64,000 nucleotides of DNA, from contig JBDGYV010000006.1 of NCBI GenBank assembly GCA_039588915.1, positions 13,116 through 77,115 of the forward strand. Direction: 5' to 3'. The translations under genes and the position numbers were made by a program. Numbering within the stretch: position 1 is the first letter of the stretch; every line of letters starts with the position of its first letter. Below the pieces are notes generated by a model. That model was not told where the DNA came from and ran no database searches. It saw only the letters and a list, made by a program, of their open reading frames with translations. Source of the stretch: Gemmatimonadota bacterium. GTDB lineage: Bacteria > Gemmatimonadota > Gemmatimonadetes > JACCXV01 > JAHWKZ01. Shown piece by piece: positions 1 to 64,000 of this stretch.

Positions 1-397
1 ACCGTGCAACGACCCTCACTTCGTCGGGGAACTCAACCCCGTCGAGCATCGCGTCCGCCCGGCCAATCGTGAAAGCAAACGGGAACCGAACCCCCTGATG
101 GCGTTGGACGGCCAACGGTGGCCCACCTTCACCCTCAGTTCGGCGAATGAACAGGAAGAGCACCCCGTCGTCGGCGACCGTTCCAGCGTTCGCCGGAAAA
201 ACGATATCGCCTCGCAACTCGTCGCCCGCCGCACTCGCCGACCGCGTCTGCTCACGCGTGACGCTCAGCGCCGGCGGCAGCCCGGTTTCGGAAACGAGCG
301 GTCGGTCGCGAGCCTCGCGGGCAAACTCGTCCTCGGGTGTGACTCGTTGACTGCAAGCGACAATTGCGAGTCCAAAGACCATGAACGTTTTCAACAT
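1..397 (-). CDS. Partial lipoprotein of unknown function; 5' end in window, continues off the window start
   Basis: Minus-strand translation from the ATG at 395-397 gives MLKTFMVFGLAIVAC-SQ..., a signal peptide with a lipobox. The frame stays open to position 1 and the third-position GC is high. Not in the ORF track because there is no stop in the window. An alternative start at 404-406 is possible. Confidence 0.45.
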   Translation of the reverse strand, partial: MLKTFMVFGLAIVACSQRVTPEDEFAREARDRPLVSETGLPPALSVTREQTRSASAAGDELRGDIVFPANAGTVADDGVLFLFIRRTEGEGGPPLAVQRHQGVRFPFAFTIGRADAMLDGVEFPDEVRVVAR

Positions 398-1880
398 CAA
401 TCGCATGGCCGATAACTTACGATCTCGCTATATAAACTGCATGCTCACCGATCGCGTGCTCGCGGGCCTCGCGGAGACGACGTCGCCGGCTCGCGTGTTG
501 ACCGCGCGCGAAGACCTCCTCACGTACGCCTCGGATGCCACCGCCCTCCATCGGTGCGTGCCCGAGGCGGTCGTTATTCCCCGCGACACAGGACAGGTGA
601 CCCGCATCGTCAAGCTGGCCAACGAGGAGGGGTTCGCGCTCGTGCCTCGCGGAGCCGGAACTGGATTGTCGGCCGGTGCGGTACCAACCATTGATAGCGT
701 AGTGATGCTCTTTCCATCGTGGAATCGGATCGTCGAAGTCGACCCGGTGAACCACACGGCATGGGTCGAGCCCGGGGTGATCACTGCCGATCTCCATGCT
801 GCTGTTGAACCGTACGGCCTGTTCTATCCACCCGATCCGGGTTCGATGCGGATCTGTACGCTGGGCGGAAACGTGGCCGAGAACGCCGGCGGGCTTCGCG
901 GCCTCAAGTACGGAGTCACAAAGGACTACGTCATGGGCCTCGAAGCGGTCTTGCCGACTGGAGAATTCCTAGCGCTGGGTGGGAAATCGTTCAAGGACGT
1001 GGCCGGATACAACCTGATGGATCTCCTTGTCGGCAGCGAGGGCACGCTGGCGGTCTTCACGCGGATCCTCGTCAGGTTGGTTGCCAAACCTCAGTCGACG
1101 CGCACAATCCTAGCGTCGTTCGACTCGGTCGGTGCGGCGGGTCACACGGTCACCGCGATCTTGGCTACCGGGATCGTGCCGGCGACCCTCGAGTTCCTCG
1201 ACCAGGTCACGATCCGCGCCGTCGAATCGTTCGCCGGGCTCGGACTGCCCGCCGATCTGGCGGCCCTGCTGTTGATCGAGGTCGATGGGCGAGCGCATGC
1301 GGTCGCAGAGGACGCTGACGCGGTCAACCGAATCTGTCGACAGCACGGCGCGCGTGAAGTGCGGAGCGCCACCGATGCGGACGAGGCGGAAGACTTGCGC
1401 GCAGCGCGACGAGTGTCGTTCACCGCTTTGGCCAGGATCGGTCCGACCACGATTCTCGAGGACGTCGCCGTGCCGCGCAGCGCGGTGGCATCGATGCTCG
1501 TTCGCATCCAAGAGATCGCTGCGGAGCACCAAGTTCAGATCGGCGTGTTCGGACACGCCGGCGACGGCAACTTGCACCCCACCTGCATCACAGATGCCCG
1601 CGACGCCGAGGCGATCGTGCGTACCGAGGCCGCGCTAGAGGAGATCTTCGACGCCGCCGTCACGTTAGGGGGAACAATCACAGGTGAACACGGCGTCGGG
1701 CTCGCAAAGCGCAAGTTCCTGGAACGCCACACCGGCGACCCGGCGCTTCGTTTCATGCGTCAGATCAAGGCCGTGCTCGACCCGAACCAAGTGCTAAACC
1801 CCGGCAAAGTGCTGGGGCACTCAGCGCGTTGCGAGCACCCACCTCTTGGTCACCCGGCCTACGAGGAGGCGCTCTCCTGA
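381..1880 (+). CDS. glcD: FAD-linked oxidase, GlcD-type (glycolate oxidase or D-lactate dehydrogenase family)
   Basis: 499-aa ORF with an FAD_binding_4-like N-terminus (RIVKLANEEGFALVPRGAGTGLSAGAVP) and the typical C-terminal GEHGVG segment. The start may be the second ATG at 405. Confidence 0.85.
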   Translation: MNVFNINRMADNLRSRYINCMLTDRVLAGLAETTSPARVLTAREDLLTYASDATALHRCVPEAVVIPRDTGQVTRIVKLANEEGFALVPRGAGTGLSAGAVPTIDSVVMLFPSWNRIVEVDPVNHTAWVEPGVITADLHAAVEPYGLFYPPDPGSMRICTLGGNVAENAGGLRGLKYGVTKDYVMGLEAVLPTGEFLALGGKSFKDVAGYNLMDLLVGSEGTLAVFTRILVRLVAKPQSTRTILASFDSVGAAGHTVTAILATGIVPATLEFLDQVTIRAVESFAGLGLPADLAALLLIEVDGRAHAVAEDADAVNRICRQHGAREVRSATDADEAEDLRAARRVSFTALARIGPTTILEDVAVPRSAVASMLVRIQEIAAEHQVQIGVFGHAGDGNLHPTCITDARDAEAIVRTEAALEEIFDAAVTLGGTITGEHGVGLAKRKFLERHTGDPALRFMRQIKAVLDPNQVLNPGKVLGHSARCEHPPLGHPAYEEALS

Positions 1881-3256
1881 AGGCGGACCTCGCTCCGCTT
1901 GACCCCGTCTTTCATCCGGACAGCGATCTGCTGACCGCGTGTATTCAGTGTGGGCTCTGCTTGCCATCTTGTCCCACGTTCGCGATGACGCCGCGCGAGC
2001 GAGCCGGTCCCCGCGGCCGAATCACGCTCATGCGGGCGGCCGCGAGCGGTGAGATCGAGGTCGGTTACCCCCCGTTCGCCGAGGCCATGTACTACTGCCT
2101 CGGATGCCGAGCATGCGAGACCGCGTGCCCGGCCGGGGTCGAGTTCGGACGATTGCTCGAGGCGGCCCGAGCCGCAATCGACAGCAGCAACGGGCGCGAA
2201 GCGTGGCGCCCGGAGCCCGCCCAGAATTGGCTCCTAAACCGGATCATCACCCACCCCACACGGCTCCGGTGGATAGCACGCTCGGTGAGGTTGTATCAGC
2301 GTGTGCTCAAGAAACGCGCTCGATTCAAGCGGTGGATCGCCAACCGATTCCCAGACCTCGAGCCACTCGAGCCGCTGGCACCCGAGATCCCGCGTCAACG
2401 CCGCCGGTGGCGGACACCAGCTGCGCTTGGGCCATCGGATGTCGTGATCAACGGCGATACGCCGTCTGTCCGCGGGACGGTGGCGCTACACCCCGGTTGT
2501 GTGCAATCGGTGTTCTTGCCCGACGTCAACGCCGACACCGCGCAGGTCTTGGCCTACAACGCTTGGCAGGTCGTGGTGCCGAAACAGTTTCGGTGCTGCG
2601 GCGCACTCCACGCTCACTATGGCCAACTGGATGTCGCTCGTTCGTTGGCGCGCAAAAACATCGCCGTGTTTGAAACGTCGAATGCAGACCGACTGATCTC
2701 CAACGCCGCTGGGTGCGGCGCCCACATGAAGGCATATGGTCAGCTTTTGAATGGAGATCCTGATTGGGCGGAACGAGCAGCAAAGGTCGGCGCTGCGGTC
2801 GTCGATGTCACCGAGCATCTTGTCGATCGCGGGGTGCGCCGGCCGCGTCGCCCGATCGGCTTGAGAGCGACGTATCACGATGCGTGTCATCTGCTCCACG
2901 GCCAACGGGTGGCCGAAGCCCCGCGGATGCTCTTGCGTTCGATCCCTGGACTCGACCTGGCACCGCTTCCAGAGTCAACGTGGTGCTGCGGGTCAGCCGG
3001 GCTATACAACGTGACCCACCCCGAGGCCGCGGCCAAGCTTCAGCAGAGAAAGGTCACCCAGATTTTGGCCACGGGTGCCGAGCTCGTCGTCACTGGTAAT
3101 CCTGGCTGCACGTTTCAGATCGCGGCCGGGCTGCGCGCTGCCGGGTCACCGGTCAGGGTGGTCCACCCAGCGACCGTGCTGCGCATCGCCTATGAGCTGC
3201 CGCCGCTGTTACCGAGGCGGCGTTGGCGTCCTACTCCGTTCCGTCGCCCGGTGTAA
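1829..3256 (+). CDS. glcF: (Fe-S)-binding subunit, GlcF-type, with two 4Fe-4S ferredoxin motifs and CCG domains
   Basis: CIQCGLCLPSCP and CLGCRACETACP motifs plus cysteine-rich C-terminal CCG-like repeats. Overlaps the glcD stop. The true start is probably a non-ATG codon near 1877, downstream of a GAGGAGG Shine-Dalgarno at 1863-1869; the 1829 start uses TTG. Confidence 0.8.
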   Translation: MRAPTSWSPGLRGGALLKADLAPLDPVFHPDSDLLTACIQCGLCLPSCPTFAMTPRERAGPRGRITLMRAAASGEIEVGYPPFAEAMYYCLGCRACETACPAGVEFGRLLEAARAAIDSSNGREAWRPEPAQNWLLNRIITHPTRLRWIARSVRLYQRVLKKRARFKRWIANRFPDLEPLEPLAPEIPRQRRRWRTPAALGPSDVVINGDTPSVRGTVALHPGCVQSVFLPDVNADTAQVLAYNAWQVVVPKQFRCCGALHAHYGQLDVARSLARKNIAVFETSNADRLISNAAGCGAHMKAYGQLLNGDPDWAERAAKVGAAVVDVTEHLVDRGVRRPRRPIGLRATYHDACHLLHGQRVAEAPRMLLRSIPGLDLAPLPESTWCCGSAGLYNVTHPEAAAKLQQRKVTQILATGAELVVTGNPGCTFQIAAGLRAAGSPVRVVHPATVLRIAYELPPLLPRRRWRPTPFRRPV

Positions 3257-3390
3257 CCCTCCGCCCCGTCAGTTCCATCACTTGGTACTCAGTGCCGTCT
3301 TCGGACATCGTGTACATCTCGAAAACGAACGTGTCGGGACCCGTCCAGTGCGTAACGGACCGCACCGGGACGTCATCCCGGCCGGTCATG

Positions 3391-3689
3391 AAGTCATCGG
3401 GGTACCCATCAACGTCACCGCATTGGTCGCCGGATCGTCGGTGCCCCGCGAGACCATCGACGCGGTGGACAAGGGCAACAAGAGCTACCACCAGCTGGAC
3501 TACATCCTGATCGGCAAATCGCTCGCGGCGAAGAACAAGACCGTGAAGCCGTACATCGAATGGCGTGTACAACCCACGCGCGTGAATCAGAGGGGCAAGC
3601 CGCCCCGAGTCACGAAGTTCTTCAAGGGTGTGACGAGTAGAGCAAAGGCATCGGATCACTGTCCCGTGGCGATCAAGGTGAAAGGGTAG
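3391..3689 (+). pseudogene. C-terminal fragment of an endonuclease/exonuclease/phosphatase (EEP) family gene
   Basis: The translation ends ...LDYILIGKSLAAK...ASDHCPVAIKVKG, matching the C-terminal RIDYI..S and SDHxPV signature of EEP enzymes. Only about 100 aa fit between the glcF stop and 3689, whereas a full EEP domain is about 250 aa. The upstream part of this frame overlaps glcF. Confidence 0.3.
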
Positions 3690-3690
3690 A

Positions 3691-4668
3691 GTGCAGGGCA
3701 CTCGGCGAGTAATCGAGCGTGTCCGAAAACGAGGACACACCGACCTCCGTACCGGCTCTCCACTTTCCACGACCTGCCATCACTGGGTCTCAGGCCCCAA
3801 GCGGAAGAATGGCGCGGAATCTGCGGCGATTCTTTGGGCTCATCTCAACCAGAGGGCGTTCCCATTGAAGATCCTGCGATTTCGAAAGTCGGAGCGGCTC
3901 ATCCACTGGGCCCTGGCCATACCCTTCCTGGTCTGCTATTGCAGCGCCCTCGTATTGGTCGTGTTTTACAATCCGGCGCCAGATCGTCCCTATAGAGATA
4001 TTTTTTCGTGGATCCACCGCGTCTCCGGTATCTGCCTGACCGTCTTACCGCCGCTGGCGGTGCTCCGTTGCAGCGGGGACTGGAAGATTCATTTTTCCAA
4101 CATCAAGCAGGCCTGGATGTGGACGATCGATGACATCAAGTGGCTCTCGCTCATGGGATTGGCTTTCATCAACCCTCGCGTCCGACTTCCGAAGCAGGGT
4201 AAATTCAATGCAGGCGAGAAAATCAACTTTATGATGCTGATGGGTACGTATCCGCTGTACCTGCTCACGGGCGCTTTGATCTGGCTCACCGGTGGTGCCC
4301 TTCTGGCGTGGCTGGTGCACATTGCCATGGCCATCGTGGCGACGCCGCTGATCTTCGGTCACATCTTCATGGCAACCGTCAATCCCGAGACGCGCGCGGG
4401 CCTTTCTGGGATGATCACGGGCTTTGTGGATCGGCAATGGGCGAAGCACCACCACGCAAAATGGTACGAGGAAGAGATCGAGTCGGGCTCGCCGAATCCG
4501 ACGGAAGCGCCCGAGGAGGAGTCTGCCCCGTTGGGCGTACCGGGCGCGGCAGACATTCCTACACTCTTTGCCATGTACGTGGCGGCGCAGTCAGACTCTG
4601 AAGATGCTGATTCCGAGGAGGCCTCCGAGGACTCCAGCGATCGGCTGATCATCCCCCGGAATCCATAG
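3691..4668 (+). CDS. b-type cytochrome, Ni/Fe-hydrogenase / formate dehydrogenase gamma (FdnI) family, with an acidic C-terminal tail
   Basis: Multi-TM protein with FRKSERLIHWALAIPFLV and conserved His residues in the helices. The true start is probably downstream of 3691 (around 3830-3900). Local GC (~52%) is clearly lower than the window average. The C-terminus is Glu/Asp/Ser-rich. Confidence 0.6.
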   Translation: MQGTRRVIERVRKRGHTDLRTGSPLSTTCHHWVSGPKRKNGAESAAILWAHLNQRAFPLKILRFRKSERLIHWALAIPFLVCYCSALVLVVFYNPAPDRPYRDIFSWIHRVSGICLTVLPPLAVLRCSGDWKIHFSNIKQAWMWTIDDIKWLSLMGLAFINPRVRLPKQGKFNAGEKINFMMLMGTYPLYLLTGALIWLTGGALLAWLVHIAMAIVATPLIFGHIFMATVNPETRAGLSGMITGFVDRQWAKHHHAKWYEEEIESGSPNPTEAPEEESAPLGVPGAADIPTLFAMYVAAQSDSEDADSEEASEDSSDRLIIPRNP

Positions 4669-4840
4669 TTCCGTGCTTAGAATCGATAGCTCGTGCTGAC
4701 GTAGACCTGGTGGCTGTCCCCATCATCGAGGCCTCCATTGTGACCGGTGGCTCTTCGGGCGCAAACCACATCACGATCGTCTCCTCATATTCTGCGTTTC
4801 AACGTTGGTCTCCTTTCTCCTCGCTGTTCATCAGTTGTCG

Positions 4841-5857
4841 TCACCGCTCTCCTACGTCGTACTCGACCGCGTCGCGCCGTTGGAACACGAGATCAACCGT
4901 GCGGACGTGTTCGTCACCGCCGGGCGCCGACCCGGTCATGACGTACACCTTCTCTGAATCAGGGTATTCGCAAACTTCGGGCTCCTCCATCGTCGAGAGC
5001 GTGAAGATCTCGAGCGGTCCGTCACCGGTGTTCTTGATGGCATGCGCCCCGTCGGACCCGGTCGGGCAGAGGATCACGTCGCCGGGTTGGATGTCCCGGG
5101 CACCGGCCACGGTCCGCAACTCCCCATAACCCGAGCGAACCCAAAAGAACTCTTCGTTTACGTGATGAAAATGAAACGGCCACATCCGGTCCCCGGGCGA
5201 CAGGCGATACAAGCTGTAGCCTAGCAGTCGCGCGCCGGAGGCTCGGCCAAGCCGCTTTCGGTCACCACGGAACGGTCCGGCCTCAAACGCTTCCCACGGC
5301 GTGGCGTCGATCGATACGATGTGAGCGTGCGGTGCCTGCGCGAGAACCGGGTCCGGGAGTGGTTCGTCAACCGGCTCGCCCTCGAAGTAGCTCTCAACCA
5401 CCCGACCGTCGCGAACCAAGAGCTTGGTTTTCGACGGCTCCGCGGCCAACCCCTCGAGCCAATACATGCGTTTCCCCGAATCCGGGTAGACAGCCACATC
5501 TCGGCTCAAGAGCGTCGAAGCCATCAGGAGATTGGCAGGCCGATCGGTGCGGTTCAGGAACTGATGTGCATCTTTGGCTCCGGGTGGCAACGCAATGATG
5601 TCGCCGGCTTCCAGCTGATACTCTTCGTCGTCGAGCCGGATCGATGGTTCACCTCCAAGCACGACTACCACCTCCTCGTTGACCAGGTGGTAGTGGTAGG
5701 GCACGTTCGCCTTGCCCGGAGGCAAGACCCACATTCCACAGCCGAGCTTCTTCCCGCCGAGCGGCCGGGAAACATCACCCCACTCGGCTCCAAACCGAAC
5801 ACCGGTTTCCCATTCTTGGAGCGAAAGCTCTGCCAGGTTGGCTACACCTACAGCCAT
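4841..5857 (-). CDS. Bicupin (two cupin domains) protein
   Basis: 338-aa ORF with two cupin-like blocks (PPGKANVPYHYHLVNEEVVVVLGGE and SPGDRMWPFHFHHVNEEFFWVRSG). Confidence 0.7.
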   Translation of the reverse strand: MAVGVANLAELSLQEWETGVRFGAEWGDVSRPLGGKKLGCGMWVLPPGKANVPYHYHLVNEEVVVVLGGEPSIRLDDEEYQLEAGDIIALPPGAKDAHQFLNRTDRPANLLMASTLLSRDVAVYPDSGKRMYWLEGLAAEPSKTKLLVRDGRVVESYFEGEPVDEPLPDPVLAQAPHAHIVSIDATPWEAFEAGPFRGDRKRLGRASGARLLGYSLYRLSPGDRMWPFHFHHVNEEFFWVRSGYGELRTVAGARDIQPGDVILCPTGSDGAHAIKNTGDGPLEIFTLSTMEEPEVCEYPDSEKVYVMTGSAPGGDEHVRTVDLVFQRRDAVEYDVGER

Positions 5858-5865
5858 CGGATACC

Positions 5866-6105
5866 TTGCTCCACATGCCCGACCAAACCGAGATCGAACG
5901 CGCGATCGATGCTGTCTTCGCAGCCGACGAGTTGCAAGAGGCCGGCTTGCGTCAGCGCCGTGCGCTCAAGCTCCTCGACCAGGGTGTTTGGGAAGGCATA
6001 GTAACGCCATTCTATCAAGCGCGCGCGGAGCAACGAATCAATAGTCACATTCGACAGTTGTGGGATGATGCCACATTGGAGCGGTTGGCCAACCCGGAGC
6101 AGTAG
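5866..6105 (+). CDS. Possible small ORF (79 aa) of unknown function
   Basis: It exactly fills the 248-bp gap between two minus-strand genes. Third-position GC is lower than in neighbouring genes and no homology was recognised. Confidence 0.2.
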   Translation: MLHMPDQTEIERAIDAVFAADELQEAGLRQRRALKLLDQGVWEGIVTPFYQARAEQRINSHIRQLWDDATLERLANPEQ

Positions 6106-7857
6106 TCACTCGCCCTCGCTCCACGGCGCTTCGTACACGACTTTACCGCCAATCACAGTACGCAACACATCCACCCGCCAGATGTCGTCTTGCGGAACGA
6201 GCATGAAGTCGCGGTCGAGCATCAAGTAATCAGCCCACTTGCCCGGCGAGAGAGTTCCGACCTCGGCCTCCATACCCGCCGCGTAGGCGGCGTCGCGTGT
6301 AAAACAGGCCAGCGCCTCCTCGCGGGTCATGCGCTCTTCCGGATACCAGCCGCCCTCGGGCCAGCCCTCTCGATCCTGTCGGGTGACTGCGGCGTAGAGT
6401 CCGTAGAACGGGTTGGCGCTCTCGACCGGAAAATCGCTCCCACAGGCGATGTGAACCTCGGCACGACGCAGCTTTCGCCACGCGTAGGCGCCCCCGATTC
6501 GATCCGGCCCCACCCGATCCTCGGCCCAGTACATGTCGCTGGTCGCGTGGGTCGGTTGCATCGAAGCGATCACGCCGAGATCGACGAACCGGTCGATGTC
6601 ATCGAGCGCCACGACCTGGGCGTGTTCGATGCGAGGGCGTTTCCACGTTAGATCGACGTCTCCGTGATCCGGCGGATGGACATCGTACGCTGCCTTGATC
6701 GCGGCCAGAGTCACGCGATTCCCACGATCGCCGATGGCGTGAATGACCGGCTGAAGGCCGAGACCGACCACTCGCGTCATCTCGGCCGCTAACGTCTCGG
6801 GCGGCGTCACCAATAGACCCGAGTTACCGGGATCATCGCGGTAGGGTTCGAGAAGCGCTGCGCCGCGGCTGCCAAGGGCGCCATCCGCGTAAAGCTTCAC
6901 ACCCGCAACCCGGAAATGAGGACCGGCAAAAGCGGCCGCCCCGCCGTGCTCGTCCAGCCAGTCGAGGATCCCCTCGTCGTCACTGTCGAGGTACACCACG
7001 ATGCGCGGTTTGAGCTTCCCGGCTCGAGCCCACGCGTGGTACGTCTCGACGCTCTTGCGACCGTCACCCATCGTATGCACGCCGGTGACGCCAAACGAGA
7101 GTAAGTGGGTCTGGGCCGCCTCGAGGCGTGCCGCGTACTCGGCGTCATCGGGCGTGGGAATCGCGTTCCCAACCAAAGCCATCGCGTTGTCGACGAGTAC
7201 GCCCGTCAGTTCGCCGGTGTCGTCGCGTAGGATCTTGCCGCCCTCTGGATCGGGTGTCTCGGCCGTGACACCTGCCAGTTCGAGCGCCCGTGTGTTGACC
7301 CATGCCGCATGGCCATCGACCCGCGTTAGATAGACGGGTTGGTTCAGGTGATCCCGAGCCACCTGGTCGAGCAGCTCGCGCGTCGGGAACTCCTGCACCG
7401 GCCAATCATTCTGATCCCATCCTCTTCCGATGACCCACTCGTCTGCGGAACGCGTCCCCGAGGCGGCGTGGACCATCTCTGCGATTTCTTCTGCGCTCGA
7501 CGTCCCCCGGAGGTCCAGCGTTCGCAGCGCCAACCCCAATCCAATCATGTGCGCGTGCGCGTCGATGAGTCCCGGTACGACCACGCGACCGCCGAGATCT
7601 TCGACCACCGTCTCCGGCCCTCTAAAATCGGCTGCGATCTCGTCGGCCGTCCCAACCGCCACGATCCGTCCGCCAGCAATCGCCATCGCCTCGGTCCGTG
7701 CGACTTCGGGGTCCATGGTGTAGATGACGCCGTTGGTCATGATCTGATCGGCCGGCTCTTGAGCCTTCGCGGTGAACCCCATCGGCGTAGCGACACAAAT
7801 CGCCAGCGCCCAAGCCAGCAGCCAGATACGATGAGAGCCACAGATTGGAACGTGCAT
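6106..7857 (-). CDS. Secreted amidohydrolase family (Amidohydro_3-like) metal-dependent hydrolase
   Basis: 583 aa with an N-terminal signal peptide, the LIDAHAHMIGLG metal-binding motif, and a C-terminal ACGSDFPV...HATSD region typical of amidohydrolases. Confidence 0.85.
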   Translation of the reverse strand: MHVPICGSHRIWLLAWALAICVATPMGFTAKAQEPADQIMTNGVIYTMDPEVARTEAMAIAGGRIVAVGTADEIAADFRGPETVVEDLGGRVVVPGLIDAHAHMIGLGLALRTLDLRGTSSAEEIAEMVHAASGTRSADEWVIGRGWDQNDWPVQEFPTRELLDQVARDHLNQPVYLTRVDGHAAWVNTRALELAGVTAETPDPEGGKILRDDTGELTGVLVDNAMALVGNAIPTPDDAEYAARLEAAQTHLLSFGVTGVHTMGDGRKSVETYHAWARAGKLKPRIVVYLDSDDEGILDWLDEHGGAAAFAGPHFRVAGVKLYADGALGSRGAALLEPYRDDPGNSGLLVTPPETLAAEMTRVVGLGLQPVIHAIGDRGNRVTLAAIKAAYDVHPPDHGDVDLTWKRPRIEHAQVVALDDIDRFVDLGVIASMQPTHATSDMYWAEDRVGPDRIGGAYAWRKLRRAEVHIACGSDFPVESANPFYGLYAAVTRQDREGWPEGGWYPEERMTREEALACFTRDAAYAAGMEAEVGTLSPGKWADYLMLDRDFMLVPQDDIWRVDVLRTVIGGKVVYEAPWSEGE

Positions 7858-7981
7858 CTAGGATCCGGGGTCTTCGAGAATCGTAGCGCGCCCCGCTGAG
7901 TACCAAACGCAGGGCACAGCAGATACCTTGGCGCGGCCATCCATGGCGCGACCAAGACCAGCGCCGAACTTATGAGGGGTC

Positions 7982-8608
7982 ATGCAGGAGCGCATCCTAG
8001 AGTTCATCGTCCCGTTTCTCGACCAGTACGGCTACCTGACGCTGTTTCTCGTGACGTTTCTCGAGACCAGCGCCTTTCTCGGGCTCATCGCCCCGGGCGA
8101 GACGGTAATCGTGCTGTCCGGCTTTTATGCGTTTCGGGGCGTGCTCGATCCGTGGGCGGTTGGGTTGATCGCCATCGTCGGCGCGTTCGCCGGCGATCAG
8201 GTCGGCTACTTGCTCGGCCGTACCTATGGTCACCAAGTGATCAGCCGCTTTGGTCGGTACTTCTTCTTCGACGAGAAACGGTTGTGCGCCACCGAGCACT
8301 ATTACGATCACCACGGTGGCAAGACGGTCCTTATCGGGCGCTTTATGTCGATCCTCCGATCGTTCGGTCCGGTGGTCGCCGGCATTAGCCGCATGTCGTA
8401 CTGGAAGTTTCTGCCGTGGAGCGTGTTGTCGTGTATCGTTTGGGGCACGACGTTCACGTTGGTCGGTTACTTCTTCGGCGCTTCGTGGGATGCGATCGAG
8501 CGCTATCTCGGTTGGGGGGGCGCGGTCGCATTCGTCGTCGGCATCGTGCTCATCATCTGGCTCCTTCACCGTAAACGCGAGCATCAGCTCGAGCAGGAGT
8601 ATGGGTAG
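7982..8608 (+). CDS. DedA/SNARE-associated family membrane protein
   Basis: 208 aa with TM helices and the conserved DedA core (GETVIVLSGF...G.FAGDQVGYLLGR). Confidence 0.85.
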   Translation: MQERILEFIVPFLDQYGYLTLFLVTFLETSAFLGLIAPGETVIVLSGFYAFRGVLDPWAVGLIAIVGAFAGDQVGYLLGRTYGHQVISRFGRYFFFDEKRLCATEHYYDHHGGKTVLIGRFMSILRSFGPVVAGISRMSYWKFLPWSVLSCIVWGTTFTLVGYFFGASWDAIERYLGWGGAVAFVVGIVLIIWLLHRKREHQLEQEYG

Positions 8609-10187
8609 GACCCGCAACATCGTGCTCACAGTAGGCGCCTTGGCGATGATAGCCTGCGGCGCGGGTGGGCCGCAATCCAGGGTCGTCGACCGTAATGTCC
8701 TGCGGCTCTACCTGGAATCCGACCCGGCGAGCCTGGACCCCATTCAAGCCGTCGACGTCTACCGTGGCCGTATGGTCGTCTACCTGTACGACGGCTTGGT
8801 TCAGTATGCGAACGACGAGGTTCAAGCCAACCTGGCGTCGGAGTGGGAGGTCTCGGACGACGGGACCCGCTACCGGTTCACGCTCCGCGACGACGTCGTC
8901 TTCCACAACGGTCGTCGGCTAACCGCCGCGGATGTCAAGTACTCGTTCGAGCGAGCGCTGAGACCGGAGAACACCAGCCCGCTGACGTGGGTGTTCGAGT
9001 TTATCGTCGGCGCCAAGGAGATGATCGACGGCGAAGCCACAGCGCTGACCGGTGTACGCGCAGTCGGGAGCGACCAGATCGAGATCCGGCTGACGCAGCC
9101 GTTCGCGCCGTTTCTCTCGTTGCTCGCGATGCCAGCGGCGCACGTCGTACCTCGCGAAGAAGTCGAGAGCAAAGGCGATGGCTTCTCGGAAGCGCCGGTA
9201 GGCACTGGGCCCTGGGTGTTCGAGTCGTGGGCGCACGACGACGTCATTCGATTGACGGCGAACACACGCTACCACGGTGGCCGACCCAAAACCGATGGCA
9301 TGGAGATCCGAATCATCCCCGAGACCACCACGGTGATCGCTGAATTCGAGCGCGGCAACCTGGACTGGGCGGATTTGAACGAGTTTCCCAGGCCGGAGTA
9401 CGATCGGTTTGCCACCAACCCGAGCTGGGAATCGTACGTTCACACCCGACCCGCGCTGATCACGTACTACCTCGCCCTGAACAACGGCAAGGAGAAGTTC
9501 AACGATCCGAGAGTTCGCCGTGCGCTCAACCACGCCATCGACGTCACCGCGATCGCTGACGCGATCTATCCATCGGAGATGGTTCGGTCGCACGGCCCGA
9601 TCCCACCCGGCTTGCCCGGCTACAGGGAGGCTGGCGTGCCTTACGGCTACGACCCTGACCGGGCCAGAGACATGCTGGACGAGGCCGGCGTAGCCGATCT
9701 CTCGTTCGATGTATTCTTTCGCACGCTAGCTCTGAACCAGCGATTCCTAGAGGCGGTGCAGGCGAATCTGGCCGAGGTCGGGATCACGATGAACCTCCGC
9801 CAGCGCGATTGGACCGCTGTTCGTCAAGCGATGGAGAAGGGCGAGCTAGACGCCTACCTCGCGAACTGGTACGCCGACTACCCTGACGCCGAGAACTTTC
9901 TCTACCCGCTCTTCTACAGCCAGATGGCCGGCGCCGGCGGAAACGCCGCGTTCTTCTCGAACATGATCGTCGATTCGCTGATCCTGACCGCTCGATCGAC
10001 TCTCGATGAAGCGCAGCGAGAGTCGATGTACGCCCAGGCCGACTCGGTTATCCAAGCCGAAGCGCCGTGGATCTTCACCGTGCACCCGGTGGACGCCGAC
10101 ATCGTCCAACCATGGGTCAACGGATACCAGATTCCGCAGGTATTCTATGGGATCAAGTGGATCGACGTGGGGTTGAGAAACGAATGA
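8601..10187 (+). CDS. ABC transporter substrate-binding lipoprotein, family 5 (peptide/nickel type)
   Basis: The start ATG at 8601 overlaps the dedA stop. Lipoprotein signal MGRTRNIVLTVGALAMIAC. SBP_bac_5 architecture. The ORF track's upstream extension (8250) overlaps dedA and is rejected. Confidence 0.85.
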   Translation: MGRTRNIVLTVGALAMIACGAGGPQSRVVDRNVLRLYLESDPASLDPIQAVDVYRGRMVVYLYDGLVQYANDEVQANLASEWEVSDDGTRYRFTLRDDVVFHNGRRLTAADVKYSFERALRPENTSPLTWVFEFIVGAKEMIDGEATALTGVRAVGSDQIEIRLTQPFAPFLSLLAMPAAHVVPREEVESKGDGFSEAPVGTGPWVFESWAHDDVIRLTANTRYHGGRPKTDGMEIRIIPETTTVIAEFERGNLDWADLNEFPRPEYDRFATNPSWESYVHTRPALITYYLALNNGKEKFNDPRVRRALNHAIDVTAIADAIYPSEMVRSHGPIPPGLPGYREAGVPYGYDPDRARDMLDEAGVADLSFDVFFRTLALNQRFLEAVQANLAEVGITMNLRQRDWTAVRQAMEKGELDAYLANWYADYPDAENFLYPLFYSQMAGAGGNAAFFSNMIVDSLILTARSTLDEAQRESMYAQADSVIQAEAPWIFTVHPVDADIVQPWVNGYQIPQVFYGIKWIDVGLRNE

Positions 10188-10188
10188 C

Positions 10189-10752
10189 ATGAGTGGTCCA
10201 TGCCCATCCCGGTTTTGGTGGGTCCTCGACAACCCGCTGCGCCGCCTCGTGGCCGATCCGGCCAAGGTGGTCGGGCTACTCGGCCTGTCGCCCGATTCAC
10301 GGGTGCTCGAAATCGGTCCCGGCCCAGGATTCTTTAGCGCCGAGATCGCCAAGCGAACCGGTCACAGCCGGCTTCAAGCGGTCGACATCCAGCGCGAGAT
10401 GCTGATCAGAGCGCGCCACAAGCTGCGCAACCAGTTTCTCTGGAATGTCGATTACGTGCAGGCCGATGCCATGGCGCTGCCGTATGCCGACCGATTGTTT
10501 GACGGAGCCTTGCTCATCACGGTGCTGGGCGAAGTCCAGAATCGAGCGTTTTGTCTACGCGAAGTCTGGCGCGTCCTGAAGGCGGGTGGTCTGCTCGTGG
10601 TCGGCGAGCTGCGCGTCGACCCCCACTATATCTCGCCACCGGTACTCCACGAGCTGGCTCGCCGCGAACGCTTCGACTTTGACTACGGCAGCGACCGCCC
10701 CTGGGGCTACACCCACCGATTCCGGAAGCCCGAGGTCACCGACCTGGCGTGA
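10189..10752 (+). CDS. Class I SAM-dependent methyltransferase
   Basis: Motif I VLEIGPGPGFFS and a post-I acidic residue; Methyltransf_11-like. Confidence 0.75.
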   Translation: MSGPCPSRFWWVLDNPLRRLVADPAKVVGLLGLSPDSRVLEIGPGPGFFSAEIAKRTGHSRLQAVDIQREMLIRARHKLRNQFLWNVDYVQADAMALPYADRLFDGALLITVLGEVQNRAFCLREVWRVLKAGGLLVVGELRVDPHYISPPVLHELARRERFDFDYGSDRPWGYTHRFRKPEVTDLA

Positions 10753-10801
10753 TCACGTCCGCTTCCAAACAAGATGGCGCGGGGCTGAAGCCTCCTAAGC
10801 C

Positions 10802-12688
10802 CTACCGCTCCCACGTGTTGTTCTGCGGATTGATGTCGCCCCAATTGGGGCCGGCGTTGACGGTGATTCGCTCGGCGCGGCCGGGAAGGTTGAGCGCGGC
10901 GGCCGCGCGATCGGTGCCGTAGAACGCCTCGACGGGGATGATGACGGTGTCACTGGCGCCATCCGCCGTGATCCCTACGACCACCGCGGGCATCAAGAGA
11001 TCACCGCGCTGGTCGACCGACACGACCACCGTCCACGTTTCGCTATTACGATTCTGATCGACCCCCAGGATCGCCAAATCACTGGTGCCGGTCGTGTAGA
11101 TCCAGTTGTACCAGAACCACCCGAGTTCCATCCCGACCTCGTCCTCGATCAGTCGGAAGAAGTCGGCCGGCTGTGGGTGTTTGTACGACCACACCTCGAA
11201 GTAACGCTCCAAGGCCGCGTCAAACGCTTCGGCGCCGACCAGACCCCGCAGCGCATTCAGCATGACCGCCGGTTTAGTGTAGCCAGCGATCCCAAGCGCC
11301 GGGGTTCCCGGATCGAATGCGTCGGGCGCGATCCCAATCGGCTGCTCCTCATAGGTGCGGATCGCGGCCGCGTACTGCGCAACGTTCAACAGCTCGGGCT
11401 CGCTCTCCGGGAAATACTCCTTCTTGCTCAACTGGTTGATGAACGTATCAAACCCCTCGTCCATCCACGCGTACCGTCGCTCGTCGGAACCGACAATCAT
11501 CGGAAACCACATATGACCCCACTCGTGATCGATGACGTCAAACAGCGCTTCGCGGTTGGTTTCCGGCGCCACAAAAATCACCATCGGGTACTCCATACCG
11601 AACACCGGTCCCTCGATCGCGGTCGCCGTCGGGTAGGGGTACTCGCCCAGGTAATCTGAGTAGAAGGCGATCGAGTGCCGACTCATGTCGGCGGCTTCGC
11701 GCCAGGATCGAGCGCTCGGTCGATACAGAGAGTGAATCAGCGTGTTACCGTGGCTGGTGGCATCCCAGGCGAACCGCGGGCTCGCCCCCCAGGCGAAATC
11801 GCGCACGTGCTCGGCCCGAAAACGCCACGTCAGTGAACCATCGGTGCGCGGGCGGATCGCCGCTACGTCGGTGAATTCCGACTCCACGACGACGTTCACG
11901 ACCTGCCCACCTTCACGAGCCAGGGCCAACCTCTCACGCTGGGTGGCGGTCAACACCTCCTCGGAGTTCAAGAGCGATCCGGTGGCGCCCACAAAGTACG
12001 TCGCCGGAACCGTCAACTCGACGTCGAAGTCACCGTACTCGAGATAAAACTCGCCTTGCCCCAGGTACGGCAGTGTGTTCCAGCCATTCACGTCGTCGTA
12101 GACCGCCAACCGCGGATACCACTGCGCCAGTAGATACAAGTTGCCATCGCGCCCCATCCGATCGGCGCCGCTCGCGGGAACGCGAAAGGTCCAGTCGATC
12201 GACAGCGTCGTCATGCCACCGGAAGGAACCGGGCTCGCCAGATCGACCCGCATGAGCGTGTCGTTGATCCGGTGGTCGAGCGCGTCACCGCCCGAAGTCA
12301 CCGCTGAGATCGTGTAGCCACCGCCGAACCCTCCTCCACCGAACCGCCCCTCCTGCGGAAACGCTTGCGCGCCACGACTACCAGGCGCGAACAAGTTTTG
12401 ATCGAGTTGCACCCAGAGATACGCGAGCGAGTCGGGGGAGTTGTTGGTGTACGTAATCGTCTCCGATCCCGACACCTGGTTGGCAGCCGGATCCAACGTA
12501 GCCCAAATCTGATAATCGACACGCTGCTGCCAGTATTCGACACCCGGCAAACCGGCCGCCGTTCGGTAGCTGTTCGGTGTTGGAAGCGCCGGGGTTCGAA
12601 ACCGTTGATCGTCGCCGTTTTGCGCTAGGCCCTGAGACGTGAGCGTGATGGTAAGCACCAGCACGCCGAGAGTTGTTCTTGGTATCAC
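10802..12688 (-). CDS. Secreted M1-family zinc metallopeptidase (gluzincin)
   Basis: Signal peptide, the zinc-binding HEWGHMWF motif (HExxH), and a downstream WMDEGFDTF glutamate ligand. Confidence 0.8.
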   Translation of the reverse strand: MIPRTTLGVLVLTITLTSQGLAQNGDDQRFRTPALPTPNSYRTAAGLPGVEYWQQRVDYQIWATLDPAANQVSGSETITYTNNSPDSLAYLWVQLDQNLFAPGSRGAQAFPQEGRFGGGGFGGGYTISAVTSGGDALDHRINDTLMRVDLASPVPSGGMTTLSIDWTFRVPASGADRMGRDGNLYLLAQWYPRLAVYDDVNGWNTLPYLGQGEFYLEYGDFDVELTVPATYFVGATGSLLNSEEVLTATQRERLALAREGGQVVNVVVESEFTDVAAIRPRTDGSLTWRFRAEHVRDFAWGASPRFAWDATSHGNTLIHSLYRPSARSWREAADMSRHSIAFYSDYLGEYPYPTATAIEGPVFGMEYPMVIFVAPETNREALFDVIDHEWGHMWFPMIVGSDERRYAWMDEGFDTFINQLSKKEYFPESEPELLNVAQYAAAIRTYEEQPIGIAPDAFDPGTPALGIAGYTKPAVMLNALRGLVGAEAFDAALERYFEVWSYKHPQPADFFRLIEDEVGMELGWFWYNWIYTTGTSDLAILGVDQNRNSETWTVVVSVDQRGDLLMPAVVVGITADGASDTVIIPVEAFYGTDRAAAALNLPGRAERITVNAGPNWGDINPQNNTWER

Positions 12689-12799
12689 ATTTCCTCCTTA
12701 TCGTTCAAATCGAGACCTACAATCTCATGTTTCGAGCGATCAACGTCACGGGGCGGATTGCGACCGTCGGGGCACCATCCATACGTTTGAGCCTCCACT

Positions 12800-13738
12800 A
12801 TGCTTCAATACACCCTGCGCCGCATCGTCCACACGATCCCAGTCCTGCTCGGGGTCCTCGTCGTGACCTTCGTGCTGCTCTACATCGCGCCCGGAGATCC
12901 CGTACTGGCGATGGTCGGCGAGCGGTTCGACCAGGCGACGATCGATCGACTCCGGGCCGAGCTCCATCTCGATGAACCGGTCTGGAGTCAGTTCTACCAT
13001 TATGTCGCCGGTCTGATCCACGGCGACTGGGGCACGTCGTACATCACCGGACAACCGGTGCTCGACGGAATCATGGACCACTTCCCCAAGACGCTCTACC
13101 TGGCGTCGGTGGCTATGGTATTCGCCATCCTCTCCGGGGTGCTGATCGGCGTCGTGTCGGCAGTCAAACAGTCGACCTGGCTCGACGGTTTGGGGATGAC
13201 CGTCGCGCTGGTCGGAATCTCGTTCCCTGTTTACTGGGTGGGGCTAATCCTAATCTTGGTGGTCAGCGTCTCGTGGCGCTTGCTGCCGCCGTCCGGGTTT
13301 GGAGGCGGCGCGCTGCCATATCTCATTCTCCCGGCGCTCACGCTAGGGATGCGATCGACCGCCTATATCGCCCGGTTGACGCGCTCGTCGATGCTTGAGG
13401 TGATTCGCCTCGACTACATACGCACCGCTCGCGCCAAGGGTCTAGGCGAAACGCGGGTGATCGGGAAGCACGCGCTCAAGGCGGCATTGATCCCTGTCGT
13501 CACGGCGATCGGGCTCGATTTTGGCGCGTACCTGTCGGGTTCGGTTCTCACCGAATCAATCTTCGCCTGGCCCGGCATCGGCCGTTTCGCGCTCAACGCC
13601 ATCCTCAAGCGCGATCTGCCGGTCATTCAGGGCACGGTGCTCTTCCTGGCGATCGTGTTTGTGCTCGTCAACCTCGCCGTCGACTTGTTGTACGGATACC
13701 TGGACCCGAGAGTGCGATATGGGCGTGACGCGAGATAA
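12800..13738 (+). CDS. ABC transporter permease, DppB/OppB-like
   Basis: Typical N-terminus (LRRIVHTIPVLLGVLVVTFVLLYIAPGDP) and the BPD_transp_1 EAA-like region. Confidence 0.85.
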   Translation: MLQYTLRRIVHTIPVLLGVLVVTFVLLYIAPGDPVLAMVGERFDQATIDRLRAELHLDEPVWSQFYHYVAGLIHGDWGTSYITGQPVLDGIMDHFPKTLYLASVAMVFAILSGVLIGVVSAVKQSTWLDGLGMTVALVGISFPVYWVGLILILVVSVSWRLLPPSGFGGGALPYLILPALTLGMRSTAYIARLTRSSMLEVIRLDYIRTARAKGLGETRVIGKHALKAALIPVVTAIGLDFGAYLSGSVLTESIFAWPGIGRFALNAILKRDLPVIQGTVLFLAIVFVLVNLAVDLLYGYLDPRVRYGRDAR

Positions 13739-14594
13739 TCGACTGGCAAGCGCGCTGGGCCAGAATCGGCTGGCGATGACCGGGGCAACGATAATGCTGA
13801 TGCTGTTGGTGGTCGGGCTCTTGGGCCCCTGGCTGGCGCCGTACGATCCGCTCGCGCAAAACCTCGCCAGGGGCCTGGAGGGCCCGTCGCGTGATCACTG
13901 GTTCGGCACCGATTCATTCGGGCGCGACATCCTGTCGAGGGTCCTCTACGGAGCCCGAATCTCACTCCTGGTCGGCGTCGCATCGCAAACGATCGCCTTC
14001 ACGCTGGGCGTGTTTCTCGGTGTTGTATCCGGCTACTACGGGGGCCGGATCGAAGGGTTGATCATGCGGTTGGCCGATGTCACGCTGGCCTTCCCGACGC
14101 TGCTGCTATTGATCGCCATCACCGCCGCATTCCAGCCCGGGCTCGGCGTGGTGTTCGTTGCGATCGGCATCGTCGGCTGGGCGGGGCTGGCGCGGCTCGT
14201 CCGCTCGCAGGCGCTGGTCGTGCGTGAGCTGGACTTCGTGCAGGCAGCGCGTGCGCTCGGAATGAGCGACGCCCGGTTGATCACGCGCCACGTGCTTCCC
14301 AACTGTCTCGCCCCGGCGATCATTGCGGTGACGCTAGGGATGGCTAGCGCGATCATGCTCGAGGCGGCGCTATCGTTTATCGGCCTGGGCGCCCAGCCCC
14401 CGACGCCCTCCTGGGGGTCGATGATAGCCGACGGCCGTGATTTTCTGCGCACTGCGCCGTGGATCTCGGTTTTCCCGGGCCTAGCGATCGGTGCCGTCGT
14501 ACTCGGCTTCAATCTGTTCGGGGACGGCCTGCGCGACGCGATGGACCCACGTCTCCAGGGCGGCGCCCGGACCCCCCTACCACGCACCGAGTAG
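13719..14594 (+). CDS. ABC transporter permease, DppC/OppC-like
   Basis: The ATG at 13719 overlaps the end of the upstream permease. N-terminal OppC_N-like segment and TM core. The ORF track's upstream extension is rejected. Confidence 0.85.
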   Translation: MGVTRDNRLASALGQNRLAMTGATIMLMLLVVGLLGPWLAPYDPLAQNLARGLEGPSRDHWFGTDSFGRDILSRVLYGARISLLVGVASQTIAFTLGVFLGVVSGYYGGRIEGLIMRLADVTLAFPTLLLLIAITAAFQPGLGVVFVAIGIVGWAGLARLVRSQALVVRELDFVQAARALGMSDARLITRHVLPNCLAPAIIAVTLGMASAIMLEAALSFIGLGAQPPTPSWGSMIADGRDFLRTAPWISVFPGLAIGAVVLGFNLFGDGLRDAMDPRLQGGARTPLPRTE

Positions 14595-14677
14595 CGCGGG
14601 AAGTGGTTGCCAGGCTTAATATTCAGGGTCCCACGGCGTCCAATTTGTGGCAGGGAAACCCGGAACGGGACGACCCC

Positions 14678-15217
14678 ATGGGCGACGACCAGCTGGTCAA
14701 GCAGGCGCAGGCCGGCGACGCGCAGGCGTTTGGCCAGCTCGTCGACCGTCACCAGCCCGGGATCTTCGGAACGCTGGTCAAGATGACCAGTGACCGGGAT
14801 CTGGCGATGGACCTGACCCAGGACGCGTTCATTCGAGCCTGGGAGCAGCTCGGGACTTTCGAACGCCGATCGGCGTTCTCGACCTGGCTGTATCGAATCG
14901 CGGTCCGGCTGGCGTACGATGCGATGCGGAGTTGCCATCGGCGCGACCATCGCGAGCTCGACGAGCGAATCGCCGACCCCGACCTGGGACCCGACCGACA
15001 GGCCGAGGTCGCCGCGCTGAGCGAGGATTTGAGGCAGCGGATCGAATCGCTGCCTGAGATGCAGCGTGCGATCGTGATCTTGAGGGTATATGACGATCTA
15101 CCGTACAAGGAGATCGCCAACATTCTCAAGACCACGGAGAACAGCGCTCGGGTTTCGTTCCACCACGCGGTGACCCGATTGCGCGACGGATACATGAAGG
15201 AGGCACCACCGCCATGA
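14678..15217 (+). CDS. ECF (sigma-70 family) RNA polymerase sigma factor
   Basis: Region 2 (FGQLVDRHQPGIFGTLVKMTSDRDLAMDLTQDAFIRAWE) and region 4 helix-turn-helix (DLPYKEIANILKTTENSARVSFHHAVTRLR). The true ATG at 14678 lies inside the longer tracked ORF. Confidence 0.85.
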   Translation: MGDDQLVKQAQAGDAQAFGQLVDRHQPGIFGTLVKMTSDRDLAMDLTQDAFIRAWEQLGTFERRSAFSTWLYRIAVRLAYDAMRSCHRRDHRELDERIADPDLGPDRQAEVAALSEDLRQRIESLPEMQRAIVILRVYDDLPYKEIANILKTTENSARVSFHHAVTRLRDGYMKEAPPP

Positions 15218-15777
15218 AACACGTGACCGACCAACAACTGATCGGTTGGCTCGACGAGCCGGAAACCGCCAACACGCCGGCCGCGATTACCACACATCTC
15301 GAGGCGTGCGATCTGTGCGCTCGGCGGCTGGCCGAATTCCAGCGGGTGTTTGAGGCGCTGCGTGTCCAACGGGAGGCACCCTCGGCCGATGAGTTTGCGG
15401 CTCAGCGTGACCGTATCGTAGACGCCATCGCTCCAGAGATGCGGCGCCCAACGGTGCGCTCGCTTCAACGCGGTGGTTGGTGGATTCCGGTTGCAGCCGC
15501 GGCCGCTGTCATCGGTGTGTTCGTGCTGAAGCCCGACGAGCCGGCGGACGCTCCAACCCGGCTCGCCGTTATCGATCAAGCCGATCGAGCGGCTGAAGAC
15601 GCGATCGACGCACTGGAGGGCGAGACCGCATTGGAGGCGATGCTGGCCGTGCTCGACAGCGGGCCCGAGACCCGGGCGTACGAAGCGGCATCGCTGGAAG
15701 AAGAGTTCGCGTTGCTGACCGAGGAAGATCAGGCAGCGATCTTGAACGAACTGTCAACGACGAGTTTCGACCTATGA
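15214..15777 (+). CDS. Zinc-finger (ZAS-type) anti-sigma factor with a single TM helix
   Basis: ATGA overlap with the sigma-factor stop. HLEACDLCARRL (HxxxCxxC) motif and a TM segment WWIPVAAAAAVIGVFVL. Confidence 0.7.
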   Translation: MKHVTDQQLIGWLDEPETANTPAAITTHLEACDLCARRLAEFQRVFEALRVQREAPSADEFAAQRDRIVDAIAPEMRRPTVRSLQRGGWWIPVAAAAAVIGVFVLKPDEPADAPTRLAVIDQADRAAEDAIDALEGETALEAMLAVLDSGPETRAYEAASLEEEFALLTEEDQAAILNELSTTSFDL

Positions 15778-16352
15778 ACCGGACGTTTTACACACTGCTG
15801 ATCGTCATCGCGCTCGGGTTTTCGGGCGGCCCGTCGATCGCTCAGGAAGTCGACACGCTCTCGCGGGCGCGGGTCGAGCAGCTCGAGCAGTTGCGTATCA
15901 GACGGCTGCAGAACGCGCTCGAGCTGAACGACCGCGAAGCCCGCGAGCTGGAAGCGGTTATGCGCGACTTTCGACGCCAAGACCGGGACACCGCGTTCAA
16001 ACGCAGAGACGCTACGCAGCGACTACGCCAAGTGCTTGGGCAGGAGCCCGTCAATGACAACGAAGTGAGCCGGGCACTCGACGAAGTCGAGGCTCAGAGA
16101 CGTGCGACCGAACGTCTACGAGAGCAACAGCGACAGCGGTTGGGACAGCTGCTGACACCTCAGCAGCGCGCCAAGTTCATGCTCTTCAACCGACAGTTCG
16201 ACGCCCGGCTGCGACAGCTGATGGCCGAGCGACGAAGTGATCGTCAGCAGGATCAACGTCGAGACCAGCGCGGCGTGCGTCAGCCACGCGGCTCGAATGC
16301 GCTACAAAACCAGCCCGACCGACCACCCAATCCGCAGCGTCCCAGGGACTAG
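15774..16352 (+). CDS. Periplasmic LTXXQ-motif protein (CpxP/Spy-like)
   Basis: ATGA overlap with the anti-sigma stop. Signal peptide, coiled-coil Arg/Gln-rich sequence, and LLTPQQRAKF (LTXXQ) motif. Confidence 0.55.
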   Translation: MNRTFYTLLIVIALGFSGGPSIAQEVDTLSRARVEQLEQLRIRRLQNALELNDREARELEAVMRDFRRQDRDTAFKRRDATQRLRQVLGQEPVNDNEVSRALDEVEAQRRATERLREQQRQRLGQLLTPQQRAKFMLFNRQFDARLRQLMAERRSDRQQDQRRDQRGVRQPRGSNALQNQPDRPPNPQRPRD

Positions 16353-16354
16353 TC

Positions 16355-16798
16355 TTACTGCTCCGGAATCGTTCCCCAGTGCTCAGAAAACGACCGCATC
16401 CTCGCCCGTAACTCGGGCTCGATCTGGCGTGGCCTGCCAGTCTCGCGATCGATCATCACTTGCACCGTCGTACCACGCGCGACCAGCCGTTCGCTCTGCT
16501 CGTCGAACAGCTCATAGTCAAGCACAAACGAGCTGGCCCCGATTCTCGACAGACGCGCTTCGACACGCACGGTTTCGCGAAGCACCGCCGCCGACACAAA
16601 ATCGCACTCCGCCCGCGCGACCACAAAGTCGAGCACGTCGTACGAGTAATCGTGATGTAGCTCTTGCCAGTACGCGGTTCTGGCTACTTCGAGATAGGTG
16701 AAGTAAACCGAGTTGTTGACGTGACCCATCGGGTCGAGATCCCGGAAGCGTACCGGGATCTTGACATTGAAGTGGCGCGTGGAGGAGTGGCGGCTCAT
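16355..16798 (-). CDS. Acyl-CoA thioesterase, 4HBT/YbgC family
   Basis: Hotdog-fold signature FRDLDPMGHVNNSVYFTYLEVAR. Confidence 0.75.
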   Translation of the reverse strand: MSRHSSTRHFNVKIPVRFRDLDPMGHVNNSVYFTYLEVARTAYWQELHHDYSYDVLDFVVARAECDFVSAAVLRETVRVEARLSRIGASSFVLDYELFDEQSERLVARGTTVQVMIDRETGRPRQIEPELRARMRSFSEHWGTIPEQ

Positions 16799-16858
16799 GG
16801 GAGCGGCAAGCTAATCCTTCGTTCGAAACGACGCCGACCGATTTGGTTGCAACGATCC

Positions 16859-18190
16859 GTGCCGCTGGCTACTGTTCGCGCAGACGTGCTTAGCTCAAAA
16901 ACCGTCGCCGGAATTCTGCTCGGCATCGTCCTCGTCATCACACCGGGGATGGTCCACGCACAGGCCTTTCTTCAATGGGATCTCGCCGCTCGGCCGGCGG
17001 CGCTGGGCGGAGCCGCTACCGCCATGCCCGACGATCCAAGCACCGTCTTCTACAACCCAGCCGGCATGGCCCATCTGAGCGGCACGTTCGTCCAGGCCGG
17101 CGCAACGCTCGGGGCTGACGCGAGCCGGTTTCGAGGCTTTGGTACCAAAGAGTTTGATCGCGAGTCGAGCCCCACGATCGGCGGCTCGCTTTACATCTCT
17201 CACACCGTCGCCGAAAAGCTGACCGGTGGGATCGCGATCAACACGCCGTGGACGTTAGCGGTCGAGTGGGAGGACCCGAGCGATTTCGTCGGGCGGTTCC
17301 AATCCTTCGACGCCGACCTGCGCTCGATCAACTTCAATCCGGTGGTCGCTGCCGGCCCGTACAACGGCTGGAGTTTCGCGGTCGGAGTCGATGTGTTGAA
17401 CGTGAGGTTTGACATTCATCGCTTCGAGCAAGACCCTGAGCTCAGTGCCTTGGCTGGGCTGGGCCCCGTGGACTTGGCACGCTCCAGAATCGACACCGAC
17501 GGGACCGGCATCGGTTGGAATGGCGCAGCCATGTTCGTACCGTCGGAGCGGCTTGTTTTCGGTGCCCAAGTGCGCAGTGAAATCGAGATCGATCTCAACG
17601 GCGTCGCAGACTTTGTTGGCATTGCGCCCGCCGAACTGCGGGCTGTGCCATTCGGAGAAGGCACCGTCGGCGACTTGCTCGATGAGCGGTTCGTCTCCCA
17701 GAACACGCGCATCCCGTTCACGTTCCCGTCCACGGCGGTCGGCGGCGTCGCCCTTCAACCGATCCCCGAGCTGTGGCTCCGGGCTGACTTGCAATGGGTC
17801 AACTGGAGCGCTGTCGATGCGATCCAGCTCGAGTTCGAAGATCCGACTCTCGATGGCCAGATCGGATTGGACTACGACGACGCATGGTCGGTGCGCGTCG
17901 GCGCCGAAGTCGAGTACCTACCTGAGACTACCCTACGTCTCGGCTATTCGTGGGAGGATACACCAGCAAACGCTATTTCCGTCAATCCCATCGTCCCCGA
18001 TGCGACGCGCAACAGTTATTCAGTCGGACTCGGCTTGCGTGGGTCCGTATTCGATCTCGATTTTGCCTATCGATTCTCGCTGCTCGAGGATCGCGAAGGG
18101 GTCGCCTTTCCCGAAAACGACTCCACGATCGATGGTGTTTACGAAACGGTAGAGCACTGGTTTGGAGCCGCGATTACACGTCGCTTGTAA
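16859..18190 (+). CDS. Outer-membrane transport protein, FadL/OMPP1/TodX family
   Basis: Signal peptide (…GILLGIVLVITPGMVHA-QA) and an N-terminal block with NPAGMAHL typical of FadL-family beta-barrels. The start is GTG around 16859-16890; the tracker's longer N-terminus overlaps the thioesterase gene. Confidence 0.7.
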   Translation: MPLATVRADVLSSKTVAGILLGIVLVITPGMVHAQAFLQWDLAARPAALGGAATAMPDDPSTVFYNPAGMAHLSGTFVQAGATLGADASRFRGFGTKEFDRESSPTIGGSLYISHTVAEKLTGGIAINTPWTLAVEWEDPSDFVGRFQSFDADLRSINFNPVVAAGPYNGWSFAVGVDVLNVRFDIHRFEQDPELSALAGLGPVDLARSRIDTDGTGIGWNGAAMFVPSERLVFGAQVRSEIEIDLNGVADFVGIAPAELRAVPFGEGTVGDLLDERFVSQNTRIPFTFPSTAVGGVALQPIPELWLRADLQWVNWSAVDAIQLEFEDPTLDGQIGLDYDDAWSVRVGAEVEYLPETTLRLGYSWEDTPANAISVNPIVPDATRNSYSVGLGLRGSVFDLDFAYRFSLLEDREGVAFPENDSTIDGVYETVEHWFGAAITRRL

Positions 18191-18243
18191 CGCCTCCGTT
18201 GGTTGCTGCAAACACCCCACCAGGCTATAATCAGTTGTTACCA

Positions 18244-18693
18244 ATGAGACTATCCAACGAACAGCGCGATAGCTTCATCGCCCAATGCCGGGCGGCTGGG
18301 CTATCGGTAACCCACCAGCGGTTGGCGATCTTTGAGGCGGTATTGGCGAACTGCAATCGCCACCCTTCGGCCGAGATCATTTACCAGACCGTCCGTGAGC
18401 GTTACCCCACGATCTCGTTCAATACGATCTACAAGAACCTCGAGATTTTCGAAGAGCTAGGAATCGTAGTAAAGGTCAACCCGCTTTACAACGAAGCGCG
18501 TTACGATGTCGACGTCCGACCCCACCATCATCTGATCTGCCGTCAGTGCAAGAAGATCGTTGACGTGCACGATGAGAAGCTGGGCCGCGTTCCACCACCG
18601 ATCGACGCCGAGAACGGCTTCAAGGTGGAGAATTGGACGGTCCAGTTCACTGGCCTGTGCGCCGACTGCCAGCCAGCGTCAGCAGTCGTTTGA
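18244..18693 (+). CDS. Fur-family transcriptional regulator (Fur/Zur/PerR-like)
   Basis: Winged-helix N-terminus, HHHLIC motif, and two CxxC pairs (CRQC, CADC) for structural zinc. Confidence 0.85.
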   Translation: MRLSNEQRDSFIAQCRAAGLSVTHQRLAIFEAVLANCNRHPSAEIIYQTVRERYPTISFNTIYKNLEIFEELGIVVKVNPLYNEARYDVDVRPHHHLICRQCKKIVDVHDEKLGRVPPPIDAENGFKVENWTVQFTGLCADCQPASAVV

Positions 18694-18711
18694 TCGGCGC
18701 TGACAACCAAC

Positions 18712-18752
18712 GTGGTTGCTAGCTGAGAAACCACGTCGGAACAAAACCCGGC
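18712..18752 (+). terminator. Imperfect hairpin (11-bp stem, 1 mismatch) just downstream of the fur-family gene; candidate terminator or operator
   Basis: ccaacgtggtt-N11-aaccacgtcgg. No U-tract follows, so it may be a regulatory site rather than an intrinsic terminator. Confidence 0.3.
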
Positions 18753-18817
18753 TGCACCCCGTCTAATCGGGGTAGGATTGTGTTTGCCAGCCTCGACCAT
18801 ACCGCTTGGAGGTTGAG

Positions 18818-19399
18818 ATGTCGTTGAAGCTCGCTCGGTTTGGAGTCCCACCCTTGGTCATTGCCGTTGGGACGGTCGCAGCGTTTGTCGGCAATCGCGA
18901 CGAGTCCGTGCGTGAAGCCACAGTGGCGCCGATGACTGCGCCAACCGCGGCTAACGACGAGCCGGTCGATGGTTTTGCCCTCGGTCCGGCTGACGCGGCA
19001 CCCGAGCTAGTCGTCCTCGATGACCTAGCAGCCGAGGAGGCGAAAACAACCCCACGCCGAGTCGCGGCACCCCAAGGTCAGACCGTTCCGGTCGAAACCG
19101 TCGCGTCCCCGACCGCAACGGTAGTTACTAGCGAGGCCTTGTCGATCGATGCCCCATCGCTGGCTTTGGAACAGCCCAACCCGCGGCGCTCCATTCGTGT
19201 CGATCCGCGGCGCGATACTGCGCGCGGTGGCATCTCGACCGTCGCCGACACCGGTGGACGGCGAGGCGGTTTTCGTGTCGGCATCTCGGTTGGCGGGGAC
19301 TGTCGCCCCAGCGGCGTAGCCGGGACGACGCTCGTCTTCGATCGCGGCGCCGGACTGAGCGGTGTCGGCCTCGGTGGACGGCGCGGCGTCCGGTTCTAG
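18818..19399 (+). CDS. Secreted/membrane-anchored hypothetical protein, paralog A (Ala/Pro/Thr-rich linker, Gly-rich C-terminus)
   Basis: GGAGG Shine-Dalgarno 5 nt upstream of the ATG at 18818. Hydrophobic N-terminus. Shares the motif AAPE[LV]VVL.D.A.E…R.V..P…TV with the downstream gene. Confidence 0.45.
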   Translation: MSLKLARFGVPPLVIAVGTVAAFVGNRDESVREATVAPMTAPTAANDEPVDGFALGPADAAPELVVLDDLAAEEAKTTPRRVAAPQGQTVPVETVASPTATVVTSEALSIDAPSLALEQPNPRRSIRVDPRRDTARGGISTVADTGGRRGGFRVGISVGGDCRPSGVAGTTLVFDRGAGLSGVGLGGRRGVRF

Positions 19400-19513
19400 C
19401 CAAACCCGTCGTCGCCAAACCGACTCGTTTTACAGTCGGGAACCCCACATGGCATCAGGCGTACAAGACCCGATGTCCGTAGCCAGCCGTAGTCCCCATC
19501 GGAGGTTGTACAG

Positions 19514-20212
19514 ATGACCCGTCCGCGTACGCTGATTCCGGCCGCGGTATTGATCGCCGGCGTCCTCGCGTGTCAAGGCGAGCCCGCGTCACGCGACACC
19601 ACCCCACGCGTGGTGTTCAAGTCCTCGCAGTCCACAGCCCTGGCGAACACGGATCAGGGCATGCCGATGGGCCCCAACGGTGCGGCGCCCGAAGTCGTAC
19701 TGCTCGGTGACCCAGCGCCGGAAACGCGCGCCGAGAAGCGTACCGTCAAGCAGCCCAAGCCAGGCCCGACGGTGATCTACCACACGGTGTACATCGAAGC
19801 ACCAGCTGAGGCTACAACCGAGCCTGAGGAATCGGGCCAGTCGATCCCCAAGATTGTCGACGAGCCGATCGCAGAGCCGGCAGCCACGCAGGTCGTCCCC
19901 GATCCGGAACCAGCCGACACGCCTGACGTCGCTGACAGCCCGAATACACCGGATCCGGTCGCGACCGCACCTCCGACGGTGACCCCGACCACGTTCCCAA
20001 GCGGCGGCGCGAACCGCGCCGAGGACGCCATCGTGGGCGCCGCTGTTGGCGCTTCGATCGGTGCAATTCTCGGTGGACGGGGTGGCGCAATGGCGGGTGG
20101 TATTGGTGGCGCGATCGGTGGAGCCACCAGTGGACGTGGCGGTGGGATTTTGGGGGGCATTCTCGCTGCCAGCTCGCGCGGGCGGTTGCCTCGCCGCGGC
20201 GGCGGTTGCTGA
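19514..20212 (+). CDS. Lipoprotein, paralog B, with a C-terminal glycine-zipper (SlyB/17-kDa antigen-like) segment
   Basis: Lipobox LIAGVLAC and the same GGAGGTTG…ATG ribosome-binding context as paralog A. C-terminal GAAVGASIGAILGG…GGIGGAIGG glycine zipper. Confidence 0.55.
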   Translation: MTRPRTLIPAAVLIAGVLACQGEPASRDTTPRVVFKSSQSTALANTDQGMPMGPNGAAPEVVLLGDPAPETRAEKRTVKQPKPGPTVIYHTVYIEAPAEATTEPEESGQSIPKIVDEPIAEPAATQVVPDPEPADTPDVADSPNTPDPVATAPPTVTPTTFPSGGANRAEDAIVGAAVGASIGAILGGRGGAMAGGIGGAIGGATSGRGGGILGGILAASSRGRLPRRGGGC

Positions 20213-20245
20213 TCAACCGATCCGAATCGCTTTTCCGTTAGCAGG

Positions 20246-21526
20246 CTAGACCGGGAACCCGCCCTCGCGCAGGAACGCCACCGTGCGTTCGGTGGCACCC
20301 GCCATTTGCTCCAGTGCAGCCTTGGCCGCTTTGCCAGCGGTATCGTCCGGCAGCCACGCCCGCCAACAGGCGGCTAGCTCCGCCGGTGAATCGACGACCG
20401 CCAATCCCCCCGACCGCTCCAGAACATCGACCTCATAGGGCTGGCCGTGGTTGGCCCCGATCGTCACCGGGACCCCGTGCGCAGCAGGCTCCATCACATT
20501 GTGGACCGCGCCTCCAAAGCTCCCGCCGACGTAGGCCAGATCGGCAATCGCATACAACCGATACAGCACCCCTACCCGATCGACGATCACCACCGCGCAC
20601 TCCGCGAGCCCCTCCCAGGTACCAAACCGGCAGGTCTCGAGTCCGAACCCCCGGGCCCGAGACTCAAGCCGCGCAATCGCCTTATCGGTCGGTTCGTGCG
20701 GCGCTACGATCGCGATCGTGCTGGGATGCGTCGTTCTGAGCCGAGCAAGCGCCGCCAACAAGACTCGCTCGTCGGCCGGCCACGTGCTACCACCCACGAT
20801 AACTGGGCCGGCACCCTCCGGCGGCTGCCACTCTGCCCTGTCAGATACCGCTTCGCGCGCTCTCTCCAGCGTCACGTCGGCGCGAGTGTCCCCGGCGACA
20901 CGCACCTTCCTCGCGTCAACGCCGAGATCCACTAATCGCTCAGCGTCCGCGGCCGCGATCGTCGCGACCGCGTCAAAACGGTGATACAGATCCCGGGTCA
21001 GTCCCCGCACTGGCCATTTGACTCGCGCTGAACCCACCAGACGACAACACGCTTGTCCCAACATGACACCCGCATCCGACGCCGCCCAGACCAGGTTCGG
21101 CCACGTCTCACCACCCACCAGCACGAGCGCGTCCGGCGTCAGGAGCTCAACTAGCTGACGTGTCTGTGCCGGGTAGTCGAGCGGCAGATAGTCGATGGCG
21201 TCGGGCACGTCCCAGGAGTGGACGAGCCGCTCAGCGGAGGGTGAGAAGTGCGTAAAAAAGATCACCGCGTCCGGCTGGGCGCGGCGGATCGCCGTTGCTA
21301 GCGGTCGCGCTTGGAGCGTTTCTCCGGCGCTGGCCGCGTGCAGCCAGATGACCGGGGACCGCCCGGCGGTCGCTTCAGCCGCCCGCTGCCAACGCTCCAG
21401 CACGCCCTGGCGCGCGGCGATCCCGCGGTCGACCTTTGGGACGGCTCGCGTCACAAGCGGCGTTGCTACGCGGGTCACCGGAACGATGAGCCGGTTGTAG
21501 ATCTGTCGCTGCCACAGTGGTTTCAC
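20246..21526 (-). CDS. waaA: 3-deoxy-D-manno-octulosonic acid (Kdo) transferase
   Basis: N-terminal WLHAASAGE motif and overall Glycos_transf_N plus GT-B architecture of KdtA/WaaA. Confidence 0.85.
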   Translation of the reverse strand: MKPLWQRQIYNRLIVPVTRVATPLVTRAVPKVDRGIAARQGVLERWQRAAEATAGRSPVIWLHAASAGETLQARPLATAIRRAQPDAVIFFTHFSPSAERLVHSWDVPDAIDYLPLDYPAQTRQLVELLTPDALVLVGGETWPNLVWAASDAGVMLGQACCRLVGSARVKWPVRGLTRDLYHRFDAVATIAAADAERLVDLGVDARKVRVAGDTRADVTLERAREAVSDRAEWQPPEGAGPVIVGGSTWPADERVLLAALARLRTTHPSTIAIVAPHEPTDKAIARLESRARGFGLETCRFGTWEGLAECAVVIVDRVGVLYRLYAIADLAYVGGSFGGAVHNVMEPAAHGVPVTIGANHGQPYEVDVLERSGGLAVVDSPAELAACWRAWLPDDTAGKAAKAALEQMAGATERTVAFLREGGFPV

Positions 21527-21656
21527 GGGAGATTGCGAGAATATAGACGTTGACGATCCGGATCCGGCGCCGAGTCACACGTAAACGCTATTGGCTCGCA
21601 CTCGAAAGCGCTTTATCGGGCGAACTTCGGGGGTTCGGGGCGCGAGGTCGGAGCGG

Positions 21657-21935
21657 TTAGATGGCGTCGACGCGAGTGATGCCGCGCACAGTCTCTCTGA
21701 GCCGCTGTTCTATGCCTTGCTTGAGCGTCATCGTGCTCATGGGGCACCCGCCGCAGGCTCCCATCATCCGCAGGGTCACCACTCCATCCTCGATGTCGAG
21801 CAGTTCTACGTTGCCGCCGTCCATGGCTATCGCCGGCCGGATCGTGTCCAGTGCCGCTTCGACCTTGGCCCACAGCGCCTGGCTCTCATCCACATCGGCT
21901 TGCTCGGTCGGGCTGTCGATCTTCGTATCGGTCAT
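21657..21935 (-). CDS. NifU-like Fe-S cluster assembly protein (Nfu C-terminal domain)
   Basis: 92 aa with the GACGGCPMSTMTLK CxxC motif of the NifU C-terminal domain. Confidence 0.8.
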   Translation of the reverse strand: MTDTKIDSPTEQADVDESQALWAKVEAALDTIRPAIAMDGGNVELLDIEDGVVTLRMMGACGGCPMSTMTLKQGIEQRLRETVRGITRVDAI

Positions 21936-22079
21936 CGTCGCGTCATCCTATGTTGAGCGTTTAGAGACATCAAATTTACGGGTTCCTACACCCGATCGGC
22001 AACCACGTGCCCCGCGGCGATCACGGGTCTCGACGGGACCGTACCCGCCAGCCCGGGGTATGCGTGGGCTCGAGCCTCG

Positions 22080-23648
22080 ATGACTGAGACCAAACGCATA
22101 CTCTGGGTCGACGACGAAGTCGCCGGCCTCAAGTCACACATTCTGTTTCTCGAGAATCGTGGGTTCGAGGTGACCACCGCACCCAACGGCGAAGACGCCC
22201 TCGCTCTCATCTCCGAAAACGGCTATGACTGCGTGCTGCTCGATGAACAGATGCCAGGCATGCGCGGGATGACCGTGTTTCGGCGCATCCGAGACAGCCA
22301 CCCACGCTTACCGGTGGTGATGGTGACCAAGAGCGAAGAAGAGGGTCTCATGGATCAGGCGATCGGCAGTCGAGTCGACGACTACCTCGTCAAGCCGATC
22401 AACCCGAATCAAGTCCTGTCGGTCCTCAAGCGCCTCCTCGAAGGGTCGCGAATCCGTCATCAAACAATCGCCCAAGCGTTTAGCCAGCGTTACATCGAAC
22501 TCGACGAGCTTCGGAAGACACGATCAACGTGGGACGACTGGGTTCAGCTGTATCGTGAGCTCCTCGGATGGGAGCTTCGATTGATCGATGCCGGCGAGCA
22601 GGGATTGTTGGAGAGCCAGGGCGAGCTGAGCAAAGCCGCCAATAGCGACTTCAGCAGCTTCGTCCAGACCCATTACCGAGAGTGGATCGCGTCAAAGCCG
22701 GGCTCGCGGCCGTTGCTCTCGCCGGACCTGGTGACGGCTCACGTTGTCCCGCTTCTCAGAGCCGATCCAGGGCCGGTCTTCCTCGTGTTGATCGACTGTC
22801 TGCGACTCGATCAATGGTTGGCGATTCGAGACACGCTGGAGGCTCACTTCACGATCGACGAGGCGCACGCGGGGTCGATACTGCCGTCGGCCACACCCTA
22901 CTCCCGCAACGCCATCTTCAGCGGTTGGCTACCCCGGCAGATAGCCGAGAAACGACCTGATCTGTGGCTCGGCGACGCGGACGTGGAAGGCTCGCTCAAC
23001 CCACACGAGCGCGAACTGTTAGAGCTCCAATTAGCGCGCAAGGATGCGGGCGATATCGGATCGGTCCAGTACACCAAGGTGTTCACGGCGACCGAGGGCG
23101 CGACAGCGCTCAAGAAACTGCCGCAATGCTTCCAGAGCCGCTTGTCGGCGTTCGTCTTTAACTTTATCGACGTGCTCACGCACGGCCGGTCGGAATCCGA
23201 GATCCTGCTCGAGATCGCGCCTGACCAACAGGCGTTTCGATCATTGACCCGCTCGTGGTTTCTGCACTCGGCGCTCTACGACTTGCTCATGCAGTCCGCC
23301 CGTCACGGTGTGCGCGTCGTGCTCACCACCGACCACGGTTCGGTTCACTGCATGCGTCCGGCTACCGTCTACGCACAACGCGACGCTTCGCAGAACCTGC
23401 GGTACAAGTTCGGCAACAACATTCGCTCGGAGGAGCCGGAGGCTGCGTTTCGGATCGCCGATCCGGGTCGCATCGGCCTACCTAACATGGGCTTCAACGT
23501 CGCCGCCCTGATGGCGGTCGAGGATTACTACTTCGTCTACCCGACCAAGCTCCGCGAGTACCAAAACCGCTACTATGGCGCCTTTCTTCACGGCGGAATC
23601 TCGCTCGAGGAGCTGATCCTGCCGGTGGCCACGCTGACGCCGCGCTAG
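22080..23648 (+). CDS. Response regulator with CheY-like receiver fused to a PglZ (alkaline-phosphatase-like) domain; PorX-like
   Basis: Receiver N-terminus (ILWVDDE…DCVLLDEQMPGMRG…VVMVTKS…YLVKP) followed by about 390 aa of PglZ-type domain. The length (522 aa) and architecture match the T9SS regulator PorX. Confidence 0.8.
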   Translation: MTETKRILWVDDEVAGLKSHILFLENRGFEVTTAPNGEDALALISENGYDCVLLDEQMPGMRGMTVFRRIRDSHPRLPVVMVTKSEEEGLMDQAIGSRVDDYLVKPINPNQVLSVLKRLLEGSRIRHQTIAQAFSQRYIELDELRKTRSTWDDWVQLYRELLGWELRLIDAGEQGLLESQGELSKAANSDFSSFVQTHYREWIASKPGSRPLLSPDLVTAHVVPLLRADPGPVFLVLIDCLRLDQWLAIRDTLEAHFTIDEAHAGSILPSATPYSRNAIFSGWLPRQIAEKRPDLWLGDADVEGSLNPHERELLELQLARKDAGDIGSVQYTKVFTATEGATALKKLPQCFQSRLSAFVFNFIDVLTHGRSESEILLEIAPDQQAFRSLTRSWFLHSALYDLLMQSARHGVRVVLTTDHGSVHCMRPATVYAQRDASQNLRYKFGNNIRSEEPEAAFRIADPGRIGLPNMGFNVAALMAVEDYYFVYPTKLREYQNRYYGAFLHGGISLEELILPVATLTPR

Positions 23649-23666
23649 ACCGCTATTTTCCAGCCT

Positions 23667-25496
23667 ATGAAGACGTACCTCCGCATGCTGGGCTATCTGA
23701 GACCTCACGTTGGGCTGTTGGGACTGTCGTTTCTGCTGATGGTGCTGTTCGCACTGGTCGACGGCTTCTCGATCGTGGTGCTGATCCCGTTCCTGCAGGT
23801 GCTTTTCGGCGGCCCGTCAGCGACCACGGTTCCAGTCGCACCGGATCACTTCATGGGGCAGATCGAACACTTCTTCAAGTATGAGCTGTTCACGTTTCTG
23901 CAGGAGCCCACAGCCCTGGGTACGCTGACCAACGTTTGCCTGGTTATCCTTGCGGTCTACTTCGTCAAAGCGGTTCTCGGTTACTTCCAGCACTTTCTGC
24001 CGCAGGTAGTCCTCGAGCGTGCGCTGCGCGATCTGCGAAACCAGTTCTTCGCGCACATCCAGCGACTGTCGTTCCTCTACTTCCAGCGAACTCGATCAGG
24101 CCAGCTGATGTCGATCCTAACCCATGACATACAGCTCCTGAAGAACGCTATATCGACTGGTGTGTTTCGCGTCATCCGACACACTCTCGAGATAGCAATA
24201 ACCCTTCTCATCCTGGTGGCGATCTCTTGGCGGTTGACGCTTCTCGCAGTTTTGATCCTGCCTCCGATCGCGTGGATCGCAGTGCTCCTCGCGCGCAAGC
24301 TGCGTCGCGTCAACCGGCAAATGCTGCGCAAGCTGGGCGACATCACCAGCGCGCTCCAAGAGAACGTGGCTGGTATTCGAATCGTGCGCGCGTTCAGCGC
24401 CGAACACTTCGAACAACAGCGATTCAGCCGTGACAACGAAGCATACCAACGAAACATGGTAAGATCGAGAAAGTACGCGCTTTTGGGATCCCCGGTTTCC
24501 GAGTTTCTGCTCGCTGGTGCTGTCGTCCTGATCCTGTACTTCGGCGGGCGTATGATTTTGCTCGATGGCACGCTCGCGCCAGAGACGTTCTTCGTGTTCC
24601 TGGTTGCGTCGCTCAAGCTCTCGAGTCCGCTCAAGTACCTGTCCAAGCTCAATGAAGACGTACAGCCCGCATTAGCCGGCTGCGAGCGGATCTTCGCGGT
24701 GCTCGACACTGAGCCTGAGGTCGTAGAAGCCAAGCGCCCGATACCGATTTCGGGGTTCGAACAGCAGATCTGGTATGACAACGTCTGCTTCTCGTACGAA
24801 GAGGGCGACGGCCCCGTCCTTCACGATGTTTCGTTCACGATCCAAAGGGGTGAGGTCGTTGCCCTGGTGGGCCCCTCGGGTAGCGGTAAGTCAACGCTGG
24901 TGGATCTGCTACCGCGATTCTACGATCCGACATCGGGACGGATTGAATTCGACGGTCACGACTTGCGAGAGGTCAGCCTCAAGGACCTGCGGGGTCAGAT
25001 GGGGATCGTGACCCAAGACGTCATACTGTTTCACGATACCGTGGCCAACAACATCGCATACGGCGAAAAACCAGACCGAAAGCGATTGAGAGAATCTGCT
25101 AGGGCGGCGAATGCGATCGACTTCATCGAAGCGCTCCCTCGGGGCTTTGAAACCGTAATCGGCGAGCGAGGCGTTCGATTCTCTGGCGGCCAGCGGCAGC
25201 GGATCGCGATCGCGAGAGCGATCTACAAGAATCCGCCGATTCTCATCTTTGACGAGGCCACGTCGGCGCTCGATTCGGAGAGCGAGATGCTCGTCCAGCA
25301 GGCAGTGGCAAGGCTGATGGAGAACCGCACCGCGATCGTGATCGCGCACCGGCTGTCGACGGTGCTGCACGCCGACCAGATCATTGTCGTCGAGAGCGGT
25401 CGAGTGGTGGAGACGGGCTCGCACGCCGACCTCCTCGCCCGCGCCGGCCGCTACAGCCGGCTGTACGAGCTTCAGTTCGCCGAGCTACCGGCTTGA
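23667..25496 (+). CDS. ABC exporter with fused TMD-NBD, MsbA/lipid A exporter-like
   Basis: Six-TM N-terminal domain; Walker A GPSGSGKST, signature LSGGQRQR, Walker B ILIFDEATSALD. Confidence 0.85.
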   Translation: MKTYLRMLGYLRPHVGLLGLSFLLMVLFALVDGFSIVVLIPFLQVLFGGPSATTVPVAPDHFMGQIEHFFKYELFTFLQEPTALGTLTNVCLVILAVYFVKAVLGYFQHFLPQVVLERALRDLRNQFFAHIQRLSFLYFQRTRSGQLMSILTHDIQLLKNAISTGVFRVIRHTLEIAITLLILVAISWRLTLLAVLILPPIAWIAVLLARKLRRVNRQMLRKLGDITSALQENVAGIRIVRAFSAEHFEQQRFSRDNEAYQRNMVRSRKYALLGSPVSEFLLAGAVVLILYFGGRMILLDGTLAPETFFVFLVASLKLSSPLKYLSKLNEDVQPALAGCERIFAVLDTEPEVVEAKRPIPISGFEQQIWYDNVCFSYEEGDGPVLHDVSFTIQRGEVVALVGPSGSGKSTLVDLLPRFYDPTSGRIEFDGHDLREVSLKDLRGQMGIVTQDVILFHDTVANNIAYGEKPDRKRLRESARAANAIDFIEALPRGFETVIGERGVRFSGGQRQRIAIARAIYKNPPILIFDEATSALDSESEMLVQQAVARLMENRTAIVIAHRLSTVLHADQIIVVESGRVVETGSHADLLARAGRYSRLYELQFAELPA

Positions 25497-26200
25497 CGCC
25501 GGGAATGGTCGATCCCCCCAACACGCGCGCCAGCAAACCAAAGAGCGATAGCTACGCCTACAAGAAGCAGTTCTATCGCGACCCCGATGTCGCCGCCCAT
25601 TACGAGGCCGAACGATTTGCGGGGCGCAATAAGGAACGGCGCAACCGACGCAAGTGGGTCACGATCCAACGCGCGTTGGCTGAAACCGACGGTGTACAAT
25701 CGATCCTCGACATGCCGTGCGGGACGGGTCGATTCACCAGTCATCTGACCGGCGAAGGATACAGCGTCGTGGGGAGCGACATCGCGTTCGAGATGATGCA
25801 TATGGCACAAGACAGTCTGGGCGCAGTGCCAGGGTTGCAAGGATACGTGCAGGCGGAAGCTGAGAACCTGCCATTTCGCGACCGTGCGTTCGACTGCGTC
25901 GTCTCGATCCGGTTCCTGTTCCACGTCGATCCGTCCACTCGCATCGCCATGCTGCGTGAGATGGTGCGGGTCGCCCGCTGGTTAGTGGTCGACTATCGGC
26001 ACAAGTACAGCTACCACTACGCGCGCTGGAGGGTCCGGCGTGCCCTGGGGTTGACCGACCGACAGTTTGCCCGGGTCTCACGGCGCCAGCTCGAGGAAGA
26101 GTTGCGTCAGGCGGGCGTTGTTCTAAGGCGGATTCACCCCGTCGCGCGGATCTTCTCCGACAAGTGGATCATCCTCGCCGAGGCTCGCCATTCCGACTAA
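25493..26200 (+). CDS. Class I SAM-dependent methyltransferase
   Basis: Motif I LDMPCGTGRF and a Methyltransf_11-like core (ENLPFRDRAFDCVV). The start overlaps the msbA-like stop. Confidence 0.75.
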   Translation: MTPGMVDPPNTRASKPKSDSYAYKKQFYRDPDVAAHYEAERFAGRNKERRNRRKWVTIQRALAETDGVQSILDMPCGTGRFTSHLTGEGYSVVGSDIAFEMMHMAQDSLGAVPGLQGYVQAEAENLPFRDRAFDCVVSIRFLFHVDPSTRIAMLREMVRVARWLVVDYRHKYSYHYARWRVRRALGLTDRQFARVSRRQLEEELRQAGVVLRRIHPVARIFSDKWIILAEARHSD

Positions 26201-26252
26201 TCCCGACCGCGACGCTGCGTTCAATCTCACGGCGCTGGGTGAGTTCCAAATC

Positions 26253-26855
26253 GTGGGCACTTTCGGTGAGGGTGGTCGAAGCATCGTCTACGAGGGCGAT
26301 TGGCACGGCGAGCGAGTCGCGATCAAGGTGTATAAACCGTACGGGATGGAGAAACACCGCCGGAAGCACCCAGAGCCGCTGGCCGAGTTCGAGTATCGGC
26401 GCAACCGGGCATTCTTCGAAGCCCCCGGGTTATCGCGCTACGTCGCGCGGCCGATCGGATTCTTTCACACCCCGGGAGTTTCGGCACTGATCCAAGAGCC
26501 ACTGGACGGTGAGTTGTACTACTTCTACTACCAGGAACGGAAGGGGGCGCTACCGCTCGGGTTGTTCGGCCACATCGAGCAGATTGTGGAGTACGCCCAC
26601 GCGGCGGGGCTGTTCGACATCGACCTTCACGCGATGAACGTCATGATCGTCGAGGAGAACGGTCAACCGATCCCTAAGCTGTTTGACTTCAACCTCGTTC
26701 CATGGCACGAACGGATCCGCACGCCATTGGTAACGCTCTTGCTCAAGTCGGGGATCAGGAACTCGAAACGTCGCGATCTGCGAATGCTGCGCGACTTCCA
26801 CGACTTCTCACGCAAGGTCCCGCGGTTGTTGCGCTACTTCCCCTCGACCAGCTGA
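26253..26855 (+). CDS. Small protein-kinase-like enzyme, LPS kinase (Kdo/WaaP) family
   Basis: Gly-rich loop (GTFGEGGRSIVYEG), a VAIK lysine, and a catalytic-loop DLHAMNVMI plus DFN. Only a GTG start is available; the N-terminus is unusually short. Confidence 0.55.
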   Translation: MGTFGEGGRSIVYEGDWHGERVAIKVYKPYGMEKHRRKHPEPLAEFEYRRNRAFFEAPGLSRYVARPIGFFHTPGVSALIQEPLDGELYYFYYQERKGALPLGLFGHIEQIVEYAHAAGLFDIDLHAMNVMIVEENGQPIPKLFDFNLVPWHERIRTPLVTLLLKSGIRNSKRRDLRMLRDFHDFSRKVPRLLRYFPSTS

Positions 26856-26874
26856 ATAGATGGGCGACAGCGAT

Positions 26875-27081
26875 TCATCCGCTGTCGCGCATATCCAAAT
26901 CGTCGCTGACGAACCCCGCGGCGTTGTGCGAACCATCACAAAAAGGCTTCGTGTTAGACTGCCCACAGCGACACAGCCAAACCTCGTCTTCCGTGACCTT
27001 CTTGGAGCCGTCGCTCAGCGTGATCTTGAAGTCCCCGCGAACCCAATAGGGTCCATTCTCCGTTGGAGTGATCTCGGCCAT
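26875..27081 (-). CDS. CDGSH-type iron-sulfur domain protein
   Basis: The CRCGQSNTKPFCDGSH motif is diagnostic. Confidence 0.85.
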   Translation of the reverse strand: MAEITPTENGPYWVRGDFKITLSDGSKKVTEDEVWLCRCGQSNTKPFCDGSHNAAGFVSDDLDMRDSG

Positions 27082-27107
27082 CGTTTACCTCCCGTGCGAG
27101 TTGCGTC

Positions 27108-27671
27108 CTAAAAGCGTGGCACCCATTCCGCCAGCGCTTCGAGCAGCTTGGCGACGTACTGGCGGGTCTTGTCGTCGGTTAGTACGCCATCCTCGTTGAC
27201 GAGCTCGTGCGCCTGAGCAACCAACACTTCCGGCCCGGGCATCGTCGGGGATCGCGTCGATTGCAGCGTTTGACGGAGCTGGAGCTGGCTCCTGGCCGTT
27301 CCGGTGCGTCCGGGGCTAGCACCCATAATCGCCACCGGTTTGTTGTTCAGTGGCGATTCGGGCGGCCGTGAGGCCCAGTCGAGCGCGTTCTTCAGAACCC
27401 CCGGCATGCCGTAGTTGTACTCCGGTGTCGCGATCAGGAGCGCATCCGCATCGCGGATCGCCTGTTTGAACTCCGCCACCGATAGCGGGTCGCCCAGCTC
27501 CTCGACATCGGCGTTGAAGAGCGGCAGCGGGCTCAAGTCGAACGTCTCGATCGTCATGCCGTCCGGCGCCAAATCGAGCGCAGCGCGGATGAGCGCACGG
27601 TTGAAGGAACCCCGACGGAGACTGCCAGCGATCCCCAGCACATGCAAGTTGGCGTTTGTCGAGGACATCAT
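27108..27671 (-). CDS. NAD(P)H-dependent FMN reductase (flavodoxin-like fold)
   Basis: LHVLGIAGSLRRGSFNRAL N-terminus typical of FMN_red/SsuE-like reductases. Confidence 0.8.
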   Translation of the reverse strand: MMSSTNANLHVLGIAGSLRRGSFNRALIRAALDLAPDGMTIETFDLSPLPLFNADVEELGDPLSVAEFKQAIRDADALLIATPEYNYGMPGVLKNALDWASRPPESPLNNKPVAIMGASPGRTGTARSQLQLRQTLQSTRSPTMPGPEVLVAQAHELVNEDGVLTDDKTRQYVAKLLEALAEWVPRF

Positions 27672-28838
27672 TCGCCGGGGACGATCTTGTAGACGTTGCC
27701 AGCGCTGGTCATGATGTACAGCTCCTCGTCAGCGTCCTCACCAAACGCGGTCACGCTTCGCTCGGACGGCTCAAGCTCGGGCCACTCCCGCTGCTCGGTG
27801 GCCACACCGCCGACAAGCCGAAAGCTGCGCACAAAGCCGCTGCAGAAATCCGAGTACAGATACACGCCCGTCAACTCCGGTAACACTATGCCGCGATAAA
27901 CGAAACCGCCCGTCACCGAACAGCCGTCATCGTGATCATAGTCGAGCACGGGGAGCGTCAATCCCGACGGGTCACAACCCTGGGGCGGGTCAAAGCACTC
28001 CGATCCCTCCATCACGTTCCAACCGTAGTTGAGGCCGACCGCGTCACCTGGAGCGGCGTTTATCTCCTCGCGATCGTTCTGGCCGACGTCGGCGATGAAC
28101 AGCTCGCCGGTCTGACGATCGAAACTGTAGCGCCACGGGTTCCGGAGCCCGTAGGCCCAGATCTCGCCCCGTGCACCGGGCTGACCCACGAACGGGTTGT
28201 CGGGCGGAATCGCAAATGGGTCCCCACCGTCGATGTCGATTCGCAGCAGTGCGCCGAGCAGCGTCGTAAGGGATTGGCCGGCCTCCAGCGGATCACCGCC
28301 ACCACCACCGTCACCCAATGCGATGTACAGCATCCCGTCCGGACCGAAGGCGATCAGCCCACCGTTGTGGTTCCCGAATGGTTGATCCACAGAGAGAATC
28401 GTCACAACCGGGTTTGGATCAGCGCGGTCCGGTTCGGCCGAGACGCGGTACTCAACCACCTGCGTGTTGTTGTCGCGGTCGGTGTAGCAGATAAAGAGTC
28501 TGCCGTTGGCGCTGTAGCCGGGATGGAAGGCGACCGACAGCTGCGAGCAACACCCCTTCTTCGAATATCCGGATCGTGCCACGCTTGTCGACGATGAACA
28601 AACGTTGATCACCTGTCGGGGCGGTGATTTGGACGGGAAATCCAACCCCGCTCACGATCCGCTCGAGCGTGGGGCCAGCACCGTTGGGGTTGGCACCGTT
28701 CGGCCCGTTCGCGGTGGGTTGGCTGGCCTCACTGTCGCAGGCGACGAAGCACCAGCTCCCCAGCAACACGAGGCAAATTCCCAGGTTTCGCACCACAAAC
28801 ATACGGGTCAAGCTAGCGTCGCCATTTGCCGTGAGCAT
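27668..28838 (-). pseudogene. PQQ-dependent soluble sugar (glucose/sorbosone) dehydrogenase, YliI-like, split by a frameshift near 28535-28555
   Basis: The N-terminal part (lipoprotein signal, …RLFIVDKRGTIRIFEEGVLL) and the C-terminal part (…SQLSVAFHPGYSANG…HNGGLIAFGPDGMLYIALGDGG…) lie in two different frames of the same strand. The join is at a G4 run (gaaggggtg). A short deletion may also be present. Confidence 0.55.
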
Positions 28839-28895
28839 ACGCCGTTTCTAGTGTGAGGACGTCATCCTTCGCGCCAACACTCGCAGAGGAGCGCT

Positions 28896-29825
28896 ATGAT
28901 CGAAGTCGCCCAACTCCGGAAAGAATACGGTGAACTCGTGGCCGTAGATGCCGTCTCATTCATCGCCGAGACGGAAGCGATCTTCGGGCTCCTGGGTCCT
29001 AACGGCGCTGGCAAGACGACCACCATCGGGTGCATCTCGGGTCTGCTCGAGCCAACCGCCGGCACCGTCCGCGTGCGTGGTCACGACGTCGTTCGGGAAG
29101 GGACGCGAGCCAAGGCTTCGCTTGGCGTCGTACCTCAGGAGATCGCGCTGTACGAGGATCTGTCGGCCGGAGAGAACGTACGTTTCTGGGGCCAAGCGTA
29201 CGGTCTCGGAGGCTCCAAGCTTCGAGCTCGCGTGACCGATGTGCTCGAAATCACCGGATTGCTGGACCGCGCAGACGACCGAGTGGACCAGTTCAGCGGC
29301 GGGATGAAGCGGCGGCTCAACTTCGCCTGCGGGATCGTTCACGAGCCCCAAGTTCTGTTGCTGGACGAGCCAACCGTGGGCGTCGATCCTCAAAGCCGCG
29401 TGCGGTTGCTCGACCTGGTCCGCGAGCAGGCCAATCAGGGCGTGTGCGTGCTCTACACCACTCACTACATGGAAGAGGCCCAGTCGATGTGCGATCGGTT
29501 GGCGATCATCGACCACGGCCACATCATCGCCCAGGGTTCCCTCGAAGAGCTCCAGGCACAGATGGGCGAACGTGATCTCGTCAGGGTGTCCGGGTCGTTT
29601 GACGAGAACGAGCTTCGTCGCGTGTTCAGTCGCGATGGAGAAGTCGAGGTCGTCACGGTCGATGACGCGCAGGCCACGCTCTCGGTCCGACAAGCATCTA
29701 GCAAGTTGCCAACCCTGTTAGCAGCGCTCACCCAGGCCGACTCCGAAGTCCGCGACATTACGGTCAGTCAACCGAGCTTGGAGAGCTTGTTCATCAAGCT
29801 CACCGGAAAAGAGCTCCGGGAGTAG
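28896..29825 (+). CDS. ABC transporter ATP-binding protein (ABC-2 type)
   Basis: Walker A GPNGAGKTT, signature FSGGMKRR, Walker B LLLDEPT, followed by a C-terminal regulatory domain. Confidence 0.9.
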   Translation: MIEVAQLRKEYGELVAVDAVSFIAETEAIFGLLGPNGAGKTTTIGCISGLLEPTAGTVRVRGHDVVREGTRAKASLGVVPQEIALYEDLSAGENVRFWGQAYGLGGSKLRARVTDVLEITGLLDRADDRVDQFSGGMKRRLNFACGIVHEPQVLLLDEPTVGVDPQSRVRLLDLVREQANQGVCVLYTTHYMEEAQSMCDRLAIIDHGHIIAQGSLEELQAQMGERDLVRVSGSFDENELRRVFSRDGEVEVVTVDDAQATLSVRQASSKLPTLLAALTQADSEVRDITVSQPSLESLFIKLTGKELRE

Positions 29826-29828
29826 CCG

Positions 29829-31064
29829 GTGCGGTTCCTTATCGCGACCGTCATAAAGGACTTGATACGCCGGCGACGGGATCCGATCGCGCTGTTACTG
29901 TGGGCTGGCATCCCGCTCGCGATCGGCGGGCTGATCTTCCTGGCGTTTGGCGGCGACGATGCGGGACCGAGCGGACGATTGCTGGTCGCCGACCAGGACA
30001 ACACAGTGCTCAGCGCGCTTCTTACCAGCGCCTACCAACAAGGTCCGCTAGCCGAGATCATCGAGGTCGAGGCGGTCGAACTCGAGGAGGGACACGAACG
30101 GATCGACGCAGGCGAGGCCTCCGGATTGCTCATCACCCCCGAGGGATTTGGCGCCGCTGTCCTGGAATCCGAACCGTTCGAGATCTCTCTCGTCCGCAAC
30201 CCCGCCCAGCGTATCGTTCCAGGGATCATCGAGGAGAGCTTATCGCTCGTCGTCGAAAGCACGTTCTATTTGCAACGGTTGTTCGGTGAGCCACTTGACG
30301 TCATCGTCGGAACCCGACCGGATGACGCGAATGTGGTGCCCGATTCGACGGTGGCATCAGTCAGCGTGGCTCTTAATCGAATCGTCGATCGCACTCGACC
30401 CTACTTGTTCCCACCCGTGATCGAACTCGGGACGACATCACCAAGTGGAGACGAAGAAGGCTTTGACTTCGCGCGCTTGTTCTTCCCGAGCATGCTCTTC
30501 ATGGCGCTTCTGTTCATGGCACAGGGCTTGAGCGAGGACATCTGGCGCGAGCGGTCGCAGGGCACGCTGCGCCGCGTTATCGCCACGCCGCAACGAGTGG
30601 CGACGTTTCTGGTCGGCAAGCTGCTCGCTGGTGCGATGCTGATGCTGGTCGTAATGGGACTTGGACTGATCGCTGGCAGATGGGTCTTTGGGATCGAACT
30701 CCACGGCCTGCCGATGGCTCTCGTCTGGACCACGTTTGCCGGCATAATGCTGCTGGCGATGATGGTCCTGGTACAACTGTTCGCCTCCAGCGAACGCACC
30801 GGGAACATCTTGACAGGGGTGGCCATTTTCCCGCTGGCGATGCTGGGCGGGAGCTTCTTCCCCTTCGAGGCGATGCCTGACTGGCTGGCCAGCGTGGGCC
30901 GATACACCCCAAACGGGTGGGCGCTGGCGAAGCTCAACCGGGTTTTTGCGGGCGAGTTGCCGGCGCTGGACCTCCTCCAATCAATCGCCGCCGTCGCTCT
31001 CGTCATTGTCGTTCTCGTCTGGCTCGCCATGCGGCGCATCCGTGGCCGCTTCGCTCACAGCTGA
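29829..31064 (+). CDS. ABC-2 family transporter permease
   Basis: N-terminal TM helix, a large periplasmic loop, then 5 TM helices. GTG start 4 nt after the ATPase stop. Confidence 0.75.
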   Translation: MRFLIATVIKDLIRRRRDPIALLLWAGIPLAIGGLIFLAFGGDDAGPSGRLLVADQDNTVLSALLTSAYQQGPLAEIIEVEAVELEEGHERIDAGEASGLLITPEGFGAAVLESEPFEISLVRNPAQRIVPGIIEESLSLVVESTFYLQRLFGEPLDVIVGTRPDDANVVPDSTVASVSVALNRIVDRTRPYLFPPVIELGTTSPSGDEEGFDFARLFFPSMLFMALLFMAQGLSEDIWRERSQGTLRRVIATPQRVATFLVGKLLAGAMLMLVVMGLGLIAGRWVFGIELHGLPMALVWTTFAGIMLLAMMVLVQLFASSERTGNILTGVAIFPLAMLGGSFFPFEAMPDWLASVGRYTPNGWALAKLNRVFAGELPALDLLQSIAAVALVIVVLVWLAMRRIRGRFAHS

Positions 31065-32197
31065 TGATGCTGCGCGCCGCCTGGTTTATCGCCCGTAGCG
31101 ATGTCTCATACTTGCTTCGTCAGCGCGAGACGCTTCTCTGGACGTTCCTGATGCCACCGGTGTTCTTTTTCTTCATCGGATCGGTCACGGGTGGCGGCGG
31201 GTCAGCCCCAAACATCACCGTGCAGAGTCCCGAAAACGCCGGATTCCTCGCCGACCACGTGGTGCGTCGGATCGAGGAGCAGGGCTTCGAAGTCACCCGG
31301 AGCAGCGATCCCGACACGTTGGCGGCGGCGCGCCGTCGACTGATTCTGCCGGCCGGCTTCACCGACTCGGTAGCAGCTCAGAAACCGGTGAAAATCGAGT
31401 TCGCCACTCAGAGCGACGCCGGGGTCGACACGCAGTACGACCAGATTCGGGTCGCGCGAGCCGTCTACGGCGTGTTGGCCGACGTAATCGTCTCGGCGGA
31501 CGCAGAGGGCACCTTCGATCCGGTCGCTATCGAGCGGCTGGCCGACGAACCACGGCCGCTGCAACTGACCGTCTCTCAGGCTGGGAGCCGAGTGGAGATC
31601 CCGACTGGGTTCGAGCAGTCGGTCCCGGGGACGATGGTCATGTTCACGTTGCTGGTCATGTTGACCAGCGGTGCGGTGCTGCTGGTTATCGAGAGGAATC
31701 AGGGTCTGCTGCGCCGGCTCGCATCGTCGCCGCTGCCACGTCGAGGGGTCGTGCTCGGAAAGTGGGGTGGCAGGCTGCTCCTGGGCCTGGTCCAGATCAG
31801 CTTCGCGATGCTGGTGGGCACGCTTTTCTTCAAGATACGATGGGGGCCAGATCTCCCAATGCTACTGGTGATTCTCCTAGCGTGGGGGGCGCTGGCGGCG
31901 GTTCTCGGGATCCTGCTCGGTAATCTGGCGCGAACCGAAGGTCAGTCGATCGGGCTTGGAGTATTAGCGTCTAACATCCTGGCCGCCCTCGGCGGTTGTT
32001 GGTGGCCGATCGAGGTCACACCGCAGTGGATGCAGAGCTTCGCGTTGACGTTGCCGACCGGGTGGACGATGGACGCGCTCCACAAGTTCGTGAGCTTCGG
32101 GGCCGGCGCGACGAGCGTTGTCCCGCACCTGTTCGCCTTGATCGTCGGGACACTCGTTTTGGGATGGGCTGCGGTCCACACGTTCCGCTTTCAGTAG
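31064..32197 (+). CDS. ABC-2 family transporter permease (second, paralogous)
   Basis: The ATG at 31064 overlaps the upstream stop (ATGA). Same topology as the preceding permease. The tracker's upstream extension is rejected. Confidence 0.75.
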   Translation: MMLRAAWFIARSDVSYLLRQRETLLWTFLMPPVFFFFIGSVTGGGGSAPNITVQSPENAGFLADHVVRRIEEQGFEVTRSSDPDTLAAARRRLILPAGFTDSVAAQKPVKIEFATQSDAGVDTQYDQIRVARAVYGVLADVIVSADAEGTFDPVAIERLADEPRPLQLTVSQAGSRVEIPTGFEQSVPGTMVMFTLLVMLTSGAVLLVIERNQGLLRRLASSPLPRRGVVLGKWGGRLLLGLVQISFAMLVGTLFFKIRWGPDLPMLLVILLAWGALAAVLGILLGNLARTEGQSIGLGVLASNILAALGGCWWPIEVTPQWMQSFALTLPTGWTMDALHKFVSFGAGATSVVPHLFALIVGTLVLGWAAVHTFRFQ

Positions 32198-32200
32198 TGG

Positions 32201-32965
32201 TTACCAGCGTCTAGCGACGCCAAAGCCAACGAGTATGTCCGGTGCGTCGTCGGTGAGCCCGGCGCCAATGCGTGCATCGAGCTGGAAGTTATTGCTAACG
32301 AGATACGTGATCCCACCGTTCAACGTCGTGTCATCGCCGGTCCCGTCACCGGCCGGGAAGATGGTGAACGCCTCGACGTAGGCTCCGGTCCGCTCGGTTA
32401 GACCGACGCCGAGCGCCACGCTCGCCGATCCCTGATCGAACCGCTCGCCGGCCTCGCTCGCGTAGGTGTACCCGACGTTTGCACCGAGCCCAAGCTGCTC
32501 CGATAAATCCCACGCGAACGCACCCGTAACTCCGGGCTGCCAGGTGTCCTCGGTCACTTCGTCGCTACCGGCCGGCAACGTTGTAACAGCCAGGACGGCG
32601 ACGGCTGGTCGCCAACCCGCCTGACCGGCGCCCTCCGTCAAAACGATCTTGATGCCGAGCGACGGATCCTCCACGCCTGAGTCATCATCCCCTGGCTGCT
32701 CGACCCACGCTATCGATGCGCCAATCCGTCCCTCGACGCGTTTCATAATGCCGATCCGTAGCAGTGCCTCGCCGAGCGAATGCTCGTTGACATCGCCGCT
32801 CTGGGTGAAGGTGTAACCGGCTTCGAGCTGGAACTGACCGGGTGTGACCGCCGACGCGCTCTCAGTGAAGTCGGGTCGGTCGGTGATCAGTGCCTCTAGT
32901 CTCTGGGCGGACAGCGGCCCTGCGCTGAGCACGATCAGCGCTAGCAGTCGAGACAAAACCCTCAT
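32201..32965 (-). CDS. Outer-membrane beta-barrel of the MetA-pathway-of-phenol-degradation-like family
   Basis: Signal peptide and DRPDFTES…GQFQLEAGYTF N-terminal signature. Alternating beta-strand pattern ending in aromatic residues. Confidence 0.6.
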   Translation of the reverse strand: MRVLSRLLALIVLSAGPLSAQRLEALITDRPDFTESASAVTPGQFQLEAGYTFTQSGDVNEHSLGEALLRIGIMKRVEGRIGASIAWVEQPGDDDSGVEDPSLGIKIVLTEGAGQAGWRPAVAVLAVTTLPAGSDEVTEDTWQPGVTGAFAWDLSEQLGLGANVGYTYASEAGERFDQGSASVALGVGLTERTGAYVEAFTIFPAGDGTGDDTTLNGGITYLVSNNFQLDARIGAGLTDDAPDILVGFGVARRW

Positions 32966-33043
32966 GGGGTTATTTTAGTGCAAGCTAATTATCGTTGCAA
33001 GCCTCTAGCTCGCAACAACCTACGAATCAACTCGGGAGCTGCG

Positions 33044-33589
33044 TCACTCCATGCAGAGGGCGTAACGCGAGAAGTGGCTCAGCTCGGCGCGGACGACGTT
33101 CTGCCCCCGAACGTAGACCGCCTCATCAACGATCGCCCAATCATCGACATCGTCCTGAGCTACCGCGATTCTCAGCTTAGAGAGACTGACGCCCGTAAGC
33201 TCGGCGCTTGCAGCGTTGATCTCCAGGATCGCTGGTTGGCTGAACTGTAGCCCGTTGGGACCATACAGGAATGACACCGTCCCGTCGGACGACTGGGCCA
33301 TGCTGATCCATAGATCCGTGGGTATCGAATTGGGGAGAATCGTCAGGGAAGCGTCATCCGTTGAGAGCGTCCCGCCGACCTCCTTCTCGATCCACTTCGC
33401 TTCAAGGTCGTTGGCGACCCGCAGCTCCAAGCCGTCCTTGAAGGTGAGCAGCTTGACGCCGTTGACGGTGACAAACTTGGGAAAAGTCCCCGTTGGGGAG
33501 GTCGGGCCCGTTTCGTCGCCACAAGCCGTCAGCGAAATCACGGCGAGGGTCATGACGATTCCGCAAAAGAATTGCCAGTACTTCCTCAC
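33044..33589 (-). CDS. Lipoprotein of unknown function
   Basis: Lipobox LAVISLTAC. No recognised domain. Confidence 0.5.
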   Translation of the reverse strand: MRKYWQFFCGIVMTLAVISLTACGDETGPTSPTGTFPKFVTVNGVKLLTFKDGLELRVANDLEAKWIEKEVGGTLSTDDASLTILPNSIPTDLWISMAQSSDGTVSFLYGPNGLQFSQPAILEINAASAELTGVSLSKLRIAVAQDDVDDWAIVDEAVYVRGQNVVRAELSHFSRYALCME

Positions 33590-33814
33590 TTCGAATCAGC
33601 TCCTCTGGGGGATCGGTTCGCCGAGGGGGGGTCATCCAATGCGTTGGCAACACTCGCGCCAACCCTCGGCTCCGCCTACATAATCGGGCCCAAGCCATTG
33701 TTGAGCAATAGGTTAGAGGACTGGGTGGAAATCTTTTTCACTCCCCAAAGGAACCTCTTTTCCTATCGTTTTGAGATGGTTCGTTGCAGCTAGGGCGTAA
33801 CGAGACATTACGCC

Positions 33815-34933
33815 TCAGCGATCCACCCAATCGGCGACGAAGACGTTTGTGTCCCCCGGCTTGGCGTTGTGGCGGTTGGAAGCCCAGACGAGTTTCGAAC
33901 CGTCAGAGTTGAACATCGGAAAACCGTCGAAATCGGGGTGCGTGGTGATCCGGGCGAGACCGGTGCCATCCACGTTGACGGCATAGAGGTCGAAGTTCCG
34001 ACCTTCGGGATCGTGCATGTTGCTGGCGAAGATGATGCGCTCGCCGTCGGGGAAGAAATAGGGTCCAAAGTTGGCCCCACCGTTGTCCGTCACCTGTCGC
34101 TTGTCGGAGCCGTCAGCGTTCATGACCCAAAGCTCCATCACACCCGGTCGCACCAGGTTGTCGGCCAGCAAAGCGCGGTAATCGGCCAGTGCGCGCTCCT
34201 CCTGGGGGTGGTGTGCGCGGTAGACGATTCGTTGGCCGTCGTACGAGAAGAACGCTCCACCGTCGTACCCCTCCTCGTTGGTCAGCCGCTGCACATCGCT
34301 CCCATCGGCGTTCATGGTGTAGATGTCCAAATCGCCGTCACGTACCGAGGTGAAGACGATCTTCGATCCATCGCGGCTAAACGTCGCTTCGGCGTCGTAT
34401 CCCGATACGTCGCTGAGTCGTGTGAGTTCACTCCCGTCGGGCTGTGCGGTGAAGACATCGAACCCCGAGTGAATTGGCCAGACGTAACCCTGGCTGTAGT
34501 CGGGGCGGGGCGGGCAAGCCTCGTCGGCCAGGTGCGTCGAAGAGAAGAGAATCCAGTCGCCCTGGGGATAGGCAAAGTAGCTACACGTCGTTACGCCACG
34601 GCCCGTGGATACCATGCGCTTCTCCGATCCATCGGTCCGCATGGTGAAGATCTGGTCGCAGCCGAGCGAGTCAGGCGTGGCCTGGAAAATGAGCCATGCG
34701 TCATCGGGGCTGAAATACGCCTCCGCGTTCTGGCCCTCAAACGTGAGTTGCTGGAGATTAGCCAGGTATTTCTCCTCTTCGGGCTGGGGCGCTACAATTG
34801 TGGTTTCAGTCTCGGGGGTTGGCGCTGGATTCTCGCCGGCTTCGCTGCACGCAAACGCGGCCGCGGCTGTGCACAGGATTCCAATCTTGATGCGTGTCAT
34901 TTTCCCTTTCTCGCTTCCTTGTTCGTTATTCAC
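33815..34933 (-). CDS. TolB-like periplasmic beta-propeller protein (PD40/WD40-like repeats)
   Basis: Repeated FSPDD…, FSRDGSKIVFTS…DIY…DGS, FSYDGQRIVY and similar PD40 repeats. Signal or lipoprotein N-terminus. The start is probably the internal M at about 34900. Confidence 0.75.
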   Translation of the reverse strand: MNNEQGSEKGKMTRIKIGILCTAAAAFACSEAGENPAPTPETETTIVAPQPEEEKYLANLQQLTFEGQNAEAYFSPDDAWLIFQATPDSLGCDQIFTMRTDGSEKRMVSTGRGVTTCSYFAYPQGDWILFSSTHLADEACPPRPDYSQGYVWPIHSGFDVFTAQPDGSELTRLSDVSGYDAEATFSRDGSKIVFTSVRDGDLDIYTMNADGSDVQRLTNEEGYDGGAFFSYDGQRIVYRAHHPQEERALADYRALLADNLVRPGVMELWVMNADGSDKRQVTDNGGANFGPYFFPDGERIIFASNMHDPEGRNFDLYAVNVDGTGLARITTHPDFDGFPMFNSDGSKLVWASNRHNAKPGDTNVFVADWVDR

Positions 34934-34955
34934 GAATTTCCATGGACGGAAAACT

Positions 34956-36263
34956 ATGAAGCCATCTCTGATCGTTCTCGTTCTCGCCGCGCTGGCGTCA
35001 CCGCTCTGGGCCCAGGACCGCCAAGGAGATCACTGTGCCAACGGGGATTTTCCCGCATCGTCGGAACCTGAGATTACCACCGCCGGGATCTGTGCCACCA
35101 TCGCGGTGCTTGCCGCCGACTCGCTCGAAGGCCGGGAAGCGGGTAGCGCAGGAAGCGATCGCGCCTCCCAATACCTTGCCGAGCGCTTTCGCTCGATCGG
35201 GCTGGAGCCGCTCAATGGCGATTTTCTCCAGTCGTTTACGTTTTCGGCCGCAGTGCGCCGAGACCCCCACGCGAGTCCGCACCCGTCCTCCGACAGCGAT
35301 GCCATCTTGTCGACGGCCAATATCATCGGGATCGTACCCGGCATCGACCCGCGGTTGGCTGACCAGGCGGTCGTCATCGGAGCCCACTACGACCATCTCG
35401 GATTCGGCGGCCGGGGGTCGTTGGCGCCTGGTGAGCGAGCGATCCACAACGGAGCCGACGACAACGCATCCGGAGTGGCAACGTTACTCGAGCTGGCGCA
35501 GCAATTCGCGGCACGTCCAATGGCCAGAACGCTCATCTTCATCGCCTTTGGTGGAGAAGAATTGGGCACCCTCGGGTCGCAGTACTACATCGCCCACCCC
35601 CTGTGGCCGGTCGAGCAAACGGTCGCCATGCTGAACCTCGACATGGTTGGCCGGCTGCGGGAACAGGTGACGGTCCACGGCACGGGGACCTCGCCCGCCT
35701 GGGCGGCGATACTCGACGACCTGGACGCCGAGGGCTCGCACCCGACCATGGCGCGTGTGCCGGATGGATTTGGGCCCAGCGATCAATCGTCGTTTTACGG
35801 TGCTCAGATCCCGGTGCTTTGGTTTTTCACCGGTGCCCATGAGCAGTACCACCGACCCACCGATGATCTGGAGACGATAAACGGGGCTGGAGCGGTCCGA
35901 GTCGGAAGCCTTGTGTCTGCGATCACCGAAACGATCGCCAGCACCGGGCTCGAGATTCCCTATGCAGTAGCCCCCACGACTCAGCGCCGGGCGGCGGCCT
36001 TCTCGGTCGGCCTGGGAGTCATCCCTGAGTACAGCTTCCCTGGACCAGGTCTCAGGGTGGCTTCGGTGCGGCCGGGTGGGCCGGCGGACAAGGCGGGAGT
36101 TTCGGCTGGTGATGTGCTGCTCAAGCTTGCCGATCGCGACATCGAAGACGTCTACGGTTACACCGCGGTGCTGTCGGATCTCGAGGCGGGTATTTCGTAC
36201 ACGCTCGTCTATGAACACGAAGGCGAGCTCCACACGGTGTCTGTGGAGCCCGCCTCGCGCTGA
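34956..36263 (+). CDS. M28-family zinc aminopeptidase with a C-terminal PDZ domain
   Basis: Signal peptide. M28 core (VVIGAHYDHLGFG…NGADDNASGVATLLELA…FGGEELGTLGS). The C-terminal PDZ reads LRVASVRPGGPADKAGVSAGDVLLKL. The true ATG at 34956 lies inside the tracker ORF. Confidence 0.8.
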   Translation: MKPSLIVLVLAALASPLWAQDRQGDHCANGDFPASSEPEITTAGICATIAVLAADSLEGREAGSAGSDRASQYLAERFRSIGLEPLNGDFLQSFTFSAAVRRDPHASPHPSSDSDAILSTANIIGIVPGIDPRLADQAVVIGAHYDHLGFGGRGSLAPGERAIHNGADDNASGVATLLELAQQFAARPMARTLIFIAFGGEELGTLGSQYYIAHPLWPVEQTVAMLNLDMVGRLREQVTVHGTGTSPAWAAILDDLDAEGSHPTMARVPDGFGPSDQSSFYGAQIPVLWFFTGAHEQYHRPTDDLETINGAGAVRVGSLVSAITETIASTGLEIPYAVAPTTQRRAAAFSVGLGVIPEYSFPGPGLRVASVRPGGPADKAGVSAGDVLLKLADRDIEDVYGYTAVLSDLEAGISYTLVYEHEGELHTVSVEPASR

Positions 36264-36282
36264 CTCTAACGCCGCTGACAGG
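36204..36282. repeat. 79-bp direct repeat, copy A (the native 3' end of the M28-PDZ gene plus 19 bp downstream)
   Basis: About 91% identical (7 mismatches) to 37376-37454. Confidence 0.85.
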
Positions 36283-36327
36283 CCGGCCCCCGCGAGACCG
36301 ACCAGGAACCCGTTCAAGGACTGGACA

Positions 36328-37371
36328 ATGAGGGATAAGCTGCGCAGCAATGTCTCGCCGATCGCCTTAGCCGGGTTAGCCATTGCGCTGTTTGCTGTGC
36401 CCACGAGCGCCCAGAAGACGGACGTTCTTCTGCTCTCCAACGGCGATAGCGTGACCGGCGAGATCAAGAGTTTCGAGCGAGGCAAGTTGAAGTACAGCAC
36501 CGACGCGATGGGTACGGTCTCAGTCGAGTGGCCAAAGATCATAAACCTTACGACCGCCAAGACCTTCCGCGTCACGCTCGAGGATGGCACGATACTGTTC
36601 GGGTCGATGCAACCAGCGGACGCGCCGGGCAGGGTTTCGATCATCGTCGATCGCGAGACGATCGAGGTTCCCACTCAATCAGTCGTCAAGATGAAACGGA
36701 TCAAGTCGAATTTTGGCGGGACCTGGACGGGAGCATCGACCTGGGGCTCGATTTCAACCAGGAGGACGGGCAGACGGACCTTAGCCTCAACACCGAGATT
36801 GTTCACAGAGTCAGCCTGCGCACCGTCAAGCTCCGTGGGAGTGCTTCCGTCGACCGTCGGGACGACACCGACAACATCACTGAGTTCACGACACGACTCT
36901 CGTACATAAAGGACTTCGGGCGCCGCTGGTTCTATCTCGGTTCGGTTTCAGCCGAAGAGAACTCGCAGCTGAAGCTTGACCTCCGCTCGTCCGTCGGTGG
37001 TGGGTTTGGGCGCTACATAATTCGGTCAAACAGAGTGATTCTCTCTGTATCAGGGGGGGGCGGGCTACGCCAGCGAGCAGTTCGAAGACGTCGGCCGCAT
37101 TAACTCGTGGCCTGCCGTGTTCATCACTGAGTTTGAGTTCTTCAGTTGGGGAGGCCTCGAGTCCGATCTCTCAAGCCGCCTGGCTGTTCTCCCGATGCTG
37201 GATCAATGGGGACGCTGGCAGGTCGACTTCGTAACGAATCTCCGGCATGAGATCGCGAACGACTTTTACATCAACGTCGGACTGAAGGAGTTTTTCGACA
37301 ACGAGCCGCCGATCGAGATAGACAACAGGAATGCTTTCAGCGTGTCGACTTCGCTTGGCTGGTCCTTCTAG
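36328..37371 (+). pseudogene. DUF481 (YdiY-like) outer-membrane beta-barrel protein gene, disrupted by two frameshifts
   Basis: Three consecutive frame segments read as one DUF481 protein: a signal-peptide N-terminal domain (36328-~36710); the GSIDLGLDFNQEDGQTDLSLNTE core (to ~37055); and …AGYASEQFEDVGRINSW…FSVSTSLGWSF ending in an aromatic residue (to 37371). The shifts are at a T3 run (~36708) and a G8 run (37053-37060). Local GC (~52%) is below the window average. Confidence 0.55.
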
Positions 37372-37375
37372 CGAA

Positions 37376-37454
37376 CTCGTCTATGAGCACGAAGGCGAGT
37401 TCCACACAGTGTCTGTGGAACCCGCCTCGTGCTGACTCTAACGCCTCTGGCAGG
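37376..37454. repeat. 79-bp direct repeat, copy B (a relic duplicate of the M28-PDZ gene 3' end)
   Basis: Still translates as LVYEHEGEFHTVSVEPAS-stop, which matches the peptidase C-terminus. It lies between the DUF481 stop (37371) and the DUF4097 gene end (37458). Confidence 0.85.
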
Positions 37455-37457
37455 GTT

Positions 37458-38252
37458 TTAGTTCCGCGCTAGCTCGATGCTGCCGTTCACGGTTTGCATC
37501 TCGAGTCGGCCGCCTCCGGTCCCGATCGAACCCTCGATCCGGCGAGGTCCCCAACGCTTCCCGGCGGCAACCGCCAACGGAAAGTCGCTATTCAACCCAC
37601 CGTTGACGGTCTGGGCCACGACGCTGGCGTTGACATCGGCCGGGAGCCCCACGTTTATCGACCCGTTGACCGTGTGCAATGAGAGCGTCCCGTTCCATGT
37701 CCCCTGACCCATCGAAACGTCGATCGCGCCATTAACGGTGTGGGCTTCTACCGTGCCCGTGCCGGAGGCACTCACGGCTCCGTTTACGGTATGGACGCGA
37801 ACGTCACCGCGAAGTGAGTTGGCTTCGATCGCTCCGTTGACCGTATTGCCTACAAACTCGACACCGGCCGGCACTCGAACGGTGAAATCCACGGCGATGT
37901 CGTTCTTCTTTAACTTCTTATCGTAATCGCCGCGGTCCTCGTCGCAGGCGCCGCTGACACCACCCTCTCTGAGCGGATACGCCGCGCAAATCCGGACGCC
38001 ACCAGCGTGCTCGACAACCACAATCTCGACCTCGTTTGGATCGCTCTTCTCTGCGTGTCGAACCGCCACTAGCTCAACTGTCGATCCAGTCGCGGGCATG
38101 GCGTCGATCTCACCGTTTAGCCCCCGAATCTCGAGCGTCTTGCCGGCCTCGATCGCGCCCTCCCACCGAAACTCTGCTGTCCGTTGCGCCACCAGCGTCG
38201 CCGGCAGAGTGGCCAGTAGGGCCAGTGTGAGGAGTGTTCTTGTGAAGTTCAT
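37458..38252 (-). CDS. DUF4097 (putative adhesin / YvlB-like) beta-helical repeat protein, secreted
   Basis: Signal peptide and repeated HTVNGAI…/…VNGSI… units. Confidence 0.7.
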   Translation of the reverse strand: MNFTRTLLTLALLATLPATLVAQRTAEFRWEGAIEAGKTLEIRGLNGEIDAMPATGSTVELVAVRHAEKSDPNEVEIVVVEHAGGVRICAAYPLREGGVSGACDEDRGDYDKKLKKNDIAVDFTVRVPAGVEFVGNTVNGAIEANSLRGDVRVHTVNGAVSASGTGTVEAHTVNGAIDVSMGQGTWNGTLSLHTVNGSINVGLPADVNASVVAQTVNGGLNSDFPLAVAAGKRWGPRRIEGSIGTGGGRLEMQTVNGSIELARN

Positions 38253-38267
38253 TCGTCTCTCCCTCTC

Positions 38268-39149
38268 TTATCGATCCGAACGCTTTAGCAGGATCGCGCC
38301 ATTGAAGGTCTCGAGCTCGATTTGAGCGTCTCCTGAGCCCAGCGTGAACGTCGTCGACTTCCCGGGCTCAGCCTCGGTCACCGTCACCGGGAAGTCAGCC
38401 TCGAACTCACCGTTGTAGGTGAAGGCACTGATGGTGGCGTTGGCACCCCGCGGTATCGTGATATCGATCGTCCCGTTGTGGGTCTCCATGCTGTACCACC
38501 CATCGGAATGAATTGGGCCCCGAAAAACGATCGCACCGTTGACCGAGGATGCCTCCAGATTATGAGCATCGCAGCGCTCGAGCGTGACCGGACCATTCAC
38601 GGTCGTCGCCTCGATGTCGCCAACCACATCGGTCAGCGACACGAACTCGTTGACCGAGTGGGCCTCAACGCGACCACGGGCACCGGTCAGTTCGATGCCA
38701 CCCTCCACTGATCCGACCTCGATCGTGTTCCGCCCGCCGTTGACGCGAACCAGCCCCTTCATCGAGTGCGCTTCGATCCGTCCAGTCGTGCCCTCGATCG
38801 AGATGCGGCCTTCAATCGTGTGCGCCTCGATGTCCGCATCCACCGGGATCGTGAGGGTAAAGTCAGTCGCACGACCCTGGCCGTGAACCATCTCGGCCTC
38901 GACGCTCACCTCGGAGTCGTTGCTGTCGAAGTGCACATCCGCCGCACCCGTGGCCTGAACGCGGACCGCGTTTCGATCCCATGTACTGATGGTGATGTCG
39001 CCGACCATGTTGTCAACTTCGATCGTAGCGTTGGCACCCACCGAGAGCAGCGTGTCTACTGCGGCCTGCGGTCTCGCGGTCGCTGGGCTCAGGGTGATCA
39101 ACGCAAATCCAATTACAACTGTGATGTATCGCATCGGAATCCTCCTCAT
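38268..39149 (-). CDS. DUF4097 (putative adhesin / YvlB-like) repeat protein, secreted
   Basis: Signal peptide and repeated …EAHS(V/M)…G.I.. units, paralogous to the downstream gene. Confidence 0.7.
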   Translation of the reverse strand: MRRIPMRYITVVIGFALITLSPATARPQAAVDTLLSVGANATIEVDNMVGDITISTWDRNAVRVQATGAADVHFDSNDSEVSVEAEMVHGQGRATDFTLTIPVDADIEAHTIEGRISIEGTTGRIEAHSMKGLVRVNGGRNTIEVGSVEGGIELTGARGRVEAHSVNEFVSLTDVVGDIEATTVNGPVTLERCDAHNLEASSVNGAIVFRGPIHSDGWYSMETHNGTIDITIPRGANATISAFTYNGEFEADFPVTVTEAEPGKSTTFTLGSGDAQIELETFNGAILLKRSDR

Positions 39150-39865
39150 ATCGATGTTCGAATGATGCTCGTAGCTTGGCGCACGACATCGAGCTTCCGC
39201 TGTCGAGCACCGGCCAGATAGTTGTAGAGCTGTGTGCTTTCCGGATCGGCATCAATCGCCTCGACGATCTCCTCGATCGCCTGATCGATCGCCGTCAGGT
39301 TGGCTTCCACGGTGGCCACCGTCTCGGGGTCCAATCGATCGCGGTACATCGCCAGGAGCTCCTCGAAATCAGCCACCGCGGCATCCTCAGCGACGTCTGG
39401 GGCTGGACATTTTCGAGGGATGCCGAGGAACGTGCAGTCGAGGCTCGCTAGCTGCGTGGGGGTCGCACTGTCGGGTTGCACGGCGGTTACCGGCGGGCCA
39501 CCATCGGTGCCGCGCTCGGCTCCCGATCGCGCCCACCACGTCGCGCTGACCGACAGAACGATCAAAGCCACCGCTGCCGCTGCCATCTGCGGCAACGTAA
39601 ACGAGAGTAGGCGTCGGGCGCGGTGTGTTTCAACCGATACCACCATCGATCGATCCTCGAGCCGCTCTTCGATTCCACTCCAAAGTTCGTTCTCCGGCGG
39701 CCGGTCCTCGAGCGACCGTGCCTGAACGACGATCCCTCGCAAATCGGCGAGCACCCTCTGACAATCGGCGCACGTTTCCAAATGGTGCTCAACCGATGTC
39801 CGCTCGGCGGCATCCAGGTCGCCATCTATATAGGCCGACAAGCGTTCTGTAGAATGCTCACTCAT
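39146..39865 (-). CDS. Zinc-finger (ZAS-type) anti-sigma factor with a TM helix
   Basis: HLETCADCQRVL motif, a TM segment MAAAAVALIVLSVSATWWA, and a 4-nt overlap with the downstream gene. Confidence 0.7.
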   Translation of the reverse strand: MSEHSTERLSAYIDGDLDAAERTSVEHHLETCADCQRVLADLRGIVVQARSLEDRPPENELWSGIEERLEDRSMVVSVETHRARRLLSFTLPQMAAAAVALIVLSVSATWWARSGAERGTDGGPPVTAVQPDSATPTQLASLDCTFLGIPRKCPAPDVAEDAAVADFEELLAMYRDRLDPETVATVEANLTAIDQAIEEIVEAIDADPESTQLYNYLAGARQRKLDVVRQATSIIRTSI

Positions 39866-39875
39866 TATCCGACTC

Positions 39876-40394
39876 CTAGGCGGTTAACTGCTCGCGCAAC
39901 AGCATGCGCGCGCGATGGAGCTGGGACTTTGATGTTCCAGCCGCGATGTCGAGCAGGTCAGCGATCTCATCGTGCTTGTATCCCTCGATGTCGTGGAGCA
40001 CGAACACTTCTCTGGCTTTTCCGGGCAGCGTTTCGATCGCGGCTTCCATGTCGACGCTGATCTCGGTCGACGCCGGGCGGACTTGCACCCGCTCCACCGG
40101 TTCATCCGTAGCCGCGTACCTCTCGCGCTCACGGGACTTCGTTTTTCGGTGTCCAAGCATCACGTTTATCGCCACCCTATGTAACCAGGTTGAGAACGCT
40201 GCATCGCCACGAAACGTGTCGAGCTTTTTCCAAGCCAGCACGAACACGTCCTGTGTCAGCTCGTCGGCTTCCTCCGGTCCCACCATGCGCCGCGCCAAAC
40301 TGTGAACGCGCGGTACGTGGTCGTGGTACAAGCGTTCGAACGCCCTTGCGTCGCCCTCGGCAGCCAGCCGAACATCTGTCGTCGAGCCCGTCAC
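39876..40394 (-). CDS. ECF (sigma-70 family) RNA polymerase sigma factor
   Basis: Region 2 (FERLYHDHVPRVHSLARRMVGPEEADELTQDVFVLAWKKL) and region 4 (HDIEGYKHDEIADLLDIAAGTSKSQLHRARMLLR). Confidence 0.85.
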   Translation of the reverse strand: MTGSTTDVRLAAEGDARAFERLYHDHVPRVHSLARRMVGPEEADELTQDVFVLAWKKLDTFRGDAAFSTWLHRVAINVMLGHRKTKSRERERYAATDEPVERVQVRPASTEISVDMEAAIETLPGKAREVFVLHDIEGYKHDEIADLLDIAAGTSKSQLHRARMLLREQLTA

Positions 40395-40499
40395 CTCGGG
40401 CGATGTCTCTCTCGCAAGTATGGTCTCTCCGCGGCCAATGATTCGTCATACACCCTATTGGAGGGGCCAGGGGAGGAAAAGGTTGGAATCGGGGGGTTC

Positions 40500-41039
40500 T
40501 CAGACCCCGTCAAGGAGGGATCGGTAGACGGCGAGGTCGGAATCGGTGAACAGGACGAAGCGGACCAGCCGCACCGAGCCGGGATCCGCCAGCCACTCCC
40601 GGACCGCCCCCACGGCCACCGGGGCGGCGTGGTCGATCGGGTACCCGTAGGCACCGGTGGAGATCGAAGGGAAAGCGACCGAAGCCAGTTCGTGTGCGTT
40701 GGCCAGATCGAGGGCATGGACGTAGCAGCTCCTTAGGAGCTCGGGCTCACCGCAATCGCCACCTCGCCACCAAGGCCCGACCGCGTGGATGACGTAACCG
40801 GCGAGCAGGTCATGGCCGCCGGAGATCCTCGCCTCGCCGGTGGGACACCCACCCAACTTTCGACACTCTTCCAGCAGTTGTGGGCCCGCCGCCCGATGGA
40901 TCGTACCATCGACACCACCGCCACCGAGCAGGGACTGGTTGGCGGCATTCACGATGGCATCGACTTGCTGGTGGGTGATGTCACCAACCAGCGCCTCAAT
41001 GGCGGACGTGCTCAATTCGTCGCCGGCGCCTCGATCCAA
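40500..41039 (-). CDS. Macro-domain protein (O-acetyl-ADP-ribose deacetylase / YmdB-like)
   Basis: [34 protein letters not shown] and [12 protein letters not shown] motifs. Confidence 0.8.
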
Positions 41040-41548
41040 TCCGGCATCGGGTTCTCGTCGCGTACTTCATCCCAAGCGATCGACACCACGTACCACCGAT
41101 CGCCATCGGTGACCAGTGTGATGGTGTTGATGCCGTACGTGAACGGCTCTTCATCGACAGCATTGCGTGACTCGTAGGCGCTCATCGCGTTGGCGACGTT
41201 GCCGAATCTGAGCCGAACGTAATCCTCGTAAGTAAAGACTCGCGCCGGGTGGCTCCCATCGGGCCTAGGCACCATCGCCGACAGCACCGCACCAGGTGCG
41301 AACAGCGAGCGGAACCGATCCCAATCCCGCTCTCCCGCCGGACCCGAGATCACGTCGTAGAGGGCTGCGATGATGGCGTCGATCGACTCGACATCGGCCG
41401 GATTGGCCTCGGGGTGAGCGGGGGTTTCCGGTTGAACCGTGGCATCGGCCTCGGCGTTCGCTTTGGCCTCGTCGTCCTGCGCATGCGCCGGGCTAGCGAC
41501 TCCGAATGCGCCGAGCACGATGCCCGCTATGAGAAGCTGCTTCCACAT
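41012..41548 (-). CDS. Secreted protein of unknown function, possibly with an NTF2/SnoaL-like fold
   Basis: Signal peptide [23 protein letters not shown]. Overlaps the macro-domain gene start by 28 nt. No confident family assignment. Confidence 0.5.
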
Positions 41549-41644
41549 AGTTCTTTCCTCGTTGAGATCGTTACCGCTTACAGGCTATTGGAGTTGAGCC
41601 CGTGCAAGATAGAACGGTCCCCGGGCAGACCCAAACGTGGGGAA

Positions 41645-44296
41645 CTAGAACGGAACCCAGTAGGTGAACTTGACGGCGAAGACGTTATCGCCGTCGGCGG
41701 TGAATGCGTCGAGCAGGTCGCCAGGCGCGACTAGCGCCCCTCGAGTGTCATCTTCGGAGCGATTCTGTTGCCACACGACGAACAGCGTGCTTCCCGGGCT
41801 CCACTCCCACCGCAGGACCAGGTTGCTCCGGAACGACAACACATCGAAGTCGGGGTTATCGAACGAGAACGACTCGCCTCCGACGCTGACGTCGTAGTTG
41901 CCGTCTTCGTCTCGCGTGATCGTCCCGTCATCCTCACCGTAGACCAAGAGATCGTTGGTCCTCGGGGCGGCCAGCTCCCCGACCCCAAAGTACCGCCCAC
42001 TCGATGCGAACGGTTCGGCGTATAGCTCGAGGTTCAGATCGGGTGTAAACGAGTAGTTGGCGCGCAGCGCGGCCGCGATCTCGCTACGATCGATGAAGCC
42101 AAACACATAGCGGCTGCCAAACGTCGCTTCGCGACCGTCATCGAAAGAGTCGATGAACTGTCGCGAGTCCCGACGCCTCACGTACCGAGGCTCGGCGGAG
42201 ATCACCAACCGATCCGAGGGCTGGTATCGGAATTCGGGGTCGACTCGGTACTCCCAGCCGCCGATCTCGTTGCGGCTGAGAAGGAAGCGCGTCCCCCAGC
42301 GATTGGGGCTGTTGTGGTTGCTGAACAGGCCTCCCACAACCCAGAAGCTGCTCGGGTTCTCCATGAGCGGGCCACCGCGCGTCTGGGTGTCGCTCTGGTA
42401 TCGGAAGTTGTGTCCCACCTCGAAGAAACTACGCATGAAGTTGAGGAACGTGGCGTTCGCGAAGACGCCCACGTTCTGGTTTCTGTTGACGCCATCGAAG
42501 TTCCACCCCTGGTTCGTAAAGACGCCCATTTCCCAGTTTCGGAAGTGGTCGCCGGGGTCGGTCTCGGTGTACCGGATGTTGCCCCACGCGTTGGCCTCGT
42601 CGGCGTGGCCAAGGCGGCCCACGTCGTTGACGTCGAACCCGGGGGATTCCATCCACACGCCGTGGCCCCAGCGCCAGTTTCCGGTCCTCTTGCCGCCCCG
42701 TAGAGAAGCCGTCCAGCCGGAGAGCGATTCGCGTGTCGGATCGACTTCCACGTGATCTTGGTCGGGTCGCTGATAGTAATGAACGCTGCTCTCCTGTAAC
42801 TCGAGGATCGCCTCTGGAGAACCACTCACGTGACTGAATCCTGCGTGACCCAGGATCTCGTACCAGCCGTCGGTAAACCGCTTGTTCCAGTCGACCCCGC
42901 CGGTGATAGCCTGCTGGGGGAGGGAATCGGCCAACTCGCTTCCTGACTCGAGACTGCGGTTCACGCCGGTGAGCGTAACGCCAACCGTGGAAGCATTCTC
43001 GCCTATCTGCTGCTGCAGGCGAAGCACTCCGTACGTCGTCGTAGGCTCGACATCAACTTCCCCGATCTCGTCGATCCCAGTGTCAAAGAACTGGGCTTTC
43101 TCGTCATCGGTCACCGCCGCCAGGGCGCCGATCGTTAGCCCTGACTCCAACTGACCGGTCATCTTGGCTGCGCCTATGATCGTGGTCGTGCTGGGCGCAT
43201 TGACAAAATCGTGGTCCGGCTCATTATGCGGCGGCGCTCCGATCCGGCGCGAGTAGTAATAGTCGGGCCCCACGCCATCGAAGTTTTGCTGCCCAGCGGT
43301 GAAGAACGGTCGGCGCTCGTCGAAGAACGTCTGAAACGCCGAGAGGTTGACCTCGGCTGGATCGGCCTCGACTTGTCCGAAATCAGGGTTGATCGCGGCG
43401 TCGAGGGTGAGGTTCGGTCCCAACCCCATCCGGAAGTCGAGACCGGTTCGAGCGTCTCCGTCAGTGGTCTCACCGAACGGGTCGTCCGCGTCGATTAGAT
43501 CCTCCGATGTCATCGTGGTGGAGCCGGCCACGTAGGGAATCAGCTCGATACGCTTGTTTGACGGCAAGTTGTTGAGGCCGACTAGATCGCCAAACCGCGA
43601 CGCCCAACCGGTCTCGTCGCGGGGCACGATGATCCAGAACGAATCCTCGTTGATCGCCGGCACATACCGATTGATGTTCACCCCCCACACCAGCTCCTTG
43701 CTGCGGTTAAAACGAAGCTGCGAGAACGGGATTCGCATCTCGGCTGTCCAGCCACTGTCGGTCACATTTGCGCGGGCAGTCCAAACCGGATCGAACGTGA
43801 AATCGCGCTGGAACTCGTGATCCACGGGATGGAAGTAGTCGACCCGCACACCGGCCGCCGTGACCGCAAAGTTGTACGCGGTGCGTCGATCGAGAAACGT
43901 GTCGAGCGAAACGATCAGCCGCTCGGCTTGTCCGGGATCGTCCCGGCGCGTCATCAAGTTACCGATCGTGGCCGGGTCATCGCTGTGCATGCGAGCGCCG
44001 ACATAGAGTGCTTGATCGTCGTACAGAAAAGCGACCTCTGTGTCGAGACTCGCCGGCTCTCCCTGATCAGGCTCCTTTTGGATGAACTTGGTGACCCACC
44101 GGGCTGTCTCCCACACGGACTCGTCTAGATGGCCATCGATCGACGGCGACCCGCCCGATACGCGGGCGACCTCGATACGCTTGCGCTGGTTACTATCCCG
44201 TGGGAGGTCTTCGGCACCACCGGGGCTGCTCTGAGCGAGCGCGGCCGACGGCCACAACATCAGAATGGCGATCGCTACACGGAAGATCATCAACAC
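41645..44296 (-). CDS. Large outer-membrane protein: N-terminal CBM9-like carbohydrate-binding domain plus DUF5916-type beta-barrel
   Basis: 883 aa with a signal peptide. N-terminal region IDGHLDESVWETA…FLYDDQALYVGARM typical of CBM9-like/DUF5916 proteins. C-terminus …KFTYWVPF ends in Phe, an outer-membrane barrel signature. Confidence 0.65.
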   Translation of the reverse strand: MLMIFRVAIAILMLWPSAALAQSSPGGAEDLPRDSNQRKRIEVARVSGGSPSIDGHLDESVWETARWVTKFIQKEPDQGEPASLDTEVAFLYDDQALYVGARMHSDDPATIGNLMTRRDDPGQAERLIVSLDTFLDRRTAYNFAVTAAGVRVDYFHPVDHEFQRDFTFDPVWTARANVTDSGWTAEMRIPFSQLRFNRSKELVWGVNINRYVPAINEDSFWIIVPRDETGWASRFGDLVGLNNLPSNKRIELIPYVAGSTTMTSEDLIDADDPFGETTDGDARTGLDFRMGLGPNLTLDAAINPDFGQVEADPAEVNLSAFQTFFDERRPFFTAGQQNFDGVGPDYYYSRRIGAPPHNEPDHDFVNAPSTTTIIGAAKMTGQLESGLTIGALAAVTDDEKAQFFDTGIDEIGEVDVEPTTTYGVLRLQQQIGENASTVGVTLTGVNRSLESGSELADSLPQQAITGGVDWNKRFTDGWYEILGHAGFSHVSGSPEAILELQESSVHYYQRPDQDHVEVDPTRESLSGWTASLRGGKRTGNWRWGHGVWMESPGFDVNDVGRLGHADEANAWGNIRYTETDPGDHFRNWEMGVFTNQGWNFDGVNRNQNVGVFANATFLNFMRSFFEVGHNFRYQSDTQTRGGPLMENPSSFWVVGGLFSNHNSPNRWGTRFLLSRNEIGGWEYRVDPEFRYQPSDRLVISAEPRYVRRRDSRQFIDSFDDGREATFGSRYVFGFIDRSEIAAALRANYSFTPDLNLELYAEPFASSGRYFGVGELAAPRTNDLLVYGEDDGTITRDEDGNYDVSVGGESFSFDNPDFDVLSFRSNLVLRWEWSPGSTLFVVWQQNRSEDDTRGALVAPGDLLDAFTADGDNVFAVKFTYWVPF

Positions 44297-44309
44297 ACCA
44301 CGCCCATCG

Positions 44310-44699
44310 CTAACTACTCTCCTGCTTAGCCTGCTCGATCATATTCGCCAGCCGATCCAGCTCCTCTTTTGAGAGCTTAGATGGCCTGTGATCGAGAAGG
44401 GTTGCAACGGCATCCTCGAGCGAGTTGTCGAAGAACGTCCTCAGGAGCCTGTTGATCGCCGACCGACGGGCGGCTTCCACCGGCACCGTTGCCTGGTACA
44501 CATAACGTGGCCCGTCCTTACGGTGTTCAACGTGGTCTTTGTCCTCCAATACGCGCAGCATCGCTCGGACCGCGCTATAGCTGGGCGCCTCGGGCAATCT
44601 CGCCCGGACGTCAGCCGCCGTCGCAGAGCCGAGCTGGTAGACGATATCCATGATCTGGCGCTCACGACGGCTGAGCTCGCCGTGGAGGGTCTCGATCAT
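44310..44699 (-). CDS. BlaI/MecI/CopY-family transcriptional repressor
   Basis: 129 aa. Winged-helix N-terminus (LSRRERQIMDIVYQLGSATAADV) and a C-terminal dimerisation helix. 13 nt upstream of the large OMP gene. Confidence 0.85.
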   Translation of the reverse strand: MIETLHGELSRRERQIMDIVYQLGSATAADVRARLPEAPSYSAVRAMLRVLEDKDHVEHRKDGPRYVYQATVPVEAARRSAINRLLRTFFDNSLEDAVATLLDHRPSKLSKEELDRLANMIEQAKQESS

Positions 44700-44777
44700 C
44701 GCTGGAGCTCCCGAAATCAGGTCGGTGGGTAAACGATCAGACGACAGATGCTAGTTTTTTAGCACGCCCCCTCTCGC

Positions 44778-45557
44778 TTGTCAAGCATTACCTTTCGCGC
44801 ACTCATGGTCTATTTCTTGATCCCGGCGTACGAGGAGGAGCAGACGATCGGCCTTCTCCTCTACAAAATCCGTTCCGTAATGCAGACCGTTCGTCGCGAC
44901 TATCTGGCGATCGTTCTCGACGACGGCTCGCGAGACGCCACCGCCAAGGTCGCGGAGCGATATCGCAAGTTCCTGCCGGTAAGAGTTCTGAAGCACGCCA
45001 ACAATAACGGGGTTGGACCCGCGCTCGACCGATTGGTTCGAGAAGCATGCCGGCTGTCCCGCTACCCGCAACGCGATATCGCGATCACCATCGAAGGCGA
45101 TTTCTCGTGGTCGCCGGATCCGGTGCCAGACATGGTTCGGCAGATTGAAGCCGGTGCGGATATCGTGATCGGCGCACGTGAGAGACCCGATCGACCGTCT
45201 GAGGCGATGCCGTTCTCTCGTCGTGCTGGAGCGCGAGTCGTGTCTACGGTTCTCAAGGCGGTCATGCCGCTCCAAGGAGTCACCGACTACACGTCGACGT
45301 TCCGCGCCTATCGGATTAGCACACTCAAGCAAGCGATCACCGTGAACCAGGAGAATCTCATCACGTACCGGGACAACGCAGCCAACGTAGAGCTTCTCCT
45401 GCGCCTGGGGCGCTTGCACCCGTCGATCGCCGAGGTGTCGGCACCAACACGTTGCGACATCCGCACTCGCGAATCACGGCACGAGTGGCACGGCGCGGTC
45501 AAGAGCCAACTGAGCCTCACCGGCCGCGTGGGCCGCGCTCCCGCCGCCCGAGGCTGA
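44778..45557 (+). CDS. Family 2 glycosyltransferase (Dpm1/polyprenol-phosphate sugar transferase-like)
   Basis: VLDDGSRDAT (DxD region) and a GT2 core. The start is probably an internal M near 44805. Confidence 0.75.
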   Translation: MSSITFRALMVYFLIPAYEEEQTIGLLLYKIRSVMQTVRRDYLAIVLDDGSRDATAKVAERYRKFLPVRVLKHANNNGVGPALDRLVREACRLSRYPQRDIAITIEGDFSWSPDPVPDMVRQIEAGADIVIGARERPDRPSEAMPFSRRAGARVVSTVLKAVMPLQGVTDYTSTFRAYRISTLKQAITVNQENLITYRDNAANVELLLRLGRLHPSIAEVSAPTRCDIRTRESRHEWHGAVKSQLSLTGRVGRAPAARG

Positions 45558-45604
45558 TTCCGCCGGGGAACAAACCGGTTCTCTGCCCCGTATAACCGGT
45601 ACCT

Positions 45605-46384
45605 ATGAAACGATTCTGCAGCAACCTCGTCGTGCTTGCGCTGACGCTCGGTTCAACCGCCGCTCATGCGCAGACCAACGAAGCCGACACCGCCACCGCA
45701 CTCGCTTTTGGCCCGGGTGAGGAGCTTACCTACTCGGTCGCGTACGGGGTCGTACCCGCCGGCTCGTGGTGGCTCCGCGTCGAGGAGTTGGGCGAATTCG
45801 AAGGGCGCCCCGCGTACCACTTCGTGTCCGAGGTCGAGAGCAATCAGGGCGTGTCCGTCATCTACGAGATCGAGCAATCCGAGGAAGCTTGGTTCGACGC
45901 CGCCGAGCTCTACTCTTTGAAGTACACCCGTCAATCGATCGAAAATGACAAAGCCCGTGATCGCGTTTACCGATTCGACCAGGAGCAGCACCTTCGCATC
46001 AACGGCAAGGGAGAAACAAAACCGGCAAGTCCGCGGGCAGTAGATCAACTGTCGATTCTGTACTTCATCCGACTGCTGCCGTTTGAACCCGGCGCCAAGT
46101 TCACGCTTCGGAATCTGGCGGACCCAGAAGACAACCCACTGACCATTCAGGTCCTAAAGAAGGAACGAGTCAAGGTGCCAGTTGGCACATTCGAGACTTA
46201 CGTCCTGAAACTCGATTTCAAGACCAACCATGGAGTCTTCAAGAAAGGCGGCGAGAACCTGCTTTGGGTCACCGCTGACGATCGACACGTGCCGGTCAAA
46301 CTGTCGAGCAAGATCGGCCTCGGAAAGTTTCGCGCCGAATTGGTCGGGTTTTCCGCCGGAAAGACGATCGTCTCGGTCAATTGA
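45605..46384 (+). CDS. DUF3108 domain protein, secreted
   Basis: Signal peptide and DUF3108-like N-terminal motif (GEELTYSVAYGVVPAG). Confidence 0.55.
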   Translation: MKRFCSNLVVLALTLGSTAAHAQTNEADTATALAFGPGEELTYSVAYGVVPAGSWWLRVEELGEFEGRPAYHFVSEVESNQGVSVIYEIEQSEEAWFDAAELYSLKYTRQSIENDKARDRVYRFDQEQHLRINGKGETKPASPRAVDQLSILYFIRLLPFEPGAKFTLRNLADPEDNPLTIQVLKKERVKVPVGTFETYVLKLDFKTNHGVFKKGGENLLWVTADDRHVPVKLSSKIGLGKFRAELVGFSAGKTIVSVN

Positions 46385-46442
46385 ACCCACGCTGGGACGT
46401 CAACGTTGACGTCTCCGGAAAAGCCTTCCTAGCTTCGCCTCA

Positions 46443-47957
46443 GTGATGTCCGTAAGGTCGATACGAATCCGATCGGTCGCGACGGTGCTCGGGCTGTCGC
46501 TTTTCACCATGGTCGCGATCGCCAGTCGGCCCCAAGCGGCGGCCGAGTCCTCGATCCGGATCGCCGCAGGGGACACGCTTCCGTCATGGCTGGCCACGGT
46601 GGCCAATGGCCCGCTATCCCGAGCACACTGGGGTGTGGCTGTATACGACATCGAGGCCGGGCAGTGGGTCGCGCTTCACAACGCAGATCGCTTTTTTGTT
46701 CCGGCATCCAACCTCAAGCTGGTGGTAAGCGCTGTCGCCCTCGAACGTCTGGGCCCCGATTTCACCTACCGGACGACCATCTACGCGACGCAACCAATCG
46801 GTTCCGATGGGACGCTGATTGGAGACCTCGTGCTGTACGGTCGAGGCGACCCGAACTTGTCCGGGCGCCACGCGCCATCGATGACCTCGATTTTCGAATG
46901 GCTCGCTGATTCCCTGGTGAAGCGGGGCCTGAAACGGGTCACCGGAGACCTGATCGCCGATGAGTCGCATTGGGATAACGAGTACCACCACCGGGACTGG
47001 TCCGGCTTCGATCAGATGTGGTGGTACGCGGCACCCGTCGGCGCGCTCGGTTTCAACGACAACAGCATCGATGTTTCGATCCGACCGGGGCCTCGCGCCG
47101 GCGTGCCACCGTCGATTGAGACTAGACCGCAGTCACCCTTCTATACCTTGTACAACCACGCGGTGACCGGGACAAGGGGCATCGAATCGACGTTCGATAT
47201 GAAACGCGAACCGGGTTCCAATCGGATCACCGCGTTTGGCGTGCTGCCGCTCGATGAGCCACCAAAAACGGCGTATGTCGCGGTGGTGGGTGCGGCGGAC
47301 TATTCGGCGACAATTCTTCGAAGCGTGCTCGTCGACCGCGGCATTGAGATCGAGGGTCGCGTCCGAACGGTGTCGGATCCGCTCGCCTCGCCGGTGCGAT
47401 TGGGTGACTCGATCGCGCTCGCCAATCATCGATCGATACCAATGGCGAGAGTGCTCGAGTCGATCAACGGCCGGAGCCAAAACTGGCACGCCGAGCAGGT
47501 GCTAAAGACGTTGGGCCGGGAGATCACCGGTGCCGGAACATGGAAGGCTGGTCTCGAAGTTGAGCGCGAAACGTTGGCTCAGTTAGGAATGGATACAACG
47601 GCGTTTCTGTTGCGCGACGGCTCGGGGCTCTCGCCGGCGAATCTGACGACCCCCCGAGCGTTGGCGGAGCTCTTGATGACCATGCGCTCACGCCCTGACG
47701 GCGACGTTTTTGCGCGAACGCTGTCGGTCGCTGGCCAGAGCGGTTCCCTCAAGGGGCGCTTTCGAGGCGGCGCCGCTCAAGGACGGGTGCGAGCCAAGAC
47801 CGGTTTCATCGCCAACGTCTACGCGCTGTCTGGGTATATGACCACGGTTTCCGGCCGCGAGTACGCTTTCAGTGTATTCGTCAACGGTGCCGGTTCGCGG
47901 GCCAACCCAGCCATCGATCGACTCGTGGAAGGGTTTATCCTCGGCTGGGCGCCGTAA
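46443..47957 (+). CDS. dacB: D-alanyl-D-alanine carboxypeptidase/endopeptidase, PBP4 (peptidase S13)
   Basis: Signal peptide; SxxK region PASNLKLV; LYGRGDPNLSG; and KTG (RAKTGF) motifs of class C PBPs. Confidence 0.85.
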   Translation: MMSVRSIRIRSVATVLGLSLFTMVAIASRPQAAAESSIRIAAGDTLPSWLATVANGPLSRAHWGVAVYDIEAGQWVALHNADRFFVPASNLKLVVSAVALERLGPDFTYRTTIYATQPIGSDGTLIGDLVLYGRGDPNLSGRHAPSMTSIFEWLADSLVKRGLKRVTGDLIADESHWDNEYHHRDWSGFDQMWWYAAPVGALGFNDNSIDVSIRPGPRAGVPPSIETRPQSPFYTLYNHAVTGTRGIESTFDMKREPGSNRITAFGVLPLDEPPKTAYVAVVGAADYSATILRSVLVDRGIEIEGRVRTVSDPLASPVRLGDSIALANHRSIPMARVLESINGRSQNWHAEQVLKTLGREITGAGTWKAGLEVERETLAQLGMDTTAFLLRDGSGLSPANLTTPRALAELLMTMRSRPDGDVFARTLSVAGQSGSLKGRFRGGAAQGRVRAKTGFIANVYALSGYMTTVSGREYAFSVFVNGAGSRANPAIDRLVEGFILGWAP

Positions 47958-47960
47958 CCA

Positions 47961-48734
47961 TTGACAGACGATCCGACGCATCCTCCACCCGGATACGACC
48001 GCTGGCAACAAGGATCACACACGGTTGTCGCCTGGCGGGTCGCCGCAGATGACGTTCGCACTGCGATCGATCAAGCCGGGTCGCTAAGCGTATGGGCTGC
48101 CAATCGATCCCGACAAAGGATCGACACTGGCCGCGGTTCAGTGTATCGGGTGAGGTTGGGAGAATACGACGCTGCGGTGCGTCACTTTCGACGTGGTGGT
48201 TGGATGGCGCCGTTGCTTGGCGATCGGTACCTCGACTCGCCACCACGACCGTTTCTGGAGCTCGTCGTCAGCGAGCAACTTCGTCGCGCCGGTGTCTCTA
48301 CGCCTCGCGTAGTGTGCGCCGTCGTTACGTCGGCGCGTCCTGGCTACCGAGCCGACTTGGCAACCGAGTGGCTCGAACCGGGGCACGACCTGGAAGCGCT
48401 GTTGGCACCGAATCGGTACCCGGTGGACGTCCGCATCTCAGCCATGCGCGCAGCCGGCGCCTTGGTGGGTGATGCCCATCGATGCGGTCTCGATCATGCC
48501 GACTTGAACATCGGCAATGTTTTTGTACAGCCGTTGGCCGACGGTCAGTGGGGAGCGTCTCTGTTGGACCTCGATCGGGCGCGCGTTACCGAACCAGATG
48601 GGGCGCGCGCAACCGCTAACCTAGAACGCTTTCAGCGATCGCTCGAAAAGGTTCGCCGGGCTGGACGCGTGACTTGGAGCAGCGTCGAGCTCGACGCATT
48701 CAGACAGGCTTACGACGACGTGTCCGGCAGATAG
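47961..48734 (+). CDS. Kdo / lipopolysaccharide kinase family protein (KdkA/InaA-like)
   Basis: Catalytic loop GLDHADLNIGNVFV and DLD motif. TTG start 4 nt after the dacB stop. Confidence 0.65.
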   Translation: MTDDPTHPPPGYDRWQQGSHTVVAWRVAADDVRTAIDQAGSLSVWAANRSRQRIDTGRGSVYRVRLGEYDAAVRHFRRGGWMAPLLGDRYLDSPPRPFLELVVSEQLRRAGVSTPRVVCAVVTSARPGYRADLATEWLEPGHDLEALLAPNRYPVDVRISAMRAAGALVGDAHRCGLDHADLNIGNVFVQPLADGQWGASLLDLDRARVTEPDGARATANLERFQRSLEKVRRAGRVTWSSVELDAFRQAYDDVSGR

Positions 48735-49648
48735 CTCGTCCCTCGCGGCGGGGAGCCACTCACATCCGTCTCGGACTCAGCGAACGGCCCGCCCCCGGTT
48801 TGCCGCTCGATCCACGCCATGCCGACCAGCAACGCCAGGCTCCCGGCGAGCAACGCTAATACGATCGCCGAGACGACCCAGGGAACGGCCCATTGGGATG
48901 GCGAGATATCCTCGGCCGGGAGCCGAATCAGGAGCAGCGAAACCGCATTGAAAAGACCGTGCACGGCGACCGACGCCCATAGCGAACCGGTGGTGAGCAC
49001 GAGCCACGCGAGCACCAGGCCGAGGAAGAACGTCGGCAACAACTGCCACGGGTTGTAGATATGAAACACGGTGAAGAAGATCGCTGTCCACGTGCTCGCC
49101 GAGCGTGGCCCGCGAGTCCGATTCAGACCCTGTAGGATTGCACCGCGAAAAAGCGCCTCTTCGAGCAACGGCGCCAAGATTACCGCCAAAACGATCGCCT
49201 CAAGGCTCCCGGTGTCAAGAAGACCGCGGAGAAACTCAGCGTACGCCTCCGGCACCGGAGCTAAGCGCTGAATGACAACATACAACTCGCTGAAAACTGT
49301 CACCGATCCAACCAAAACCAAAAGGAGCGGGGGGATCGAGCGACGGTCCAACCCTTTTATGGCCAGTGATTCTCTCCAACCGGAATTGCCTCTCCAAACC
49401 ACGAAAGCGATCGCGGCAGCAAAGGAGATCTCGGTCGGAAGTGCGAGGCGTACGATCTCCGGCCAGCCGGGAAACAACCACTCGGTGAGCTTCAAGAGCC
49501 AGTAACCCAATACCAGCGTGGCGGCGAGCACCACAACCGTATGGCTCAGGGTGAGGCCGTGACCGCGCTTCAGGACGCCTCGATGGTGAAGAAGATCTCC
49601 CGGCCCTGGCGCGACACACTGAGGTTGATCTCGCCGTTGTTGTCCCAC
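48710..49648 (-). CDS. CPBP family intramembrane metalloprotease (CAAX protease/Abi)
   Basis: EEALFRG…FTVFHIYN…SVAVHGLFNAV motifs (EExxxR, FxxxH, HxxxN) in a multi-TM protein. The true start is probably downstream of the tracker start because of overlap with the upstream gene. Confidence 0.7.
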   Translation of the reverse strand: MGQQRRDQPQCVAPGPGDLLHHRGVLKRGHGLTLSHTVVVLAATLVLGYWLLKLTEWLFPGWPEIVRLALPTEISFAAAIAFVVWRGNSGWRESLAIKGLDRRSIPPLLLVLVGSVTVFSELYVVIQRLAPVPEAYAEFLRGLLDTGSLEAIVLAVILAPLLEEALFRGAILQGLNRTRGPRSASTWTAIFFTVFHIYNPWQLLPTFFLGLVLAWLVLTTGSLWASVAVHGLFNAVSLLLIRLPAEDISPSQWAVPWVVSAIVLALLAGSLALLVGMAWIERQTGGGPFAESETDVSGSPPRGTSYLPDTSS

Positions 49649-50700
49649 GACTCGCCCATCTGTTGCTGAGCCCGTGCGACATCTGTCCCTACCTCGCGAC
49701 CTTCGATCGTGCGTACGACGTCTCCTTGCTGGACACCGACCCGACCGGCTGGCGACTCAGCATCGACGTAGGCAACGAAGATCCGGCCATCGTGAGAAGC
49801 GCCGAGATCAAGGCCGTAGTCGGTCCCGGTTACGCGCTCACGATCGGCCACCGGTCGGGCTGATGGATCTGTACTTTGACGCGCGTAGGCGTCACGTACG
49901 CGGAAGATCTCGCTCCCGGGAGGATTGTCCTCGAGCCATTCGGCCAGCGGCTGCCGCTGTGACAACCGATGGCGGGGCTCCAACTCGTCGATCACGTAAC
50001 TATGGTTGGGATTGTACGCCTGCCAGATCTCGTCCGAGGTGGCCGCCGCCAACCGCTCTTGACCCCAGAGGTCCTCGATCGCCCGATAGGTGAGCCAGTT
50101 CACCATCGCTTCGGCCTCGAAGTTGCCTGGTGCCATGAACGGATGTTCGTATGCGAGGTCTCGTGGACCGGATGGTTCAAATTCGGGCGGATCGACGATG
50201 TAGTGCGTGATTTGGTGAGCAACCAACAGTACGCGGACATCGTCGTCTTCAGGTACTGGCACCGCGCGCCCGTCAGCTCGAATCGCCTCGAGTGCGATCA
50301 CCAGCGGTCGCTCGATCGAGACCACTGGCCAGTGACGCACCAGGTAAACATCGATGTCCTGATATGGCCAGTGAAGCCCGGCGAAATCGGTCACGCGTTG
50401 AAGAAATAGCAACCCCTCGCGCTCCCACCATTCAACGAGCTCGTCGGCGTGGTCACGAACCCACTCCACATCCTCGGTCAGCGCTTCCGGGTTGCCACGA
50501 TACCGCTCGGGATATGCCATCGGCAGGAGCTCGGCGCCGCCCAAATGGAACCGGACCGCTGGAACTCGATCGGTTGATTGACCGCGGATGGGCGTGACGT
50601 TGAGAACTGTCAACAGCACCATCAGTAACGACAACAAGCCGATTCTGCAGGCGGCATGATGGCGATTAGGGGGGCTGCTATATTCGTTGTGGTCTTTTCT
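49570..50700 (-). CDS. Secreted protein of unknown function with a C-terminal PDZ domain
   Basis: Hydrophobic signal-like segment (RIGLLSLLMVLLTVL), no HExxH motif, and a C-terminal PDZ-like segment (GRVGVQQGDVVRTIEGREV). The start coordinate is approximate; the tracker's 51162 start would overlap the divergent mrp gene. Confidence 0.45.
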   Translation of the reverse strand, partial: RKDHNEYSSPPNRHHAACRIGLLSLLMVLLTVLNVTPIRGQSTDRVPAVRFHLGGAELLPMAYPERYRGNPEALTEDVEWVRDHADELVEWWEREGLLFLQRVTDFAGLHWPYQDIDVYLVRHWPVVSIERPLVIALEAIRADGRAVPVPEDDDVRVLLVAHQITHYIVDPPEFEPSGPRDLAYEHPFMAPGNFEAEAMVNWLTYRAIEDLWGQERLAAATSDEIWQAYNPNHSYVIDELEPRHRLSQRQPLAEWLEDNPPGSEIFRVRDAYARQSTDPSARPVADRERVTGTDYGLDLGASHDGRIFVAYVDAESPAGRVGVQQGDVVRTIEGREVGTDVARAQQQMGESWDNNGEINLSVSRQGREIFFTIEAS

Positions 50701-50743
50701 CACTCTCGCATCCTCACTGAACCCAGAAAACTCGTCGCAAACT

Positions 50744-51790
50744 ATGCCAGCGCAAGAAAAAGACGTCATCCGAGCGATCCGCCGTGTCCGTGATCCGGAC
50801 AGCAACAAGGATCTCATCTCGCTCGGCCGGATCAAGGAACTGAAGATCAACGATGGCGGTGTAGCGTTCAAGGTCCTTGTGGATCCCGCCCAACCGCTGT
50901 CGGAGACGGTTCTAAAGGAACTCAAGGGGCAGATCGGCGGTCTCGACGGTATCGAGGACGTGGCGATCAGCCTCCAGGAGCAGCCCGGAGCCGCCGCCGG
51001 GCCCGCCAAACGACCGTCGCCACAGCAGCCGATCGAGGGCGTGCGCCATGTTCTGGCTGTCGCCAGCGGGAAGGGCGGCGTTGGAAAATCGACCGTCGCC
51101 GTCAACCTAGCCCTGGCGATCGCCGCCGAGGGACATCGAGTGGGGTTGCTTGACGCCGACATCTACGGCCCCTCGATCCCCACCATGATGGGACTCAAGG
51201 GAGCTCAGCCAAGCACTGTCGGCAAACGCATTCAACCGTTGACCCGACTTGGGATCGCGCTCATGTCGCTCGGATTCTTGGTCGAGGGCGAGGATACACC
51301 GCTGGTATGGCGTGGCCCGATGGTCCATTCTGCCGTTACCCAGTTCCTGCGCGAAGTCGATTGGGGAGAGCTCGATTACCTGGTTGTCGATTTGCCACCT
51401 GGAACCGGCGATGCGCACTTGACGCTGACTCAATCCGTCCAGTTGGACGGTGCGGTGATCGTAACTACCCCGCAGGACATTGCGCTGATTGACGCCAAGA
51501 AGGGGCTTAAGATGTTTGACAAAGTCGGCGCTCGCGTGCTGGGCATCGTCGAGAACATGGGCAGCTTTGTTTGCCCGAGCTGTGATGCCGAGCACTCGAT
51601 CTTCGGACACGGTGGTGGCCGAGCGACCGCGGAGCGATTCAACGTTCCGTTTCTCGGAACAATCCCGTTACATGAGGATGTCACGCCGACCGGCGATAAC
51701 GGAGAGCCAATTATGCAGGCGCTGCCGGATTCGCCGATCGCCGAGCGGTTTCGCGAAATCGCCCGGCGCATCATCCAGGTGACCGACTAG
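50744..51790 (+). CDS. apbC: Mrp/NBP35/ApbC-family Fe-S cluster carrier ATPase with an N-terminal DUF59 (MIP18) domain
   Basis: Walker A SGKGGVGKST, CPSC motif (CPSCDAEHSIFG), and an N-terminal RDPDSNKDLISLG DUF59 signature. Confidence 0.9.
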   Translation: MPAQEKDVIRAIRRVRDPDSNKDLISLGRIKELKINDGGVAFKVLVDPAQPLSETVLKELKGQIGGLDGIEDVAISLQEQPGAAAGPAKRPSPQQPIEGVRHVLAVASGKGGVGKSTVAVNLALAIAAEGHRVGLLDADIYGPSIPTMMGLKGAQPSTVGKRIQPLTRLGIALMSLGFLVEGEDTPLVWRGPMVHSAVTQFLREVDWGELDYLVVDLPPGTGDAHLTLTQSVQLDGAVIVTTPQDIALIDAKKGLKMFDKVGARVLGIVENMGSFVCPSCDAEHSIFGHGGGRATAERFNVPFLGTIPLHEDVTPTGDNGEPIMQALPDSPIAERFREIARRIIQVTD

Positions 51791-51801
51791 GGAGCACGCG
51801 C

Positions 51802-52908
51802 GTGACGGACAGCAACCTAGGCCGAACGTCGGTCGGGCCATCAGCGACATCGGCCGACGCGACCAGCCAGGCCCAGCGCCTGCTCGACAAGCTGCTGGCA
51901 GCTGTAGACATCGAGAAGCCAGTGGCGATCTACACACACGATCATCCCGATCCAGACTCAATCGCCAGCGCCTACGCACTGAGTTTTCTGCTCGGTCACA
52001 AGCTCTCGATCGAGCCGATCATCGCGTTTGGCGGAACGATCGGCCGCGCTACTAATCGCGCCATGGTTGACCAGCTTGGTGTTCGATTGTACCCGCTCGC
52101 GCAAGTCCGCCTCGACGATTACGGAACTCACTCGTTGATCGACACGCAGCCCGAAACCGGGAACCACTCGCTGCCCAACGATCTCCCGATCTCGATCGCC
52201 ATTGACCACCACCCTATGCGACCCGAGACCGCGAACGTGAAGTTCGCCGACGTGCGCACCGATTACGGCGCTACCTCGACGATCATGTACTACTATTTGG
52301 AGGCCGCCGGAATTGATCTATCGACCAAGCTCGCGACGGCCCTGTTGATCGGCATAAAGTCGGATACCCGGGGACTGGAGCGCGAGTCGAGCGAGGCCGA
52401 TCTGCACGCCTACCTCCAGATCTTCCCTCACGCCGATCTGTCGTTACTGGCACGGATCGAGAACCCACTCATCCCCAGACGCCACTTCGAGGCGTTTCAT
52501 GCTGCGCTAGAACGGTCGGTGATCCACGACCAGGCGGTAATCGCCGATCTTGGCGACGCCGACAATCCCGACCTGCTTGCGGAACTGGCAGATTTCCTGG
52601 CCCCCCTCGAGCAAGCCGAATACGCGCTCGTCATGGGCCGCCACAAAGGACGTCTCTACCTCAGTTTGAGGACTCGCGACGAGTCCCGAGACGCCGGTGC
52701 GGTGATCTCAGCCATCGTCGGTGAGCTGGGAACGGCTGGTGGACACGGGCGAATGGCGGGCGCTCAGATCAACATCGACGAAGATCCGGTGCCGATTCAA
52801 GAGATGGTTCGCCGTCGTTTTCTGAGTGAACTCGGGCTCGACCCCTCGAGCGCTGGGAAACCGCTTATTCGGAACGGCGATGAATCACGCTCGGTGTCCA
52901 GCGGTTAG
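51802..52908 (+). CDS. DHH/DHHA1-family phosphoesterase (NrnA-like oligoribonuclease/pAp phosphatase)
   Basis: HDHPDPDSIAS (motif I/II), DHH (AIDHHP), and a C-terminal DHHA1 region with GGHGRMAG (GGGH motif). GTG start. Confidence 0.8.
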   Translation: MTDSNLGRTSVGPSATSADATSQAQRLLDKLLAAVDIEKPVAIYTHDHPDPDSIASAYALSFLLGHKLSIEPIIAFGGTIGRATNRAMVDQLGVRLYPLAQVRLDDYGTHSLIDTQPETGNHSLPNDLPISIAIDHHPMRPETANVKFADVRTDYGATSTIMYYYLEAAGIDLSTKLATALLIGIKSDTRGLERESSEADLHAYLQIFPHADLSLLARIENPLIPRRHFEAFHAALERSVIHDQAVIADLGDADNPDLLAELADFLAPLEQAEYALVMGRHKGRLYLSLRTRDESRDAGAVISAIVGELGTAGGHGRMAGAQINIDEDPVPIQEMVRRRFLSELGLDPSSAGKPLIRNGDESRSVSSG

Positions 52909-53363
52909 CGGAAGTTCTCCGTACCTAGCACGCGGTAGCGACCATCCCGCCACACGTACATGGCGCTCGAACGGCCCGGAAAGACCAACTCCACAGCCGG
53001 CGCCTTGATCACCACCGAGCGTTGCGGCCCAATGACCCTATGTCGACCAGGTTGCAATACCCGAAGCTCGACCGGTCCCGGAGGTAGGTTGGTGAACAAC
53101 GGGTGCGGCGCGAACCGATCCGGCTGGGCGTGAAAGATCACGAATGCTGACCGTTCGGGTCCCTCGACGATGGCGGCCACGTCTTCACGACCGTCACCGT
53201 TAAAATCGCCGCGTGCGGTGCGAGCCCGATCGGAGGACAATCGAAAGTCGGTATGGAACGACCGAATCGCGCGGTCGAGCTGAGCATTTTGTGCGGGGAG
53301 GTGCGACCCGGTCGCCACAACAAAACCAGCGACAATCGGCACCAAGCGGATACGGCGCCTCAC
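52905..53363 (-). CDS. Small secreted hypothetical protein with one FG-GAP/VCBS-like motif
   Basis: Signal peptide and DFNGDGREDVA motif. Confidence 0.45.
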   Translation of the reverse strand: MRRRIRLVPIVAGFVVATGSHLPAQNAQLDRAIRSFHTDFRLSSDRARTARGDFNGDGREDVAAIVEGPERSAFVIFHAQPDRFAPHPLFTNLPPGPVELRVLQPGRHRVIGPQRSVVIKAPAVELVFPGRSSAMYVWRDGRYRVLGTENFR

Positions 53364-53465
53364 TTGAGCCTCCTTTCCGGGGGCAGCTTTATTCTACCCC
53401 ATAGCCGCAGCGGGGGTTCGACGGGGCTGCTTGGCGAACACGTCAAAACCCGCTATCTTGTCTAT

Positions 53466-53819
53466 ATGCTTGGGTTTATCCGAGATCGGTTTGGGGCCAT
53501 AGAGGGCTTCCAGGTGTTCCTCGAGGAAGCCGACGAGGGCGCCTTTGCAGCCACTTCTCCGGCCTTGCCCGGCTACATCGCGTACGGTCAGTCCGAGTCG
53601 AGCGCGATACGCCGGCTAAAGCGCGCCATCCGTCGCAACCTCGATGGCGTCGCCCAAGACCACGTCCGAGTATCGGATCACGGCAATGGCCGAGCCAGCC
53701 GCCATAAGTCTCACCTGTACCTGCAGCCACCGCTCACTGCGACCACGAAGATCGTTTTCGCGTCTGTGGCCCTGGCCACCTTGGCGCTGATCGCATACGA
53801 GCTGAGGCGGCGAGACTAA
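53466..53819 (+). CDS. HicB-like (UPF0150) domain protein with a C-terminal TM helix
   Basis: The N-terminus FQVFLEEADEGAFAATSPALPGYIAYGQSESSAIRRLKRAIRRNL matches the HicB/UPF0150 fold. C-terminal IVFASVALATLALIAYEL hydrophobic helix. No HicA partner seen. The ATG at 53466 lies inside the tracker ORF. Confidence 0.4.
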   Translation: MLGFIRDRFGAIEGFQVFLEEADEGAFAATSPALPGYIAYGQSESSAIRRLKRAIRRNLDGVAQDHVRVSDHGNGRASRHKSHLYLQPPLTATTKIVFASVALATLALIAYELRRRD

Positions 53820-55411
53820 CCCTCGGGCAGGCAGCCCTCCCTGCCGTTCGGTGTGCTCGACCCGGTCGCGCACGACAGAGGCGAGTGCCATCGCGAAAAC
53901 TCGGCCAACCGCTCGACGATCACATCTTCGATCGACATGGCGGCCCACTTCCCACGCGGCAAGTTGTTGATCAGAATCGAAAAGACCAGTAGCTCCCCGT
54001 CGCTGGTCGTGACGTAGCCCGAAAGCGCGGAAACACCGCGTAGCGTGCCGGTCTTGCTGTGGACGTTGCCGCGCACCGCAGGAGCGTCGAGCCGACGTGG
54101 ATTTCCGTCTTCACCGGCGATCGCGAGCGATGCGTAGAACTCATCGAACAGCGGGTGTGCGCGCATCGCCACCAAGAGCTCGGCGGTGCGTCGGGCAGTA
54201 AGAAGGTTGAGACGGCTTAGACCCGAACCGTCTTCGATCGTCAGCCCATCGGTTTCCAGTCCCAGTCCCTCAAGCACGTCGTAGACCACCTCGGCCCCAC
54301 TGGCGAACGACCCGTCGGCTTTGAAGACAGCGCCAAGTGTTTTCAGAAGCTGCTCGGCGAAGAAATTCTGGCTACGCTTGTTGATGATCTTGACGATGTC
54401 AGACATGCGGGGGCTGGTGTGGCTCACGAGCAAGGTCGCCGACTTGGCTCCCTCCCGTTGCCAGCGGTGCACGACCCGCTCGCCACCCTCGATCTCGATC
54501 CCCACTCGTCTCAACCGGTCGGCAAATACCGAGGTCGTATAGAGCGCCGGGTCTTCGACCGAAACCATGTACTGGAGCGGACGACTTCTGAGCGGGATTC
54601 GACCACGGATCAAGTAGTCACCGGTTTCCGGCTGGCGCCGTATCCCGATTGAACGGCCACCCCGGCGTCCCACGGTGACCGCTTGGTTCGAGATCTCCAG
54701 ACGATCGGTATGCGGATAGAAAGTGAGCGCAGGGAGTGCACCGACCCACCCGCCAGGCTGGATCTCGATCGTGACCACGTTGTCGTTGAACGAGAGGGCG
54801 CTCGAACGAGCACCGTACCAGCGCAGCAAGTTCGTGCTGTCCCACCCCGGTGCGATCCGTGTATCGTCGAGGTACGTCGCGTCGCCTACGACTGCGCCGG
54901 TGACACGACGGATGCCCATCCTCTTGAGGCGGGCGGCAAATCGATCGAAAACAAACGTCACGCTATCGCCATGGAAGCGACCTGAGAGCGTCGGGTCTCC
55001 GCGTCCGACAAGGATCAAGTCGCCATCAAGTGTCCCGTCGGGATGGATTTCGCCATCGGCGTAAACCGACGTCGTGTACTGAAAATCTGGCCCGAGTCGG
55101 TCGAGCGCGGCGGCGGTGGTGTAGAGCTTCATGTTCGAAGCTGGGGTCAGTGGCAGGTCGGCGTTGTGAAGGTAGAGCGGGTTGCCGAGGTCGGCGGCGT
55201 ACACCGCGACCCCAATTCGACCACCCCGCCGGCGAACGATCGGGTCGAGGAGCTCGGCGATCGCCGCTGAACCGCCATCCTCCACCACACCGTCGCCAAC
55301 CAGGTCGCCTTGCGCCGTCACGGCGATCGGGAACAAAGCCAGCAAGATCGGCGCAATGACGAGCGCGACAACAAGGCGAGGCGACTTCAGCATGCTACAG
55401 CTCCCGCGCAC
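53816..55411 (-). CDS. dacB: D-alanyl-D-alanine carboxypeptidase/endopeptidase, PBP4 (peptidase S13), second paralog
   Basis: Signal peptide; SxxK PASNMKLY; LVGRGDPTLSG; KTG (HSKTGT). About one-third identical to the 46443 paralog by eye. Confidence 0.85.
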   Translation of the reverse strand: MRGSCSMLKSPRLVVALVIAPILLALFPIAVTAQGDLVGDGVVEDGGSAAIAELLDPIVRRRGGRIGVAVYAADLGNPLYLHNADLPLTPASNMKLYTTAAALDRLGPDFQYTTSVYADGEIHPDGTLDGDLILVGRGDPTLSGRFHGDSVTFVFDRFAARLKRMGIRRVTGAVVGDATYLDDTRIAPGWDSTNLLRWYGARSSALSFNDNVVTIEIQPGGWVGALPALTFYPHTDRLEISNQAVTVGRRGGRSIGIRRQPETGDYLIRGRIPLRSRPLQYMVSVEDPALYTTSVFADRLRRVGIEIEGGERVVHRWQREGAKSATLLVSHTSPRMSDIVKIINKRSQNFFAEQLLKTLGAVFKADGSFASGAEVVYDVLEGLGLETDGLTIEDGSGLSRLNLLTARRTAELLVAMRAHPLFDEFYASLAIAGEDGNPRRLDAPAVRGNVHSKTGTLRGVSALSGYVTTSDGELLVFSILINNLPRGKWAAMSIEDVIVERLAEFSRWHSPLSCATGSSTPNGREGCLPEG

Positions 55412-57089
55412 TCAACCGGCTGGTGCCGGCTTGCATCGTCGTAAACAACGCGATCGCAGACACTCCGCCGACCGCGACCAGACCACCGGCTATCCCCCCC
55501 CACTCGCCAGCGCCGACACCCCAACCCAGCCAAGAGGCCCGGAAGGAGTTGTAGACGGGCCAGGCGAGGACAGTAACCGACGCCAGCACTAGCAATGCGC
55601 TCATGACCATAAACAGGAACCCCGCGTAGCCGGCCGTCACCTGAGAGCTGTCGGGGGCATCGAACCGTGGATGGGAGGCTCCAAGCCCAACGGCCATTCC
55701 TACGATGGCCGCCGACAAGAACAAGACCGTTGCGACCGAGATCACGCTCAGAAGCAACGTCGTCTGGAGCAACGCGTTTGATAATACAACCAACAGCTCT
55801 GCCAATGCGACCAGCGGCAGAAATCCGCTCCAGAACTTGGCCCACAGTATCTCCCCGATCGTCACCGGACTGGTCTTGAGTAACCAGAGCGTGGGCCCCT
55901 CGAGGCTCACCCCGGGGAGAACGAATCGGGCCGCCAATGCGGTGACGACGAAACCAACCAGGGCGATGTTCAAGAACGCCAGTAGGTCGCGCAACAAGTA
56001 GCCCGTCCCGCCGGCGGCATCCAGCGGAAGCACCCTGAAGTTGTACAGATAGATGGCGATCACCGCGAGCAGCAGAAAAAGCTGTGACCACTGGCCCGGG
56101 TCGCGGAAAAATGTCGAGACGTCCTTGACGATCATCGCCCGCACACGTCGCGGGAATGGCCGGGCTAAGAACTGCACTGTGCGACGCCACCACAGCTGGC
56201 GCGTCCACTGGACCTGTCGCGCCTCCTGAGACTTCGAGTAGCCGGTCCGAAACATTTCGCGAAACACGCCCCCAGCGGCGATCGTCGATACGATCGCACC
56301 GACCACCAGCAACGAGCCATACATCGTCACGGCGTCCCAGTGCACCGCATTGTATACGCCCAACACTTCACCCAGAACACGCGCCGCCCAGTACGAAGGC
56401 AGCCACGGGAGTGTGGGGTTTGATAGGGAGACCAGATACTCGGCCCACGTCCCGAAGTCCTCGGGTCGCACGAACTCCTCGGGCCGGACCGCGCGTAAGA
56501 GGATGACGATGCCAGCTATGAACATCAATGCGACGAGCGACAGGAGATCTCTCGCGCGCCGGGCGGGAAACAGGTTCACCAACGCGACGGCGACCAAGAC
56601 ACCGATCGATGTCGTAATCGCAACGCAGCACCCGACTGCTACCACCAACGCCGCGTAGTAGCCCAAACCGGCGCCAAAAACGACCCCATAGGCCACCCAC
56701 ACCGGAATAGCGAGAAAGATGGCTGTCCAGGAAGCCAGCGTGGCGACTTCGACCAGCTTCACGCGGAACAGTCGGCGCAGCGGGATCGGCGCCGCGATCC
56801 ACATCGGCAAATCGCGCGCCAGGAAAATCTGACTGACGGCCGTGATTAGCGCTGAGAAAGCGAGGAACGACAGCCATAGCAGAAACAGCAGTGCCAGCAG
56901 CTTGGCGGCCAAGATCCGACCCAGGTCGGGATCGACGGTGGTGAAGTGATTCAGCACCCGGACCATGATCAGGTAGAGACCAGCCCAAAAAACGAGCCCA
57001 AGGACGACCGGCACGCTGATCCTGTGGATCCCGCCTGGTCGCTGCTCGCGCTTCAATCCGGCGAGCCGGGGATAGAACAGGGTCGTCAC
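55395..57089 (-). CDS. Large polytopic permease of a putative ABC exporter
   Basis: About 12 predicted TM helices. The GTG start at 57087-57089 overlaps the ATPase stop (GTGA). The tracker's longer N-terminus overlaps the ATPase gene and is rejected. Confidence 0.6.
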   Translation of the reverse strand: MTTLFYPRLAGLKREQRPGGIHRISVPVVLGLVFWAGLYLIMVRVLNHFTTVDPDLGRILAAKLLALLFLLWLSFLAFSALITAVSQIFLARDLPMWIAAPIPLRRLFRVKLVEVATLASWTAIFLAIPVWVAYGVVFGAGLGYYAALVVAVGCCVAITTSIGVLVAVALVNLFPARRARDLLSLVALMFIAGIVILLRAVRPEEFVRPEDFGTWAEYLVSLSNPTLPWLPSYWAARVLGEVLGVYNAVHWDAVTMYGSLLVVGAIVSTIAAGGVFREMFRTGYSKSQEARQVQWTRQLWWRRTVQFLARPFPRRVRAMIVKDVSTFFRDPGQWSQLFLLLAVIAIYLYNFRVLPLDAAGGTGYLLRDLLAFLNIALVGFVVTALAARFVLPGVSLEGPTLWLLKTSPVTIGEILWAKFWSGFLPLVALAELLVVLSNALLQTTLLLSVISVATVLFLSAAIVGMAVGLGASHPRFDAPDSSQVTAGYAGFLFMVMSALLVLASVTVLAWPVYNSFRASWLGWGVGAGEWGGIAGGLVAVGGVSAIALFTTMQAGTSRLSAREL

Positions 57090-57889
57090 ACCAGGGAGGA
57101 TTCGTCGATCGACCCACCGCGCTCGGTCAACCCCAGGAAGATCTCCTCGAGCGAGCTGTCTTCCCGACGCGCCTCCCGGCGCAACTCGTCGACCGTTCCC
57201 AAGGCGATGATCTCCCCACGATGGATGATCGCAACCCGCGTGCACAACGCCTCGGCGATTTCCAGCGTATGGGTCGAGAGAAACACCGTGTGACCCTTGG
57301 CAGTGAGGTTGGATAGCAAGGTCTTCATCCGGCTCTGACTGCGTGGATCGAGGCCCACGGTGGGCTCATCGATGATGATGATCTCGGGCTCGTGCAGCAG
57401 CGCCGATGTCATGGCCAGCTTCTGTCGCATTCCATGGCTATAGGCTTCGATGAGCTCGTCGATCCATTCACCCAGGTCGAATCGCTCGATCAGATCGCGT
57501 GAACGTTCGCGGACCGTCGCCGGACTCAAATCGTACAGGTGCCCCACGAACTCCAGAAACTCCGACCCGGTCAGCTTGTCGTACAGAAAGGGCCTGTCGG
57601 GGACAAATCCGATTCGACGTTTGACCTCGTACGGATCCTTCACGACGTCGTATCCAGCAACCTCGACCCGACCACCCGACGGCAGCAGTAGACCGGTCAT
57701 GATCTTGATGGTGGTCGTTTTTCCGGCCCCGTTGGGTCCCAGGAAACCGAATAGCTCGCCGGGTTCGACGGTGAGCGAGATCCCGCGCAGAACCGGAAAC
57801 GCGCCGTACGATTTGGTTAGATCCGTGAGAACGATGCCACTCAATGCGTTGGGTCCTGCCTTGAGGGGGTTTATCGCGACTCTCGGCAA
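57086..57889 (-). CDS. ABC transporter ATP-binding protein
   Basis: Walker A GPNGAGKTT, signature YSHGMRQK, Walker B IIIIDEPTVGLD, H-loop STH. Confidence 0.9.
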   Translation of the reverse strand: MPRVAINPLKAGPNALSGIVLTDLTKSYGAFPVLRGISLTVEPGELFGFLGPNGAGKTTTIKIMTGLLLPSGGRVEVAGYDVVKDPYEVKRRIGFVPDRPFLYDKLTGSEFLEFVGHLYDLSPATVRERSRDLIERFDLGEWIDELIEAYSHGMRQKLAMTSALLHEPEIIIIDEPTVGLDPRSQSRMKTLLSNLTAKGHTVFLSTHTLEIAEALCTRVAIIHRGEIIALGTVDELRREARREDSSLEEIFLGLTERGGSIDESSLV

Positions 57890-58473
57890 TCGATGACGTC
57901 GTTTTCGGTGACGATCCGATCGACCGCCTGGTCGCGCTCGGTATGTGGAACCCTCTCAACAACTTGCAAGGAAAATGCCAACCCCACGGTCGGGGCCTGG
58001 ACCGAAGCCAGCCAGCGGTCGTAAAAACCGCCCCCGAGCCCCAGCCGTTGCCCGGTGCGGTCAAATGCAACACCCGGCATGACCACCAGGTCGATCTCGG
58101 CCTCCAGGACGCGTTTGGCACGGGTGGGATCGGGCTCCCAGAGCCCGGCCGGGCTGCGCGTCAGCTCATCCAGCGAGCCGATCTCGAGCCCGACCATTTC
58201 CGGTGGCTCGTAGGCCACGATTCTGGGGACTGCTACCCGTTTGCCCTCGGTCAGCGCTCGGCTCGCAAGGTCGTGGGTCGGCACCTCGCCCGGGAGGGCG
58301 TCGATGTAGAGGTGGACTGTGCCGGCTCGGCGAAAGTCCTCGAGCTCGACAAGCCGCGCGGTGATCGCTCGGCCCAGCCTGGCCCGGAGGCGCGGGTCGA
58401 GGGCCGAGCGAGCCCGTAGCATGCGTTTTCTGAGCGCACCCTTGGCCGCCGCCACACTGTCGCGATCGGCCAT
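57871..58473 (-). CDS. 5-formyltetrahydrofolate cyclo-ligase (MTHFS family)
   Basis: GLGGGFYDR motif and overall 5-FTHF_cyc-lig architecture. Confidence 0.8.
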   Translation of the reverse strand: MADRDSVAAAKGALRKRMLRARSALDPRLRARLGRAITARLVELEDFRRAGTVHLYIDALPGEVPTHDLASRALTEGKRVAVPRIVAYEPPEMVGLEIGSLDELTRSPAGLWEPDPTRAKRVLEAEIDLVVMPGVAFDRTGQRLGLGGGFYDRWLASVQAPTVGLAFSLQVVERVPHTERDQAVDRIVTENDVIDCRESR

Positions 58474-58486
58474 ACTTTGGCGCGGG

Positions 58487-59875
58487 CTACGCCCGCTTAA
58501 CGTGAATGGTCAGCCCGTCTACGGCAGTGACTTCGACCTCAGTGCCGGACTCGAGCGGCTCATCAGCCCGTGCCTTCCACAGCTCGCCATGCACCAGGAC
58601 TTGACCTGAGGGATCGATTTCCCGTCGCACCACGCCCCGCTCGCCAATCAGTCCCTCGCGACCGGTCGTCGGCTTTGTTCGCCACGTACGGTACGCAAGC
58701 CCGAGAGCGATCACAAAGAACCCAGCAGTCACCACGACGGCCGGAACTATCACGCTCCAGCTCACTCGGAAAAACGACCCTGGTGCGTCGAACAACATCG
58801 TGGCGCCAAGCACGAACGCGATGATGCCACTGACGGTCAGCAGTCCGTAGCTCACGATCTTCACCTCGGCGATGAACAAGAACAGCGAGAACAAGAGCAG
58901 CAGCACGCCGACATAGTTGACCGGCAGTGCTTGGAGGGCGAAAAACGCCAACAGCAGCGAGATCACCCCCGCCACGCCGGGCAAGATCGAGCCCGGGTTC
59001 ATGAGCTCGAAGAAAATACCGTAGATCCCAATCAACATCAGGATAAACGCGATGTTCGGGTTGGCGATCGCGTCCAGGATCCGGAACCTGAGGCCTTTAG
59101 GGATTTCCCGAATCTCGGCCTGGGCGGTGACCAGCGTGACGGTACGATCCAGCACCTCGACTTCGAGGCCGTCGATCTCATCGAGCAGCTTGGCGAGGTT
59201 CGGTACGACGAGATCGATGACGTTTAATTCGAGTGCTTCTGTCTCGGTGATCGCATCGGCCTCGCGCACTGCGCGTTCGGCCCATTCAGCGTTGCGTCCC
59301 CGCTTCTCGGCAATCGTTCGAATGAACGCCACTGTGTCGTTCAAGATCTTGCGTTCGAGATCGGTCTGGCCCTCCGTCTGTTCTTCAACCACCGAGTCAG
59401 CGGGGGCCGGTCCGCCAGGCGCGATGTCCCCTCCGCCAATGTTGATCGGTGTCGCCGCGCCGATGTTCGTCCCCGGCGCCATCGCGGCCACATGCGCGGC
59501 AAGCGTGATGAAAACCCCGGCCGACCCGGCTCGAGCCCCGCCGGGCGAGACGTACACGACCACCGGCACACGGCTGGCGAGCATCGCCTGGATAATGTCG
59601 CGTGTCGAGTCGACCAGACCGCCAGGTGTGTCGAGCTCAATGATCAGCGCGTTTGCGCGTTCGTCCTCCGACTGGTTGATGGCGTCGATCAGAAACTCGG
59701 CCGACGCCGGCTGAATCGCGCCATCGATCTCGACATGGAACACGAAGTCGCGGCTGGGTTCAGTCGCGATCGTGTCGGGCTGTGCAACGGTAGAATCTTG
59801 GGCTGCCGCTGGTAGAGCGACTAGCAACAGGGTAAGCGCGGTGATGACCATGCGGGGCTTCGACGCTGGGGTCAT
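58487..59875 (-). CDS. NfeD-family membrane-bound ClpP-class serine protease (long form with C-terminal OB-fold)
   Basis: Signal peptide, ClpP-like N-terminal domain (IIELDTPGGLVDSTRDI…YVSPGGARAGSAGVFI), 4-5 TM helices, and a C-terminal OB domain. Confidence 0.8.
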   Translation of the reverse strand: MTPASKPRMVITALTLLLVALPAAAQDSTVAQPDTIATEPSRDFVFHVEIDGAIQPASAEFLIDAINQSEDERANALIIELDTPGGLVDSTRDIIQAMLASRVPVVVYVSPGGARAGSAGVFITLAAHVAAMAPGTNIGAATPINIGGGDIAPGGPAPADSVVEEQTEGQTDLERKILNDTVAFIRTIAEKRGRNAEWAERAVREADAITETEALELNVIDLVVPNLAKLLDEIDGLEVEVLDRTVTLVTAQAEIREIPKGLRFRILDAIANPNIAFILMLIGIYGIFFELMNPGSILPGVAGVISLLLAFFALQALPVNYVGVLLLLFSLFLFIAEVKIVSYGLLTVSGIIAFVLGATMLFDAPGSFFRVSWSVIVPAVVVTAGFFVIALGLAYRTWRTKPTTGREGLIGERGVVRREIDPSGQVLVHGELWKARADEPLESGTEVEVTAVDGLTIHVKRA

Positions 59876-59905
59876 GATTCCAGAAGCTAATGGTATATTC
59901 GTGCC

Positions 59906-61612
59906 ATGCGTAATTTAGTCGCCCTCGGTTTGTTGGTCGCGTCGCTAACCGGCTCAACTGCCTTGGCTCAACAGCCGCGGTGGTGGTCGCCGGTCGTCGC
60001 CGACAGCGCGATGGTCGTCACCGCCAAGAGCGAGGCGACGCGCGTTGGCGTGGAGATCTTGCGCCGCGGTGGGAACGCCGTCGACGCGGCGATCGCGGTC
60101 CATTTCGCGCTCGCGGTCGTCCTACCGTCAGCCGGCAACCTTGGCGGCGGTGGGTTTCTCGTTGTGCGCACGGCGGATGGCGCGGTCCACACCTACGACT
60201 ATCGGGAAACCGCGCCGCTGGCGGCCAGCGAGGACATGTATCTGGACGAGTCAGGGGAAGTCAGACCTGGGCACCCGTCTTGGTTCGGCGCGCTCGCGGT
60301 GGCGACACCAGGATCCGTGGCCGGCATGAAGCTCGTTCACGAACGGCACGCAACGCTGCCTTGGGCGGAGCTTATCGAACCGGCGATCGAATTAGCCGAG
60401 CGCGGGTTTCCAGTCGACCCGTATGCGCTCCGGTTGATCGCCGGCAAAGTCGACGACATCCGACGCTTTCCCGGCGCCGCGGCGATTCTGCTGTCGGATG
60501 GTCAACTGCCAGCGGTTGGAGACACCATCCGCCAGCCCGAGCTCGCCCGCACCCTGCAGCTGATCGCGACGGAAGGGCCAGGGGTCTTCTATCAGGGTGA
60601 GATCGCCGACTCGATCGTCGGCGCGATGGCGCGACGTGGGGGCTTGGTCACCCACGAAGACTTGCGGCGGTACCGGGCCGTTGAGCGACCTCCGATCACG
60701 TTTGATTACCGCGGGTACACGGTTCATAGCATGGGTCCGCCATCTTCGGGCGGCATCACGCTCAAGCTCATTCTCGAGCAGCTCGAAACGATCGACCTCG
60801 GCAACTACCCCTATCACGGCGCGCGTGCAGTCCATCGCATCATCGAGGCTATGCGACGCGCATTCGCGGAACGAAACGCGTTGCTGGGCGATCCTGACTT
60901 CGTCGACATCCCCAAGTCGATTGTAACCGAACCGTACGCGCACGAACTCGCGGCCTCGATTGACACGTTGCGCGCCACGTCGTCGATCGACATCCGGCCC
61001 GAACTCAGCGCGTCACGGGCCACGGTGGAGAGCACGGAGACGACCCACTTCTCGATCGTCGATCCGATGGGCAACGCAGTCGCATCCACAACCACCATCA
61101 ACGGTTCGTTCGGGTCGCTCGAAACAGTGGCCGGCTTCTTTCTCAACAACGAGATGGATGATCTGACCGTGAAGCCCGGAGTGCCCAACGCGTATGGACT
61201 CGTGCAGGGGCGATCGAACGCCATCCAGCCCGGCAAGCGCCCGCTGTCGGCGATGACGCCGACGATCGTGGTTCAGAACGGAAAGCCTCGTTTTGTCGTC
61301 GGTTCCCCGGGGGGCTCGACGATCATCACCACCGTCGCACAAATCTTGATCGGCGCAATCGATTACGGAATGACACTAGCCGAGGCACTCGACGGTGGCC
61401 GGATCCACCACCAACACCTTCCAGACACGATTCGAGTCGAACCGTGGACTCTCTCTGAAGACACGGTGGCCCAACTCGAGTCGATCGGTCATCGAGTGGA
61501 AACGCGGCACGGCTACTCCGGCCGGGCGCAAGGAATCGAGCTTGGCCCTGAGACCGGTCTCCTGTATGGGCGAAGCGATCTTAGGGGCGGTGGAGAAGCG
61601 GCCGGTTTCTAG
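59906..61612 (+). CDS. ggt: Gamma-glutamyltransferase
   Basis: Signal peptide; catalytic-Thr region TTHFSIVD; GGSTIITTV; conserved small-subunit motifs. Confidence 0.9.
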   Translation: MRNLVALGLLVASLTGSTALAQQPRWWSPVVADSAMVVTAKSEATRVGVEILRRGGNAVDAAIAVHFALAVVLPSAGNLGGGGFLVVRTADGAVHTYDYRETAPLAASEDMYLDESGEVRPGHPSWFGALAVATPGSVAGMKLVHERHATLPWAELIEPAIELAERGFPVDPYALRLIAGKVDDIRRFPGAAAILLSDGQLPAVGDTIRQPELARTLQLIATEGPGVFYQGEIADSIVGAMARRGGLVTHEDLRRYRAVERPPITFDYRGYTVHSMGPPSSGGITLKLILEQLETIDLGNYPYHGARAVHRIIEAMRRAFAERNALLGDPDFVDIPKSIVTEPYAHELAASIDTLRATSSIDIRPELSASRATVESTETTHFSIVDPMGNAVASTTTINGSFGSLETVAGFFLNNEMDDLTVKPGVPNAYGLVQGRSNAIQPGKRPLSAMTPTIVVQNGKPRFVVGSPGGSTIITTVAQILIGAIDYGMTLAEALDGGRIHHQHLPDTIRVEPWTLSEDTVAQLESIGHRVETRHGYSGRAQGIELGPETGLLYGRSDLRGGGEAAGF

Positions 61613-61663
61613 CAGCTGAAGACCCGCGGGCTGGACGTGAACCCATGGTCTTCCGCTGACGCA

Positions 61664-62587
61664 CTAAGGCTCGGCGGGACGCTCGCTGGTTTCGGGAAGG
61701 GTCAGCCGGATCGGCACACTGAGCACAACCGTCAACGGCGTGCCGCTGGGCACGATCACCTCACGATCAGGCGTTGGAGCAACGAGCGTGGCACCGGCCA
61801 CGCCGCCTACGATCGTACCGACGATGACCGATCGGGATCCGCCGCCCAGAACCTGCCCCAGCAGAGCTCCCGTGAGCGCGCCACTGGCGGCACCTGCCAC
61901 CCGATCGCCACCGGGTGCGTCGTCGAGATTCGCTTCGAGCCCGTCAGCGTCGGGATCCGCCAACTCGGCCTTGAACGGCCGCCGCTCGCCGGACGGCAGG
62001 ATCAACGACCGGAATTCGAGCTCGACCATCGCCGGTTGCTCGTCATCGCCATCTTCGGCCCTCACGACCCGGCTGACTCGGCCCTCGACGAGCGTATGGG
62101 CCGGTAGCACGACGCTCTCACCTAGCTGAACGTCGTCAATCAGGCGGGCCGCGAACCGATCACCAACAAGTGTCGTCGCGGTATGAAGTGGCGTTCTCAA
62201 CTCCAGCTCGAGGTACGTTCCCGCTGGCAGAGTGGGATCGACTGTCGCCGGCTCAGTCGTTTCTTCGATCGTGGTGGCTACTGTGTCGGGCTCTCCCGCT
62301 TGAGTGCCATGTGGCACCTCGGAGATATCGACGGGCTCCGGCTCTCGGTCCTCGGGTTCACCGGAGGGAGCGGACCGTTCGATGATCACGACCTCTTCGA
62401 CCCATGTAGGGGGCATCGGCGATACAGCTGGACCGGTGTCCGCCAGTACAGAGATCGCGGCGGTCGAGTCGGCCTCGACAACGATCGTGCGGCCGGGCTC
62501 GTGTTGACACCCGAGCACGACGGCAACTAGCGCTGCGACGACGCCGGGCTGGCCATGGACCACTCGCTTCAGGAGCTTACGGCGCAT
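61664..62587 (-). CDS. Lipoprotein of unknown function with a C-terminal glycine-zipper segment
   Basis: Internal start MRRKLLKRVV…ALVAVVLGC (lipobox). Acidic Pro/Thr/Glu-rich middle region. Gly-zipper AGAASGALTGALLGQVLGGG…GTIVGGVAGA. Confidence 0.5.
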   Translation of the reverse strand: MRRKLLKRVVHGQPGVVAALVAVVLGCQHEPGRTIVVEADSTAAISVLADTGPAVSPMPPTWVEEVVIIERSAPSGEPEDREPEPVDISEVPHGTQAGEPDTVATTIEETTEPATVDPTLPAGTYLELELRTPLHTATTLVGDRFAARLIDDVQLGESVVLPAHTLVEGRVSRVVRAEDGDDEQPAMVELEFRSLILPSGERRPFKAELADPDADGLEANLDDAPGGDRVAGAASGALTGALLGQVLGGGSRSVIVGTIVGGVAGATLVAPTPDREVIVPSGTPLTVVLSVPIRLTLPETSERPAEP

Positions 62588-64000
62588 GCATCCTCTTCGT
62601 TCGCTCATTCCCTACGTCCGACCATACCGGAGATCCCTGATCTGGGGGGCGATTTGTATAGCCCTCAGCGCTGGGTTTGGTTCCCTGAGCCCAATCGTGG
62701 TCAAGTTTGCGATCGATGCGCTTCGCGCCGAGGCCACGTGGACCGCGATTTCTGTGTACGCCGGAGCGATCGTCGTTATCGCGTCGGTTCAAGGCGTCTT
62801 TCGGTACGCTCAACGACACTTGGTCTACGGCGCTTCGCGAAAGATCGAAACTGATCTCCGTGATGACTTATACGCCAACTTGCTAAGACAATCGCCGGCG
62901 TTTTTCGACCGATTGCCAACCGGCGACGTTTTGAGTCGCCTGTCCAATGATCTCGGCTCGGTCCGAATGAGCGTAGGCCCAGGCATTCTATTTGGTGTCA
63001 ACACGGTCGCGACAATCGCGCTGGCGATCGCGTTTATGCTCTGGATCGACCCGTGGCTGACGCTGTTGGCGTTGCTGCCGCTGCCGTTCGTTTCGGTGAC
63101 GGTCAAGCTAATGGGCCAGCGGCTCCATCGGCTAAGCCTCGTCAGTCAGACAGCGCTCGCCGAGGTAACGACGACGGTTCAAGAGAATCTGGCCGGCCTC
63201 AGGGTGGTCCGCGCCTACGGCTTGGACGGCAGCGAGCAGAGCCGTTTCCACGCCCGAAGCGAGGACTACGTGTTGGCCAACCTGAGGCTGGCGCGAGTCC
63301 GAGCGGTGTTGGGTCCAGCGCTCGGTTTCCTGCTCGGCCTGAGCCTACTGATCCTGCTCTGGCTAGGGGGTCGTCGCGTTGTGGCCGGACACCTGACGCT
63401 CGGCGACCTGGTGGCGTTCCTGATGTACCTGGGGATGATCAGTTGGCCTTTGATCGCGTTCGGCTGGATCGCCAACCTCTTTCAGCGCGCGACCGCGGCT
63501 ATGCGCCGGCTCAACGCAGTTCTGCTCGCCATTCCGACCATTGACGACGCTTACTCTGACCCGGCAGCCAGAATCACCACTGGCAGCATCGCTCTCGATG
63601 ATGTGGTTTTCCGCTATCATCCAGACAGGCCCCCGGTCTTGAATGGCTTCACACTATCGATACCCGCAGGCACGACAGTGGGGATCACCGGCCCCACCGG
63701 GAGCGGCAAGACCACGCTTCTCAGGCTGATCACCCGGTTGTATGAGCCCCAGACCGGGACGATCGAGATCGACGGCCGCCAAATTCGCGACTACCCGCTC
63801 GATGTGCTGCGGCGAGCGGTGGCGATCGCACAACAGGAACCGCTCCTGTTCAGCGACACGTTGAAGGGAAACCTGGAGTTTGGTAGCGCCGCCGATGGTC
63901 AGCTATCGGTCGACCAGGCGGTGTCGATTAGTGGTCTGGCCGACGAGGTACGCACGTTTCCGGCTGGCTACGATACCGTTGTAGGAGAGCGCGGGATCAC
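62586..64000 (+). CDS. ABC exporter with fused TMD-NBD (MsbA-like), 3' end truncated by the window edge
   Basis: Open frame from the ATG at 62586 to the window end (verified codon by codon; not in the ORF track because it has no stop). N-terminus MHPLRSLIPYVRPYRRSLIWGAICIAL; Walker A GPTGSGKTT; Q-loop. Confidence 0.85.
   Translation, partial: MHPLRSLIPYVRPYRRSLIWGAICIALSAGFGSLSPIVVKFAIDALRAEATWTAISVYAGAIVVIASVQGVFRYAQRHLVYGASRKIETDLRDDLYANLLRQSPAFFDRLPTGDVLSRLSNDLGSVRMSVGPGILFGVNTVATIALAIAFMLWIDPWLTLLALLPLPFVSVTVKLMGQRLHRLSLVSQTALAEVTTTVQENLAGLRVVRAYGLDGSEQSRFHARSEDYVLANLRLARVRAVLGPALGFLLGLSLLILLWLGGRRVVAGHLTLGDLVAFLMYLGMISWPLIAFGWIANLFQRATAAMRRLNAVLLAIPTIDDAYSDPAARITTGSIALDDVVFRYHPDRPPVLNGFTLSIPAGTTVGITGPTGSGKTTLLRLITRLYEPQTGTIEIDGRQIRDYPLDVLRRAVAIAQQEPLLFSDTLKGNLEFGSAADGQLSVDQAVSISGLADEVRTFPAGYDTVVGERGI

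Follow-up and report, generated by a model that had tools for sequence, protein, structure and literature searches.

Genes at the locus

The locus studied here lies in the window, the whole stretch of 64,000 nucleotides of Gemmatimonadota DNA that was analysed, and it contains four minus-strand ORFs together with the control elements listed in Table 1. The preliminary description had placed these ORFs correctly, and its annotations (a BlaI repressor, a DUF5916 protein with a CBM9-like domain, a secreted protein and a macro-domain protein) are right, with weak support for the NTF2-like assignment of the secreted protein. The gap of 13 nt that it gave between blaI and the DUF5916 gene holds only for a GTG start; the ATG used by the relatives increases it to 19 nt.

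Table 1 Features of the blaI-DUF5916 locus, in coordinates of the window
Feature	Position	Strand	Description or basis
blaI	44310-44699	-	BlaI/MecI/CopY-family winged-helix repressor, 129 aa, no cysteine; Pfam Penicillinase_R (PF03965)
Gene of DUF5916 protein (predicted outer-membrane)	41645-44296 (ATG 44290 probable start)	-	Pfam, structural model
Terminator-like hairpin, weak	41616-41631	-	just 3' of the DUF5916 stop codon
Gene of secreted 178-aa protein, weakly NTF2-like	41012-41548	-	signal peptide, Foldseek
YmdB-type macro gene	40500-41015 (ORF 40500-41039)	-	Pfam Macro, NCBIfam NF001664
Putative operator palindrome TGCTAAAAAACTAGCA	44749-44764	unstranded	match to TGCTA-N6-TAGCA
-35-like hexamer TTGACA, putative blaI promoter	44779-44784	-	read from the sequence

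BlaI matches PF03965 along the entire profile (positions 1-115 of 115; E 2.3e-27; 96 bits, cutoff 22.6) and has the features of its family, being ca. 120-130 aa long and composed of a winged helix-turn-helix at the N-terminus and a helical domain for dimerisation at the C-terminus, with no extra domain. A profile of the BlaI proteins of the clade recovered the structures of MecI (1sd6/1okr, 2e-14) and BlaI (1sd4, 1.6e-13), with both the DNA-binding and the dimerisation domains aligned. At the site equivalent to the Staphylococcus aureus N101-F102 cleavage position BlaI carries ATL-LD (Leu-Leu), identical to that in the orthologues of loci L083 and L087, which are paired with an M56 peptidase gene, and in the structure-profile alignment the Asn-Phe scissile bond is absent from clade members with or without an M56 partner. 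Since the residues at this site differ from those of Staphylococcus, that BlaI can be cleaved is an assumption of the model presented below.

The DUF5916 protein, of 883 aa from the GTG or 881 aa from ATG 44290, matches PF19313 with an E value of 1e-67 (229.7 bits). A CBM9-like domain covers approximately residues 40-245; the match to Pfam CBM9_1 is marginal (24.3 bits versus a cutoff of 23.4), and the N-terminal domain of the AlphaFold model aligns with the CBM9 structure 1i82 (TMt 0.72). That model (pLDDT 76.5, pTM 0.74) contains about 26 long strands in a beta-barrel, and its Foldseek matches in the PDB include MtrB (6r2q_B, E 6.5e-9) as well as TonB-dependent receptors, LptD and AlgE. A signal peptide, the large antiparallel barrel of the model and a C-terminal aromatic residue (terminal Phe of ...YWVPF) are traits of outer-membrane beta-barrels, and the protein is predicted to be located there. 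The family is large, with more than 7,500 matches at E<=1e-10 in Gemmatimonadota, Zixibacteria, KSB1, Acidobacteriota and Bacteroidota, and DUF5916 was not mentioned in the literature searched.

The secreted 178-aa protein matched no Pfam or NCBIfam family. The top PDB matches of its model (pLDDT 77) are all NTF2/SnoaL/CaMKII-hub folds, with weak scores (E 0.06-0.3, TM 0.3-0.47), and the copy in the window has an in-frame deletion of 20 conserved residues. A gene for this NTF2-like protein follows DUF5916 in L001, L081-L084, L086, L087, L092, L094 and L095; in the syntenic group this downstream partnership is conserved. The macro protein scores 3.4e-44 with Pfam Macro and 215.1 bits with the NCBIfam O-acetyl-ADP-ribose deacetylase NF001664 (equivalog cutoff 200), a score that points to an ordinary cytosolic enzyme of the YmdB type with the corresponding predicted activity. 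Its gene does overlap the secreted-protein gene, as previously described, by 4 nt (TTGA) and not by 28 nt, the most likely start being the TTG at 41015, as in L092. The hairpin after the DUF5916 gene has a stem of 5 bp with a poor T tract, and sites of this kind are no more common in the region than expected by chance. Transcription may partly continue past it into the NTF2-like and macro genes.

Putative promoter and operator of blaI

A BlaI box of the TACA/TGTA type, suggested by the preliminary description as something to look for upstream of position 44699, is not there, neither TACA nor TGTA occurring once in 44700-44830. What is found instead is the palindrome of the clade, TGCTAAAAAACTAGCA, an exact TGCTA-N6-TAGCA located 65 nt upstream of the blaI ATG, with an A-rich spacer that contains a -10-like TAAAAA. 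No other match occurs in the window, even when one mismatch is allowed (chance expectation 0.29). A palindromic operator at the repressor's own promoter is a trait of the BlaI family, which this predicted binding site reproduces at the sequence level.

The arrangement of TTGACA, 14 nt and a 16-bp palindrome TGCTR-N6-YAGCA precedes blaI in 16 of 18 such loci; TTGAC(A/G/T) lies upstream of blaI in all 18, and 13-15 nt upstream of the box in every blaI locus that has a box. In a first set of 13 clade loci, an exact box was present within 150 nt upstream of blaI in ten, L021 and L013 had boxes with one mismatch only, and L061 had none; the box is also carried upstream of blaI in L087, L085, L092, L094 and L095. 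Exact matches numbered 28 in 1.19 Mb, including 12 within 150 nt upstream of blaI and seven between blaI and DUF5916 (L010, L017, L024, L026 and L061), most of the remaining ones having GC-rich spacers. Where DUF5916 has an upstream region of its own, the palindrome is repeated ahead of it. Comparison of the loci shows that promoter and half-sites are kept while the spacer varies. The blaI promoter was not among the predictions of a generic promoter scan, as its -10 candidate, TAAAAA, does not end in T; this hexamer fits TATAAT poorly, in a phylum whose promoter rules are not established.

Loss of the M56 gene from a conserved module

That no M56 peptidase is encoded in the window, as had been claimed, was confirmed by several searches: the six-frame translation contains no M56-type HExxH motif, tblastn of the window with five Gemmatimonadota M56 queries gave nothing below E 0.3, and PF05569 had no match among the 44 window ORFs scanned with Pfam. 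The possibility of a BlaR1 gene just outside was also considered, and none was found within ca. 8 kb of flanking DNA (5.2 kb to the left and 3.1 kb to the right, gene tables and tblastn), so that ca. 72 kb in total are free of M56 genes. The adjacent, co-transcribed M56 gene of the canonical BlaI/BlaR1 switch is thus missing here, and it is present at the orthologous loci L083 and L087.

These two sister loci hold blaI-M56-DUF5916 in the same syntenic slot, which is bordered on the divergent upstream side by genes for GT2, DUF3108, (S13) and Kdo kinase and, on the downstream side, has genes for DUF5916, the NTF2-like protein, an ECF sigma factor, a zf-HC2 anti-sigma factor and DUF4097. The L083 peptidase has 473 aa, the motif HELAHVERHD and tblastn similarity to other M56 proteins (7e-60), and that of L087 has 436 aa and matches PF05569. 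The window, L081, L092, L094 and L095, which form the clade of the window, carry blaI-DUF5916 without M56 in this slot, and L082, L084 and L086 contain only remnants of blaI, 60 codons long in L084 and reduced to short traces in the other two. Such remnants imply that the module is ancestral to the syntenic group, and the fact that three related lineages dropped blaI indicates that some backgrounds can do without the repressor. Outside the slot, blaI-M56-(repeat protein)-DUF5916 is found in L007, L008, L010, L013, L017, L024, L026 and L042, mostly from Longimicrobium and relatives, and the order is DUF5916-blaI-M56 in L021; the M56 proteins of these nine loci were identified by Pfam in three cases (3e-31 to 5e-37) and by tblastn in the others. 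M56-less blaI-DUF5916 pairs occur in two further lineages, L061 and L085.

The adjacency of blaI and DUF5916 therefore withstands the test proposed with the preliminary description, being a conserved module of Gemmatimonadota and not the property of a single genome. The idea of an unusual pairing, with DUF5916 in the place of BlaR1, does not survive the comparison with L083 and L087: DUF5916 would be what an ordinary BlaI/M56 switch regulates, since the sisters hold all three genes in the same slot, and blaI stands directly ahead of the barrel gene because the intervening M56 gene was precisely deleted. The macro gene, which had been viewed as part of an envelope module, is not found in the wider module and is confined to the M56-less clade (window, L081, L092, L094 and L095), being absent from L082, L083, L084, L086 and L087.

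The 129-aa blaI ORF is unbroken in five loci from differing samples, and the BlaI protein of the window has 74% identity to the M56-paired orthologues. The dN/dS values among the five M56-less loci are 0.10-0.26, at dS up to 0.6, and that of the M56-paired L083/L087 is 0.10; judged from these ratios, BlaI is under purifying selection after the loss of M56. There is one exact operator box in the M56-less clade versus two, in tandem, in L083 and L087, and with the second box lost, control could conceivably have become weakened and non-inducible. As far as the compared loci indicate, the M56-less pairing is a derived state of the conserved module in which selection has kept the repressor and the operator.

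A probable sensor-less BlaI switch

We consider it probable that the locus derives from the Gemmatimonadota BlaI/M56 proteolytic switch by loss of the sensor, with the DUF5916 barrel as its output. Family membership, synteny, deletion of M56, operator conservation and purifying selection are established by the analysis, and from them we infer how the BlaI system would bind DNA, repress, be cleaved and be induced. In the ancestor, blaI, a BlaR1-type M56 gene and DUF5916 would have been transcribed from a single promoter composed of TTGACA, 14 nt and TGCTR-N6-YAGCA, with the AT-rich spacer as the -10 region; BlaI dimers on the operator would block RNA polymerase, and cleavage of BlaI by activated M56 would induce the operon. 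An exact deletion of M56 in the clade of the window would then have left blaI 19 nt upstream of DUF5916, with the promoter, an intact BlaI and a single operator box remaining under purifying selection. Because these three elements are retained, BlaI is most likely an autorepressor of the blaI-DUF5916 operon, and repression could reach the NTF2-like and macro genes by read-through. The divergent GT2 gene may come under the influence of BlaI as well, since the operator sits in the shared intergenic region of ca. 105 nt.

As to how repression would be relieved, we prefer, tentatively and at somewhat less than even confidence, cleavage in trans by a paralogous M56 peptidase encoded elsewhere. In Gemmatimonadota a single genome may contain several BlaI/M56 systems: L042 has a second M56 gene ca. 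3 kb away, and L011 has a separate blaI-M56 pair with TACA-type repeats. It is also quite possible, if on balance doubtful, that BlaI is never cleaved and inducibility has been abandoned, feedback holding the operon low, noise-buffered and self-limited. The position of the repressor gene at the head of the operon, the overlap of the operator with its own promoter, the decay of the second box, the lack of M56 within the ca. 72 kb searched and the M56-less lineages L061 and L085 are consistent with such negative autoregulation; however, M56 paralogues are frequent in Gemmatimonadota, the C-terminal domain of BlaI, including the cleavage-equivalent site, is as conserved as in M56-paired relatives, and L082, L084 and L086, which lost M56 and did not need regulation, shed blaI too. 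Those same lineages, which display all stages of decay, together with the deletion in the neighbouring NTF2-like gene, could suggest that the blaI of the window is a non-functional remnant nearing its loss, so that the adjacency would have no regulatory meaning. The intact ORF at five loci, the low dN/dS and the conservation of promoter and half-sites over a variable spacer make this very improbable.

A candidate signal-responsive envelope module had been put forward in the preliminary description. In such a module BlaI would be rewired to an input other than M56, for example a ligand, signalling by ADP-ribose linked to the macro protein, or the operon's envelope proteins. If this were true, the blaI-DUF5916 pair would represent a new type of envelope-responsive circuit, in which DUF5916 would serve as an inducible channel of the outer membrane and contribute to cell-surface glycan or stress physiology. 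The same clade did lose M56 and gain the macro gene, the start of which is coupled in translation to the gene before it, and M56-less blaI-DUF5916 arose more than once, but the correlation amounts to a single evolutionary lineage, the operons of L061 and L085 have no adjacent macro gene, the macro protein scores above the equivalog cutoff of an ordinary cytosolic family, and BlaI, with neither an extra domain nor a cysteine, stays close to its M56-paired orthologues; we regard such rewiring as unlikely. A copper- or zinc-binding repressor from a naturally M56-free, CopY-like branch is scarcely tenable. CopY/TcrY is indeed the best NCBIfam match of BlaI (4e-14) and the CopR DNA-binding domain 2k4b its best single-sequence PDB match, but the TIGR02698 score of 53 bits is far under the cutoff of 122, the Pfam scans of window ORFs found no copper ATPase nearby, the orthologues are paired with M56, and the operator differs from a TACAnnTGTA cop box. 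A metal repressor of the CopY type is refuted by the lack of any cysteine in BlaI, and hence of the C-terminal CxCx4CxC metal site.

The BlaI/M56 switch and its defined operator provide the first regulatory handle on this DUF5916 subfamily in Gemmatimonadota, and predict that the barrel is an inducible component of the envelope. The series of loci that runs from the full module, through a deleted sensor with the repressor kept, to repressor remnants constitutes a natural experiment on protease loss in a one-component proteolytic switch, and the TGCTR-N6-YAGCA box can be used for mapping BlaI regulons in a poorly studied phylum. Known principles are not overturned by these findings.

Comparison with known systems

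Relief of repression by proteolysis in the BlaI/BlaR1 system has been described (PMC7593790). The S. aureus BlaI/BlaR1-blaZ and MecI/MecR1-mecA systems resemble the locus in repressor family, with a profile match over both domains, and in the palindromic operator over the promoter, and the repressor gene heads an operon with an M56 gene, as in the sister loci of the window. They differ in that the M56 gene is deleted in the clade of the window, and the M56 proteins of the sister loci have just a Pro-rich tail, which is short, or SDYE-type repeats in place of a penicillin-binding sensor domain. The target is an outer-membrane barrel here and a beta-lactamase or PBP there, and the half-sites (TGCTA/TAGCA against TACA/TGTA) and scissile residues (L-L against N-F) are also different. 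The CopY/CopR copper repressors belong to the same Pfam family and are naturally without an M56 partner, whereas the locus of the window has no Cys-rich metal site, cop box or copper genes. Pseudomonas aeruginosa PvmSR is an atypical BlaIR system with virulence-gene targets in which the sensor is present (bioRxiv 10.64898/2026.08.03.742534). It shares with the present system a BlaI/BlaR-type pair, a Gram-negative host and a role outside beta-lactam resistance, and differs in the retained sensor and the virulence targets, with no link to DUF5916 reported in the abstract.

In Mycobacterium tuberculosis, BlaI (Rv1846c, PDB 2g9w) is paired with BlaR (Rv1845c), an M56 protein that lacks the penicillin-binding sensor domain. 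The structure of this BlaI matched the clade profile distantly (3e-6, over the first ca. 100 profile positions only), and the M. tuberculosis system differs from the locus of the window in the presence of M56 and in its targets. In SCCmec elements with deleted mecR1-mecI, mecA is under the trans control of BlaI/BlaR1. Repressor and sensor are both lost there and a paralogous pair steps in, whereas the clade of the window has lost the sensor only and kept its cognate repressor, with cross-talk as a hypothetical counterpart. SCCmec offers an example of a BlaI-type regulon that keeps working, by cross-talk with a paralogous system, once its own sensor gene is gone.

Gene organization of the blaI-DUF5916 region

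Four ORFs, each with a high third-position GC content, are encoded on the minus strand between 40500 and 44699: a BlaI repressor, a DUF5916 barrel, a weakly NTF2-like secreted protein and a YmdB-type macro protein (see the table). Comparison with relatives points to the ATG at 44290 as the start codon of DUF5916, which leaves 19 nt to blaI, and to the TTG at 41015 as that of the macro gene, which then overlaps the preceding stop codon by 4 nt. The preliminary description had noted that this blaI, followed by DUF5916, secreted and macro genes, lacks M56, the BlaR1-type membrane sensor-protease (PF05569) that is the usual partner of BlaI, and ORFs, profiles and M56 searches bear this out. The M56 search covered the window and the ca. 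8 kb in total of sequence recovered outside it: tblastn with five Gemmatimonadota M56 proteins rendered nothing below E 0.3 in the window and its 5.2-kb and 3.1-kb flanks, no M56-type HExxH motif was present in the six-frame translation of the window, and PF05569 was absent from Pfam scans of 44 window ORFs. The blaI gene lies at least 19 kb from both window ends. An Rfam scan of the whole window gave nothing reaching the gathering threshold.

Coordinates of features in the window and in related loci (L numbers)
Feature	Locus	Coordinates	Strand	Remarks
blaI	window	44310-44699	-	129 aa; Pfam Penicillinase_R 2.3e-27, end to end
DUF5916 gene	window	41645-44296	-	883 aa; DUF5916 1e-67; CBM9_1 marginal (Pfam); signal peptide; ends ...YWVPF
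Secreted protein gene (NTF2-like)	window	41012-41548	-	178 aa; signal peptide; no family match
Macro gene	window	40500-41015	-	O-acetyl-ADP-ribose deacetylase NCBIfam equivalog, 215 bits (cutoff 200)
Operator box	window	44749-44764		TGCTA-N6-TAGCA
Relaxed box match	window	16150-16165		TGCTGAGGTGTCAGCA
ECF sigma, zf-HC2 anti-sigma, two DUF4097 "toastrack" proteins	window	37458-40394	-	
S13 D-Ala-D-Ala carboxypeptidase	window	46443-47957	+	
S13 D-Ala-D-Ala carboxypeptidase	window	53816-55411	-	
Kdo transferase	window	20246-21526		
Kdo kinase	window	47961-48734		
Receiver-PglZ protein	window	22080-23648	+	522 aa
blaI remnant	L082	7849-8003		GT2-DUF5916 spacer
blaI remnant	L084	7503-7685		GT2-DUF5916 spacer
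blaI remnant	L086	7900-8003		GT2-DUF5916 spacer
Distant blaI with own M56	L011	14560-15950		ca. 4 kb downstream of DUF5916
Free-standing repeat gene	L008	6859-7893		
Free-standing repeat gene	L010	6979-7851		
Free-standing repeat gene	L017	6569-7477		
Free-standing repeat gene	L024	7081-7887		
Free-standing repeat gene	L026	3088-4053		
blaI-DUF5916 single ORF	L085	7740-11060		protein P0071

The structural model of the DUF5916 protein (pLDDT 76.5, pTM 0.74) shows a CBM9-like beta-sandwich followed by ca. 26 long strands; among PDB structures, it is best matched by MtrB (E 6.5e-9), TonB-dependent receptors, LptD and AlgE, and its N-terminal domain matches the CBM9 structure 1i82 with a TMt of 0.72. 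DUF5916 homologues number in the thousands, the closest being from Gemmatimonadota, and no paper of the literature searched mentions DUF5916. Structural matches of the 178-aa protein are weak, though NTF2-like throughout, and its gene follows DUF5916 in all members of the syntenic group. The window copy bears an in-frame 20-aa deletion, the corresponding segment being FGGTYFMENAFFERESGRKL in the 84%-identical relative P0122; since the missing residues are almost invariant in the family, this copy may be impaired or an assembly variant.

Immediately downstream on the same strand are genes for an ECF sigma factor, a zf-HC2 anti-sigma factor and two DUF4097 proteins, and divergently upstream those for a GT2 glycosyltransferase, DUF3108, an S13 DD-carboxypeptidase and a Kdo kinase; both sets are kept in relatives. 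The sigma/anti-sigma/DUF4097 set, which adjoins DUF5916 and the NTF2-like gene across the whole syntenic group, may be a second envelope-signalling unit. Two S13 paralogues, one of them in the operon divergent from blaI, together with a Kdo transferase and a Kdo kinase make the neighbourhood rich in envelope biogenesis genes. Elsewhere in the window, a response-regulator receiver domain is fused to a PglZ domain in an ORF adjoining an ABC exporter and a methyltransferase.

Three states of the module in related loci

A blaI homologue was found nearby in 11 of 80 genomic DUF5916 loci, and a metagenome scan with a single DUF5916 protein as query returned only one locus, L081. The linkage of the two genes, whose conservation the preliminary description had proposed as a test, is conserved and not unique to this genome. 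The order blaI, M56, usually an extra gene related to the M56 C-terminal repeats, and DUF5916 is seen in eight of them (L007, L008, L010, L013, L017, L024, L026 and L042), with M56 identified by Pfam (3e-31 to 5e-37) in three and by tblastn in the others. The order is DUF5916-blaI-M56 in L021, blaI immediately precedes DUF5916 without M56 in L061, and L011 carries a distant BlaI (28% identity) with its own M56. In Longimicrobium-type loci, the gene between M56 and DUF5916 is free-standing, belongs to no Pfam family and is akin to the SDYE-type repeat region at the M56 C-terminus.

Within the syntenic group of the window, the slot between GT2 and DUF5916 is found in three states. L083 and L087 have blaI-M56-DUF5916, with BlaI ca. 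71-74% identical to that of the window and M56 proteins of 473 and 436 aa, respectively, that contain four TM-like segments and the motif HELAHV(E/K)R(H/N)D, the L087 protein matching PF05569. In the window, L081, L092, L094 and L095, blaI abuts DUF5916 without M56, the BlaI proteins of the other four (from JGI, ENA and Logan samples) being 80-97% identical to the window's. L082, L084 and L086, which lack M56 and an intact blaI, retain only recognisable remnants, including a 60-codon fragment in L084 (49% identical across residues 47-89) and "VLEDKGH..EHRPDWPRY" in L082, and these are a record of independent module decay. The three states in one slot indicate that the M56-bearing arrangement is ancestral and that the window represents a precise M56 deletion. 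What had been described as an unusual pairing is explained by gene loss rather than by a new partnership. The macro gene, taken earlier for part of the module, is a neighbour specific to the M56-less clade; it was not found in L082, L083, L084, L086 or L087, and was rejected as an integral component for the wider group.

In L085 (P0071) and in protein P0096, blaI and DUF5916 are joined in frame into one ORF (1106 or 1092 aa) that has no BlaI stop codon and whose linker leads into the signal-peptide-like segment of the barrel. An operator box stands 72 nt ahead of the ORF, and M56 is absent within 8 kb. The fusion may be genuine, or gene calling may have read through, in which case DUF5916 would have an internal start.

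A conserved predicted operator upstream of blaI

A generic promoter/terminator scan missed the blaI promoter and gave sites at chance level only, so that the analysis turned to conservation across loci. In 16 of 18 loci, the exceptions being L061 and the distant L011, the sequence ahead of blaI contains TTGAC(A/G/T) and, 13-15 nt further on, a palindrome of 16 bp, TGCTR-N6-YAGCA, whose spacer is AT-rich and which is often duplicated in tandem. Exact matches number 28 in 1.19 Mb of loci: 12 are located no more than 150 nt ahead of blaI, seven are found in the interval from blaI to DUF5916 (L010, L017, L024, L026 and L061), preceding either DUF5916 or the repeat-protein gene before it, and most of the remainder, with GC-rich spacers, look like chance. 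Extra boxes precede the free-standing repeat gene in L010, L017 and L024. The window box is exact and unique (chance expectation 0.29 even with one mismatch allowed), lies 65 nt ahead of the blaI ATG and contains a -10-like TAAAAA in its spacer; half-sites are invariant in the M56-less clade and the spacer is variable. The second, relaxed match in the window, inside an ORF with a weak, sub-cutoff Pfam Metal_resist match, is probably due to chance, being intragenic with a GC-rich spacer. A TACA/TGTA box, which the preliminary description had proposed to look for, is absent upstream of the window blaI. TACA/TGTA- and TAC-N4-GTA-type repeats, rather than the TGCTA box, precede the blaI of L011, so that two operator dialects coexist in the phylum.

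Proposed regulation of DUF5916 after loss of the sensor

In this part of Gemmatimonadota, a BlaI/M56 switch most likely controls DUF5916 as its output. Judged from sequence comparison, the window's clade has lost the sensor-protease and kept the repressor and an operator, both predicted to be functional, which makes blaI-DUF5916 most likely an autorepressed operon. A BlaI in progressive decay is unlikely: between the five M56-less loci, at dS values of 0.6 or less, dN/dS is 0.10-0.26, near the 0.14-0.23 of neighbouring genes, and 0.10 for the M56-paired L083 and L087. The clade profile of BlaI aligns full length to the MecI and BlaI crystal structures, which a single-sequence PDB search, reaching only the CopR DNA-binding domain, did not retrieve. 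The position matching the N101-F102 scissile bond of Staphylococcus aureus reads ATL-LD in M56-paired and M56-less members alike.

As to how repression is relieved, we tentatively favour a paralogous M56 acting in trans, to which we give somewhat less than an even chance; loci with more than a single M56 or BlaI/M56 system occur in Gemmatimonadota, which counts for this reading, and cross-talk between staphylococcal BlaR1 and MecI is a precedent. Its main rival, negative autoregulation without any sensor, is a possibility to be taken seriously, if a rather doubtful one. It is unlikely that BlaI senses in a CopY-like manner; it has no cysteine and its score is below the cutoff, by which metal sensing of the CopY type was excluded. 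A new input to BlaI linked to the macro protein, whose gene is confined to the M56-less clade, is likewise improbable.

The window system would work like BlaI/BlaR1-blaZ, from which it differs, however, in that blaI has no adjacent M56, the M56 proteins of the sister loci have no penicillin-binding sensor, the operator and the scissile residues are both different, and the target is an outer-membrane barrel.
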